Part shown: positions 1-64,000 of the stretch, one piece after another
Layout: every line of letters starts with the position of its first letter
How positions within the stretch are numbered: position 1 is the stretch's first letter
NCBI GenBank assembly: GCA_030390025.1
Contig: CM059432.1
Span: 85,128,001 to 85,192,000 of the forward strand
Direction of reading: 5' to 3'
From: Squalus acanthias
Taxonomy: Eukaryota
DNA: 64,000 nucleotides
Made by a program: the position numbers and the translations under genes
The notes under the pieces: model-generated
Database searches by the model: none
Seen by the model: only the letters and a program-made list of their open reading frames with translations
Told to the model about the DNA's origin: nothing

Positions 1-23
1 ACGGGGCTTGGAAAATCGAGCCC
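1..23. mobile_element. Right terminus of a Harbinger-type DNA transposon extending off the left edge
   Basis: Ends AAAATCGAGCCC followed by TAT, like the GGGCTGGATTTT-type TIRs and TAT TSDs elsewhere in the window; CR1 sequence follows. Confidence 0.5.
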
Positions 24-2702
24 TATGGATCTGTCTTCACGGAAGAGGACACAAATAACTTCCCAGAAATGCTAGGGAACCAAGGGTCTAGTGAGAAGGA
101 GGAATTAAAGGAAATTAGTATGAGTAAAAAATTAGTGCTGGAGAAATTAATGGGACTGAAAGCAGATAAATCCCGAGCGCCTGATAATCTGCATCCCAGA
201 GTACTAAAAGAGGTAGCCATGGAAATAGTGGATACATTGGTTGTCATCTTCCAAAATTCTATAGATTATGGAACAGTTCCTGCAGATTGGAGGGTGACAA
301 ATGTAACCCCACTATTTAAAAAAGGAGGGAGAGAGAAAACATGGAACTACAGGTTAGTCTAACATCAGTAGTAGGGAAATTGCTAGAGTCTATTGTAAAG
401 GATGTGATAACAGGACACTTAGAAAATATCAACGGGATTAGACAAATTCAACATGGATTTATGAAAGGGAAATCGTGTTTGACAAACCTACTGGAGTTTT
501 TTGAGGATGTAACTGGTACAATAGATAAGGGAGAACCAGTGGATGTATATTTGGATTTTCAGAAGGCCTTTGATAAAGTCCCACATAAGAGGTTAGCGTG
601 CAAAATTAAAGCACATGGGATTGGGGGTAATGTACTGGCATGGATTGAAAATTGGTTAACAGACAGGAAGCAGAGAGTAGGAATAAATGGGTCTTTTTCG
701 AGGTGGCAGGTGGTGACTAGTGGGGTACCGCAGGGATCAGTGCTTGGGCCCCAGCTATTCACAATATATCTATCAATGATTTGAATGAGGGAACCAAATG
801 TAATATTTCCAAGTTTGCTGACAACACGAAACTAGGTGGGATTGTGAGTTGTGAGGAGGATGCAAAGAGGCTTCAAGGCGATTTAGACAAGTTGAGTGAG
901 TGGGCAAATACATGGCAGATGCAGTATAATGTGGATAAATGTGAAGTTATCCACTTCGGTAGGAAAAGCAGAAAGGTAGAGTATTATTTAAATGGTGATA
1001 GATTGGGAAATGTTGATGTACAAAGGGACCTGGGTGTCCTCTTACACCAGTCACTGAAAGCAAACATGCAGGTGCAGCAAGCAGTTAGGAAGGTAAATGG
1101 TATGTTGGCCTTCATTGCAAGAGGATTTGCGGACAGGAGCAAGGATGTCTTACTACAGTTATACAGGGCCTTGGTGAGACCACACCTGGAGTACTGTGTG
1201 CAGTTTTGGTCTCCTTACCTAAGAAAGGATATACTTGCCATAGAGGGAGTGCAGTGAAGGTTCACCAGACTGATTCCTGGGATAGCAGGACTGTCGTATG
1301 AGGAGGGATTAGGTCGACTAGGCCTGTATGTAAGTTTCATGGAACAGTTTGGCCCCAGTATAAGGGCATGAAACGGTTAAACTTCAAGGCACGGAAAAGG
1401 TGCCAGTCATTAAAGTTCTGGAACTCTGAAAAGGACATTGACATTGAACTGTGAGGCCTTGAATCATGATTGGTTTCGATGGGAAAAATTAACATCTGGA
1501 CAATGCTCCGAGTTTAACTGAAACAATGAGCGTCTCGATAGGTGATTTAACGGTGAATAGGTGATTTAACTTTGGACAATGAGACTTCGTGTTTTAATGG
1601 ATTTCGATGGATCTTCAATGGATAAGACAACGTTGGGCAAAACACATCAGCAGTAAGACTAAATCACATTAAATATGGATCACAGAGCGGGGGAGACAAG
1701 ATAAGGAATTGTCTTCCATCCCCCAGCCCTGTACACATCCTGTGGTTTGGATTACTAAGTGTGTATTGGAAAACAAGAGTTGGGGGAAGGCCCAGACTCG
1801 AAGAGGCCAGGTGACTAAAAGAACTATAAGAAGGAACCACACCCACAGCTCTCTCTCCTTTTTGCTCGGAAGCTCTCTCGGAAGCTCTCTCTCTTGGAAG
1901 CTAGCTCTGACTACAGGAACTGCCAGGTGTAAGGAGGAAGGGAAGACGGTCATCTCCAGCCCCCAGCCTGAAATCGACGTCGGCCACGACCAGCTGGACG
2001 GGTGATTGTAAGTATCAGTTGACTCTACAAGGGGTTTGCGCTGTGTAGACAGCTGCAGTCAGATAAAGGAGGATGGGGACAGGTCATCTCCGATCCAGGC
2101 CTGTGATTGTAAGTTTCAGCCAAATCTCAACAGGTTTTTGTCTGTGTTTTGTTGGTTTTAATAAACTAACAGTTTTGGTTTGAACCTAAACCTTTGTGTC
2201 ATCTACGATTTTGTGCCTGTAAAACCCAGAGTCAAAGAACCCTTGTAAGGACAAGGAAACCAAACACCCTACAGTATTCACTAGAGTTTAGAAGAATGAG
2301 AGGGGATCTCATTGAAACATATAAAATTCTGACAGGGCTAGACAGACTGGATGCAGGGAGGATGTTTCCCCTGGCTAGGGGGCATCTAGAACGAGGGGTC
2401 ACAGTCTCAGGATATGGGGTAGGACATTTAGGACTGAGATGAGGAGAAATTTCTTCCTTCAGAGGGTGGTGAACCTGTGGAATTCTCTACCACAGAAGGC
2501 TGTGGAGGCCAAGTCACTGAATATATTTAAGAAGGAGATAGATAGATTTCTAGACACAAAAGGCATCAAGGGTATGGGGAGAGAGCGGGAATATGGTATT
2601 GAGATAAAGGATTAGCCATGATCATACTGAATGGTGGAGCGGGCTCGAAGGGCCGAATGACCTACTCCTGCTCCTATTTTTCTATGTTTCTTTCTATGTT
2701 TC
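24..2702 (+). mobile_element. CR1 LINE, 5'-truncated, frameshifted RT and 3' tail; interrupted by solo LTR 1329-2273
   Basis: ORFs 69-1257 contain KSRAPDNLHP, QHGF, GVPQGSVLGP, KFADNTK, RPHLEYCVQFW; resumes in register at 2274 (YSLEFRRMRGDLIETYKI); ends in TTCTATGT microsatellite. Confidence 0.92.
1329..2273 (+). mobile_element. Solo LTR (945 bp)
   Basis: TGTA...TACA termini, GTA(T) duplicated on both sides, splits CR1 exactly, AATAAA at 2160. Confidence 0.8.
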
Positions 2703-2705
2703 TAG

Positions 2706-3262
2706 AATTAGATGAATGCAGATATCTCGGAGGGTTGTGGGGCTGGATAAGATTACAGAAATAGGATGGGGCAAGGCCATGGATGGATTTGAAAACTAGA
2801 ATGAGAATTTTAAAATCGAGGTGTTGCTTAACCGGTAGCCAATGTAGGTCAGCAATTACAGCGGTGATGGGTGAATGGGACTAGGTGCGTGTTAGGACAC
2901 GGACAGCAGAGTTTTGGATGACCTCAAGTTTACGAAGGGTAAAATGTGGGAGGCCGGCCAGGAGTGCATTGGAATAATCAAGTCTAGAGGTAACAAATGT
3001 ATGGATGAGGGTTTCAGCAGCAGATGAGCTGAGGCAAGGGCAGAGACGGATGATGTTACGGAGGTGAAAATAGGTTATTTGCTCGGAAACTCATTTCAGA
3101 GTCAAATATGATACCTCGGTTGCGAACAGTCTGGTTCAGCCTCAGACAGATGCGAGGGAGAGGGATGGAGTCGGTGGCTAGGGAACAGAGTTTGTGGCGG
3201 GGACCAAAGACAATGGCTTCGGTCTTACCAATATTTAGTTGGAGGAAATTTCTGTTCATCCA
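2706..3262 (-). mobile_element. L2 LINE fragment
   Basis: MNRNFLQLNIGKTEAIVFG..VRNRGIIFDSEMSF, typical of L2 RT C-terminal region; similar to 17604-18463. Confidence 0.8.
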
Positions 3263-3635
3263 GTCTGCTTGATCGGCACCTCAACCAATGGCTTAAACAT
3301 GCACTCCCTCCACCATCAGCATACTGTGGCTGTAGTGCATCCTAGGATGCACTGCAGCAACTCGCCTAATCTTCTTTGGAAGCACCTCCCAAACCGGTGA
3401 CCTCCACCATCTATAAGGACACCTCCAAGTTCCCCTCAAAGTCACACAACAGCCTGACCTGGAGTTATATCACAGTTTCTCCATTCTCGCTGGGCCAAAA
3501 TCCTGGAACTCCCTGCCTAGCACTTTCACTGCACAGACTGCAGCGGTTCAGTAAGAAAGGCCCACCACCACTTTCTCAAGGGTAGCTAGGGATGGGCAAT
3601 AAATGAGGCCACATCCCGAGAATTAATAAAAAAGA
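3263..3635 (+). mobile_element. 3' end of a second CR1/L2-group LINE family
   Basis: Tail GGGATGGGCAATAAATG..CCACATCCC plus A-rich end, shared with 6561-8109 and 17285-17603. Confidence 0.7.
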
Positions 3636-4414
3636 AATGCAGCTGTAGGATTTATATCCTGAGACTGTATACCAATTCATTCCTCTTCAATGGCAATGCA
3701 CCCAATCGGAGGTGCACTCACGCCTAGTGCATGCCCCCGAGATATTCATAAGCATTGACCTGAATTATAGGAGTTACTCATTACATCCTGTTCGAGTACA
3801 CTTCTGATGCTGTCCACCACTTCTAAACGCAGGTACCCTGCCCAGAGGAATGTCAGTGCTGTGCTCTTAGGTATCCCATTATTCTCCATGGAAATCAACA
3901 CATTTTTCCAATGGGAAAGATTTCTTCTGGTTAATGTCATTGTAAGCATAGTGGGGATAATTCCTGGGGACGAAAAACCATGGACCTTTAATCCAGAAGT
4001 AATTCACAGGATCTGCCAGCTAGAGAGCTCTGCTACTGACCCTCCTGGACTTCACTGAATCAGGGAGAGATTCTCGCATTTAAATATTCCTGTTGGGTGC
4101 CTGCGCCATTAATGGCACATTTAAGGCAGCTATCAGTGCAATGAGGCTGCCTAATGGGACATAGGCTGGTCAGTGGGAGGCTCCCAGGGCTTCAGCCAGA
4201 AAAAGTGTCCTTGAATGCCCAGTAGCCGCCTTTATAAGGGTGCCAGGCAATCCAAAATGTCATTACCTTTCTTTTTGGGATCTAGCCTAAGAATCAAGAT
4301 TGGACAACAGATGAGTCCCACTTCTGTCCCTCCAACGGTCAAGACTCATCCGCCTGGTCAAGGATAAAGAAACTTTTCTCTTTATTGTTAGATCAGAATT
4401 GGGACTTTTTCACA

Positions 4415-4971
4415 GGGATCGGAACACTCTGATGGAGGATCACAGTTTCTCCACTAACCCCGCTTACTTGGATGGTTTGATCTATTGTAGGGAATTTCAA
4501 GTCGGTTATCGACACCAAGACTCCCGTGTCTATAACAATACTGCCGGCCTCCTAACAGTACATTTAGACACGGGTGGGTGGCCCCCAGTCCTCCGACAGA
4601 GGAGACCGGGGTATCCTAATCGTGGTGAGGAGCTGGTGGCGGGAGGAGGCGGGCCCGTAGTCCTTCCAACTCTCGGTCAGACAGCCCCCCCGTTTGTGGT
4701 CCCTGTGATCCAAGTTTTCGGGGTCCCTGTCCCTCCCTTCCTCCACCCTTTTTGAAACAAGCAGCCTGAGTGTGTCCGAAGCGACCGCAGTTGGTACATG
4801 GTTTACCAGTCACCGGGCAATTTGATCGGCTACTGGACTTATTTCTTTCCACCCATTTTTAATCATCTCACTCTGGTATTTCAGATTAGCCTCTTGGACC
4901 CACTTAACAACAGTGACACTGGTGGCCATAGCCGGAACGTCCGGTGAAAGGGGTTTCCCCTCGTCACTCAT
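4415..4971 (-). pseudogene. Gag (N-terminus and nucleocapsid) and retroviral aspartic protease remnants
   Basis: MSDEGKPLSPDVP..; CTNCGRFGHTQAAC (CX2CX4HX4C); after TAG, in frame HPCLNVLLGGRQY, then frameshift to IVIDTGVLVSIT..IQVSGVSG. Confidence 0.75.
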
Positions 4972-5519
4972 ACTTATAATCACGTATATCCTTATGCTTT
5001 ATCTTATACTTTAACTTACTTTAGTCTAATCTTATACTTTAATCGGCACAAACGTATCACCTTATGCTCTATCTTTTTTTTCCTCTTACTCGTCACGGGA
5101 TCACGATCCTGTGGTGTGTTCGAAGTTCCCTACACCTACTTGATCCTGGCCATCACGTGGGACTACGTCCTCTTAATTCAGGCTCAGGCTAGGTGTTTGA
5201 AATAGACAAACAACCACCCTTGTCCATGTCGATCACCCGTGACTCTCAACAATGACAAACACTCAAGCAGAACAATGACAAACACTTATACTTTAAATCG
5301 GAATACACACAGTTAGGTCTAGTCAATTCCGTCAACCCGTGAGTCTCCGTGAGGAGTAATTTAACTACGTGGATAATTTAATACTGTGCCTGGCTGGTGC
5401 TTATTTGCGAGCGCGACTCGCCACGAGGGATTTTCAACAGGACGTCCAGGAAAAGCCCAACTCCAACAATTCTCTTAAGGAGTGACCCTCAACCACCGCA
5501 CCCAACATTCCAGTCCAGT

Positions 5520-5537
5520 ATCCCACTTCTGACACCA
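5520..5537 (-). promoter_or_regulatory. Primer binding site complementary to the tRNA-Leu 3' end
   Basis: TGGTGTCAGAAGTGGGAT, 2 nt downstream of the LTR CA end. Confidence 0.85.
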
Positions 5538-6560
5538 ACTGTTAGATCAGAATTTGGGACTTTTTCACAGGGGCCCACTTCTGACACCGGGACTAATTAA
5601 AGTCCTAAGAGGTCACCCCTGCTCCCGGCATCCCAATTACTCACCAACGGGCCTTACTGTTACATCGAATTTGGAGCAAAACCAGACGGAGACGGAACTG
5701 AAGACAAAGTAAAAGTTTATTAGAAACTAGCCAGAAGGCTTTGTGCACAAAGGGAGAGAGGTTGATCTCCTCAGACTCGAACCCAACTCTCAAAGGAAAA
5801 ACTACATACAAGCATTGATATACCTTTCGATAGGCAACACCCACAGGTTACAAAAGTGGGTGCACACATACAAACAACGTCGCTACCATTGTTCCCTTAT
5901 TGGTTAATGATCAGTCATTCAATGTTGGGAGCCACCTTGAAATGTTCTGTGACATTAAACATAACACATAGTTGTTATACATGGGGCCTTCATCTAGTCT
6001 CTGGGAGCGAGGTCTACCAGACTCCATCTTGTCTCTTAAACAAGGTCGTACCACGCTTATCTTTCCTTTCCCATATTGTTGTATCTAACCAATACTTCGT
6101 TAATTCTCGAGAGAAGCTTATTATGATAAACAAGGTCCGCTCCAAAGGGAGATAAGGTGTTTGAGACCAAGAGAGAAATGGCCGACTCCCTGTACAGTTC
6201 AGCTTCCCTTATCTCTTCAGAAGGCCAACTACATATAAACACTGCTTCTGTAGCACTGATAATGACCTTCTAAAATGCCTAGAAGTTAGGCTATGACCCC
6301 AACAATCTGGCTGCAAGTAGCAACACTTCTTTCAGTATTATTTAAAAGGGTTAATATAATGAACCAAATAGTCCATCATGCTTTGCAACTATCTAAAAAG
6401 CTATATGTACGTATTGATATCTCTCTATAAGTGAATTAACTATCCTTTAAACATGATTTCTAATATTACTGCCCTACAGCCTTGGTTAATATATATTTAT
6501 ATATATTTAAAGACTAAGGGGTATAGGTTTCGTTTCACAGGCCTAATTTGCGATCCCACA

Positions 6561-8109
6561 TTATTTATTCATGGGGAGTGAATGCGCTGGCAAGGCCAGC
6601 ATTTATTGCCCATCCCTAATTGCCCTTGAGAAGGTGGTGGTGAGCTGCCTTCTTGAAGTGCTGCAGTCCGTATGGTGAAGGTACTCCCATAGTGCTGTTA
6701 GGGAGGGAGTTCCAGGATTTTGACTCCAGCGACGATGAAGGAACGTCGATATACTTCCAAGTCAGGATGGTGTGTAACTTGGAGGGGAACTTGGAAGTGA
6801 TGGTGTTATCATGTGCCTGCTGCCCTTGTCCTTCTAGGTGGTAGAGGTCACGGGTTTGGGAGATGCTGTCAAAGAAGACTTGGTCAGTTGCTGCAGTGCA
6901 TCTTGTAGATGGTACACACTACAGCCACAGTGCGCTGGTGGTGGAAGGAGTGAATGTTTAAGGTGATGGATAGGGTGCCAATCAAGCAGGCTGCTTTGTT
7001 CTGGATGGTGTCGAGCTTCTTGAGTGCTGTTGGAGTTGCACTCATCCAGGCAAGTGGAGAGTATTCCATCACACTCCTGACTTGTGCCTTGTAGATGGTG
7101 GAAATGCTTTGGGGAGTCAGGAGGTGAGACTCTCGCCGCAGAGTACCCATCCTATGACCTTTCTTGTAGCCACAGTATTTATGTGGCTGGTCCAGTTAAG
7201 TTTCTGGTCAATGGTGACACCCAGGATGTTGATGGTACGGGGATCGGCGATGGTAATGCCATTGAATGTCAAGGGGCGGTGGTTAGACTCTCTCTTGATG
7301 GAGATAGTCATTGCCCGGCACTTGTGTGGCATGAATGTTACTTACCACTTATCATCCCAAGCCTGAATGTCATCATGCTGCATGCGGTCATGGACTGCTT
7401 CATTATCTGAGAAGTTGCGAATGGAACTGAACACTGTGCAATCATCAGTGAACATCCCCACTTCTGACCTTATGATGGAGGGAGGTCATTGATGAAGCAG
7501 CTGAAGATGGTTGAGCCTAGGACACTGCCCTGAGGAACTACTGCAGCGATGTCCTGGGGCTGAGATGATTGGCCTCCAAAAACCACAACCATATTCCTTT
7601 CTGCTAGGTATGATTCCAGCCAGTGGTGAGTTTTCCCCCTGATTCCCATTGACTTCAATTTTACTTGGGCTCCTTGATGCCACACTTGGTCAAATGCTGC
7701 CTTGATGTCAAGGGCAGTCACTCTCACCTCTCCTCGGGAATTCAGCTCCTTTGTCTATGTTTGGACCAAGGTTATAATGAGGTCTGAAGCTGAGTGGTCC
7801 TGCCGGAATCCAAACTGAGCAGGTTATTGGTGAGTAAGTGCCGCTTGATAGCACTGTTGACGACACCTTCCATCACTTTGCTGATGATTGTGAGTAGACT
7901 GATGGGGCAGTAATTGCCAGATTGTATTTGTCTTGCTTTTTGTGGACATTACATACCTGGGCAGTTTTCCACATTGTCAGGTAGATGCCAGTGTTGTAGC
8001 TGTACTGGAACAGTTTGGCTAGAGGCGTGGCTAGTTCTGGAGCAAAAGTCTTCAGCATGACAGCCGGGATGTTGTCGGAGGCTGTAGCCTTTGCTGTACC
8101 CAGTGCATT
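6561..8109 (-). mobile_element. CR1/L2-group LINE (second family), decayed RT and 3' end
   Basis: LDIKAAFDQVWH, VPQGSVLG, KATASDNIPAVMLKTFAPELATPL, YKAQVRSVMEYS. Confidence 0.85.
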
Positions 8110-8385
8110 CAGCCTTCCAGTCACAAAACACCCGTTGACCATTTACCTTTGCTTCCTGCCACTGAGCCAATTTTGGATCCAACTTGCCACTTTCCCTTGG
8201 ATTCCATGTGCTTCTACTTTTCTGACCAGTCTGCCTTGTGGGACCTTGTCAAAAGCCTTGCTAAAATCCATGTAGACTACATCAAATGCACTACCCTCAT
8301 CGACCCTCCTTCTTTCCTCCTCAAAAAATTTAATTAAGTTAGTCAGACATGACCTTCCCTTAACAAATCCATGCTGACTGGTCAT
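8110..8385 (-). mobile_element. CR1 RT fragment
   Basis: SQHGFVKGRSCLTNL..DFSKAFDKVP..WLSGRKQR. Confidence 0.85.
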
Positions 8386-8389
8386 TTCA

Positions 8390-8695
8390 GAGATTCATTC
8401 TGAGGATGTGGGCATTGCAGGCAAGGCCAGCACTTATTACCCATCCCGAGTTGCCTTGTAAAATTGACTGGCTTGCTTGGCTATTTCAGAGGGAAGTGAA
8501 CCAGCTGGGTTTTTACAACAATCCAACAACTTCATGGTCACTTTACTGATAACAGCTTTTTTTAAGTTTCTAGATTTAAACTGAATTCAAATTTTCAAAT
8601 TGCCATGGTGGGTTTATGAATTTACGTCCTCTGGAGTATTAGTCCAGGCCTCTGGATTACTAGTCCGGTAATATAACCATTACACTGCCATACCA
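8390..8695 (-). mobile_element. tRNA-related SINE carrying the 3' tail of the second LINE family
   Basis: Head TGGCAGTGTAATGGTT..CTAGTAATCCAGAGG; tail ..GCTGGCCTTGCC..GCCCACATCC matches LINE tail at 6561-6620. Confidence 0.55.
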
Positions 8696-9808
8696 TTCTT
8701 GTTGCTGCCCAGGACTGCCAGGTAAACCATAGTATCAGGCCTGTGGTAGTGGCAGGAATGGCCCCATATAAAATGGAGGCACAGAGATTACTAGAATACT
8801 CCTGCCCCTCCAATTGCTTACCTGATGAAGACCCTGGTCTTGGTTGTGGCCTTCAATTACTGTGCTGCCCCAGACTTTAGGGCCCTGTGGCCCCTTTAAT
8901 ATGGCTCCATCAGGTGCGGTGGACCCATTGCAGCACCCTTAATTTTCCTTGGGAGCTGCTCGTGCGCTCCTGCATGCTGGTGTTATGCAGTTGTTGTACG
9001 GATGTTTCTGGAAGAGGGGAGTCAGCACTTAAACAATTTCTACCAGCAAGTTGCACAAGGGTTGCACCAAGAATATGTAAATTAACTTACCCCAGGAAAT
9101 CTATGAGTAATTCCCTCTGCTGATGAATAGCAAAACTTTCTAGCTCAACTACAATGCAACAGCAGTGTAACTGACACCAGAGAAACTCAGGACCAATATA
9201 AATGCAAGCTGTTTCTTTTTTCTTTCTCCTTCCTATTCTCTTTGGGTCTGAAATTATGCTGTGGGATATGAACATGAATACTTAACATGTTCTCTTATTT
9301 TAGCAGAGACATCAACCCACTTTTAAAAATAGGTTGATGTCGCTCCTAAAATAAGAAAGAGAGTAATTTCAGAAAAATGCATTAAACAATCATACGCTGG
9401 TATTGTGGTGTAATTTCAAGGCCTACGTAACTCACTATACATTTCCTACCTTTTGTTTTGTAACAGCAGTTTGCCAAACACAAACTCATATCAATTTCAA
9501 CCTAGTGCAAAAGTAACTGAAATGATGGTGTGAAACATTGCTGAAATATTGACACAGAACATGTAGGGTAACAGCTGCTCTGGGAGTCAGTTACATCCTG
9601 TAACTCACATTGCCAGGAGGCTTGTTTTATATAACATGAAATATTTAACTTTGCATTCATATTCAGATTTTTACCTTGTAGTTTTTATGTCTTTTGCTGT
9701 TGCAACCTATTTTAATCATGATGTGGAGATGCCGGCGTTGGACTGGGGTGGACAAAAATGAGACGTCGCACAACACCAGGTTATAGTCCAACAGATTTAT
9801 TTAATTTT

Positions 9809-9845
9809 ACAAGCTTTCGGAGCAGTTCGCTCCTTCGTCAGGTAA
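9809..9845 (-). ncRNA. Minimal hammerhead ribozyme motif in the inverted pLTR
   Basis: Reverse complement of the same core at 9815-9841. Confidence 0.7.
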
Positions 9846-10068
9846 GTTTAGCAGTGAGAGAATCTCCCAGAATTCACAATTTAAACACAGACAAAATATA
9901 TTCAAATCTTTCCCACATCAAAGAGCATAGCCAAGACAATGAGATGTGTCCCAGGGGGTCCAACGTGTCAAACCACCTGCTGGCTGCATATCCTGTCAAT
10001 CTGTGTAGGTTCTTGTGTTAGCCTTTTTTAAAAAAAAAACACCTGGGAAGACCGGCCATGATGTCAAG

Positions 10069-11046
10069 TCACGTTCTGTATCGTGACATGAACCCGATAT
10101 CGCGATTGAGGCCCTCCTCATGAGTGCGGAACTTGGCTATCAGTTTCTGCTCTATGATTTTGCGCTGTCGTGTATTTCGAAGGCCACCTTGGAGAACGCT
10201 TACCCGCATATCCGAGGCTGAATGCCCCTGGCTGCTGAAGTGTTCCCCGACTGGGAGGCAACCCTCCTGCCTGGCGATTGTTGCGCGGTGTCCGTTCATA
10301 CGTTGTCTCAGTGTCTGCATGGTCTCGCCGATGTACCATGCTCTGGAGCATCCTTTACTGCAACGTATCAGGTAGACAACGTTGGCCGAGTCACATGAGT
10401 ATGTACCGTGTACCTGGTGGGTAGTGTCCTCACGTGTGATGATGGTATCTGTGTCCATGATTTGGCATGTCTTGCAGAGGTTGCCGTGGCAGGGTTGTGT
10501 GGTGTCTTGGTTGCTGTTCGCCTGAAAGATGGGTAATCTGCTGCGAACGATGGTACTTTTGAGGTTAGGCGGCTGCTTGAAGGCGAGTAGTGGAGGCGTG
10601 GGGATGGCCTTAGCAAGGTGTTCGTCGTCATCGATGACATGTTGAAGGCTGCGAAGAACATGGCGTAGTTTTTCCGCTCCGGGGAAGTACTGGACGACGT
10701 AGGGTACTCTGTTGGTTGTGTCCCATGTTCGTCTTCTGAGGAGGTCTATGCGGTTTTTCGCTGTGGCCCGTCGGAACTGTCGATCGACGAGTCGAGCGTC
10801 ATATCCCGTTCTTACGAGGGCGTCTTTCAGTGTCCGTAGGTGTCCATCGCGTTCCTCCTCATCTGAGCAGATCCTGTGTATTCGCAGGGCTTGTCCATAG
10901 GGGATGGCTTCTTTAACGTGGTTAGGGTGGAAGCTGGAGAAGTGGAGCATCGTGAGGTTGTCCGTGGGCTTGCGGTAGAGTGAAGTGCTGAGGCGTCCGT
11001 CTTTGATGGAGATTCGTGTGTCCAAGAATGAAACCGATTCTGAGGA
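10069..11046 (-). pseudogene. Inverted duplicate of the 3' third of the Penelope ORF (thumb + GIY-YIG)
   Basis: Translation nearly identical to the C-terminus of 11276-13942 (A/T and W/R differences); lacks the RT catalytic core. Confidence 0.9.
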
Positions 11047-11149
11047 CACATCTCATTGTCTTGGCTATGCTCTTTGATGTGGGAAAGATTTGAATATATT
11101 TTGTCTGTGTTTAAATTGTGAATTCTGGGAGATTCTCTCACTGCTAAAC

Positions 11150-11186
11150 TTACCTGACGAAGGAGCGAACTGCTCCGAAAGCTTGT
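11150..11186 (+). ncRNA. Minimal hammerhead ribozyme motif in the 5' pLTR
   Basis: CTGACGA-A-GGAGC-GAACT-GCTCC-GAAA followed by palindromic AAGCTT. Confidence 0.7.
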
Positions 11187-11275
11187 AAAATTAAATAAAT
11201 CTGTTGGACTATAACCTGGTGTTGTGCGACTTCTCATTTTTGTCCACCCCAGTCCAACGCCGGCATCTCCACATC

Positions 11276-13942
11276 ATGACCTCTATTGACACCGCAAACT
11301 GCCGGCTCAAAGTGGAGAGAATCGCCAAGAAGATCGCGCATATTGACACAGACATCAAGTACCTGCAGAGATGCAAGAAAGCAGACAAGATTCCGAAAGG
11401 ACTACAGATCACGAACCCACTCAAGTCGACATACAACACAGACTACGCTGAGAGACTTTGCCGTCGTACCTCTCGCACACTCCTCAACCATCTCGTACAC
11501 CAGCTCTACAGCAGACGTCGCAACCTCGAAACCAAGATAGAGTCCATGCTCTCAGCCTGTGCTCAGGACACAGCAGACCAGCTACGAGACACCGCCAAAC
11601 AGACGAGGCAACGGAACTACGCTGCCTACATGCGCATCAAGAACAGGAAGCTTGAGAAACTCGGCGTAACCACCAGCTACAACCAAGCCTCCCCCGGTAC
11701 CACGGTTGCAACCACAGGGAAGTCCATCGTCAACCTGTCGGACCACACCCTTCAACCAGACGAAATCGAAGTTCTCGCCCTAGGGCTCAAGTTCTGCTCC
11801 ACCACCAAAATGGACCCCATCGGTCTCGCGGCGGACACAGAGGAATTCATCAGGAGAATGAGGATCCGGGAATACTACCACAAATCCCAAGATGTCAGCA
11901 ACATTCCTAATGAGACAATCAATGATCCGGAACAGCAGGCAGTGCTACAACCGAGGAAGAAAGAGTCAAATTGGAACCCTCCGGAGGGTCGCAACCCTAA
12001 GCTTGACATGTATGCTCAAGCTGTCAGGAAATGCATCAACGCCAGATTCATCAGCCGTACTCACAAGACAGTCCAGAATGTCACCCGAGCACAACGCAAC
12101 GCCATCCACGCACTCAAGACCAACCGCAACATCGTCATCAAACCAGCGGACAAAGGAGGAGCCATCGTCATACAGAACAGAATGGACTATTGCAAAGAAG
12201 CATACCGACAACTGGACAACCAGGAACACTACAGACAGCTACCCGCAGATCCGACCAAAGAACACACCCGCCAACTCAATAGACTGATCAAGACCTTCGA
12301 TCCAGACCTTCAAAACATCCTACGCGCTCTCATCCCACGTACTCCCCGCGTAGGAGACTTTTACTGCCTCCCAAAGAGACACAAAGCCAACACACCCGGA
12401 CGTCCTATCGTATCAGGCAACGGAACCCTGTGTGAGAACCTCTCTGGGTACGTCGAGGGCATCCTGAAACCCATCGTACAGGGAACCCCCAGCTTCTGTC
12501 ACGACACTACAGACTTCTTGCAGAAACTCAGCACCCATGGACCAGTTGAACCAGGAACACTCCTCGTCACAATGGACGTATCGGCACTCTACACCAATAT
12601 CCCCCACAATGACGGCATCGCTGCGACAGCCTCAGTACTCAACACCAACAACAGCCAATCTCCGGATGCCATCCTACAACTCATCCGCTTCATCCTTGAC
12701 CACAATGTCTTCACCTTCGACAACCATTTTTTTACCCAAACACACGGAACAGCCATGGGGACCAAATTCGCACCCCAATATGCCAACATCTTCATGCACA
12801 AGTTCGAGCAAGACTTCTTCGCTGCACAGGACCTCCAACCAACGCTGTACACCAGATACATCGACGACATCTTCTTCCTTTGGACCCATGGCGAAGGATC
12901 ACTGAAACGACTACACGATAGCATCAACAGGTTCCATCCCACCATCAAACTCACCACGGACTACTCCTCAGAATCGGTTTCATTCTTGGACACACGAATC
13001 TCCATCAAAGACGGACGCCTCAGCACTTCACTCTACCGCAAGCCCACGGACAACCTCACGATGCTCCACTTCTCCAGCTTCCACCCTAACCACGTTAAAG
13101 AAGCCATCCCCTATGGACAAGCCCTGCGAATACACAGGATCTGCTCAGACGAGGAGGAACGCGATGGACACCTACGGACACTGAAAGACGCCCTCGTAAG
13201 AACGGGATATGACACTCGACTCGTCGATCGACAGTTCCGACGGGCCACAGCGAAAAACCGCATAGACCTCCTCAGAAGACGAACACGGGACACAACCAAC
13301 AGAGTACCCTACGTCGTCCAGTACTTCCCCGGAGCGGAAAAACTACGCCATGTTCTTCGCAGCCTTCAACATGTCATCGATGACGACGAACACCTTGCTA
13401 AGGCCATCCCCACGCCTCCACTACTCGCCTTCAAGCAGCCGCCTAACCTCAAAAGTACCATCGTTCGCAGCAGATTACCCATCTTTCAGGCGAACAGCAA
13501 CCAAGACACCACACAACCCTGCCACGGCAACCTCTGCAAGACATGCCAAATCATGGACACAGATACCATCATCACACGTGAGGACACTACCCACCAGGTA
13601 CACGGTACATACTCATGTGACTCGGCCAACGTTGTCTACCTGATACGTTGCAGTAAAGGATGCTCCAGAGCATGGTACATCGGCGAGACCATGCAGACAC
13701 TGAGACAACGTATGAACGGACACCGCGCAACAATCGCCAGGCAGGAGGGTTGCCTCCCAGTCGGGGAACACTTCAGCAGCCAGGGGCATTCAGCCTCGGA
13801 TATGCGGGTAAGCGTTCTCCAAGGCGGCCTTCGAAATACACGACAGCGCAAAATCATAGAGCAGAAACTGATAGCCAAGTTCCGCACTCATGAGGAGGGC
13901 CTCAATCGTGATATCGGGTTCATGTCACGATACAGAACGTGA
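11276..13942 (+). CDS. Penelope reverse transcriptase + GIY-YIG endonuclease, 888 aa, uninterrupted
   Basis: IKPADKGG, GRPIVS, MDVSALYTNI, GTAMG, RYIDD, Cys linker PCHGNLCKTC, VVYLIRC..WYIGET..RMNGH..GLN; first ATG in the ORF is at 11276. Confidence 0.95.
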   Translation: MTSIDTANCRLKVERIAKKIAHIDTDIKYLQRCKKADKIPKGLQITNPLKSTYNTDYAERLCRRTSRTLLNHLVHQLYSRRRNLETKIESMLSACAQDTADQLRDTAKQTRQRNYAAYMRIKNRKLEKLGVTTSYNQASPGTTVATTGKSIVNLSDHTLQPDEIEVLALGLKFCSTTKMDPIGLAADTEEFIRRMRIREYYHKSQDVSNIPNETINDPEQQAVLQPRKKESNWNPPEGRNPKLDMYAQAVRKCINARFISRTHKTVQNVTRAQRNAIHALKTNRNIVIKPADKGGAIVIQNRMDYCKEAYRQLDNQEHYRQLPADPTKEHTRQLNRLIKTFDPDLQNILRALIPRTPRVGDFYCLPKRHKANTPGRPIVSGNGTLCENLSGYVEGILKPIVQGTPSFCHDTTDFLQKLSTHGPVEPGTLLVTMDVSALYTNIPHNDGIAATASVLNTNNSQSPDAILQLIRFILDHNVFTFDNHFFTQTHGTAMGTKFAPQYANIFMHKFEQDFFAAQDLQPTLYTRYIDDIFFLWTHGEGSLKRLHDSINRFHPTIKLTTDYSSESVSFLDTRISIKDGRLSTSLYRKPTDNLTMLHFSSFHPNHVKEAIPYGQALRIHRICSDEEERDGHLRTLKDALVRTGYDTRLVDRQFRRATAKNRIDLLRRRTRDTTNRVPYVVQYFPGAEKLRHVLRSLQHVIDDDEHLAKAIPTPPLLAFKQPPNLKSTIVRSRLPIFQANSNQDTTQPCHGNLCKTCQIMDTDTIITREDTTHQVHGTYSCDSANVVYLIRCSKGCSRAWYIGETMQTLRQRMNGHRATIARQEGCLPVGEHFSSQGHSASDMRVSVLQGGLRNTRQRKIIEQKLIAKFRTHEEGLNRDIGFMSRYRT

Positions 13943-14164
13943 CTTGACATCATGGCCGGTCTTCCCAGGTGTTTTTTTTTAAAAAAGGCTAACACAAGAA
14001 CCTACACAGATTGACAGGATATGCAGCCAGCAGGTGGTTTGACACGTTGGACCCCCTGGGACACATCTCATTGTCTTGGCTATGCTCTTTGATGTGGGAA
14101 AGATTTGAATATATTTTGTCTGTGTTTAAATTGTGAATTCTGGGAGATTCTCTCACTGCTAAAC

Positions 14165-14201
14165 TTACCTGACGAAGGAGCGAACTGCTCCGAAAGCTTG
14201 T
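14165..14201 (+). ncRNA. Minimal hammerhead ribozyme motif in the 3' pLTR
   Basis: Same core; CTGACGA at 14169, GAAA at 14192. Confidence 0.7.
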
Positions 14202-15322
14202 AAAATTAAATAAATCTGTTGGACTATAACCTGGTGTTGTGCGACTTCTTATTTTAATCATAGGAAAGAATACTGCAGTCACTACCTGTTGTGACATCAT
14301 AAGTGTATTGAGGAAGATTTCCAATGGTCACTATTGCTAACAAGTTCATAGACATGTTCTTCTGATGTAGTTGCAATGTCACTACGAGTGGCAAACAGAG
14401 CAGTTCTTGTCTCCTGCATAGTAACTCCCAGTGAGATTGCAATTAAGGTTCTTATCTTCAGTACCAAGTTTTACTGGTTAGAATAAGCCAAGAATTCTGA
14501 TATGGGTGACTAATGTCTCAGTTATACTGAATGTCTGGCATTGGCACTGGAAATCCTTTTGCACCACAGCAATGCTAACTATACAGTATACTACTACTAA
14601 ATTCCTGTCCGTCGGCTCAGCAGCGATGATGGAGTCATAAACTATACAGTATAACATTAATGATTTTGGCATCAGTAGTGAGATTAACTGGGAGAGATGT
14701 TCTTGTATTGCTACCACTATAAATTGACCGCAGTATATTTATAGCTGGTGTGCAGACAACTCCTTAAAGTTTAAGCTTAAAGTTTAAAAATAATTCAGGT
14801 GGCTTGTTGCATAGCCTTTCAATTAGAAATGATAGAAAAACAAACCTGTCAGTCTATCCACAAAACCTGTGACCATGTCTGTGTATTGTTAGTAGGGTGG
14901 ACTCAACGGCAAGTGATGTGGCCAAGGATTTCCTTGAATCTAGTTCAAAAGCTATATTCAAACTGAAGCTGGTGCCTTCTATCAGCTCATTCACTGAACA
15001 TAGCAAAAACAATGGGGGCTAAATTGTATATCCCTCGAAAACGGACAAGGGGTTTTTGATGCGCGACTAAACTGTGCCCGTTGATTGCAGCTTTGTGCTG
15101 CCTGCTCATTTGAATGATCTCTGCGTCCAGCCAGCACTAACCATGCTGTTCATTGGCTGGACGCACCAGCAGGGGCCCAATATCATGAGTGGCTAGCAGC
15201 ATTTAAAGCTAGCCTGCACTGCTTAAAGCTACCCTGCACCTCTTAAAGAGGAGGTGTATTGTGGATGGAGCAGATGCTGGGAGTTGTGGTTGAAGTGAAT
15301 CTGACCTGGAAAAGAGTGAAAA

Positions 15323-17066
15323 ATGGCACAACAGGGGCGAGAGCGGGCTCCAAGGTTTTCAGACGCAGCACTGGAGGTCTTGGTGGAGGAGATGGAGAGG
15401 AGGAGAGATGTGCTTTATCTACAGGGGTCATGGGGGTCCTCCAGACTAACTCTCAGAAAGCAGTGGAACCAGATAGCCATGGCGGTCAATGCCAGGAGTC
15501 AAGTCCCAAGGACCTGTATGCAGTGCCAAAAAAAGTTCAATGACCTCACACAAGTGGTCAAGGTTAGGGTTAGGGTTAACCCAAAGTTATTGCATCTTCA
15601 AATGCCACTTCTTACCAGTAGCCTCAGCCACTGCTCAAATCGCCACACCCCCATCACTCACCTATCAACAATCTCTATTAATCAGGACTCATACCTAACA
15701 TTCACATGCTTCACCTCACCCTCACACTTAGCACTGCTGCAAGCCTCACACCCATATCTCACAGGTTGCACACACTACCAGCTATTCAACCATGACAGCC
15801 ACATCAGCCAAACAGATTGCACGACACTTGCAGGACAAGGTGGCGCACAGCCAGAGGCAGCAGGAGCTAACCGGAGGGGGACAGGAGCGTCTACATGTCC
15901 TGAACCCAAAGAGGAGATGTTGCTGGCCATGGCGTTAGCCATGGCCAGCGGCGGTGCTGAAACCATCAAAGATGACAGTATCCTCATATGTAATCCTCCT
16001 TCTCACATCCCACTTCCTCCTCATCCCATACTTTCTTCTGATTTCCAAGCTGCAGATGGCATAAGCATGCACCTCTTACTTCGTCCCACCCCCCACTCCA
16101 CAATCTTACCCTTGTGCCTTTTTTACTTCAGATACCAAAGAGGTGCAACCTGGCCAGGCAGTGAAGGAACACCAAGAAGAGAGTGATGATGAAGGCACAG
16201 CACCGTTACCTGATTTCACACTCGCAGCCACCAACTTAGATACTGACACTGCGCGTATCTGCACGTGGTGAGACACCAGGCACAAGTGGGCTGCAGCCAG
16301 AGCAGAAGGCAAGGATAGCGCAGGTGCTAGCTGCAAGGCTGCACAAGTGTGAGAACTTCAATGGGGCAGCCTACAGAACAACACTGATGGGTATGCACAG
16401 CAAAATGCTTGGTGCTTGGAGTCCGGCAGCAACTTGGCATAAGGCTTTGTGCAGAGCTTGAAGCCCATCCTTTCCAGCATGGAAGTGGTGGCCAATTCCG
16501 TTTGCACACTTGTGGACCCAACCATGATGCAGCGTCTGATGGCCAATGTTGCAGCTTCCATTGCAGCACAAGCAGCACCCACCCAATGTCAGAGAACTGC
16601 AATGGAAGCTCAGACTGCTGTCAAGCAAGGTCAGCTTGCTGCCTTGCAAGCTAAGATTGCTGCCGCCATGGCTGTGGATTACAGAGTGCAAAGGGGCTTG
16701 CAGGGTGTCATAACAGTCCAGCAATCAATCCTCCAACAGATTACTGGGATTGCTGAGGCACCACCCCGGGGAAGTGGCAGTGGCTCCACAGAGCACGAAC
16801 CTGCTGTCCTCTCTTAGGAAGACAGCATTCGTCCTCCCACCCCAGCCACTCCGTTAGTGCTCTTGCTGTTGTCTGTCAGCCAGCCAGCCCAGACTGATGC
16901 CGCCCATGCTGAGATGCTGCAGTTCAAAGCCCAGCCTTCTAGGCCGAGAGCTGCTCGAGGTCGTCCTCCAAGGCCATCTGCAGTCTCCCCCACTGAAAGT
17001 CAGCAGCCTTCCACCAGCCATGCTGCAGCCATTGGTGTAACACTGCATAGAAACACTAGGACATAG
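15323..17066 (+). pseudogene. Harbinger Myb/SANT-like (MSANTD/NAIF1-like) gene, 3 exons, frameshifted
   Basis: RERAPRFSDAALEVLV..W..RTCMQCQKKFNDL; donor near 15562, exon 2 about 15835-15977, exon 3 from about 16132 broken into several frames. Confidence 0.8.
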
Positions 17067-17284
17067 AAGACAGGCACTAAGGGAATGCACAAGGGTGATT
17101 AGTTGACTTTTGTATGCAATATGGCCAGATTTCATTTATAAATTTGGTTTGGAATGTTTATTTTGTAATGGCTTTTATTTTTGCATTGTGGCCAAGTGGA
17201 CGCTGTGATGGTCAGTGACAGAGGGAAGGTGTGGGACTGTTGGTAAATGGGGAATTGCGGTTGCAGTTACTGGTATCGCACTCA

Positions 17285-17603
17285 ACAATAACACCTCCCC
17301 AAACCCGCGACCTCTTCCACCTAGAAGGACAAGGGCAGCAGGCGCATGGGAACACCACCACCTCCAAGTTCCCCTCCGAGTCACACACCATCCTGACTTG
17401 GAAATATATCACTGATCCTTCATCGTCGCTGGGTCAAAATCCTGGAACTCCCTCCCTAACAGCACTGTGGGAGTACCTTCACCACATAGACTGCAGCGGT
17501 TCAAGAAGGCGACTCACCACCATCTTCTCAAGGGCAATTAGGGATGGGCAATAAATGCTGACCTTGCCAGCGACGCCCACATCCCAGGAATGAATTTTTT
17601 AAA
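17285..17603 (+). mobile_element. 3' end of the second LINE family
   Basis: Reverse-complement match to 6561-6860. Confidence 0.75.
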
Positions 17604-20215
17604 AACAACAACTTACATTTATAAAGCGCCTTTAACGTAGTAAAATGTCCCAAGGCATTCCACAGGAACGCTATCAAAACAAAATTTGACACCGAGCCGT
17701 TTAAGAAGATATTAGGGCAGATGAGGGTCAAAGAGGTAGGTTTTAAGGAGTGTCTTAAAGGAGGAAAGAAGTTGGAGAGCCGAAGGGGTTTAGGGGGGGA
17801 ATGCCAGAAATTAAGACCTAGGCAGCTGAAGGCATGGCCGCCAATGGTGGAGTGATTAAAATTGAGGATGTTCAAGAGGCCAGAATTGGCGGAGCGCAGA
17901 GATCTCAGGGGATTGTAGGGCTGTAGGAGATTACAGAGATAGGGAGGGGTGAGGCCATGGAGGGATTGAAAACAAGGATGAGAATTTTAAAATCGAGGCG
18001 TTGCTTAAACGGGAGCCATTATAGGTCAGTGAGCATAGGGGAGTTGGTTGAGAGGAACATGGTATGAGTTAGGACATGGGCAGCAGAGTTTTGGTTGACC
18101 TCAAGTTTATGGAGGGTAGAAGTTGAGAGGCCCGTCAGGAGTGCGTTGGAATTGTCAAATCTAGAGGTAACAAAGGGTTTCAGCAGCAAATAAGCTAAGG
18201 CAAGGGCAGAGACGGATGATGTTACGGAGGTGGAAATGGATGGTCTTAGTGATGGCGTGGATATGAGGTAGGATGCACATCTCGTGATCAAATATAACAA
18301 CGTTGCAAACAGACTAGGTCAGCCTCAGACAGTTGCCAGGGAAAGGGAACGGAGTTTGTGGCGTGGACCAAAGACAATGGCTTCAGTCTTCCCTACATTT
18401 AATTGGAGGAAATTTCTACTCATCCAGTGCTGGATGTTGGACCAGCATTCTGACAATTTAGAGTGTAGGAATTATTTATGACTTTCACACCTCCTACATT
18501 AGGTGTTAGAGTAGGTTTCGTAGACCTGAATCCACTTTAACAGAAACACACAGACACACTATCTCCCAGAAATCTTTTATTTAACCACCAACACACAGAT
18601 TAAATAAGAACCCAACTTAACCTGTCCTGGTGTCTTCAAACGCCTGGTGGTCAAACCAACGATCCCTTGAACTCTGTTGAAATCTTTAGACGTCTTCTCT
18701 TCGTTAGACCAGGATACGTTTATCCTGGCCGACTGCGGTAAAAAACTAGGTATTACTGTATGTCAGTTCTTATATTTTTTTGTGCTCAGATTCTTCGTGT
18801 AGTGTTCATGTGTACACCTCGATGATTGGCTCATTCAAGCATGGCTTTTCCCCTTGCTGTTCATGGTTGGTTCAAAGTTTAGTGGGGTTACTTTATCATG
18901 CGTATCACTTGTTGCAGTTTAATGAGGGTCTTAGCTCAAGACAGTGCTGGTTGTTCCACTAGTTCCATAGCAACCCCAGATTTGTCCTTGGCTACAACTG
19001 CTTTTTTTGTATGAGTAATGTCTGTTAAAAATGTTCCTCCATAAATCTTTGTTCTCAACTTGCATTTTAAAGTGGCATAGCCATCATTAAAAGTTCTCTT
19101 TTGTATTAAAGTTCTTCTTGTTGTCAGGGATATTTGAAATAGATTTTCCTTCAAGAGACAGTGGAGGGGTCGTGAAAGGTGGAGGAGAGGTAGAGCTGAG
19201 TATCATCAGCGTACATGTGAAAGCTCACACTGTGTTGTCGGATGATGTCACCAAGGGGCAGTATGTAGATCAGAAATAGGAGAGGGCCAAGGATAGATCC
19301 TTGGGGGACAAAAGAGGTAACAGTGCTGGAGCGGGAAGAGAAGCCATTGCAGGTGATTCTATGGCTACGGCTGGAAAGATAGGAACAGACGAACATACGA
19401 ATTAAGAGCAGGAGTAGGCCACTCGGCCTCTCGAGCCTTCGCTCCGCCATTCAGTAAGATCATGGCTGATCTGATATCTGAGGAATGGAACCAGGTGAGT
19501 GCAGTCCCATCCAGCTGGATGATGGTGGAGAGGCGTTGGAGCAGATATGTGTGGTCAACAGTGTCAAAGGCTACAGACAGGTCGAGAAGGACGAGGAGGG
19601 ATAGTTTACCTTTGTCACAGTTAATTAGGATATCATTTGTGTCCTTGGTAAGAGCCATTTTGGTACTATGGCAGGGGCGGAAACTTGACTGGAGGGATTT
19701 AAACAAGGTGCTCCGGGAAATATTGTCACGGATTTGGGGGGCGTCAACACATTCAAGGACTTTGGTGAGGAAAGGGAGGTTGGAGATAAGGCGATAAGGA
19801 CGGAGGGGTCAAGGGTTGTTTGTTTGAGGAGAGGGGTGATGATGGCAGATGTAAAGGAGAGGGAGACAGTACCTGAGGAGAGAGAACCATTAACAATATC
19901 AGCTAACAAGGAAGCCAGGAAGGGAAGTTGGGTTGTCAGCAGTTTAGACGCAATCGGGTCGAGAGAGCAGGAGGTTGGTCTCATCAACAAGATGAACTTT
20001 GAGAGGGCACGAGGGGAGATAGGAGAGAAACTAGAGAAATATGCAAATTCAGGGTTAGGCAGGGGGAAACTGAGAGGAAGCTAAGTCTGGTGGGCTAGGG
20101 GAAGGGAGGGAAGTAGCAGAGGCAGCTGAATGGATGTTCTCGATCTTTGTAACAAAAAAGTCCTCGGATTTATTGTTGGAGGTGAGGGAGGAGGAGGCAG
20201 TGAAGGGTGGTTTGA
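17604..20215 (-). mobile_element. L2 LINE (3' part), interrupted by a solo LTR and a short CR1 tail (about 19376-19472)
   Basis: LLDLSVAFDTVDH, VPQGSILGPLLF, HMYADDTQLY; 3' end GGCGCTTTATAAATGTAAGTTGTTG. Confidence 0.88.
18464..19153 (-). mobile_element. Solo LTR (690 bp)
   Basis: TGAAGGAA...TTCCTACA inverted termini, 4-bp TSD AGAG (18460-18463, 19154-19157), TATA near 18772 and AATAAA near 18580 on minus strand. Confidence 0.88.
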
Positions 20216-20217
20216 GA

Positions 20218-20687
20218 AAGAAAAGAAAGACTTGAATTTATATAGCGCCTTTCACGACCACCGGACGTCTCAGCGCTTTACAGCCAATGAAGTACTTTTG
20301 GAGTGTAGTCACTGTTGTAATGTGGGAAACGCGGCAGCCAGTTTGCACACAGCAAGCTCCCACAAACAGCAATGTGATAATGACCATTTAATCTGTTTTT
20401 GTTATGTTGGTTTAGGGATAAATATTGGCCAGGATACCGGGGATAACTCCCTTGCTCTTCTTCGAAATATTGCCATAGGATCTTTTACGTCCACCTGAGA
20501 GAGCAGACGGGGCCTCGGTTTAATGTCTCATCCGAAAGACGGCACCTCTGACAGTGCAGCACTCCCTCAGCATTGCACTGGAGTGTCAGCCTAGCTTTAT
20601 GTGCTCAGGTCCCTGGAGTGGGACTATGAACCCACAACCTTCTGACTTAGAAGCGAGTGTGCTACTAACTGAGCCACAGCTGACACA
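20218..20687 (-). mobile_element. DeuSINE (SacSINE1-like): tRNA head, Deu domain, L2-type tail
   Basis: Head TGTGGCTCAGTTAGTAGCA..GGGTTCATAGTCCC; core GGTGCCGTCTTTCGGATGAGAC; tail GGCGCTATATAAAT. Confidence 0.8.
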
Positions 20688-20689
20688 GG

Positions 20690-21095
20690 AAACGAGAAGA
20701 CGGTTTGTGATGAAGAGAAGCCGAATGTTGTCGTTGCCTCCGGCGAGTTGGCACTCCTGCCCCCCTAAGGATATAAGACATCCCTCCTCCATTCCACCTC
20801 TTCATCAAAGACCTCTAGTGCAGTGTTCAAAAACCTTGGTGCCCACTCTCTCCCATGGTTAGCCATTGTTGATTGTTGCACAATACACTATTCCCAATAA
20901 TCTCAGCATCTCTAGCAGCCACAATGCACCTCTCCTTTAAGAGGTGCAGGCTAGCTTTAAAAGAAGTGCAGGCTAGCTTTAAGTAGTGCTGGGCACTCAA
21001 GATATTGGGCCCCCTGCTGATGTGTGCAGCCAATGAACAGCACTGGGAGCACTGGCTGCTCACAGAAATCATGGTAATGTGCAGGCATCATGAAG
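20690..21095 (-). mobile_element. Harbinger fragment: Myb promoter and start of exon 1
   Basis: Similar to 15170-15400 in reverse; CTCTTAAAGGAGAGGTG motif; ..RVGTKVF. Confidence 0.6.
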
Positions 21096-21945
21096 TGTTG
21101 CTTGAGCACTCCGATGGTCTGCTCAATGATGTTCCTGGTGGCAGCATGTCTCTCATTGTATGAGTGTTGGGCACGTGTGCTGGGGTTGCGGAGGGGAGTC
21201 ATGAGCCAGGTGGAGAGCGGATAGCCCTTGTCTCCCAGCAGCCATCCGCTAGCTTGATGTGGTGGCTGGAACAGAGCTGGCACACCGGTCTGGCGCAGGA
21301 TGAAGGCATCGTGGCTGCTGCCAGGATAGCAGGTATTGATGGTGAGGATACGCTGTGTGTGGTCATACACCAACTGCACATTAAGTGAGTGGTAGCCTTT
21401 GTGGTTACGGAATACCTCAGGATTGTTATGCGGTGCCTGCAAAGCGACATCGGTGCAGTCAATGGCGCGCTGCACCATGGGGAAGTCTGCAATCCTGGCA
21501 AAGCCACATGCACACTCGTGCTGCTTCTCTCTGGTCATGGGGAAGGAAACGTAGTCCCATCTCCTTCTGGGAACTGTGCTATGTTAGATATGTCTCCTAT
21601 TGCACACTGGAAGGATCTTCTGGCGTAGAAATTGAGCACGACGGTGACCTTGACTGCCACTGAGAGAGACGTGGTGCTCCTGATGTGAGGCTCGAGGTCT
21701 GGCTGCAGGAGGTGGCGGAGCTCTGTGACCACGTCTTTGGTGAAGCGAAGCCTTCAAAGACACTGCTCCTCAGTGAGATTGATGTAGGAGAAATGCTGCC
21801 GGAATACCCTGGGAGGGTAAGGCCTCCTGTTGAGAGCCCTGTTGGCCCTCCTGCCTCTGGACACATTTTGCAATCTTTCTCTCTGCCTCCGCTGCCTACG
21901 ATAGTGATGCTAGAGGGCGAGGTCCAGTGCCAGTACAGCCCCCAT
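21096..21945 (-). pseudogene. Harbinger (HARBI1-like) transposase, frameshifted and 3'-truncated
   Basis: [30 protein letters not shown]. Confidence 0.88.
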
Positions 21946-23219
21946 TAAATTATGGAAATGTTGCACTATCAAATGTAACCCAAATGAAAGTGATAAATTT
22001 TTCTCAGCCAGAATACTCCTTCAAGTTGAAAACGCTCAAATTGCTGAAAACGCCTGATTGCCTATGTCAAACTGACAAGGCAGCAATCTTTGCCAACTAA
22101 AAAAAAACGGAAGTTGACACCTTTATATAGCACTCCTCCAGCGCTCATCCGACTGCCTTCTGCCTCCTCTACCTGTCGTTGCTAATGGCAGATGCTCAAG
22201 CAGGAGGCGAGAGTGAATTTCAGAGCTGGGGCGCTGCCGGGGCACTGCGCACCCGGATGATGTCATGATCTCTGGGCGCAGGAGATCGTGGCACTAATGG
22301 TTACCGCTCCCACAAACCTCCACCTCAATTTTGCGGGCGTCAGTACTATCGCCGCGCCCAGTCGCAAAGCCGGTAGCACCCTGTTAGCACCCCCCAGAGT
22401 CGCTAATGGGGGGCGCTAAGGTGCCCAATTTCTCCCCCCAAGTCTGAAGTATGAGGAAAGTCATGATAATACCTTCAGCTATTTTATTAACTCAGACTGA
22501 AGACATTGAAGGATTATTATGGCCTTGCCGCTAGCTCAGAGACTGGAAAGTCTCTTTCTTTCCTTCCCCTTGCCCCCCAGGTCATATGGCACGTGTGCAC
22601 TCTCTCCACTGACGGCGCTTATTTCAAACGCGCGAGCGGCTTCCAACCGACACAAGGCGGCTCCGCACAGGGGCAAAGAAAAGAGTTGAAAGGAAGGCTC
22701 ACACTACCTCGGCCCACACAACGCCAGACTAACTCGCGGATTTCCCCACGCCCAACCCAGGTTTTAATCCCCCGGAAGAGAAGTTATAACTTCCACTATT
22801 TTATTTAATAGTTAAAAGCGGCGAGTGGTTTATGATCGTGCAAGCAATAGGGCTAATTCAAAAAAAACTTACTGAGATAAATACTGCTGTAACAGTCAGT
22901 GACATGCAAAGGGACTTGTCTAAATCTTCAAATGGTGTCCAACAGTAAGAAACTGAATTGACACCGCAAGCACAGTCTTTGTATCGCTGAAACTATTCCA
23001 CTTGCCTCATATTCAAGGGAGACTACTGATATTTATGCCATAAACATCAGTAGTCTCCCCTGTATGTTGACCGAACAAACCAACTGGCGGACCCCCTGAT
23101 ATATTCTCGGGGACCCGTTGAGAACCTCTGTTTTAACCTATCCCATTCTGTGATTAGGATATCTATAGGTTCTCTTCACCTCCCCCTCCCATCCCCTTTC
23201 TTTCCCTTGGAGAAATAAA

Positions 23220-23510
23220 AAGGTTAGCATTTCAGGTCTAATGACCCTTTTTTACAATACCAGCAGATGTTACAGATGAACAGCTTATAAGAAGAAACAG
23301 AGCAAGGGGAAACAGGGAAGAGAAATAATATAACCACATACACAAGAAAAAAAGAATGATCTGTAAAGTTATTAGGTGGATAACAAATGATTAAATGATA
23401 GAATTTAATAGCTTAAGACAAAAGGAGACATGAGTGATGCTGCCTAACCTGCTGTATTTCTAGTGTTTTGTTTTTATTTCAGATTTTCAGTCTCTGTAGT
23501 ACTTTTTCTA
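23220..23510. mobile_element. Old Penelope-like pLTR remnants (similar remnant at about 33400-33510)
   Basis: GATGCTGCCTAACCTGCTG..TTTTTATTTCAGATTT and an inverted TTTCAGGTC..GACCCTT motif; recognised from memory of shark repeats. Confidence 0.35.
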
Positions 23511-23537
23511 ACCTTACTAAAATGTCTGACTTTCAAT

Positions 23538-24930
23538 AACAACAACTTGAATTTATATAGCGCCTTGAAGGTAGAAAAATGTCCCAAGGAGCTTCACAGA
23601 AGCCTTATCGGGCAAACTCTAACACCGAGCCACGTAAGGAGATACTAAGACAGGTGAGCAAAGCTTGGTCAAAGAGATAGGTTTTAAGTTGCACCTTAAA
23701 GGAAGAGAGAGGTAGAGCTGCAGATAGGTTTAGGGAGGGAATCCCAGTGCTTGGGGCCTAGACAGTTGAAGACACGGCTGGCATTGATGGGTCAAAGGAA
23801 ATTGGGGCTGCACAAGATGCCAGAATTGGAGGAATGCAGAGTTCTTGGAGTGTTGTAGGGCTGGAGGAGGTTCCAGAGATAGGGAGGGTTGTAGGGCTGG
23901 AGGAGGTTATAGAGATAGGGAGGGTTGTAGGGCTGGAGGAGGTTCCAGAGATAGGGAGTGTTGTAGGGCTGGAGGAGGTTCCAGAGATAGGGAGTGTTGT
24001 AGGGCTGGAGGAGGTTCCAGAGATAGGGAGTGTTGTAGGGCTGGAGGAGGTTCCAGAGATAGGGAGTGTTGTAGGGCTGGAGGAGGTTCCAGAGATAGGG
24101 AGTGTTGTAGGGCTGGAGGAGGTTCCAGAGATAGGGAGTGTTGTAGGGCTGGAGGAGGTTCCAGAGATAGGGAGGGTTGTAGGGCTGGAGGAGGTTCCAG
24201 AGATAGGGAGGGTTGTAGGGCTGGAGGAGGTTCAGAGATAGGGAGGGGCGAGGCCATGGAGGAGGTTCCAGAGATAGGGAGGGGCGAGGCCATGGAGGAG
24301 GTTCCAGAGATAGGGAGGGGCGAGGCCATGGAGGAGGTTCCAGAGATAGGGAGGGGCGAGGCCATGGAGGAGGTTCCAGAGATAGGGAGGGGCGAGGCCA
24401 TGGAGGAGGTTCCAGAGATAGGGAGGGGCGAGGCCATGGAGGAGGTTCCAGAGATAGGGAGGGGCGAGGCCATGAAGGAGGTTCCAGAGATAGGGAGGGT
24501 GGTAAGGGCTGGAGGAGGTTCCAGAGATAGGGAGGGGCGAGGCCATGGAGTAGGTTCCAGAGATGGGGAGGGAGGGGCGAGGCCATGGAGGAGGTTCCAG
24601 AGATGGGGAGGGGCGAGGCCATGGAGGGCTTTGAACACAAGAATGAGGATTTTAAATTTGAGGCACTGCTGGACTGGGAGCCAATGTAGGTCAACGAGCA
24701 CAAGGCTGATGGGTGAACGGGGCTTGGTGCAAGTTAGGAGAGTTTTGGATGAGCTCAAGTTCATGGAGGGAGATCGAAGGCCGATCAGGAGAGCATTGGA
24801 ATAGTCAATTCAGGAGGTAACAAAGGCATGGATGAGGACTTCAGCAGCAGATGGGCTGAGGCAGGAGCAAAGACACATGATATTGTGGAGATGGAAGTAG
24901 GCAGTCTTGGCGATGCAGAGGATATGGGGT
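23538..24930 (-). mobile_element. L2 LINE 3' fragment containing an expanded minisatellite
   Basis: L2 3' end at 23538; LHWLPVQQCLKFKILILVFKALHGLAPP. Confidence 0.85.
23847..24628. repeat. 36-bp minisatellite, about 22 units of two types
   Basis: 11 x GGGAG(T/G)GTTGTAGGGCTGGAGGAGGTTCCAGAGATA, then 7 x GGGAGGGGCGAGGCCATGGAGGAGGTTCCAGAGATA, then mixed units. Confidence 0.95.
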
Positions 24931-24934
24931 CCGA

Positions 24935-27900
24935 ACCAATCGAATAAAGGGCTGCCATTGAAGAGGAGATGGCTCAGGTACAGTCAAGGTACATTCCCAC
25001 AAGGGGGAAAGGTAGGGCAACCAAAGTCAGAGCTCCTTGGATGATGAAAGAGATAGAGAGTAAGATGAAGCAGAAAAAGGGGGCGTATAACAGATGTCAG
25101 GTTGAGAATACAAGTGAGAACCAGGCTGAATATAGAAAGTTCAGAGGGGAAGTGAAAAAAGAAATGAGGGGCTAAGAGAGAGTATGAGAATAGATTGGCA
25201 GGTAACATAAAAGGGAATCCAAAAGTCTTCTATCAGCATATAAATAGTAAACAGGTAGTAAGAGGAAGGGTGGGGCCGATTAGGGACCAAAAAGGAAACC
25301 TATGCATGGAGGCAGAGGGCATGGCTGAAGTACTAAATAAGTACTTTGCATCTGTCTTCACCAAGGAAGAAGATGCTGCCAAAGTCATAGTGAAAGATGA
25401 AGTAGTTGAGATACTGGATGGGATAAAAATTGATAAAGAGGAGGTACTAGAAAGGCTGGCTGTATTTAAAGTAGATAAGTCACCAGGACTAGATGGGATG
25501 AAACATAGAAACATAGAAGATAGGAGCAGGAGTAGGCCATTCGGCCCCTCGAGCCTGCTCTGCCATTTAATGAGATCATGCCTGATCATCCAAATTCAGT
25601 CCCCTGTCCCTGCCTTCTCCCCATATCCCTTGATCCCTTTAGCCTTAAGAAATATATCTAACTCCTTCTTGAATATATTTAATGAATTGGTCTCAACTGC
25701 CTTCTGTGGTAGAGAATTCCACAGGTTCACCACTCTCTGGGTGAAGAAATTCCTCCTCATCTCAGTCCTAAATGGCTTACCCCTTATCCTTAGACTGTGA
25801 CCCCTGGTTCTGGACTCACCCGCCATCGGGAACATCCTTCCTGCATCTAGTCTGTCTAGTCCTGTTATATTTTATAAGTTTCAATGAGATCCCCTCTCAT
25901 TCTTCTAAACTCGAGTGAATTCAAGCCCAATCGTCCCAATCTCTCTTCATACGTCATTCCTGCCATCCCAGGTATCAGTCTGGTGAATTTTCGCTGCACT
26001 CCCTCCATGGCAAGAACATCTTTCTTCAGATAAGGCGACCAAAACTGCACACAATACTCAAGGTGTGGTCTCACCAAGGCCCTGTACAACTGCAGCAAGA
26101 CATCCTTGCTCCTGTACTCGAATCCTCTCGCTATGAAGGCCAACATACCATTTGCCTTCTTAACCGCCTGCTGCACCTGCATGCTTACCTTCAACGACTG
26201 GTGCACAAGGACTCCCAGGTCTCGTTGCACTTCCCCTTTTCCCAATCTATTGCCATTCAGATAATAATCTGTCTTCCTGTTTTTGCCACCAAAGTGGATA
26301 ACCTCGCATTTATCCACATTATACTGCATCTGCCATGCATCTGCCCAATCACCCAACTTGTCCAAATCATACTGGAGTTTCTCTGCATCCTCCTCACAAC
26401 ACACATGCCCACCCAACTTTGTGTCGTCTGCAAACTTGGAGATATTACATCTAGTTCCCTTGTCTAGATCATTAATATATATTGTGAATAACTGGGGTCC
26501 TAGCACCGATCCCTGCGGTACCCCACTAGTCACTGCCTGCCACTCGGAAAAAGACCCGTTTATTCCAACTCTTTGCTTCCTGTCTGCCAACCAGTTCTCT
26601 ATCCAAGTCAGTACCTTGCCCCCAATCCCATGTGCCTTAACTTTACACGCTAATCTCTTATGCGGGACCTTATCAAAACCTTCTGAAAGTCCAAATACAC
26701 CACATCCACTGGTTCTCCCTTATCTATCCTATCAGTTACATCCTCAAAAAATTCTAGTAGATTAGTCAAGCATGATTTACATTTTGTAAATCCATGTTGA
26801 CTTTGTCCGATCCTGTCACTGTTTTCCAAGTGCTCTGCTATTACATCTTTTACAATGGACTCTAGCAATTTCCCCACTACCAATGTCAGGCTTACCGGTC
26901 TATAATTCCCCGTTTTCTCTCTACCACATTTTTTAAATAGTGGGGTTACATTAGATACCCTCCAATCCATGGAAACTATTCCAGAGTCTATAGAATTTTG
27001 GAAGATGACCAGCAATGCATCTACTATTTCTAGGACCACTTCCTTAAGTACCCTAGGATGTAGATTATCAGGCCCTGGGGATTTATCGGCCTTCAATCCC
27101 GTCAATTTCGCTAACACCATTTCCCTACAAATACTGATTTCATTCAGTTCTTCCCTCTCATTAGACCCTGTGCTCCCCGACATCTCTGGGAGGTTATTTG
27201 TGTCCTCCTTTGTGAAGACAGAACCAAAGTATGTATTTAATTGGTCAGCCATTTCTTTGTTCCCCATTATAAATTCCCCTGATTCTGACTGCAAGGGACC
27301 TATGCTTGACTTCACCAATCTTTTTCTCTTCACATATCTATAGAAGCTTTTACAGTCAGTTTTTATGTTCCCTGCAAGCTTACTCTCATACTCTATTTTC
27401 CCCCTCTTAATTAATCCCTTTGTCCTCCTTTGCTGAATCCTATACTGCTCCCTATCCTCAGGTTTGCTGCTTTTTCTGGCCAATTTATATGTCCTCTCCT
27501 TGGATCTTATGCTATCCCTAATTTCCCTTGTTAGCCACGGTTGAGTCACCTTTTTTGTTTTATTTTTATGCCAAACAGGGATGAACAAATTCTGTAGTTC
27601 ATCCATGCGATCTTTAAATGTTTGCCATTGCCTATCCACCGTCAACCTCTTAAGTAACTTTTCCCAATCCATCCTAGGTTGGATGCATCCTTGGATGCTG
27701 AAGGAAGTAAAGGTGAAAATTGCGAGGTACTGGCCATAATCTTCCAATCCTCCTTAGATATGAGGGTGGTGTCAGAGGACTGGGGAATTGCAAATGTTAC
27801 ACCCTTGTTCAAAAAAGGGAGTAAGGATAAACCCAGCAACTACAGGTCAGTCAGTTTAACCTCAGTGGTGGGGAAGCTTTTAGAAATGATAATCTGGAAC

Positions 27901-28355
27901 AAAATTCACAGTCACTCGGACTAGCATGGATTAATTAAGGAAAGCCAGCACGGATTTGTTAAAGGCAAATCGTGTTTAACTAATTTGACTGAGTATTTTG
28001 ATGAGGTAACAGGGAGGGTTGATGAGGGCAGTACGGTGATGTGGTGTACATGGACTTCCAAAAGGCGTTTGATAAAGTGCTATATAATAGGCTTGCCAGA
28101 AAAGTTGAAGCCCATGAAATAAAAGGGACAATGGCAGCATGGATACGAAATTGGTTAAGTGACAGGCAACAGAGTTGTTTTTTGACTGGAGGAAGGTACA
28201 CAGTGGTGTTCCCCAGGGGTCAGTACGAGGACCACTGCTTTTCTTGATATATATTAATGACTTGGACTTGGGTGTACAGGGCACAATTCCAAAATTTGCA
28301 GATGTCACAAAACTTGGAAGTATAGTGAACAGTGAGGAGGATAGTGATAGACTTC
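24935..28355 (+). mobile_element. CR1 fragment split by an antisense CR1 (25501-27677)
   Basis: ..KVDKSPGLDGM at 25500 resumes as GGATGCATCC.. at about 27680. Confidence 0.8.
25501..27677 (-). mobile_element. CR1 LINE, 5'-truncated, near-intact RT in 2-3 frames
   Basis: ORFs 26650-27747, 25865-26590, 25596-25835 with QHGF, PQGSVLGP, FADD; microsatellite tail at 25501. Confidence 0.92.
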
Positions 28356-28359
28356 AATT

Positions 28360-29605
28360 GGAATCTAATTGAATTTTTTGATGAAGTAACAGGGAGGATT
28401 GATGAAGGGAATGTAATGGATGTTGTCTACATGCATTTTAGGAACGTGTTTGACAAAGTAGCACATAGAAGGCTGATTAACAACATTGAGGCTTACGGAA
28501 TAGGTGGGTCAGTGGCAGCTTTGATAAGGAATTGGCTTAAGGACAGAAAACAGTGAGTTGTGGTAAATGGCTGTTTTTCAGACTGGAGGATGGTAGACAG
28601 TGGTGTTCCCCAAGGGTCAGTGCTGGGGCCACTGCTTTTTTTGATATATATAAATGACCTGGATATTGGAATACAGAGTAGAATTTCTAAATTTGCCGAT
28701 GACACCAAACTTGGGGGTGTGGCAAACAGTGAGGATGATACCAATCGACTGCAACAGCACATAGAAAGGCTAGCAGAATGGGCAGACAAGTGGCAGATGG
28801 AATTTAATACAGAGAAGTGTGAGGTAATGCATTTTGGCAGAAGGAACAGAGAAAGGCAATATACACTTAATGGCACAGTTTTAAAGAGTGTGCAGGAACA
28901 GAGGGACCTGGGAGTTAATGTGCATAGGTCCCTGAAGGTAGCAGGACATATTGAGAGAGTGGTTAGCAAAGCATATGGGATCTTGGGTTTCATAAATAGA
29001 GGTATTGAGTACAAAAGTAGAGAAGTTATGCTGAACCTTTATAAAGCGCTGGTTAGGCCACAACTGGAGTATTGCGTCCATTTCTGGTCACCACACTTTA
29101 GGAAGGATGTGAAGGCCTTGAGAGGGTGCAGAGGAGATTTACCAGAATGGTTCTGGGGATGGGGATCTTAGCTACAAGGACAGGTTGGAGAAGCTGGATT
29201 TGATTTCATTGGAGCAAAGGAGGTTGAGGGGTGATTTGATAGAGGTGTACAAGATTATGACGGGTTTGGATAGGCTAGACGGGGAAAGGCTGTTCCCACT
29301 AGTTGATGGTACAAGGACTAGGGGACACAGATTTAAGGTTTTGGGCAAGAGATGTAGGGGTGGGGTGTGAGGAAAAACTTTTTTAGGCAGCGAGTGGTGA
29401 GGACCTGGAACTCGCTGCCAACGGAAGTGGTGGAAGCAGAAACACTCAATGTTTTCAAGGGGAGACTGGATAGGCACTTAAGGGAAATAAACTTGCAGGG
29501 CTACAGGGATAGGGCGGGAGAATGGGACTGACTGGATTGCTCTACAGAGCGCAGGCACAGACTCAATGGGCCGAATGGCCTCCTTCTGTGCCGTTATGAC
29601 TCTAT
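28360..29605 (+). mobile_element. CR1 LINE 3' portion
   Basis: GVPQGSVLGPLLF, KFADDTK, RPQLEYC; tail TATGACTCTAT. Confidence 0.9.
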
Positions 29606-30498
29606 GGGGGAAAAATTCGGTTGGTTGCGCCTCCCGTTAGCGCCTTAAGAGGGCGCTAATGGGGCGCAAAGCAACTAGCGCCCGGGCGCGGCGATGTTTG
29701 CGCCGCTCGCAAAATTAACTAGACATTTTGCGATGGCACTAAACAGTACCTCCACGATCTCCTGCGCTGGCAGATCGTGACGGCAGTTGAGTGCGCAACG
29801 CCCCGGTAGCGCCCCTGAGCGGATATTGAGTGGCGCCCCCTGCCTTACCGCCTGCCGCTAGCAACGACAGGTTGAGGAGAGCGTTTTGCAGTCAGGAAGG
29901 GACTGGGGGAGCGCTATTTAAAGGCGACCGCTTCCTGCCTTTTTTTGTTGACGACATTTTTGAACCACGCATTCTGAGAGAGAGAGAGAGAGACTTCTGG
30001 AGAGATTCAACGCTGTGTGAAGGAGTTTTGGGTACTGAGCAGCACTTTGCAGGTTCATTTTGATTTGCCCTTCCTTGTATCGATTTAGAAGAGACTGTTG
30101 GGGCTGCACTCTGAGCTCTTTCCCTGGGCCTCTCCATTGTTATTTCCAGCAGATTTGATTTACAGGTCTCCCCAGGCCGAGATTCAAGGCTGCAATAAGC
30201 AGGATGTGGATGGAAAGCAAGATTAACCCTCCCCTTTAAGAACTGGCCGGCGCCATTGTGTCTGTGCTCCATTGCTGACTGACATCACATGAGCTTCGCC
30301 AGCGCTCTGAGTTAGCGCCTCGCTCCTCGGCCTTTGCGCCTTAAGACAGATGTGTAGCGCCTGATTTAGTGCTCCAATCACCTCCAGGGGCGATAAAAGT
30401 CAAGTTTGCAGTCGGAGGTGATAATTAGCGGCAGGCGCTAATCTTTGCGCCCGGCCGATAATTGCGCCCCAAACGGGGCGATACTGAATTTTTCCCCC
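29606..30498 (+). mobile_element. Non-autonomous Harbinger (MITE), copy 1
   Basis: TIR GGGGGAAAAATTCGGT / ACTGAATTTTTCCCCC; flanks TAT/TAA; highly similar to 43193-44090. Confidence 0.9.
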
Positions 30499-30509
30499 TA
30501 ATACTCTAT

Positions 30510-31338
30510 GGGCTGGATTTTGTAATGGGGAGCTTTTGGAGGTGGGACTCCCTCTTGGCAGGTTTCAGTCCTGCCTCCATCAACTTCTGGCCAACCCACG
30601 CTTTTCCCTTGATTGACCTTGTTAAGCCCGCCCAGCGGGTTTAGCAGGCCAATTAAGGGAAAGCCGGTTACAGAGAACGTCAATGTATGACGTTTCATCT
30701 GTCAAAAATGTTTGACAGATGAATTGTCATCGTTTGACAGCTCTGTGAAGCTGTCAAACACTGACATTCTCTGTTGTTTGATGAGTTCTTGAATACAAGA
30801 ACTCATCAAACCTCTTTCTTTTGCAGAAATTAGATGGTTGTTGCATTGGAGAATGCAACGGCCATCTGTCATCTCTGCCGCGGAGGTGCAAGACTCTCCG
30901 CATACCCAACTCTTGAAGCCTGCAGGAAGAAACAAAGGTAAGTAAACTTTTTCTATCACTTTCCATTTACCTAACATACTTACCTCTCCACACTTGCACC
31001 CATCACTTACCTTCACAGCGCACTTTTGCACCCCTCCAACCCCCGCAGACCCACTACTCGGGCGGGGTTCGGAGCCTTCGGGAAGCCCGCACTTGTGGGT
31101 AAAATGGGGATAATCCTCTTATCTGCCTGTTAACTACCTGTTAACATGCGGGTAAGTGGTACTAATCCCCTTCCCGCCTCCAAGGAGACGGGACCCGGCG
31201 CGGGTCGGCTACCCGCCTCCTGGCAAGATGGCACGGAGGCGGGTTGGGGGCGGGTTGGGCACCCGCCCCCAGATTCTGCCATTTTCCCGGCAGTCCCGCT
31301 TCCATACCCGCCTCCCCAGGGCTGGTAAGATCATGCCC
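30510..31338. mobile_element. Non-autonomous Harbinger of a second TIR family
   Basis: GGGCTGGATTTT...AAGATCATGCCC with TAT TSD on both sides. Confidence 0.7.
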
Positions 31339-31351
31339 TATGAATCTATGA

Positions 31352-32200
31352 GGACATAGATAGGCTGGTGGAATGGGCGGACACGTGGCAGATTAAATTT
31401 AACGCAGAAAAGTGTGAAGTGATACATTTGGTAGGAAGAACGTGGAGAGGCAATATAAACTAAAGGGTACAATTCTAAAGCAGCTGCATGAACAGAGAGA
31501 CCTGGGGTATATGTGCACAAATCGTTGAAGGTGGTAGGGCAGGTTGAGAAAGCGGTTAAGAAAGCATACGGGATCCTGGGGTTCATAAATAGAGGCATAG
31601 AGTACAAAAGCAAGGAAGTTATGATGAACTTTTATAAAACACTGGTCTGACCTCAACTGAAGTATTGTGTCCAATTCTGGGCACTGCACTTTAGGAAGGA
31701 TGTGAAGGCCTTAGAGAGGGTGCAGAAAAGATTTACAGGAATGGTTCCAGGGATGAGGGACTTCAGTTACGTGGATAGACTTGAGAAACTGGCATTGTTC
31801 TCTTTAGAGTAGAGAAGGTTGAGAGGAAATTTGATAGACGTGTTCAAAATCATGAGAGGTCTAGACAGAGTGGAGAGAAACGTTTCCCATTAGCGGAAGG
31901 GTCAAGAACGAGAGGACACAGATTTAAGGTGATTGGCAGAAGAATCAAAGGCGACATGAGAAAAAAAAACTTTGCGCAGCGAATGTTTAGGATCTGGAAT
32001 GCAATGCCTGAAAGGGTGGTGGACGCAGACTCAATCACTGCTTTGAAAAGGGAATTGGTTAAGTAGCTGAAGGAAAAAAATTTGCAGGGCTACGGGAAAA
32101 GGGTGGGGGAGTGGGACTAGCTGAAGTGCTCTTGCAGAGAGCTGGCACAGGCTCAACGTGCCGAATGGCCTCCTTCTGTGCTGTAACCATTGATTCTATG
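31352..32200 (+). mobile_element. CR1 LINE 3' portion
   Basis: Similar to 28760-29600; tail GATTCTATG. Confidence 0.85.
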
Positions 32201-33390
32201 AAGCTCAGCTCAGGGTCAAATATTATGCCAAGGTTGCGAACAGTCTGGTTCAGACTGAGACAGTGGCCAGAGAGGGGGATGGATTTGATGGCTCGGGAAC
32301 AGAGTTTGTGCTGGGGCCGCTGACAATAGCTTTTTTCAACATTTAATTGGAAGAAATTTCTGCTCATCCAATACTGGATGTCGGACAAGCACTGACAAAT
32401 CATAGGCAGTGTAGGGGTCGAGAGAATTGGTAGTGAGGTAGAGCTGGGTGTCGTCAGTGTACATGTGGAACCTGACCTTATGCTTTCGGATGACATCGTC
32501 GAGGGGCAGCATGTAGATGAGAATGAGAAACAGAAGGGGGCCAAGAATGAATCCTTGGGAGACTGCAGAGGTAACGATGTGAGAGTGGGAAGAGAAACCA
32601 TTGCAGGAGATTTTCTCGCTACAACTGGATAGATAAGAATGGAACTAGGCAAGGCAGTCCCACTCAGCTGGATATTGAGGATGGTGTGGTCACCTGTGTC
32701 AAAGGCTGCAGACAGGTGGAGAAGGATGAGGAAGTATAGTGCACCATGATCACAGTCACATAGAATGTGACTTTAATAAGGGTCGTTTCAGTGATGTGGT
32801 GGGGCGGAAATGTGATTAGAGAGGTTCAAACATGGAGTTGTGGGAACGGTGGGCACGGATTTGGGAGCTGACAACACGTTCAGGGATCTTGGAGAGGAAA
32901 GGGAGATTGCGGATGGGGCGGTAGGTTGTAAGGAGAATAGGGCCAACGGTCGGTTTTTCGAGGAAGGTTATACTGACGGCAGATTTGAAGAGGAAATGGA
33001 CAGTACCATAGGAGAGGGAACTGTTTACAAAATCAGCTAGTATGGGGGCCAGGAGGGAAATTGTGTAGTCAGAAATTTAGTGGGAATACGGTTGAGAGAG
33101 GAGAAGGTTGGTCTCATGGACAAGATCTTGGAGAGCGCGTGATGGGAGATAGGAGAGAAACTAGAGAAAGATATAGGTTCAGGGCTAGGTCAGAAGGGGA
33201 CCTTGGGGAAGCTTGGCTTTGTGGGCAAGATGAAGGGAGGGATGCGGAAGAGGCAACTGAGCGGATGGTCTCAATCTTAGTGACAAAGAAGTCCATGAGC
33301 TGCTAGAACTTGTTGTTGGAAATGAGGGTGTAGTGGGTGGGTGTAGGGGTTTAAGAATACGTTTCATAGTGGAGAAGAGAAGTTATGGTG
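32201..33390 (-). mobile_element. L2 LINE fragment
   Basis: CLSDIQYWMSRNFFQLN, VRNLGIIFDPELSF, MDFFVTKIETIR. Confidence 0.8.
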
Positions 33391-33906
33391 AAGGGTACAT
33401 ACCCGAAATGTCATAAACTGTCTTTTCTCTTTACAGAGGCAGAATGACCAACTTGGTTCTTCCAGCATTTTCTGGTTTTATTTCAGTCTTCCAGTGCAGT
33501 TTTTCCTTTTTATTTTAATGAAGCCCTATTTTTACAATAGCATCTAACCAGCACTTCTGTATTCTTAACCACAAGGTTACAGTTATAAAATCTTCCCTTT
33601 GCACTTATTTAAGAAGAGTCTTTGTAGCTTAGCTTCTAATGTGATTCTGCCAATAGTAGGGGAACTTGTTTCTAATTTTATTTGTATTTAGCACTAAAGG
33701 ATCAAACATTTAAGCTGCTGCAGAATTTCCAAAGACTTGACTCTAGGGATCTTACAGTACTGATTAGTGCTGAAAACTGGTTTACTGCTTTGATTAATCC
33801 AAATGCTACGCATTATCCATGTGATCCCATATTAGACATCTGTGTAATCATAATGAGAGTTTTGAGGGTGTAATGTTTAGGGAAAGGTCAATGTTTTAAC
33901 TATATA

Positions 33907-35775
33907 TAAGAACATAAGAATTAGGAGCAGGAGTAGGCCATATGGCCCTTCGAGCCTGCTCCGCCATTCAATAAGATCATGGCTGATCTTCGGCCTCAAC
34001 TCCACTTTACCGTCCGATCCCCACATCCCTTGATTCCCCTAGAGTCCAAAAATCTATCTATCTCAGCTGTGAATATACTCAATGAATCCGCATCCTCAGC
34101 CCTTTGAAGTAGAGAATTCCAAAGATTCACAACCATCTGAGTGAAGAAATTCCTCCTCATCTCAGTCTTAAATGGCTGACACCTTATCCTGAGACTATGC
34201 CCCCTAGTTCTAGACTCTCCAGCCAGGGGAAGCAACCTTTCAGCATCTCCCCTGGCAAACCCCCTCAGAATCTTATATGTTTCAATGAGATCACCTCTCA
34301 TTCTTCTAAACTCCGGACAGTATAGGCCCAATCTACTCAATCTCTCCTCAAAGGGCAACCCTCTCATCCCATGGATCAATCTAGTGAACCTTTGTTGCAC
34401 TCCCTCTAAGGCATGTATGTACTTTCGCAGATAAGGAGACCAAAACTGTGCACCGTACTCTAGGTGTGGTCTCACCAAAGCCCTGTACAATTGTAGTAAG
34501 ACTTCCTTACTCTTGTACTCCAACCTCCTTGCAATAAAGGCCATTTGCCTTCCTACTTGCTTGCTGTACCTGCATGCTAAATGTTTATGTTTCCTGTGTG
34601 AGGACACCTAAATCTCTCTGAACACCAACATTTAATAGTTTTTCACCATTTAAAAAATATTCTGTTTTTTTATTCTTCCTACCAAAGTGACTAGCCTCAC
34701 ATTTCCTCACATTATACTCCATCTGCGGCACCCCACTAGTTACAGCCTGCCAACTGGAATATGACCTGTTTATCCCTACTCTCTGTTTTCTGTCTGTTAA
34801 CCAATCCTCTATCCATGCTAATATATTACCCCCAACCCGATTTTGCATAGCAACCTTTTATGTGGCACCTTACCGAATGCCTTTTGGAAATCCAAATATA
34901 CTACATCCACTGGTTCCTCTTTATCTACCCTGCTAGTTACATCCTCAAAAATCTTTAATAACACGATTTTAAACACGACATCCCCTTCAGAAAACCATGC
35001 TGACTGTGCCTAATCATATTATGATTTTCTAAGTGCCCTGTTACCATTTCTTGAATAACGAATTCCAGCATTTTCCCGACGACTGATGTCAGGCTAACTG
35101 GCCTGTGGTTCCCTGTTTTCTCTCTCCCTCCTTTCTTGAATGGCAGGGTTAAATTTGCTACCTTCCAATCCGCTGGGACCATTCTAGAATCTAGGGAATT
35201 TTGGAAGATTACAACCAATGCATCCACTATCTCTGTAACCACCTCTTTTAGAACTCTAGGATGTTTGTCGGCCAGGGGATTTGTCAGCTTTTAGTCTCAA
35301 TAGTTTCTCAAGTACTTTTTCTCTACTGATATTAATTACTTTAAGTTCCTCACTCTTATTAGCTCCTTGGTTCCCCACTGTTTTTGGTATGCTTTTTGTG
35401 TCTCCTACTGTGAAGACAGATACAAAATACTTGTTTAAAGTCTCTGCCATTTCCTTATTCCCAATTATAATTTCACCTGTCTCAGCCTCTAAGGGACCAA
35501 CACTTACTTTTGCTACTCTCTTCCTTTTTGCATACTTGTAGAAGCTCATACAATCTGTTTATATATTTCTTGCCAGTTTACTCTCATTCTATTTCCTCCC
35601 TTCTTATCATTTTTTGGTCATCCTTTGCTGGTTTCTAAAGCTCACCCAATCCTCAGGCTTACTACTATTCTTTGCAACATTATAAGCCTCTTCTTTTAAT
35701 TGAATACTATCCTTAACTTCTTTAGTTAGCCATGGATGGATCATTTTCCCCGTGGAGTTTTTATTTCTCAATGTA
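33907..35775 (-). mobile_element. CR1 LINE, decayed, with internal deletion
   Basis: ORFs 33996-35549 carry CR1 RT motifs; tail at 33907. Confidence 0.9.
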
Positions 35776-36342
35776 TATAACTATAGCTTTTGAAGACACT
35801 TGGGAGACACTATGGGCTGGATTTTGAATGCCCCGTGGAGTCGGGTTTGGAGGCGTGTGGGGGGTTAAAGTAGCAGATTCGGGGTCCCGACCCCATCCAG
35901 ACTCCAACACACCTCCACGCAATTTTGACAAAATGGGTCGCGGGGTTCCCGACTCCGTCCCGCCTCCAAGAGGCGCAAAAGGCCATTAACGCTCTTAACT
36001 ATCCCTAAAGTGGCTCAGTAATGCCATTTTGAACCATTTTATATACTTTAACCCTTTTCCCACATGAAGCACACCTGATGGGAAACACTCCAGTGAAACC
36101 TGACGGGAGCACAAGTGGATTGCTGACTATCAGCTGCAGCTCAACCTTTAAATAGGAGATTTGATCAGCCATCAATTGCAGGTGGCAGGACTTTGTTGTA
36201 ACAGGTCTGGGGGAACTTTTAGAAGGCATAACCACAGCTCTGGAAGTTTGGAGCCTGACACCCATCTGCAGTGTGACCTCCTGGGAAACCCCTCTCGCCA
36301 CCCTCATTGAGGGCTTCCTCAACTGAGACATATACCAGAGGC

Positions 36343-37596
36343 ATGGGAGCCATTTATTTCCTTCCCTCCTGGATATCCGATGAGGAGGAACAGCAGCTGC
36401 GGCACCAGCAGAACCATGAACAACAGCACCACCAACAGCAGCAGCAACAGCAGCAGCAACAGCAGGAGCGCCAAGCTGCTGCTCACCCACCTGAAGCTGC
36501 ACAGGACAGAAGGGGCCAGCGCATGGAAGGCCGTCGGCACAGGAGATACCCCCCAACCAGGGTCTACAGACAGAGGGTCAGCTACCTCAACATGTCTGAG
36601 CAGCAGTGCCAAAGGCGGCTCCGACTTTCGCGAGAGGTAGTGGGTGACATCTGCGCAATGCTGCAACAAGACCTGGAGCCCAGAGGACCAGGTGGACGCC
36701 CCTTACCAGTGGCCGTCAAAGTCACCACCGCACTCAACTTTTTTGCCTCAGGCTCATTCCAGGGATCAGCAGCAGACATCAGCGGCATCTCCCAGGCGGC
36801 CGCACACACCTGCATCACGCAGGTAACCGATGCCCTCTTTGCCATCGCGCACAATCACATCCATTTCACCAAGGATCGAGCAAGTGTCACGGCGCGTGCG
36901 GTTGGATTAGCTAATCTGGCAGGCTTTCCAAGGGTGCAGGGTGTTGTTGACTGCACACATGTGGCCCTTAAGGCACCCCATCGCAATCCAGGTATTTTTG
37001 TCAACCGCAAGGGCTTCCACTCCCTCAACGTTCAGCTGGTGTGTGACCACAACAAGGAAGTTCTGCATGTTTGTGCCAAGTACCCTGGCAGTTGCCATGA
37101 CTCCTTCATACTGCGCCAGTCTAGTGTGCCTCCGCTATTCAGTCCGCCAGACCAACTTCACGGATGGCTACTTGGAGACAAGGGCTATCCCCTGAGGACG
37201 TGGCTAATGACGCCGTTGAGGAGCCCATCCAACGCAGCTGAGGAGAGCTACAACTCCAGCCACATTTCCACCAGATCCATAACTGAGCAAACCATCGGTA
37301 TGCTGAAGATGCGCTTCAGATGCCTGGATAGATCAGGTGGAGCCCTGCAATACTCAGCAGCCAGGGTCTCCAGAATCGTCGTGGTTTGCTGTGCACTTCA
37401 CAACATGGCACAGCGTCGTGGCTTACAGATGCCGGAGGACCAAGTGGCTCCTCACATAGCCTCCTCAGATGAGGAGGAGGAGGAGGAGAGAGAGAACAAA
37501 CAAGTTGCAGAGGTCCCTCAACCAGCGGCAGCATTAGGCGAGACCATAGCTGCCCGGAATGCAAGGAACGCACTCATCTTGGCCAGATTTGCTTAG
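36343..37596 (+). CDS. Harbinger HARBI1-like DDE transposase, 417 aa, intact, with N-terminal polyQ
   Basis: [39 protein letters not shown] at 36343. Confidence 0.93.
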
Positions 37597-37853
37597 CCTA
37601 GACAAGAAAGCACTTTTGCCTCGCAGCTTCTTACCAGAGCTACAACAATGGCCCAGACCCAGCGGATCCCTAACAATGTGACCACCATACTGACAATTGC
37701 AAGTTATCCTAAGGCCTCATTGTGGAAGTCCCATTAGCGAAATGACAGATGCCACAACTGCAGCTGTAGCCATCAGAGTTTTTATTTACACTTTAGACCT
37801 GATGGCTTCTTAACAATACACATCAAAATTCACCCAAGCGACTACCCTTGTGA

Positions 37854-39777
37854 TTATTTGTGCAGTTTCTTTCTCTTATGCGTGCTCCTACGTGGTGCTT
37901 CCCCTGTGGCTTCAGCAGAAGTGGAGGCCCCCTGCTCACTTTGTTGCTGCTCCTGTCTCGACTCCTTTGGCGGGCATCCTCTGGGGTTGCGAACCTGAGA
38001 GGGCTCGGCAACAATGTGCTGCTCCTGCGGCTGGGCAGGGGTTGAGACGCTGATCTCACTTGGGTGCGGACTCTGGTGGGGCTCTGAGCGAGGACCAGTC
38101 AGTGGCATGGAAGTGTGAGCGCTTGGAGAGGAGCCCCAACCTCCTTGTTGTGTGCCACCAACATCCCTATCATGGGTCAGGTCCACCTCAGCGCTTGCAA
38201 GTGGCTTGAGAGCACCTTACTGCACATCAGGGGGACCATGGGGACCCGTATCTGCACTGGAAGTCCTACTCAGAAGGACTTCCATGAAGGTTTGGTTTCT
38301 TTGTTCAATAGATGACCATCGCTCCTCCAGAGATGTCATTCTATTCAGAACAATGACCATGTTTTCTGCACTCTGGCGACTTATCACCTCCATGGAGGTT
38401 GCCATCCTTTCCATGGTGATGCGTTCATGCGCCAATGACTCCACAAAGGCTCTGCTCATGTTCGCTATGGACTCCTCCATTCGCTCCACACTCGCAGCGA
38501 CCCTGGAGATAAAACCTGTCAGAGACTCCTGCATCTGTTCCTGGTGTCCCAGCACTGATGATCTTATGGATGGCCCCAGAGGCAGAGGGTCGACATGCAG
38601 CTGAGCCGAGCTAGGAGAGTCCTGCGCCCTCCGACTAGGACTCTCCACTGCTGTCCCTGTCTCCACCATCTGCTGATGCTCACTTGTGAGCTGTGATACA
38701 CCAGGTGACAACACTACTCTATGTCCCGAGGGTCCCACCGAGGTGTGTGTGTCTGCGCTGGTGCTGGGTGCGCTTAGTTCTGCTGACGCTGCGCCCTCAG
38801 AGGTTGCAGCTTCCTCTGAGGAGTCTGTCTGCTCAGGCTGGTCCTCCTGGCTAGTGGGAACGGGTGCTTGCGATGGTCCTGTGGGGGAGTAAAGGAAAGA
38901 GTCAGAGATGTGATGCCAAGGTTACATGCATATTGCATATTGCAGATGATCATAAATCCATCTGTTAGAGCTTCAGATTCATTATCAGCGACTCATGCAA
39001 TGTCAATGAGAGAGATGGAACACTATTCAGTCACCAGCTTGCTCTGCTGCACCCGTCTGTCTGTCCCCCACTTGCGTTTCCTCCTGGATGCCCACGATCT
39101 CCAGGACCGCCTCCTCCCAGGGGGTGAGCTGGGCTAATGAGGGTGGGCCTCCTCCTGTCCTGGTTCTTTCCCTTTTATTGTGAGCTCTCTTTTTCTGCAA
39201 TGAGGGAGACAAGTGGAGTTTGAGTGAGATTGAAGGAGTGAGTGTAGAGAGTCCATAGCATAGATGCTTAGAAGGAGACAAAGATGGAGTGAGGTGGCAA
39301 GACCAAGGGCCCTCCCTGTGTGTTGTAAGTTGTTTTCATAGCATGGCAGTGATAGGGAGTGTGAGGGCTGCATAGTGGAATAGTAAGGTGAATGTGACCA
39401 TAGAGGGAGAGGGAATGGGTAAGGGTGCATGGATGTCAGTGTCAAGTGGAATATGGAGGAAGAGGTTGCTAAAGCTGAGTGCTGGTGAGGAGAGGCAATG
39501 GGGATCAAATTGAGGGTGAAGGGAAAGTCATACTCACTTTAGCAGTACGTAGAAGGTCATGAAACCTCTTCCTGCACTGGATCCAGGTCCTGCTTGTCAG
39601 AGATAAAGAGGTGACCTCCTGGGCGATCTGGACCCACACAGCCTTTGTCTGCTGGGGAGGCTTCTTCCTCCCTGAGGAGGGGAAGAGCACCTCCTTGTTG
39701 GCTCTTGCTCCATCTACCAAAGCCTGAAGGGAAACATCATGGAACCTGGGAGCAGCCCTGGGCCATTGGCTGGCCAT
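37854..39777 (-). pseudogene. Harbinger Myb/SANT gene, exons 39777-39538, 39194-39035, 38878-37854, with one in-frame TAA at 38219-38217
   Basis: APRFHDVSLQALV..W..RTWIQCRKRFHDL; GT-AG introns of phase 0 and 1 keep the frame; ORF 37854-38186 is in frame beyond the stop. Confidence 0.8.
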
Positions 39778-40057
39778 TCCTGCTGCAGGTGCTGAAATTA
39801 CAGGTCCAAAAGCTTGGCAGCCTGCAGAGGAAGCAAGGCTTGCTGCATACCTTAAATGCATTAGCAATGATGACGTCATCGGAGGCGACTTTCAGACTGG
39901 AATAACTCATTGGCCATGGGTTTCCACATGTGGGAACTCAATTGGCCAATTAAGTTAAAATCACATCATTAATCCACATTAATCTGGAGTCAGGGGGGCA
40001 ACACAAAATGTGGGTAACACGACCCCAACCCGACCCCAAGACAAAATCCAGCCCAAT

Positions 40058-41110
40058 GGGTGCAAAATTGGGCTTGATAACGCCCATTTTTTGGGCGCTA
40101 CATGGTCCCTTAAGATTCCAAAATAGTGTCTGACACGAAGTGCGCACGACGCCATATTGGTAAAGGGGTGAGCGCGCACACGTAACATCCGCTGGCAGCA
40201 TGCAGAGCAGGCAGATCATGACATCAATCAGGGAGCAATTCTTGTACCTGAACTTCAGCAACGACCAATGTTTGATACCATGGGGGTCAGAACATGCAGA
40301 CGTGCCTCTCCTCCTCTAGTCAGTTCCTGCTGCCTTCGGTTTTCCTGCAAGAGAGAGTGAAGTGTGTCAGTGAGTGTTTGGGTGATGTGGCTGTCATGGT
40401 TGAATTGCTGGCAGTGTGTGCAAGCTGTGAGATGTGGGTGTGAGGCTTGCAACAGTGCTAAGTGGGTGAGGGTGAGGTAAAGCTTATGAATGTTAGGGTT
40501 GTGTCCTTATTGATAGAGATTGTTGGTAGATGAGTTGTGGGGGTGTGGTGAATTGAGCAGTGGCTGAGGCTAGTGGTGCATTTGGTAGGATATGCTATTT
40601 GAAGATGCGTTCACTGTCCTAGACCATTGTGCGAGATCATTAAACTTCTTCTGGCACTGCATCCATGGCCTTGGGGCTAAAATCCTGGCATTGATCTCTG
40701 CAGCTATCTGTTCCCACTGCCTTCTCATCATATGTCTGGAAGGCCTCTTGCCCCCTGAGGATACAATACATCTTTCCTCCTTTTCACCTCCACCACCAAG
40801 AACCCCAGTGCAACGTCTGACAACCTGGGTGACTGCTCTCTCACATGGTCAGCCATTCTTCACTCTTTCCCAGGTCAGATTGACGTGTAGAACAACTCCC
40901 AGCACCTGCATCTCCCCTTTATGAGGTGCAGGCTAGCTTTAAGTAGTGCAGGCTAGCTTTAAGTTAGTAATGATATGGGGCCCCCTGCTGATGCATGCAG
41001 CGAATGAACAGTGCAGGTAGTGCTGGCTGCACGCAGAAATCATTGTAATAAGCAGGCAGCATGAAGTTGGCATGCTGCCTGCATTCCACTCAATGGGCGC
41101 GGGTAAATCA
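40058..41110. mobile_element. Internally deleted Harbinger: one terminus plus decayed Myb exons 1-2 on the minus strand (ATG about 40856)
   Basis: Starts GGGTGCAAAATTG directly after the AAT flank of the previous element; ..RRQQELTRGGEARLHVLTP. Confidence 0.65.
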
Positions 41111-41113
41111 TCT

Positions 41114-41610
41114 ACATCCTAGGGTACTTAAGAAGTGGCCCTAGAAATAGTAGATGCATTGCTGGTCATCTTTCAAAATTCTATAGACTCTGGAACAGTT
41201 CCCATGGATTGGAGGGTAGCTAATGTAACCCCACTATTTAAAAAAGGTTGTAGAGAAAAAATGGGGAATTATAGACCGGTAAGCCTGACATCGGTAGTGG
41301 GCAAAATGCTAGAGTCCATTATAAAAGATGTAATAGCAGAGCAGCACTTGGAAAACAGTGACAGGATCGGACAAAGTCAACATGGATTTACAAAAGGGAA
41401 ATCATGCCTGACTAATCTACTGGAATTTTTTGAGGATGTAACTGATAGAATAGATAAGGGAGAAACAGTGGATGTGGTGTATTTGGACTTTCAGAAGGCT
41501 TTCGATCAGGTCCCGCATAAGAGATTAGCGTGCAAAGTTAAAGCACATGGGATTGGAGGTGAGGTACTGATTTGGATGGAGAACTGGTTGGCAGACAGGA
41601 AGCAAAGAGT
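41114..41610 (+). mobile_element. CR1 RT fragment
   Basis: NYRPVSLTS, QHGF, DFQKAFD. Confidence 0.88.
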
Positions 41611-43142
41611 CTTTAAGTCCAAGCTCATTAGCGTTACAGTCAAAAGGTGGACCAATATCAGATGCACTCTAATCGCAAGTCATGATTGCCACAGGCTTTT
41701 GCCAGTTCTTAAAGGGGAGGTTCATTGATGCTGCAGAACCTCATTCTCAGAATTGCTGGCTGTGCAGCTGCCTCAGCAAGCAGCAGCAGGTCAAGGAGAA
41801 GGAGCCAGAGGACTGAAGCAGCTGTACTAATGGCAGATCCATGCCCCAGGGAGAGAGCCCACAGATTCAGCATTCAAATGTTGGAGGCGTTGGTGTTCGC
41901 TGTGGAGAGACGGAGGGTGGTGCTCTACCCGGCAAGTGGCAGGATGCCCTCGCCGCAAGTCTTCAGCGCCATATGGAGGGAGGTAGCGTAACACATCTCG
42001 GGCAGCACTGTTGTCCCCAGGACCCACACACAGTGCAGGAAGACATTTAATGACCTCACTCAGGTGGTCAGGGTGAGTGAAGGCTTCAACAAATGCTACA
42101 TACCACCATCTGAACCACAGTCTTCACACACTACCCAAAGCACCACACCCCCAGCACTCACCCACCAACAATCTCTACCTACCAACACTCACACCCACAT
42201 CTCACACCTTGCACACAATGACAGCTATTCAACTATAGCAGGCACATCACCCAAACACATTGCTTCACACTTACTCACACACTTTCCTTTATCTTGCAGG
42301 CCAAGGTGGCTCACAACAGGAGGGAGCAGGTGCGCACAGACGGGGGACAAGCCGACACCCAACCACTGTCTGAGCTGGAGACTCGAGTGCTGCACATTAT
42401 TGGGCACCAGGTGGTGGGCGCCGTGGCCACCAGTGACATTGACCCCCTTGGGGACAACAACGGTTCGTTCATCCTTACTCCTTCTTCTCACATGCCACTT
42501 CCCCCTCACCCCACAAGCGTTTTGCACTTTCCAGCTAATCATGCTGTATGCATGCAATTCTCCCTTCCTGCCCCCCTCCCCTCACCTTAACCCGACTCTT
42601 GTGCCTTTATGCTTTCAGATAATCACCAAGCACCTGAGTAGCCTGACCCTGAGGGCACCGTAGAGAGCGAGGCAGGAGAAGAGAAGGAGGAAGAACACAC
42701 CTCATCACTGCATGTCTCACCCACAGGCACCAGCTCAGATATTGGCACTACACATTCTTTAGGGGCTAGTATAGTAGCGGGATCTACACAGAGTGAGGCA
42801 CCGGGGACAAGTGGGCTGCAGCAAGGCCAGGGGGAAAGGGTAGCTTGGGGGCCAGCTCCACGGAGGGCGAATTCACGTGTGAGTTCTGCTGCACAGCAAT
42901 TAGATGAGGACCTCGATGGGGTGACCCTTAGAAGGAGAGTGATGGGCATGCACAGGGAGATGATAGGCGCAATGGCAAGGGTGCCTGAGAGCCTCTCGGC
43001 TATGATAAGGAGTGTGGAGGTGTCCACCTCCAACATTGCACAAGGCTCTGTGCACACCATGGAGCCCATCATTTCCAGTCTGGAAAGGATGGTAAACTCC
43101 CAGAGAGACCGTGGCGACCCAGACCAGATGCCGCGTGTGATT

Positions 43143-45639
43143 TGTAGAATTTGCAAATAATCGCGATTTAAAAATAATGAGTAAGAGACATAGGGGGAAA
43201 AATTCAGTTGGTTGCGCCTCCCGTTAGCGCCTTAAGAGGGCGCTAATGGGGCGCAAAGCATCTAGCGCCCAGGCGCGGCGAAGTTTGCGCCGCTCGCGAA
43301 ATTAACTAGACATTTTGCGGTGGCGCTAAACACTACTACCACGATCTCCTGCGCCGGCAGATCATGACGTCAGTCGAGTGTGCAACGCCCCGGTATCGCC
43401 CCGGAGCGGATATTGAGTGGCGCCCCCTGCCTTACCGCCTGACGCTAGCAACGACAGGTTGAGGGGAGCGTTCTCCAGTCATGAAGGGAAAGGGGGAGCG
43501 CTATTTAAAGGTGACCGCTTCCTGCCTTTTATTGTTGGTGCCATTTTTGAACTACGCATTCTGAGAGAGAGAGGGAGAGACTTCTGGAGAGGAGAGATTC
43601 AACGTTGTGTGAAGGAATTTTGGGTACTGAGCAGCACTTTGCAGGTTCATTTTGATTTGCCATTCCTTGTATCGATTTAGCAGAGACTGTGGGGGCTGCA
43701 CTCTGAGCTCTTTGCCTGGTACTCTCCATTGTTCTTTCCAGCACATTTGATGTGCAAGTCTCTCCAGGCCGAGATTCAAGGCTGCAATGAACAGAATGTG
43801 GATGGAAAGCAAGATTAACCATCCCCTTTAAGAACTGGCCCGTGCCATTGTGTGTGTGTTCCATTGCTGACTGACATTACATGAGCTTCGCCAGCGCTCT
43901 GAGTTAGCGCCTCACTCCTCGGCCTTTGCGCCTTAAGACAGGTGTGCAGCGCCTGATTTAGCGCTCCAATCACCTCCCGGGGCATTAAAAGTGAAGTTTC
44001 CAGTCAGTGGCGATAATTAGCGCCAGGCACTAATTTTTGCGCCCGGACGATATTTGCGCCCCAAATGGGGCGCGACTGAATTTTTCCCCCATACAGTTTC
44101 GTAAACACAGCTTTATTTCAGCAAAATGCTGTCAGGTTTCAAAACGGACACAAGCAGCCTGTAAAATGGCCACCACGCCTCGTGGCAGAAGGTTCTAGAC
44201 TTTCAGCAGGCAGACAAGATGGCGTTTCAATAAACATTTCAGCAAGATCGGACAGGACTCAGCATATTGAGATAAGACAAGACGAGATCGTTTTGCATTT
44301 TAACACCCAAGCAAGGAATATAAGTGCTGGAATCGGGTTTTTCCATGCACAAATGAGAGCTATTGTACTGGGCAATCAAGGGGCCCATCCAAAAGACATT
44401 GATACGCGAATTCCCCACGGCTCTACGATGAGAGAGCCGTTCGCGGGTACTCACAGCAAGAATTCGGAGGCCCCCAAAACCCCTCCAGGGAGACTCTTAG
44501 CCAGTTCCACAAGGGGAGAAATATTAACGGGTACTCAGACAGTTACAAGTATCACCGAAACCCATTAACGATAAGTACCACCCCATACAAGAAGTTTGAG
44601 CGCCAAAACATGACAAAAGATGAACATTAAGATTGGGCGGGAGATAAGGAATTACAGTACTATAACTGTAGTGTCCAAACGTCCATCTTTCTCTTATTTC
44701 CTTTGACTCGCTAGAGAACTCTTGACTCTTATTCTCTGATCCGCTGATTTTTCCGGGAGTCAACCTCGTGGCTTACCGCGAAGATCTGTGGAGAGCTGGT
44801 CTGCGAAGGCCGGTAAGCGGGTGCACCATCCCGAGAAGTCGGTAAACGGTGTTGGAACCGAAGGCCCGAGAGGAGATGAGATGAGATGAGATGAGAAGAG
44901 AAGAAGACGACTACACATGCCGCCGCGGTCAGTAAACCCCGACCGCGCCCGAAAATCGATTAACCACTTCTTCGAATTCTATCGGATACTCCACAACTGG
45001 CCCAGGAAGACTTTTCTTCGAGTTCTACCGACAACTGGTGTCGGGCAGAGTAAGACTCTTCTTTGAACTGTATCTGGAGTCCGAGGTCAACACAGATCTT
45101 CATGACAGCAGACGGTCCAGCCTGCTAGCCGGAGCAAAGCGAGTAAACAAGTGGGGTACAGAGACCCCTGATTAACACGTGGATAGTCAGGTGCTGTGGT
45201 GAAAACATCCGAGCAGAGTTTCGGAATTCTCCGAGTTATCACGAGTGGTGAGCATGAGTCTCGATCCTACAGATCTAGATTAGGACAGTGTGTGTCCCCT
45301 TTTACGATGTGTCGTGCGCTCCTCGTTTCCCTAAACCTAGTTGCATAAATGTATGTAAGTTTGTACTGTCATTAATCTGTGCTTATGACATGTATTTCGT
45401 AATCTTGAATAATATGCAATAAAGATTTTCCATTTCGCACTATTCAACCGGGTCTACCTGAGTTTTCTCTGCATTATTGCTCTCGCACCTAAGTCCAGTG
45501 TCAGAACCGTAAGGGCGAGTGGGTCGAACCACTCACAGGCATCTAGTGTCACCAAGCTGGCTGGAGACCAGAACAGGCAACAAGGCCTAACCCCGCACTA
45601 GCACCCAGGCTAAGCACAGAGCCACGCGAACCCCTTACA
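43143..45639 (+). mobile_element. Long solo LTR (about 1.6 kb without the nested MITE)
   Basis: TGTA...TACA termini, flanks GATT/GATG, AATAAA at 45418, interrupts the Myb exon in register. Confidence 0.75.
43193..44090 (+). mobile_element. Non-autonomous Harbinger (MITE), copy 2
   Basis: Perfect 16-bp TIR GGGGGAAAAATTCAGT; ATA TSD at 43190-43192 and 44091-44093. Confidence 0.93.
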
Positions 45640-46344
45640 GATGGGCGATCTGGCAGCTTCCATTGCAGCACAGGTGGAAGTGACGCAACGTCTTAGTGCT
45701 GTAATGCAGTCTCAGCTTGGTGCCACGAAAGCTCTGACTACTGCCATCATGGCTGGGTCTACCACCATTGACCGGGGCTTCCACAGTATCACAGCAGGCC
45801 AGCAATCTGTACTCCAACAGATGGCTAGGGATGCTGAGGTGCTGCCCCGGGGGAGTGGCAGTGGGTCAGTGGTACAGGAACCTGCTGTCCTTTCTCAGGA
45901 TGACAGCATTCCTGCTCCCACCACTGGCACTCCGCCATTGCCCTTGTCGCTGCCTGTCATCCAGCCAGCCCAGACTGCTGCCTCCCATGCTGAGGTGGTG
46001 CAGTCTACAGCCGGGCCTTCCAGGTCCAGAGGTGGTCGAGGGCATCCTGCAAGGCCATCTGAAGTCTCCCGCACGGACACTCAGCAGCCTTCCACCAGCC
46101 CTACTGCAGCCACTGGGCCAACACTTCGTAGGACCACTAGAGTAGGCAAAGGCACAGTAATGACAGGCACTAAGGGATTGCACAAGGGTGAACAGTTAAT
46201 ATTTTTGTTGTAAACATGTGTTCACTGATTTTTGATAAATTTATTAATTCAGTTTGGATTCTTTTGTGGTATCTCTTATTTCAGCTTTGCGCTGTGATAT
46301 GGCCTGTGACAGGGATGGAATGATGGGGATGTGATGAGCAACGG

Positions 46345-47476
46345 GAATCTGAGGTTTAATTCATTCGAACAGCAGTCTGATGAGACGGTCATGGACCGCC
46401 CTTCCGGGAGGCTGATTGAATCGCTGCCTCCTCCCTCGCTCCTGTTCCTCCTTCTCATCGTCCTCCTCATCTTCCCTTCCGCCTCGTCCTCCTCTCCCTC
46501 TTCCTCCTCCTGAGGTGGTCCCGCAATCCCTGGTGGCAAGGGCTGGGCCCTCATGATGGCCAAGTTATGGAGCATGCAGCAGACCACCATCAGATGGGAC
46601 ACCCGCTCAGCCGAGTACTGAAGGGCTCCTCCTGAGCGCTCAAGGCAGCGGAACCGTTGCTTGAGTACCCCGATGGTCTGCTCGAGGATGTAGGGGAGTC
46701 ATTAGCCAGGTGGAGAGCGGATAACCCTCGTCTTCAAGCAGCCATCCACGATCTTGATGTGGTGGCTGGAAGAGTGCTGGCACACGGGTCTGGCGCAGGT
46801 TGAAGGCATCGTGGCTGCTGCCAGGATAGCGGGCATTGACATTGAGGATTAGCTGTCTGTGGTCACACAGCAACTGCACATTAAGTGAATGGTAGCCTTT
46901 GTGGTTGTGGAACATCTCAGAATTGTTATGTGGTGCCCACAAAGCCACATAGGTGCAATCAATGGTGCCATGCACCATGGGGAATCCCGTTATGCTGGCA
47001 AAGCTACATGCATGCTCGTCCTGCTTCTCTCTGGTGGTGGGGCAGGGAATGTAGTCCCTTCTCCTACTGTAGAGCGCCTCTGTGACCTCCCAGATGCAGC
47101 GATGGATGGCGAACTGCAAGATGTTAGCTATGTTTCCTGTTGCAGACTGGAATGATCCGCTGGCGAAGAAATTAAGGGCGACGGTGACCTTTACTGCCAC
47201 TGAGAGAGCTGTGCTCACCCTGATCTGAGGCTGGAGGTCTGGCTGCAGGAGGTGGCAGAGTTGTGTGACCACCTGCTTGGTGAAGCAGTGCCCTCTCATA
47301 CACTGCTCCTCGCTTAATTGGAGGTAGGAGAAGTGTTCTTGGAATACCCTCGTTGGGTAAGGCCTATGTTGAGAGCCCTGATGGCTCTCCTCCTCCCATT
47401 CTGGTCTTTCTCGCTGCCTCAGCTCCCTCCGCCGTAGATCCTGGAGGGCGAGGTCGACTGCCAGTACAGCCCCCAT
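46345..47476 (-). pseudogene. Harbinger transposase with a deletion/frameshift after WLMTPL
   Basis: TIDCTYV, SSHDAF, LLEDEGYP; C-terminus VVCCMLHNLA is in another frame. Confidence 0.88.
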
Positions 47477-48319
47477 TAATGTAACCAAGTGTGGCAGTTT
47501 GATTTTTTTCAGAATAAATGTAGCTACTTTTTAGTTGCCACAACATTCCTGATACTAAATAACTTTGAAATTACTGAATGAGACTGTTGCAGTATGTGAA
47601 ACTGACAAGAAAGCATTGAAACTCCCTGGAGCCAGCTTCCTGCTGCTTCACGCCAGCTCTCCCCGTCGCTGTTTACTCCAGGCGCTAAGGTAGGTGGCGA
47701 CAATCAATTTCGCAGATCGGGTGGCCAGTGAGCGTTGCACACTCACTGGCATCACGATCCACCTGGCATTGAGGCTCCCGCCGATAAATGTTAGCGGCGG
47801 CGCTGCAGGGGAGGGGGCGGGATTTGGCCTGCGGCGTTGGATTCGTCTCGCCTCCACGATAATGCTGTAGCGCCCCATCAGCGCCATTTGCTGGCGCTAA
47901 TGGGAGGCGCTAAGATACCAAATTTTTCTCCCAAAGTCTTTACTCCTAAGTTTAGATCTCAGATTCAGATATTTTCGATACCATATAGTTTTTCTCATAT
48001 ATCACACATGACTTTTATACTCATTTTTCCTCTCTATAAATTATATAAGGGCCTACAAATTTGTCTCGGGCAGTGCCGCAAAACGGGCGGTATCGGATCG
48101 GCCGCCCGCTGTACGCAGCGCCTGATATTCTGTTCCATTGCAGTCAAAAACATGACACAACAGTATTGCAAATTAACTATTGTCTATTAAAGCCCAAATT
48201 ATAACATACCACATGCTGGAACTATAATTTAAACCTAACCTGCCTGGCAGAAAACTTATGAAATCGCATCAACTGCATGTTGCTCAGGAAACTCGTTGTG
48301 TCATCGAACCATACATTTC

Positions 48320-48432
48320 CTACATTGCAACAGTGACTGCACTTCAAAACTACTTTATTGGCTGTAAAACGCTTTGGAACATCCTGAGGTTGTGAAAGTT
48401 GCTATATAAATGCAAGTCATTCTTTCTTTTCT
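48320..48432 (+). mobile_element. DeuSINE 3' tail fragment
   Basis: Reverse-complement match to 20218-20330. Confidence 0.6.
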
Positions 48433-48657
48433 TCATATACGTTTACAGCACAGAAGGAAGCCATTCAACCTATTGCCTCTGTGCTGGTTCTTTGATAGAG
48501 CAATCCAAAATGAATCCCACTGTTCTGCTCTCTCCCCGTAACCTGTATCATCCACTGATTCAAGCATATATTTAAGTTTCCCTGAAAAGATACATTAGGC
48601 TCTGCCACAAACATTTCCTGTGGAAAAGCATTCCATACTCCTCAGTATGAATAAAAT

Positions 48658-50080
48658 GGCCCGGAATTTGTGGTCAGCGGCGAAGGAACGGCACTCGTCG
48701 TTCACTATGCTGACAGCTGCCAACAGAGTTTCTGCTGGCTTTTGAGCAGAGACTTGCTGTCATCGGGCGTCTGATCCAGCACAGTGCCCTCTCCAGGGGA
48801 TCTGTGGCATCTGTGAGCAGAGCAAGAAACAGCAAGGCTCTTCAACCAATCAGATTGAAGAATCCTCACTAAGACATGCAGGTGGGTTGGGATCGGGTGA
48901 GATGTAAAAATGTTTTAAATCTCAAACCCGACCCCAACCCACCTCCAGCAAAACCACGGAGGCAGGTTGGTCATTTAAATATTATAATGAGGCTTGAACC
49001 CCACAATTAACCTGTCTTACAGGTTTAACCCCGGCCGGCTGGGTTTCCCGGGCCTTGGGGAACTCGGCAGCTCAAGGGAGGTGAGGACAACTTTTGGGAA
49101 AAGGTAAGTGCTCTTACAGTGCTCTTAGTGGACCAGGAGGAGCAGGAGTGTTTCCTCCCAGCCCACCAAGCTATGTTCTTCCCTGCCATTGGACCTCCCC
49201 CCCACCCATCCAACGAACCCCACCTCACCCCGGGATCGGGAATTCAAACCCCCCCCGGATCAGGGATCCGACCCACCCTAGATCTGATTTCCGCACGCTC
49301 CCACTGACGCAGCAGTAGGTTTATTACCTGCTCCTGCGGCCTTCTCCAGAGTGTTTCCCGCCTGATACGGAGCCAAGCCTGCCAATCAGGCTGGCTTCCA
49401 GGTGGGGAACCTGTTGAAGAAAACAGATGCACGCTGTGGAAAACTTCACAGCATGCAGGAAACCTGGACTTCCGGGTTTTCTAACCAAATCTCCTCCCCA
49501 CCACTTACACAAACCACCCGTCAATATCGGGGCCGTAGAGTCTAAACCAGGAAGTATAAGCCAGGAATTATAAATTAGATTTAAATCATATACAGAAAGC
49601 AAAATAAAGATTGGAAAAGAAAGATGGGATTAGATAAAAGAAACAGACAGAAAAAGTAAAAAAAAAATTTTAAAAAAAATCTCCAAAACTAATTCAATTC
49701 TGAAGAAATGAGACCCCAGACATGCTAAATTAAAGTTTCAGGGCTAGAGAAGTTGTTTGGCAGTAATTATGACTGATCATGTCATTAAAAATTCACTTAG
49801 TCCTGAGTACACCAGCCCTAACTTTTGCTGCCATGTTTAGTGAGCAACTAGTGGGTAAGTACCACAACTTCACACCCTTACATTGCTTTCAATGCCGAGT
49901 CTATCCGCGAGGTACTTTTATAGCGCAACCTGTGGAGGAGCAGGGTAAATTGGACTGCAACTTCCGGATCTCCGCAGTTAACTGCACATATGCGTACTCC
50001 AGAAGATGCTGTCTGATTTACTCCATAATAATGGTGAGCGCTGATAGCCTCACCGTTATTCTCAACGCAAAATCCAGGCC
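48658..50080. mobile_element. Composite of old non-autonomous Harbinger-like elements
   Basis: Terminus-like motifs GGCCCGGAATTT (48658), AATATCGGGGCC (49534), AAAATCCAGGCC (50080). Confidence 0.4.
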
Positions 50081-50149
50081 ATTTTCTCCTAACCTTTCTC
50101 CTCATTATCTTAGTGACAATTTTACATTGATAATCCCTCATCCCCAACC

Positions 50150-53100
50150 AGAGGAAATTATCTTTCCGTATTCACTCTATCAAAGCCCTTGATAATTTAA
50201 AATACTTCTATTAAATCTCCCCATAACCTTCTCTGCTCTACTCAAAATAGTCCCAGCATCTCAAGCTTCTCTTCCATTCCTGGCATTGTCCTGCTGAATC
50301 TACACTTTATGCTTTCTACGGCCTAACCAATGTTCTGTACAAACTTATTGTTACTTCTCTTTTATGCATCTCTTTTATGATCCTCCTGTTTTCTAAACCT
50401 CCTACTTTTGTGCTTTCAGCAAATTTAGAGATGATTTCCCTATATCCAAGTCCAATCATCTATATATACCAAAAACACTTTGAGCCGTTCTCCAATCCTA
50501 ACACCCATTTACCCTTCACCCTTTACTTCCTTCCCGCCAAGCAGCTTTCTATCCATGTGGCTACTTTTCCTCTTATAATATAGAACCATAGAATGATACA
50601 ACACAGAAGGAGGCCATTCGGCCCATCGTGTTGTGCCAGCTCTTTGAAAGAGCTATCCAACTAATTCCACTCTCCTGCTCTTTCCCTGAATTTTTTTTTC
50701 CTTCAAGTATTTATCCAATTCCCTTTTTAAAGTCATTATTGAATATGCTTCCACTATCCTTTCATTCCAGATCATAACAACTCACTATAAAAAAATGTCT
50801 CCTCATCTCGCCACCAGTTCTTTTGCCAATTACCTTGAATCTGTCCTCTGGTTACCGACCCTTCTGCCACTGGAAACAGTTTCTCCTTATTTACCCTATC
50901 AAAACCCTTCATGATTTTGAACACTTCTATTACATTTCCCCTTAGCCTTCTCTCTCTAAGGGGAACAACATAGGAACAGGAGTAGGCCATTCAGCCCCTC
51001 GAGCCTGTTCCGCCATTCATTGAGATTATGGCTGACCTGCATCATAAGCCTATTCACCTGCCTTGGCTACATATCCGTTTATACCCTTGTCTAGCAAAAA
51101 ATCTCTCAATCTCAGATTTAAAATTATTAAATGAGCTAGCATCTACTGCTTTTGTGGGAGAGAGTTCCACCCTTCTACCTGATTTTAAGGTTATATCCCC
51201 TTGTCCTAGACTCCCCCACGAGCAGAAAAAGTTTATTTCTATCTACCCTATTAATTCCTTTCAAAATCCTAAAAACGTCAATCAACTCACCCCTTAACTT
51301 TCTATATTTAAGGGAATACAAGCCTAGTTTTAACTCTCCTCTTAATCTCATATATAGTGTCAGCTGTGGTTCAGTGGGTAGCACACTCGCCTCTGAGTCA
51401 GAAGGTTGTGGGTTCAAGTCCCATTCCATGAGCATATAAATCTAGGCTGGCGCTCCAGTGCAGTGCTGAGGAAAAGCTGCACTGTTGGAGGTGCCGTCTT
51501 TCAGATGAGACGTTAAACCGAGGCCACTGTCTGCTCTCTCAAGTGAATGTAAAAGATCCCGTGGCACTATTTTGAAGAAGAGCAGCGGAGTTATCCCTGG
51601 TGTGACTAGAAGGCTGTTTCCAGTGGGGTTCTGCAGGGCTCAGTCTCTTGCTTTTTCTGGTATATATCAATGATTTAGACTTCGATGTAGGGGGCATGAT
51701 TAAGAAGTTTACAAATGATACAAAAATTGGCCATGTGGTTGATAGTGAGGAAGAAAGCTATAGACTGCAGGAAGATATCAATGGACTAGTCAGGTGGGCA
51801 GAAAAGTGGCAAATGGAATTCAATCTGGAGAAGTGTGAGGTAATGCATTTTGGGGAGGGCTAACAAGGCAAGGGAGTACACAATAAATGGTAGGATACTG
51901 AGAAGTGTAGAGGAACAGAGGGACTTTGGAGTGCATGTCCACAGATCCCTGAAGGTAGCAGGACAGGTAGATAAGGTGGTTAAGAAGGCATCCAGGATAC
52001 TTTCCTTTATTAGTCGAGGCATAGAATATAAGAGTAGGGAGGTTATGCTTGAACTGTATAAAACACTAGTTGGGCCACAGCTAGAGTACTGCGTATAGTT
52101 CTGGTCACCACATTACAGGAAAGATGTGATTGCACTGGAGAGGACTGGAGAATTTTAGCTATGAGGAAAGATTGGATAGGCTGGGCTTGTTTTCTTTGGA
52201 ACAGAGGAAGCTGAGGGGAGACTTAATTGAGGTATATAAAATTATGAGGGACCTAGATCAAGTGAATAGGAAGGACCTATTTCCCTTAGCAGAAAGGTAA
52301 ATAACTGGGGGGTATAGATTTAAAGTAATTGGTAGAAGGATTAGAGGGGAGTTGAGGAGAACTTTTTTCAACCAAAGGGCAGTGGGGGTCTGGAACTCTG
52401 CCTGAAAGGGTGGTAGAGATAGAAACCCTCAACACATTTAAAAAGTACTTGGATATGCACTTGAAGTGCCGGAACCTACAAGGCTACGGACCAAGAGTTG
52501 GAAAGTGGGATTAGGCTGGATCGCTCTTATTCGTCCGTCACATACACGATGGGCCGAATGGTCTCTTTCTGTGCCGTAAATTTCTATGTTTCTACCTCCT
52601 CCATTACTGTGGCCGTGGCAGTATCCTCTTCTTTTAGTGAAGACAGTTGCAAAGTATTCATTTACTACCTCAGCCATGCCCTCTGCCTCCACAAGTTCTC
52701 CTTTTTGGTCCCTAATTGGCTCCCCCTCCCCTTCCTTTGACTAACCTTCCACTATTTATATGTTTATAAAACATTTTTGGGTTCCCTTTTATGTTACCCA
52801 CTAATATATTCTCATACACTCTCTTTGCCCCTCTTATTTCCTTTTTCAGTTCTCCTCTGTACTTTCTTTATTCAGCTTGTTTCTCTACTTTATTATGAGC
52901 CTATCATTTAGCATAAGCCTCCTTTTTCTGTTTCATTTTAATCTCTATCTTTAGTCATCCAGGGAAATCTAGCTTTGGATGCCCTTCCTTTCCCTTTCCT
53001 AGGACGGTGTCTAGTCTGTAACCTGAACTATCTCCTCTTTGAAGGCCTTCCATTGCTCATTTACTGTCTTACCTGCCAATCTTTGATTCCAATCCACCTG

Positions 53101-53200
53101 GGCCAGATCTCTTTTCAACTCACTGCTTATAAAAGGTCATACTGTTTCCTCATATTATCTGCTAGCCTGTTTCCATATTCACTTTTAGCCCTTCTAATCC
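50150..53200. mobile_element. Cluster of CR1 fragments: minus 50150-51350, plus 51604-52590, minus 52590-53200
   Basis: RLRGNVIEVFKI, KFTNDTKIG, GPQLEYC, MEAEGMAEVVNEYF. Confidence 0.8.
51357..51603 (+). mobile_element. DeuSINE 5' half
   Basis: GTGTCAGCTGTGGTTCAGTGGGTAGCA..GGTTCAAGTCCC; GGTGCCGTCTTTCAGATGAGACGTTAAACCGAGG. Confidence 0.8.
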
Positions 53201-53283
53201 ATGAATCTTTGATGCTTCTTCGGTTCTTGCGGCTTAAGTGTAATCTATAGCCACAATGCATTGTGAATGGTTAAGAACATAAA

Positions 53284-56200
53284 GGGTTAAAAATTCGATA
53301 GCCCCTGAAAACAGGTGTGGGGTTCGCGATGTGCGATTAACCCGCGCCCGTTCAAAATAATGCAGGCAGCACACAAATTTCGTGCTGCCTGCGAATTTAA
53401 ATGATAGTGGCATGCAGCCCAGCACTAAACACGCTGCTGAGTGGCTGCATGATCAGCAGGGGGCCCAAGTTCGTGCGAGGCTAGCACCAATTAAAGCTAG
53501 CCTGAAGTTCTTAAAGCCAGCTGGCACCTCTTAAATGGAGGTGCAGTTTGACAGCACCAGGTGCTGGAAGTAATTGCAGAAGGGAGTATTACCTGGGAAA
53601 CATACAGGAATGGCACAGCAGGCCAGAGAAAGGGCTCCAAGGTTCTCAGACGCAGCACTGGGGGCCTTCGTACAGGAGGTGGAGAGGAGGAGAGAGGTCC
53701 TGTTTCCACAGGGGGGCCAGGAGGCCCTCTAGACAGACACTGCAAACGTAGTGGCAGCAGATAACCACGGAGGTCAATGCCAACAGTGTTGCCCCAAGGA
53801 ACTGACTGCAGTGCTGGAAAACGTTCAGTGACCTCACATGAGTGGTCAAGGTCAGTGATTGCATCTTCAAATGCCATATCCCACAAAGTGCACCACTAGC
53901 CTTACCCACTGCTCAATTCATCACAGCCCCATTACTCACCTACTAACAATATCTATCAATGACTTATACCTCACATTCATATGCTCCATCTCACCCTCAC
54001 ACACTTACCACTGCTGCAAGCTTCACACCCACATCTCACAGCTTGCACAAACTGCCAGCTATTCAAGCATGACCGCCATATCACCCAAACAATGTGAACC
54101 ACAATCACTGACACACTTCTCTCTCTCTTGCAGGACAAGGCGGCACACATAGGCAGTGGCAGCTAACCGGAGGGGGACAGGCGCGCCTCCATATCCTGAC
54201 CTTGCTCGAGGAGACGGTGCTCACCATAATTAGAGTGGCAGTGACTGAGGCCGTGGCCAGCGGCGCGCTGAAACCATTGAACATGACGGAATACTAATAT
54301 CTAATCCTCGTTCTCAGATCCCACTTACCCCTCATCCCACAATCTCTTCTGATTTACAAGCTACAGATGGTGTAAGTATGCACCTCTTGCTTTCCCCCCT
54401 CCCACTCAGCACAACCCTACCTTTGTGCCTTCCTCATTTCAGAGACCCAAGAAATACAACCTGTCCAGGCAGTGGTGCAAGAGGAAGAAGAAGAGGAGAG
54501 TGATGATGAAGAAGAAACACCATTACTTGATCTGACAGTCGCGACTACCAGCTCAGACACTGGCACTGTGCGGACTTTAGAGGGTAGCTTAGAGGCGGTA
54601 TCTGCATGTGGTGAGCCACTGGCAACAGTGGCCTGCAGCCAGGTCAGGGGGAATGGGTAGCGCAGGTGCCAGCTCCCTGGAGGGCGAGGTCACACACGAG
54701 TTCTGCTGCACAGGACGCAGGTGAGGAATTCGATAGGACAACCTACAGAACAAAGCTGATAAGTACGCACAAAAAAGTGCTTGGTGCACTGGCAGGCCTG
54801 CTAGAAAGCCTGAATGCAATGTCAAAGTGCGTGGAGGAGTCCAGCTCCAACCTTGCACAGGGTTTTGCGCAGAGCTTGGAGCCCATCCTTTCCAGTGTGG
54901 AAGGGGTAGGCAGATCCATTAGCGCATTTGTGGACCCAACCATGATGCAGCATCTGATGGCCACTGTCTCAGCTTCCATTGCAGCACAAGCAGAAGCCAC
55001 CCAACATCTGAATGCTGCAATGGAAGCTCAGACTGCTGTCATGCAAGCTCAGCTTGCTGCCACGCAAACACTGACTGCTGCCATCATGGCTGGTTTTACC
55101 AGTGTTGAAAAGGGCTTACAGGGTGTCACAGCAGTCCAGCAATCTCTCTTCCAGCAGGGCAAGTGGCAGTGGCTCCGTGGATGACAAACCTGCTGTCCTC
55201 TCTCAGGATGACTGCATTTGTCCTCCCACCACTGCCACTCCGTCAGTGCCCCGGCTGTTGCCTGTCAGCGAGGCAGCCCAGACTGCTGCCGCCCATGCTG
55301 AGGTAGTGCAGTCCAAAGCCGGGTCTACTCGGTCCAGAGCTCCTCGAGGTCATCCTGCAAGGCCATCTGCAGTTTCCCTCACTGAAAGTCAGTTGCTTTC
55401 GACGAGCCGTGCTGCAGCCACTAGGGTAGTGCTGCGTAGGAGCACTAGGACAGGCAAAGGCACACTGAAGACAGGCACCAAGGGAATGCATAAGAGTGAT
55501 TAGTTGACTTTTGAATGAAATATTGTAATGGTTTGATTCATAAAATTGGTTTGGAATGTTTGTTTTGTGATGGCTTTTATTGTAGCTTTGTGACCGTGAG
55601 GACAAAGTGATGGTCAGCAACAGAGGGAAGGTGAGGTGTGGAACTATTGCTGAATGTGGAATTCGGGTTGCGTTCACTGGTACTGTAGTTGGATGAGTCG
55701 ATCATAAACAGCCCGGGCAGAAAGGGGCTATCTGGGTTGCCTCCTCCCTTCCGCTTCCTCCTATTCTGCTTCCTCATCCTCCTCTTCCGCTTCTTCCATT
55801 CCTCATCCTCTTCCTCCTTCTCCTCAGCTCTCGCAGTATGACTGGTGGCAAGGGCTGTGCCTTCATGATGGCGAGTTTGTGAAGCATACAGCATGCCATG
55901 ACGAATCTTGAGATGCACTCTGGTGAGTACTGCAGGGCTCCTCCAGAGCAGTCTAGGCAGAGGAGGCGTTGTTTAAGGATGCCATTGGTCTGCTCTATCA
56001 GATTCCGTGTGGCAGCATGGCTTTTGTTATATGCATGCTGCGCACGTGCGCGTGAGTTGCGCAGTGGCGTCATGAGCCAAGTGGTCAACGGATAGCCCTT
56101 GTCACCCAGTACCCACTCTCTCATTTGTCTTGGTGGCTCAAATGCGGATGGTACAGCGGACTGCCGCAGAATTAAGTCATCATAACTGCTGCCAGGATAC

Positions 56201-56405
56201 CAAGCATTGACCTGCGTGATGCGCTGAGTATGGGCGCACACCAGCTGGGCATTGAGGAAGTGGAATCCCTTCCAGTTGCGGCACACCTCCAAATTGAGAT
56301 GCGGCGCCCGCAAAGCAACGTGTGTAGTCAATGGCATTCTGCACCATGGGGAAGCCTGTTATCCTGGCGAAGCTGCGTGCTCACTCCGCCTGCTTCTCTC
56401 TGCAG
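53284..56405. mobile_element. Decayed Harbinger: left end, Myb pseudogene (+, 53610-55503), 3' half of transposase (-, 56405-55680)
   Basis: Terminus GGGTTAAAAATTCG; Myb exons homologous to 15323-17066; VLGDKGYP, IEQTNGILKQR. Confidence 0.8.
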
Positions 56406-56418
56406 CCTAAATGCTGAG

Positions 56419-56980
56419 ATAAGAACATAAGAAATAGAAATAGGAGTAGGCCATTTGGCCCTTCGAGTCTGCTCTGCCATTCAATAAGATCATGGCTGAT
56501 CTTCTGCCTCAACTCCAACTTCCTGCACTATCCCCATATCCCTTGATTCCCTTGATATCCAAAAATCTATTTATATCTGTCTTGAATATACTCAATGACT
56601 GAGCATCCACAGGCCTTTGGGGTAGAGAATTCCAAAGTTTGACAACCTTTTGAGTGAAGAAATTTCCCCTCACCTCAATCCTAAATGGTTGACCCCTTAT
56701 TCTGAGAGTGTGACCCCTAGTTCAAGACTCCCCAGCCAGGGGAAACACCTCCCTGTATCTACCCTGTCAAGCCCTGTAAGAATTTTATATGTTTCAATGA
56801 GATCACCCCTCATTCTTCTAAATTCTGGGGAATATAGGCCTAGTCTCCTCAATCTCTCATCAGAGGACAATCCCTCCATCCCAGGAATCAATCTGGTGAA
56901 CCTTTGTTGCACTCCCTCTAAGGCAAGTGTATCCTTCCTTAGGTAAGGAGACCAAGACTGTACACAGTACTGCAGGTGTG
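56419..56980 (-). mobile_element. CR1 3' end
   Basis: QRFTRLIPGM..RMRGDLIETYKI. Confidence 0.85.
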
Positions 56981-57960
56981 GAGAGGTACCGCAACGGCAA
57001 AGGTTTCCACTCAGTGCAGTTGGTGTGCGACCATGTTCAGCACATCATGATGGTGAATGCCCAGTATCCTGGCAGCAGTCATGATGCTTTTATTCTGTGC
57101 CAGTCTGCTGTTCCCTCAGTCTTTGAGCCAACAAGACAAACCAGAGGTTGGCTACTAATTTTCTGTTTTTATTTAAGACAAACCAGAGGTTGGCTATTTG
57201 GCGACAAGGGCTATCCCTTGACCACCTGGCTTATGACTCCACTCCGCAACCCAACCACACGTGGCCAACATGCGTACAACAAAAACTCTGCTGCCATATG
57301 AAACATCATAGAGCACACCATTGGGGTGCTGAAGCAACGGTTGCACTGCCTGACCCTCTCTGGAGGAGCCCTACAGTACTCACTGGAGCATGTATACCAA
57401 TTCGTGGTGGTCTGCTGTATCCTCCACAACCTGGCCATCATGAGGGCACAGCCCTTGCCACCAGGGATATGGCCACCAGGTCAGGAGCAGGAGGAGGAGG
57501 AGGAAGAGGAGAGGAAGAGGAGGAGGAGGAGGAGGAAGAGGAGGAAGAGGAGGAGGAGGAGGAAGATGAGGAAACGGAAGAGAAGGAAATGAAAGATGAG
57601 GAGGAAGCAGAAGTTAGGACGCAACCCAGACAGCCCCTTTGTGGCCGTGATATCCGGGATTGAAACATCCGTCTGCAGTACGAGTGAACGCAACCCCAAT
57701 TCCCCATTCAACATTAGTACCACACCTTACTTTCCCTCTGTTAATGACCATCACAGCGTCCTCTTGATCACAATGCTGAAACAAAAGCCACCACACAGCA
57801 AACATTCCAACTTCATACATCTATCCATCCAATATGACATCAAGAAATCAACTCATCGTGTTTGTGAATTCCCTTAATCACTGTCTTGCGCGTGCCTTAG
57901 CATATCCTAGTGCTCCTATGCAGTGCTACCCTTGTGGCTGCAGGATGGCTGATGGAAAGT
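56981..57960 (+). pseudogene. Harbinger transposase 3' half with long (GAR)n acidic tail, followed by the 3' tip of the facing Myb gene
   Basis: KGFHSVQLVCDH, SSHDAF, GDKGYP, VVCCILHNLA; purine triplet run 57485-57607. Confidence 0.8.
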
Positions 57961-58079
57961 GGCATGACGCGATCTGAACTCCAATAGTTAAAGGGCCAAT
58001 CCGGAGATGGAATTTCATCATGATAAGTTGCAACATTCTTACCTTGCCAGTCACAATTCATATCTTTTATCTCTGATCG

Positions 58080-59010
58080 GACCTTCACGCGTGCAGCAGC
58101 AGCAGTTGGTGGACCTCGCTGATGACGATTCCTCAGAGGAGCTGATTCCTTCTGAGGGTGTATCAGACTCATGTATACCGTACACCAACTCAGATACTTA
58201 GACAGATAGCTGGGTTTTCACCTGGTGACTCACACTTCACAAGTGAGCTAGAGCAGATGGTGGTGGCAGGGACAGCAGTGGAGAATCCATGATAGAGGGC
58301 ACACCTGGCCACAGATGCTTTGCCCCGGGGGCCATTGATGAAAAGGAAAATCATTAAGCAGCAGCAGAGAATGTGCAATGCACTGACAGACCCCAATTGC
58401 AGAGAGAATGTAGGAGTCTGCCTCAAGCATGAGCAGGTTGATGTCGCAGGGCATTGCGATGATGTGTTCTTCCATGGATAGAGTGGCCAGCACCGTGGAA
58501 CATCAAAAGCTGCAATCAAATGAGTCCATGCACACCTTGACCACAGCCATGCACAGTCTGGATGCCAACATGTCTGCCACCTTAAATAGGATGACCTTAG
58601 CCTTGGGCTTACAGTGTCGCACTGATCAGCACCAAAATAATTTCCAGCAGAATGGTAGCAGTGAAATGCGGCTGGGCCATGAGCGGGATGATGGTGAAAA
58701 GGGACATGGAAGTAGGGACTCCACTCAAAGCGCTTTTGTTCCTTGCCCGTTGCCCACCCCAGACAGTACCCGACTTGCTGGTTCATCTCCCGATGGCCGA
58801 GACTGCCCGTGCACAGGTGCAGGTGGAGCAGTCTTTGGTGCGGCCCTTATGGGCTCCAAAACTCAGAGGTTGTCAGCCAAGAGCATCTCAGTAGTCAGAG
58901 CAGGGATCTGAGCAGCCTGCCTCGACCTCTGCTGAAGTCACAGGGGTTGCACAATGTAGGAGTGGAAGGAAAAGCAAGGCTTTGTAGATGCACAAAGATA
59001 TGCACATGGG
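58080..59010 (+). pseudogene. Exon 3 of a Harbinger Myb gene of the 35814 family, decayed
   Basis: Acceptor near 58080; SMDRVASTVE..ATLNRMT resembles SMERMATSME..VLNRMT of 38217-38738. Confidence 0.55.
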
Positions 59011-59122
59011 TGTATGAGAAATGTAGTGTTGTGAAGTTTCTATTGTTTAATTCAAGCACATTTATGTTATTCTTTTACACCACTTTCTCATCTTGCCCAT
59101 TCTTGGTTGCTGAGTGGCAACT

Positions 59123-59966
59123 TAAGAACATAAGAAATAGGAACAAAAGTAGGTCATGCGGGCCCTCCAGCCTGCTCCACCATTCAATAAGATCATGGCT
59201 GATCTTCTACCTCAACTCCACTTTCCTGTCTGATCCACATATCCCTTGATTCCCTAGAGTCCAAAAATCTATCTATCTCAGACTTGAATATACTTAACAA
59301 CTCAGCATTCACAGCCCTTTGGGGTAGAGAATTCCAAAGTAGAGAAGCACCAAGGGGCAGAAAAAATTGGTGGGAGTTGTCTATAGGCCTCCAAACAGTA
59401 ATGGTAATGTAGGGGATGGCATCAAACAGGAAATTAGAGATGCATGTAACAAGGGTACTACACTAATCATGGGTGACTTTAATCTACATATAGACTGGCC
59501 AAAACAAATTAGCAATAATACTGTGGAGGATGAATTCCTGGAGTGTGTACGAGATGGTTTTTTAGACCAGTACATTGAGGAGCCAACTAGGGAACAGGCT
59601 ATCCTAGATTGGGTATTGTGTAATGAGAAGGGGTTAATTAATAATCTTGTTGTGCGGGGTCCTTTAGGGAAGAGTGACCATAACATGATAGAATTCTTCA
59701 TTAAGATGGAAAGTGAAGAAGTCCAATCTGAAACGAGGGTCCTAAATCTAAACAAAGGAAACTACGAAGGTATGAGGAGTGAGTTGGCGATGATAGATTG
59801 AGGAGCTTCATTAAAAGGCATGATGGTGGATAGGCAATGGCTAACATTTAAGGAATGAATGCATGAATTGCAACAGTTATACATTCCTTTCTGGCGCAAA
59901 AACACAAAAGGAAAAGCGGCCCAACCATGGGAAACAAACGAAATTAAGGATGGTATTAGATCCAAA
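59123..59966. mobile_element. CR1 3' tail (-, 59123-59340) joined to a CR1 APE endonuclease fragment (+, 59341-59966)
   Basis: VYRPP, MGDFN, LDWVL, SDHNMI. Confidence 0.85.
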
Positions 59967-60478
59967 GGGGGAAAAATTCAGTTGGTTGCGCCTCCTGTTA
60001 GCGCCTTAAGAGGGCGCTAATGGGGCGCAAAGCAACTAGCGCCTGGGCACAGCGATGTTTGCGCCGCTCGCGAACTTAACTAGACATTTTGCGGCGGCGC
60101 TAAACTTTACTGCCGCGATCTCCTGCGCACGCAGATCTTGACATCATACGAGAGTGCAACGCCCTTGTGGCGCCCCGGAGCGGAAATTGAGTGGCGCCCC
60201 CATCCTTTCCGCCTGGCACAACCAACGACCGGAAGACTGGAACGCTACCAGTCGCTGTGGGGCTGGGGGGGCGCTATTTAAAGGGGGCCTCTTCCTGTCT
60301 TTCTCTGTGGTTGACATTTTTGCACCACTCGTTCTGAATGAGAGAGAGAGAGATTCGGAGAGAGAGAAAGAGAGACTTCTGCATTGAGTCAACGCTGTGT
60401 GAGGTAGTTTTGGCTACTGATCATAACTTGGCAGGTACTTTGGTTTTTGGCCTTCATAACTTTGATTGCTAAGAGACT

Positions 60479-61639
60479 ATGGGGGCTGCACTGATTGGGG
60501 GCGTCGTCCTGCGCCACCAGAATCGGAGGACACAGAGACGCAGAGAGAGAGTGGCAATCATGGCCAGACGGAGGAGGGCCAACAGGCCTCTGTACAGGAG
60601 ACCTTACCCTCCCAGGGTATATCGTCAACAGCTCTCCTACATTCATATGTCTGAGGAGCAGTGTTTGCGAAGGCTGCGCTTCAGCAAGGAGGTGGTCACT
60701 GAGCTCTGCCACCTGCTGCAGCCAGATCTGCAACCTCAACTGAGGTCCAGGACGTCTCTGTCAGTGGCAGTGAAGATCACAGTGGCTCTGAACTTTTATG
60801 CCACTGGCTCATTTCAATCTGCTACTGGGGACATCGCCAATATCTCCCAGTTCGCGGTGCATTGCTGCATCCGTCAGGTCACAAATGCCCTCTTTAAAAG
60901 GAGACGAGAGTACATCTCTTTCCCCATGACCCCAGACAAGCAGCATGAACGCGCTATGGGCTTTGCGAGGATAGCGGGCTTCCCCATGGTGCAGGGCGCC
61001 ATTGACTGCACGCATGTGGCTTTGCGTGCTCCGCATGAGAATGCCGAGGATTTCTGGAACAGAAAGGGGTTCCATTCCTTGAACGTTCAGTTGGTCTGTG
61101 ACCACAGACAGCTGATACTCGCTGTCAATGCCCACTATCCTGGCAGCGGCCACGATGCATTCATCCTGCGCCAGACTACTGTGGCAGAACTTTTTGAGGC
61201 ACCGCATCAGCCAGTTGTTTGGCTTCTCGGGGACAAGGGGTATCCACTGAGCACCTGGCTGATGACACCGCTCCGTACGCCCAACACCCCTGCTGAGCTG
61301 CGGTACAACGAGAGCCATCAAGCTACCAGGAACATCGTTGAGCACACAATCGGCGTGCTCAAGCAATGGTTCCGCTGTCTGGACCATTCTGGAGGAGCCC
61401 TGCAGTACTCGCCTGAGCGAGTTTCCCACTTCGTAGTTGTGTGCTGCATGCTGCATAACATGGCAATCCTCAGGACCCAGCCAATGCCACCAGGCCTTGG
61501 AGCACCACCAGAGGAGGAGAAGGAAGAGGAGGAAGAGGAGGAGGAGGATGATCATCAGCAGCACCAAGGCGGGAGGGCGGCCCACAATGTTGAAACTGCA
61601 AGGGCCGTCCGTCAACGGCTGATAGCAAGCCGCTTCTAG
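60479..61639 (+). CDS. Harbinger HARBI1-like DDE transposase, 386 aa, intact
   Basis: [37 protein letters not shown], acidic tail. Confidence 0.95.
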   Translation: MGAALIGGVVLRHQNRRTQRRRERVAIMARRRRANRPLYRRPYPPRVYRQQLSYIHMSEEQCLRRLRFSKEVVTELCHLLQPDLQPQLRSRTSLSVAVKITVALNFYATGSFQSATGDIANISQFAVHCCIRQVTNALFKRRREYISFPMTPDKQHERAMGFARIAGFPMVQGAIDCTHVALRAPHENAEDFWNRKGFHSLNVQLVCDHRQLILAVNAHYPGSGHDAFILRQTTVAELFEAPHQPVVWLLGDKGYPLSTWLMTPLRTPNTPAELRYNESHQATRNIVEHTIGVLKQWFRCLDHSGGALQYSPERVSHFVVVCCMLHNMAILRTQPMPPGLGAPPEEEKEEEEEEEEDDHQQHQGGRAAHNVETARAVRQRLIASRF

Positions 61640-61938
61640 GCCCCTGCTGAGGAAATGGCTTCTGCCATTGAGAACAACATGAATGAAACCAACCCGCAAC
61701 CCCTAAGCCGGCCAAGGCACCAATGATTCCAAAGACCAAACATGTATATTTTGAATACAAAAACTTATTTATTTCAGAAACTCTGTGTGTGTCATTTCCT
61801 CATAACAAACTAATAGAAAGAAACACAAAAACACAGTCATTAACAGAACTGGTTCTCATAACCTGGAGATAATGTTCAAAAGTTTGACCACGAATCTTAG
61901 CCTTTAATAAAAAAATTACCAACATTTTGTCACACCTC

Positions 61939-63844
61939 CTACTTTTTGCCCTTCGAGGGTGATCTCCTTCCCTTGCGCACTTCCCCCCTTCCCACCCTAC
62001 TGCTCCTCCGTAATGGGACCTCAGAGGCTGCAGCAAGACTGGTGGAAGGCTGCTGATTGTCAGAACCTGAGACTGCAGATGCCCTTGAAGGACGGCCTCG
62101 ACCAGCTCTGGGCCTGGAGGGCCCGGCTGCAGACTGCACCAACTCTGCATGGGCGGCAGCAGTCTGTCCTACGGGCAGTGGCAAGTGCAGTGGAGAAGTG
62201 ACAGTGGTGGCAGCAGGAATGCTGTCATCTTGAGAGAGGACAGCAACTCCCTGCTCGACCGACACACTGGCACTCCCACGGGGCAGCACTTCAGCATCCG
62301 GAGCAATCTGCTGGAGCACAGATTGCTGGCCTGCTGCGGCGCGGTGACAGCCCCGGGGAAATGTGTACGAACCATCGAGGATGGCAGCAGTCAGTGCTCG
62401 CGTGGCCTCAATCTGAGTCTGCATGAGAGCAGTCTGAGACTGAATTGCAGCACTAAGCTTTAGTGTGGCATCCGCCTGTGCTACAGCGAAGTGCTCCACA
62501 CTCCTTGCCAGTGATTCAATGCATTCGGGCACCCTTCCCACTGCACCCATGAGCTCAGTGTGCATGTCCACCGCCTGGGTGTTCATTTCAGCAATGAGCC
62601 GCTCCTCCTCTGCGTCCAGTGCAGCAGGAGTCGCTGGCATACTCTCCCTCCGGGGAGAAGGCCCCCGTTCTTCCCTACCCCCATGGCGTTGCTGCAGCCC
62701 GCTGGGTCCTGGAGCTTCACCCTCATCAGACCCTTCCCCCCTGCTCCCCTCCAGGGAAGGCGTGTTCCCAGTGTGGGCATGGGCTTCCTCGGGAGAGAGT
62801 GGCACTGATGCTCCACCTTCATCTTCCTCCTCGCCTGCAGCTTCACTCCCACTGGCAGCTTGAAGGCCCGTCTCCTCAGCTGGTGAATCACCATCTGAAA
62901 GCAGGGAGGTACAAGAGTGGTTTTAGCGTGAGGACAGGGTGACAGTAAGGGAGGAATAAGTGCAGCGATTTAGTAAGTTGGATTGAAAGTGTCAAAGGCT
63001 GGTGTTGTGAGGGACAAGTGGAAGGACAGAGGACAAAAAGGTGCTGACCTTACCATTGCTGTCCAGAACGGGGTCGGCGTCTCCAGTGGCGACGGGACCG
63101 ATCACCCGGCTTGCCACAATCCTCTGGACGCGCGCCTCAAGATCGCTGAGGGGTTGCAGCTGAGGCCGCCCTCCACCCGTCCGTTGCTGCTGTCTCCTAT
63201 TATGAGATAGCTTGGCCTGCAAGAAAAAGGACGGCGTCTGAGTAAATATACAGCCATGGTCTTGCCTTATGTGCCTCCCATAGGTGAATAGCCCTACTGT
63301 ATGCAGCCATGGTCTTGCCTGATGTGCCTCCCATAGGTGAATAGCCCTTACTGTATGCAGCCATGGTCTTGCCTGATGTACCTCCCATAGGTGAATAGCC
63401 CTTACTGTATGCAGCCATGGTCTTGCCTGATGTGCCTCCCATAGGTGAATAGCCCTTACTGTATGCAAAGTGTGGAATGTGCGTGTGTGTTTCATGAGAG
63501 GGCCATAGGTGTTGGATGAGTGTTGTGCATTGGGGTTTTAAGACCCTCTGGCCATAGAGTGAGGTTGAGATGGAGGGATGGAGAGGTATTGAAAAAAAGC
63601 CACTCACCCTGACGATCCGAGTGAGGTCGTTGAATTTTTTTCGACATTGTACATGGGTCCTGGGCACCATGCTCCTGCAGGAGACGCTCTGAGCCACCTC
63701 CCTCCACACTCTTCTGTACTCGCGCGGCAAAGGCCTCCTGCCACTCTCAGGGAAGAGTATACATCTTCTGCGCTCCACCGCGCCAACCAGAGCATCCAAG
63801 GCCCGCTCGCTGAAGCGCTGAGCTCGTTCTCTCACCCTCTCCAT
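61939..63844 (-). CDS. Harbinger Myb/SANT (trihelix-like) DNA-binding protein, predicted 451 aa; exons 63844-63608, 63216-63054, 62894-61939
   Basis: RAQRFSERALDALV..W..RTHVQCRKKFNDL; GTGAGT/TTGCAG and GTAAGG/TTTCAG junctions; 237+163+956 nt forms one open frame with a basic C-terminus. Confidence 0.88.
63251..63465. repeat. Four tandem 53-54-bp repeats in Myb intron 1
   Basis: CAGCCATGGTCTTGCC..ACTGTATG starting at 63251, 63304, 63358, 63412. Confidence 0.92.
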
Positions 63845-64000
63845 AGTCCTTGGCTGGAAGATTTAGGCACAGGTCTCTCCAGGCCGAGATTCAAGGCTCC
63901 AATGAGCAGGGTGTGGCTGGAGTGCAAGATCGACCCTCCCCTTTAAGAACTGTCTGGCGCCAGTGTGTCTGTGTTCCATCGCTAACTGACAGCACCTGCG

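Follow-up and report, generated by a model that had tools for sequence, protein, structure and literature searches.

Transposition of PIF/Harbinger elements is reported to require two proteins, one the transposase and the other Myb-like (PMC2836001, PMC9392472). The zebrafish Harbinger3_DR encodes such a pair and is the source of the mechanism proposed here (PMC3016246, PMC2836001, PMC9392472). As described in those reports, a consensus was used to reconstruct it, and it transposes in human cells, whereas the shark copy analyzed below is natural and known from sequence. The target of the zebrafish element is a CWG-centred palindrome, in contrast to the A/T-rich triplet duplications found around the shark elements. 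Rice Ping/Pong and mPing are likewise reported as a two-protein system whose target-site duplication (TSD) measures 3 bp; they differ in being plant elements with demonstrated natural activity, and the mPing MITE, which its parent and also a sister element mobilise, provides a precedent for cross-mobilisation (PMC2836001). LatiHarb1 and other coelacanth Harbingers resemble the shark family by description, being very abundant (9.3% of the genome) and accompanied by non-autonomous forms, with expression evidence reported from a mouse PAC line, but their host is lobe-finned (PMC3787270, PMC9179366).

Harbinger-Snek of sea kraits (Laticauda) is described as a vertebrate two-gene Harbinger with massive expansion and non-autonomous derivatives; 269 intact copies are given for L. 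colubrina and a single one for L. laticaudata, both genes are covered by RNA reads, and activity was suggested (PMC8437027). This likeness is again one of description; the host lineage is different and arrival by horizontal transfer was inferred there, whereas the closest proteins of the shark family are elasmobranch. Those intact, transcribed copies are already published, and the novelty implied by the original prediction, which had presented the shark element as a candidate natively active vertebrate Harbinger, leaves them out of account. In the literature searched, no vertebrate Harbinger with native activity had been shown to transpose in cells, and shark Harbingers were not the main subject of any paper; Harbingers are reported as undetected in elephant shark (PMC9179366), and the main text of a study of vertebrate structural variants (PMC13320814) leaves them unmentioned. 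Elasmobranch proteins annotated as “putative nuclease HARBI1” have a transposase lineage in common with the element described here, but are annotated as genes and not as transposons.

The window, a 64,000-nucleotide stretch of Squalus acanthias contig CM059432.1, carries at positions 59967-64000 a two-gene element of the PIF/Harbinger superfamily, in agreement with the original prediction, in which a transposase gene on the forward strand (PF13359) and a Myb/SANT gene on the reverse strand (PF13873) are convergent. The left terminal inverted repeat (TIR; 59967-59982, forward), whose 16-bp length was judged from both ends of a MITE at 43193-44090, had been called intact and equals the TIR of that MITE at 14 of 14 bases. 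The left subterminal region and transposase leader that follow (59983-60478, forward) are CpG-rich, with a CpG observed/expected ratio of 0.99 across 59967-60300 vs 0.45 for the whole window, and include a TATA-like box at 60275-60282, a putative promoter element. Beyond the transposase reading frame (60479-61639, forward), a 3′ spacer common to both genes (61640-61938) contains AATAAA at 61906 on the forward strand and at 61773 on the reverse strand. The leader of the Myb gene and the right subterminal region (63845-64000, reverse) run to the window end; as this segment is 78% like MITE positions 43703-43885, whose TIR comes 205 bp later, the right TIR is predicted near 64205, about 205 bp beyond the window. 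On the left, the element abuts a LINE retroelement fragment (59127-59966, forward; PF14529, E 4e-10), which we take to be CR1, and two paralogues of this fragment within the window continue past the Harbinger insertion point. The left flank ends in AAA, and any TSD partner would fall beyond the window. “Intact” applies to this copy in a limited sense, as its right end lies outside the window and conserved residues have been substituted behind the open frames.

The three-exon Myb/SANT gene was re-derived on the reverse strand as exon 1 (63608-63844, 237 nt), intron 1 (63217-63607, 391 nt, phase 0), exon 2 (63054-63216, 163 nt, the same length as in the window paralogue at 42300-42462), intron 2 (62895-63053, 159 nt, phase 1) and exon 3 (61939-62894, 956 nt). 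Both introns are GT-AG, and the joined frame of 451 amino acids has a terminal stop only, as had been claimed. Exon 1 encodes the Myb/SANT DNA-binding domain (PF13873, E 8e-10), and exon 3 an acidic linker, a hydrophobic helix-like segment (residues 226-310) and a basic C-terminus. Searches yielded no homologue of exon 3 at E<=1e-5 and, with exon 1, no longer protein at E<=1e-12. In the ESM Atlas, one chordate cluster scored 0.91 and Myb/NAIF1 clusters below 0.8, which serve as leads only. Two observations favour the placement of intron 1: an annotated sawshark protein (P0008, residues 5-113, 47%, E 9e-24) aligns across the junction without gaps, and two window paralogues have the same splice sites or phases. 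For intron 2, exact removal (62894 to 63054, CT..AC) was detected in two of two putative RNA runs (X16 and X18) and in neither of two DNA runs, the joint being represented by one contig per run, whose shorter arms have 18 and 29 letters, at a likeness threshold of 90. These runs are guessed to be RNA, and are taken as RNA-like only because they join intron 2 and the DNA runs do not. Of the two predicted junctions, that of intron 2 was therefore recovered in putative RNA at the level of the family, and its splicing is evidence for the family and not for this copy specifically. The intron 1 joint does not figure in the 15 of 228 joints listed, nor the insertion junction in the 24 of 3,295 loose ends listed, and with so few rows neither absence is informative.

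The 386-amino-acid transposase is free of stops, as originally predicted, and matches Pfam PF13359 (DDE_Tnp_4) at E 1e-38, with the catalytic D176, D226, D252 and E288 all retained together with Arg195, R284 and K295. Its structure is modelled as a confident mixed alpha/beta fold (pLDDT 88); a fold search with this model gave no match at E<=0.001, its weak matches being mostly DDE transposases and integrases, and a PDB sequence search gave none at E<=1. Protein searching returned 228 relatives at E<=1e-50, and of the 120 listed nearly all were shark or ray. The closest among those listed were all elasmobranch at 55-68% identity, the best being a Pristiophorus japonicus “putative nuclease HARBI1” (68%); no match listed exceeded that value, and the element’s own family was not found in the protein collection searched.

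Not all conserved residues of the transposase are kept. Position 297, two residues past the conserved Lys295, is Trp in this copy. Filtering 130 sequences for <45% identity and a complete set of the four catalytic acids left 61 distant relatives, of which 55 have Arg and none has Trp. In 114 mostly shark relatives Arg occurs 78 times and Trp three times, and the five window paralogues have Arg (four) or His (one). The codon, TGG, is a single CpG-type transition away from an Arg codon; as its position, 61367, lies outside the 40 of 449 difference rows listed, the change is not established as specific to this copy. The sequence comparison suggests that Arg-to-Trp at 297 likely reduces or abolishes activity. 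The second residue is Val247, where the family letter is Gly (603,716 of 603,892 in depth in DNA run X1); Val is found there in none of 112 aligned relatives and in 2 of 60 distant ones. Trp193, His219, His303, Gln51 and His317, all CpG-type codons in columns that most often carry Arg, were rejected as lesions since these columns vary among sharks. Overall, the transposase departs from the consensus at 4 of 116 strongly conserved columns, with fewer departures in just 1 of 75 well-covered relatives, and at 6 of the 78 columns that are conserved among distant relatives, which themselves show 4-20 departures.

This copy belongs to a dispersed multi-copy family, both by sequencing depth and by the related copies in the window. 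Median summed depth of element contigs vs flank contigs was approximately 3e4-fold in both X1 and X7, which come from two organisms, a ratio that is to be read as “very many, in both” rather than as a copy number and that was not used for ranking genes. The best DNA runs of the same organism contained 0.73-0.77 of sampled 31-mers, or about 0.8-1.0% difference if taken as divergence, a rough estimate given that contigs drop rare variants and that 55% of X1 was read. At least eight copy-diagnostic sites, at which another letter holds >=96% of X1 depth, were found among the difference rows listed (40 of 449, 32 of these inside the element), and the eight comprise three non-synonymous, four synonymous and one intronic change; the diagnostic sites include 60733, 61218, 62025 and 63635. 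In neutral simulations (600 replicates each), 14-26% of copies kept both frames open when divergence was 0.8%, and 30-42% did so at 0.5%. The mutation rate reported for the epaulette shark, 7e-10 per site per generation, is slow (PMC10587355); borrowing this rate from another shark, a divergence of 0.2-0.8% would correspond to an age on the order of 3-11 million generations.

The element is a nearly complete member of a very abundant shark-type PIF/Harbinger family, and we consider it probable that this copy is lightly decayed and impaired, with frames open by chance, and not active. This is supported by Trp297 and Val247, by the departures from the family at the diagnostic sites, by the ease with which both frames survive by chance, and by a second open transposase in the window. 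By analogy with zebrafish and rice, the Myb/SANT protein would bind the element ends, bind the transposase and bring it into the nucleus, and the RNase-H-like DDE transposase would excise the element and reinsert it with a 3-bp duplication (PMC2836001, PMC9392472). Most of the family’s expansion would have preceded the divergence of the related species in which it occurs; this copy would have inserted into the LINE fragment and since gained roughly 0.2-1% substitutions, and the change at 297 likely lowers or ends activity. Points against decay are the unusually good preservation, the intact catalytic residues and splice signals, and the well-folded model; in addition, the letters taken as private could instead be the mark of a small, young sub-lineage.

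The original prediction, that the copy may be functional as it stands, is not supported. Were it a working autonomous element, its two proteins would mobilise this copy and the MITEs. The open frames, canonical splice sites, D/D/D/E with R284 and K295, left TIR and CpG-rich end, together with its place among the best-preserved sequences of its alignment and ends 58-59/60 identical to those of the MITEs, fit such an element, but the two substituted residues, the position of the right end beyond the window and the putative RNA argue against it, and we regard it as improbable. At the eight copy-diagnostic sites, putative RNA contigs carried the family letter in all depth at 7/8 (X16) and 8/8 (X18), which indicates that the observed RNA comes from other copies, although contigs drop rare variants and so cannot prove this copy silent.

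A passive copy could also be moved in trans if an active sub-lineage persists elsewhere in the genome, which we judge unlikely. Spliced Myb transcripts occur in the putative RNA runs of two organisms from two studies, 8,945 of 59,345 X1 contigs are >=99% like the stretch with flank included, the simulation implies many frame-intact copies, and terminal sequence is conserved across lineages. Against this, likeness is no more than 90-99% for 50,400 of the 59,345 contigs, again counting the LINE flank, and the comparable relative depth of the two organisms suggests an older common expansion. It is unlikely, to a slightly greater degree, that the shark Harbinger family, whose transcripts are spliced in at least two species, continues to transpose and that natural copies (this one or Arg297/Gly247 siblings) work without reconstruction; if so, it would be a vertebrate PIF/Harbinger with native activity, and would serve both for gene transfer and for solving a first structure of the two-protein transpososome. 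As the family is huge, lightly diverged and transcribed, it is a practical place to seek working natural copies. Many siblings serve the activity question no worse than this copy, which is itself a poor activity candidate, and the family is a useful source for a native test.

Near-identical DNA was found in seven organisms. In runs from organisms B-G, 0.52-0.57 of the 31-mers were present, or about 2% difference. This closeness could mean that the family was recently passed between sharks by horizontal transfer instead of being inherited, and Harbinger transfer is reported for fish and sea kraits (PMC9179366, PMC8437027). Such transfer is nevertheless very unlikely here, as organism C also yields low-depth contigs at two flank positions, 58094 and 58752 (depth 31-36), as a close relative would, and as the closest listed proteins are elasmobranch throughout. 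Organism H, with a share of 0.12, was left out of the analysis. Letters at 60632, 61215 and 63762 in X7 were rejected as species-specific, their counted depth being a small fraction of bin depth, and 62798 is weak likewise.

A domesticated HARBI1/NAIF1-like gene pair under host selection would also keep both frames open, and database relatives are named “putative nuclease HARBI1”; that label has evidently been given to many transposon copies. The locus is neither single-copy nor without transposon ends, and the TIR, the location in a LINE fragment, the very high copy depth, the six transposase-coding loci in the window and the copy-specific changes at conserved residues make domestication extremely improbable.

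Two MITEs lie in the window (29606-30498 and 43193-44090, both forward). Both are short and non-coding, with both TIRs, a TSD and a common internal deletion, as in Tourist-like MITEs; the first is an internal-deletion derivative of a sister Harbinger lineage flanked by TAT/TAA, and the second, of the same family and with the same deletion breakpoint, has a perfect 3-bp TSD (ATA/ATA). The TSD matches at 2/3 for the MITE at 29606 and for an element at 35814. Mobilisation of these MITEs by the present copy had been proposed, and terminal likeness is compatible with it, the first 130 bp of the element being 121/130 identical to both. Recent parentage does not stand, as beyond these 130 bp likeness falls to 78-84% and the two MITEs differ from one another at 74 of 893 sites. 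On sequence comparison, the MITEs are old and derive from a sister lineage; this copy did not recently give rise to them, and they would in principle be cross-mobilisable. A second full-length Harbinger in the window has a stop-free transposase of 417 amino acids; its Myb gene carries a single stop. Finally, intron 1 of the Myb gene contains a 54-bp tandem repeat (63247-63467, 4.1 units) that appears rare in the family, with a depth at 63283-63294 of 552-8300 vs approximately 3.5e5 for the bin.

The Harbinger element, which begins at window position 59967 and runs past the window end at 64000, shows the testable defining features of PIF/Harbinger. Its stop-free transposase frame (60479-61639, plus strand, 386 aa) matches PF13359 at E 1e-38, and alignment to relatives finds all four acidic residues, D176, D226, D252 and E288, in place. 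Facing it on the minus strand is a Myb/SANT gene, in which exon 1 (63844-63608, carrying the Myb/SANT domain), exon 2 (63216-63054) and exon 3 (62894-61939) are separated by GT-AG introns of 391 and 159 nt and join into one frame of 451 aa. The left TIR, starting at 59967, is identical to the TIRs of the MITE at 43193-44090, and both the CpG-rich left end and the splice signals are intact. The original prediction was right on this anatomy, on the DDE motifs and on the left TIR. The right subterminal region is cut by the window end; alignment to the MITEs predicts a right TIR about 205 bp beyond it, giving an element of about 4.24 kb. The element splits a LINE fragment (PF14529), which we take to be CR1, and two window paralogues of this LINE continue beyond the insertion point. 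Intron 1 of the Myb gene holds a 54-bp tandem repeat of 4.1 units (63247-63467), rare in the family as judged by depth, with two substitutions and one deletion in total between the units.

The two putative RNA runs, one of organism A and one of organism G and belonging to two studies, both show precise removal of intron 2 (62894 to 63054, CT..AC), through one contig per run with short sides of 18 and 29 letters; this joint is absent from both aligned DNA runs. The second predicted junction, that of intron 1, does not appear in the joint listing, which covers 15 of 228, and its placement rests on an annotated sawshark protein (P0008) aligning ungapped over it (aa 5-113, 47%) and on window paralogues. 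In the paralogue at 41848-43019 the donors and acceptor are the same and exon 2 is 163 nt long; intron phases also agree in the Myb gene of another Harbinger (35814-40054). The three-exon model is sound, and the element family produces spliced Myb RNA. Depth in the two RNA-like runs is highest at the ends of the element (60001-60200 and 63801-64000), and loose ends at 63869 match MITE sequence, which suggests that MITE-derived RNA is common, contig depth being a poor measure.

Difference rows were listed for 40 of 449 sites, 32 of them inside the element, and 14 of these 32 entered the calculation. At 8 of the 32, at least 96% of the depth in DNA run X1 carries another letter (three non-synonymous, four synonymous and one intronic site). 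Of these 8 diagnostic sites, 7 in X16 and all 8 in X18 show the family letter across the whole depth of the RNA-like contigs, so the RNA observed derives from other copies, and these contigs are unable to show silence of this one. The diagnostic letters might mark a small young sub-lineage. Divergence of the element is estimated at about 0.8-1.0% from the 31-mer share, with a floor of 0.2% from the diagnostic sites; at 7e-10 mutations per generation, a rate borrowed from another shark (PMC10587355), this corresponds to millions of generations. In neutral simulations that included CpG hypermutation and frameshifts, the share of copies with both frames still open was 62-71% at 0.2% divergence, 30-42% at 0.5% and 14-26% at 0.8%, so that in so large a family chance alone is expected to leave open frames.

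The transposase has four departures at 116 conserved columns, with fewer in only one of 75 well-covered relatives, and six at the 78 columns of a distant set that ranges from 4 to 20; judged from sequence, it ranks with the best-preserved members of its alignment. Its AlphaFold model is confident (pLDDT 88, pTM 0.83), the fold matches are weak (best E 8e-3) and mostly involve other DDE enzymes, and sequence search returned no related solved structure. Position 297, two residues past the conserved Lys295, is Trp (TGG). Among 61 distant relatives that retain the four acidic residues, a filtered subset of 130 new proteins, this position is Arg in 55 and Trp in none; Arg also occupies it in 78 of 114 closer relatives and 4 of 5 window paralogues. 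Trp297 likely arose by CpG decay, and as codon 297 lies outside the difference rows listed, it cannot be read as private to the element. At position 247 the element reads Val and the family letter encodes Gly, at a depth of 603,716 of 603,892; Val occurs there in 0 of 112 relatives and 2 of 60 distant relatives. Both changes fall at conserved positions and would count against function.

The observation behind the original prediction is confirmed, and its interpretation is supported in part. Open frames, catalytic residues and splice signals favor an element functional as it stands, but Trp297, Val247, the diagnostic sites and the chance expectation of open frames weigh against it, and we regard a working copy here as improbable. 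Current activity of the family somewhere is a better prospect, if still a doubtful one. What is worth pursuing is the family, from which natural working copies might be drawn, rather than this copy itself.

The nearest proteins come from elasmobranchs and are labelled "putative nuclease HARBI1", indicating a shark-like host; among the 120 listed of 228 matches at E<=1e-50 the best, from Pristiophorus japonicus, reaches 68% identity, and the element's own family was not found in the protein collection searched. Of 24 sequencing runs listed, 20, which come from nine studies, contain the stretch searched or part of it, and at least half of the sampled 31-mers are present in 15 runs from seven coded organisms (share 0.73-0.77 in organism A, 0.52-0.57 in B-G). 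Contigs of four runs were aligned to 58001-64000 at 90% likeness. For X1 and X7, DNA runs of two organisms, the median of the summed depth across the element came to about 5e5 and 1e6, with flank contigs at 16-17 and 31-36. The ratio, near 3e4 in both, is no copy number and is taken to mean no more than that the family is very large and stands similarly in the two species. Six transposase-coding loci lie within the window. At 62437-62438 an organism G contig has 21 additional in-frame bases, resembled by letters in organism A loose ends; this is a sister subfamily whose Myb protein is seven residues longer.

By analogy with Harbinger3_DR and Ping/Pong, to which the same mode of working is ascribed, the Myb/SANT protein would bind the element ends and the transposase N-terminus, carrying the transposase into the nucleus, where the DDE enzyme would cut the element and reinsert it with a 3-bp duplication (PMC2836001 and PMC9392472). 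The domesticated HARBI1/NAIF1 pair was rejected for the element. Intact, transcribed vertebrate Harbingers are already published: PMC8437027 counts 269 such copies as intact in Laticauda colubrina and one in L. laticaudata, the latter with reads across both genes, while PMC9179366 describes expressed teleost Harbingers and PMC3787270 a 9.3% share of the coelacanth genome. In the openly accessible literature searched, no paper dealt specifically with shark Harbingers, and none demonstrated in cells a vertebrate Harbinger that is natively active.

The MITEs at 29606-30498 and 43193-44090 share one deletion, which fuses the opening codons of the transposase frame to those of the Myb frame, and each retains its two TIRs. 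Identity to the element is 58-59 of 60 bases at the very start and 121 of the first 130, and only 78-84% further in. The two MITEs differ from one another at 74 of 893 sites; they descend from an older sister lineage. Cross-mobilization of these MITEs by the family's proteins is plausible on the Ping/Pong precedent (PMC2836001), but they are not recent products of the element. Short ACTCTAT repeats, similar to the tail repeat at the 3' end of a LINE, flank the MITE at 29606 (29594-30510).

Target duplications in the window are ATA/ATA, TAT/TAA and TAT/AAT, the last flanking a second complete Harbinger of another family (35814-40054, 4,241 bp, TIRs at both ends). Its stop-free transposase (36343-37596, 417 aa) is 55% identical to that of the element, with Arg at the 297 position and Gly at 247, and the frame of its three-exon Myb gene is broken by a single stop, codon 354 of 474. 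Only 3 bp past the right end of this second Harbinger a further Harbinger-like TIR begins (40055-40058), as if two elements shared one target triplet. Additional Harbinger remnants form a dense nest across 15014-57960, with transposase remnants near 21.1-21.9, 46.5-47.4, 55.8-56.4 and 57.0-57.5 kb and Myb remnants near 15.3-17.1, 40.6-40.8, 41.8-43.0, 45.7-46.2 and 53.6-55.5 kb. An inverted duplication of about 1.3 kb (9716-11279 and 12965-14255, 99.4% identity, shorter repeats inside) is either recent or an assembly artefact, and a tandem array with offsets of 36 and 72 bp occupies 23847-24627.
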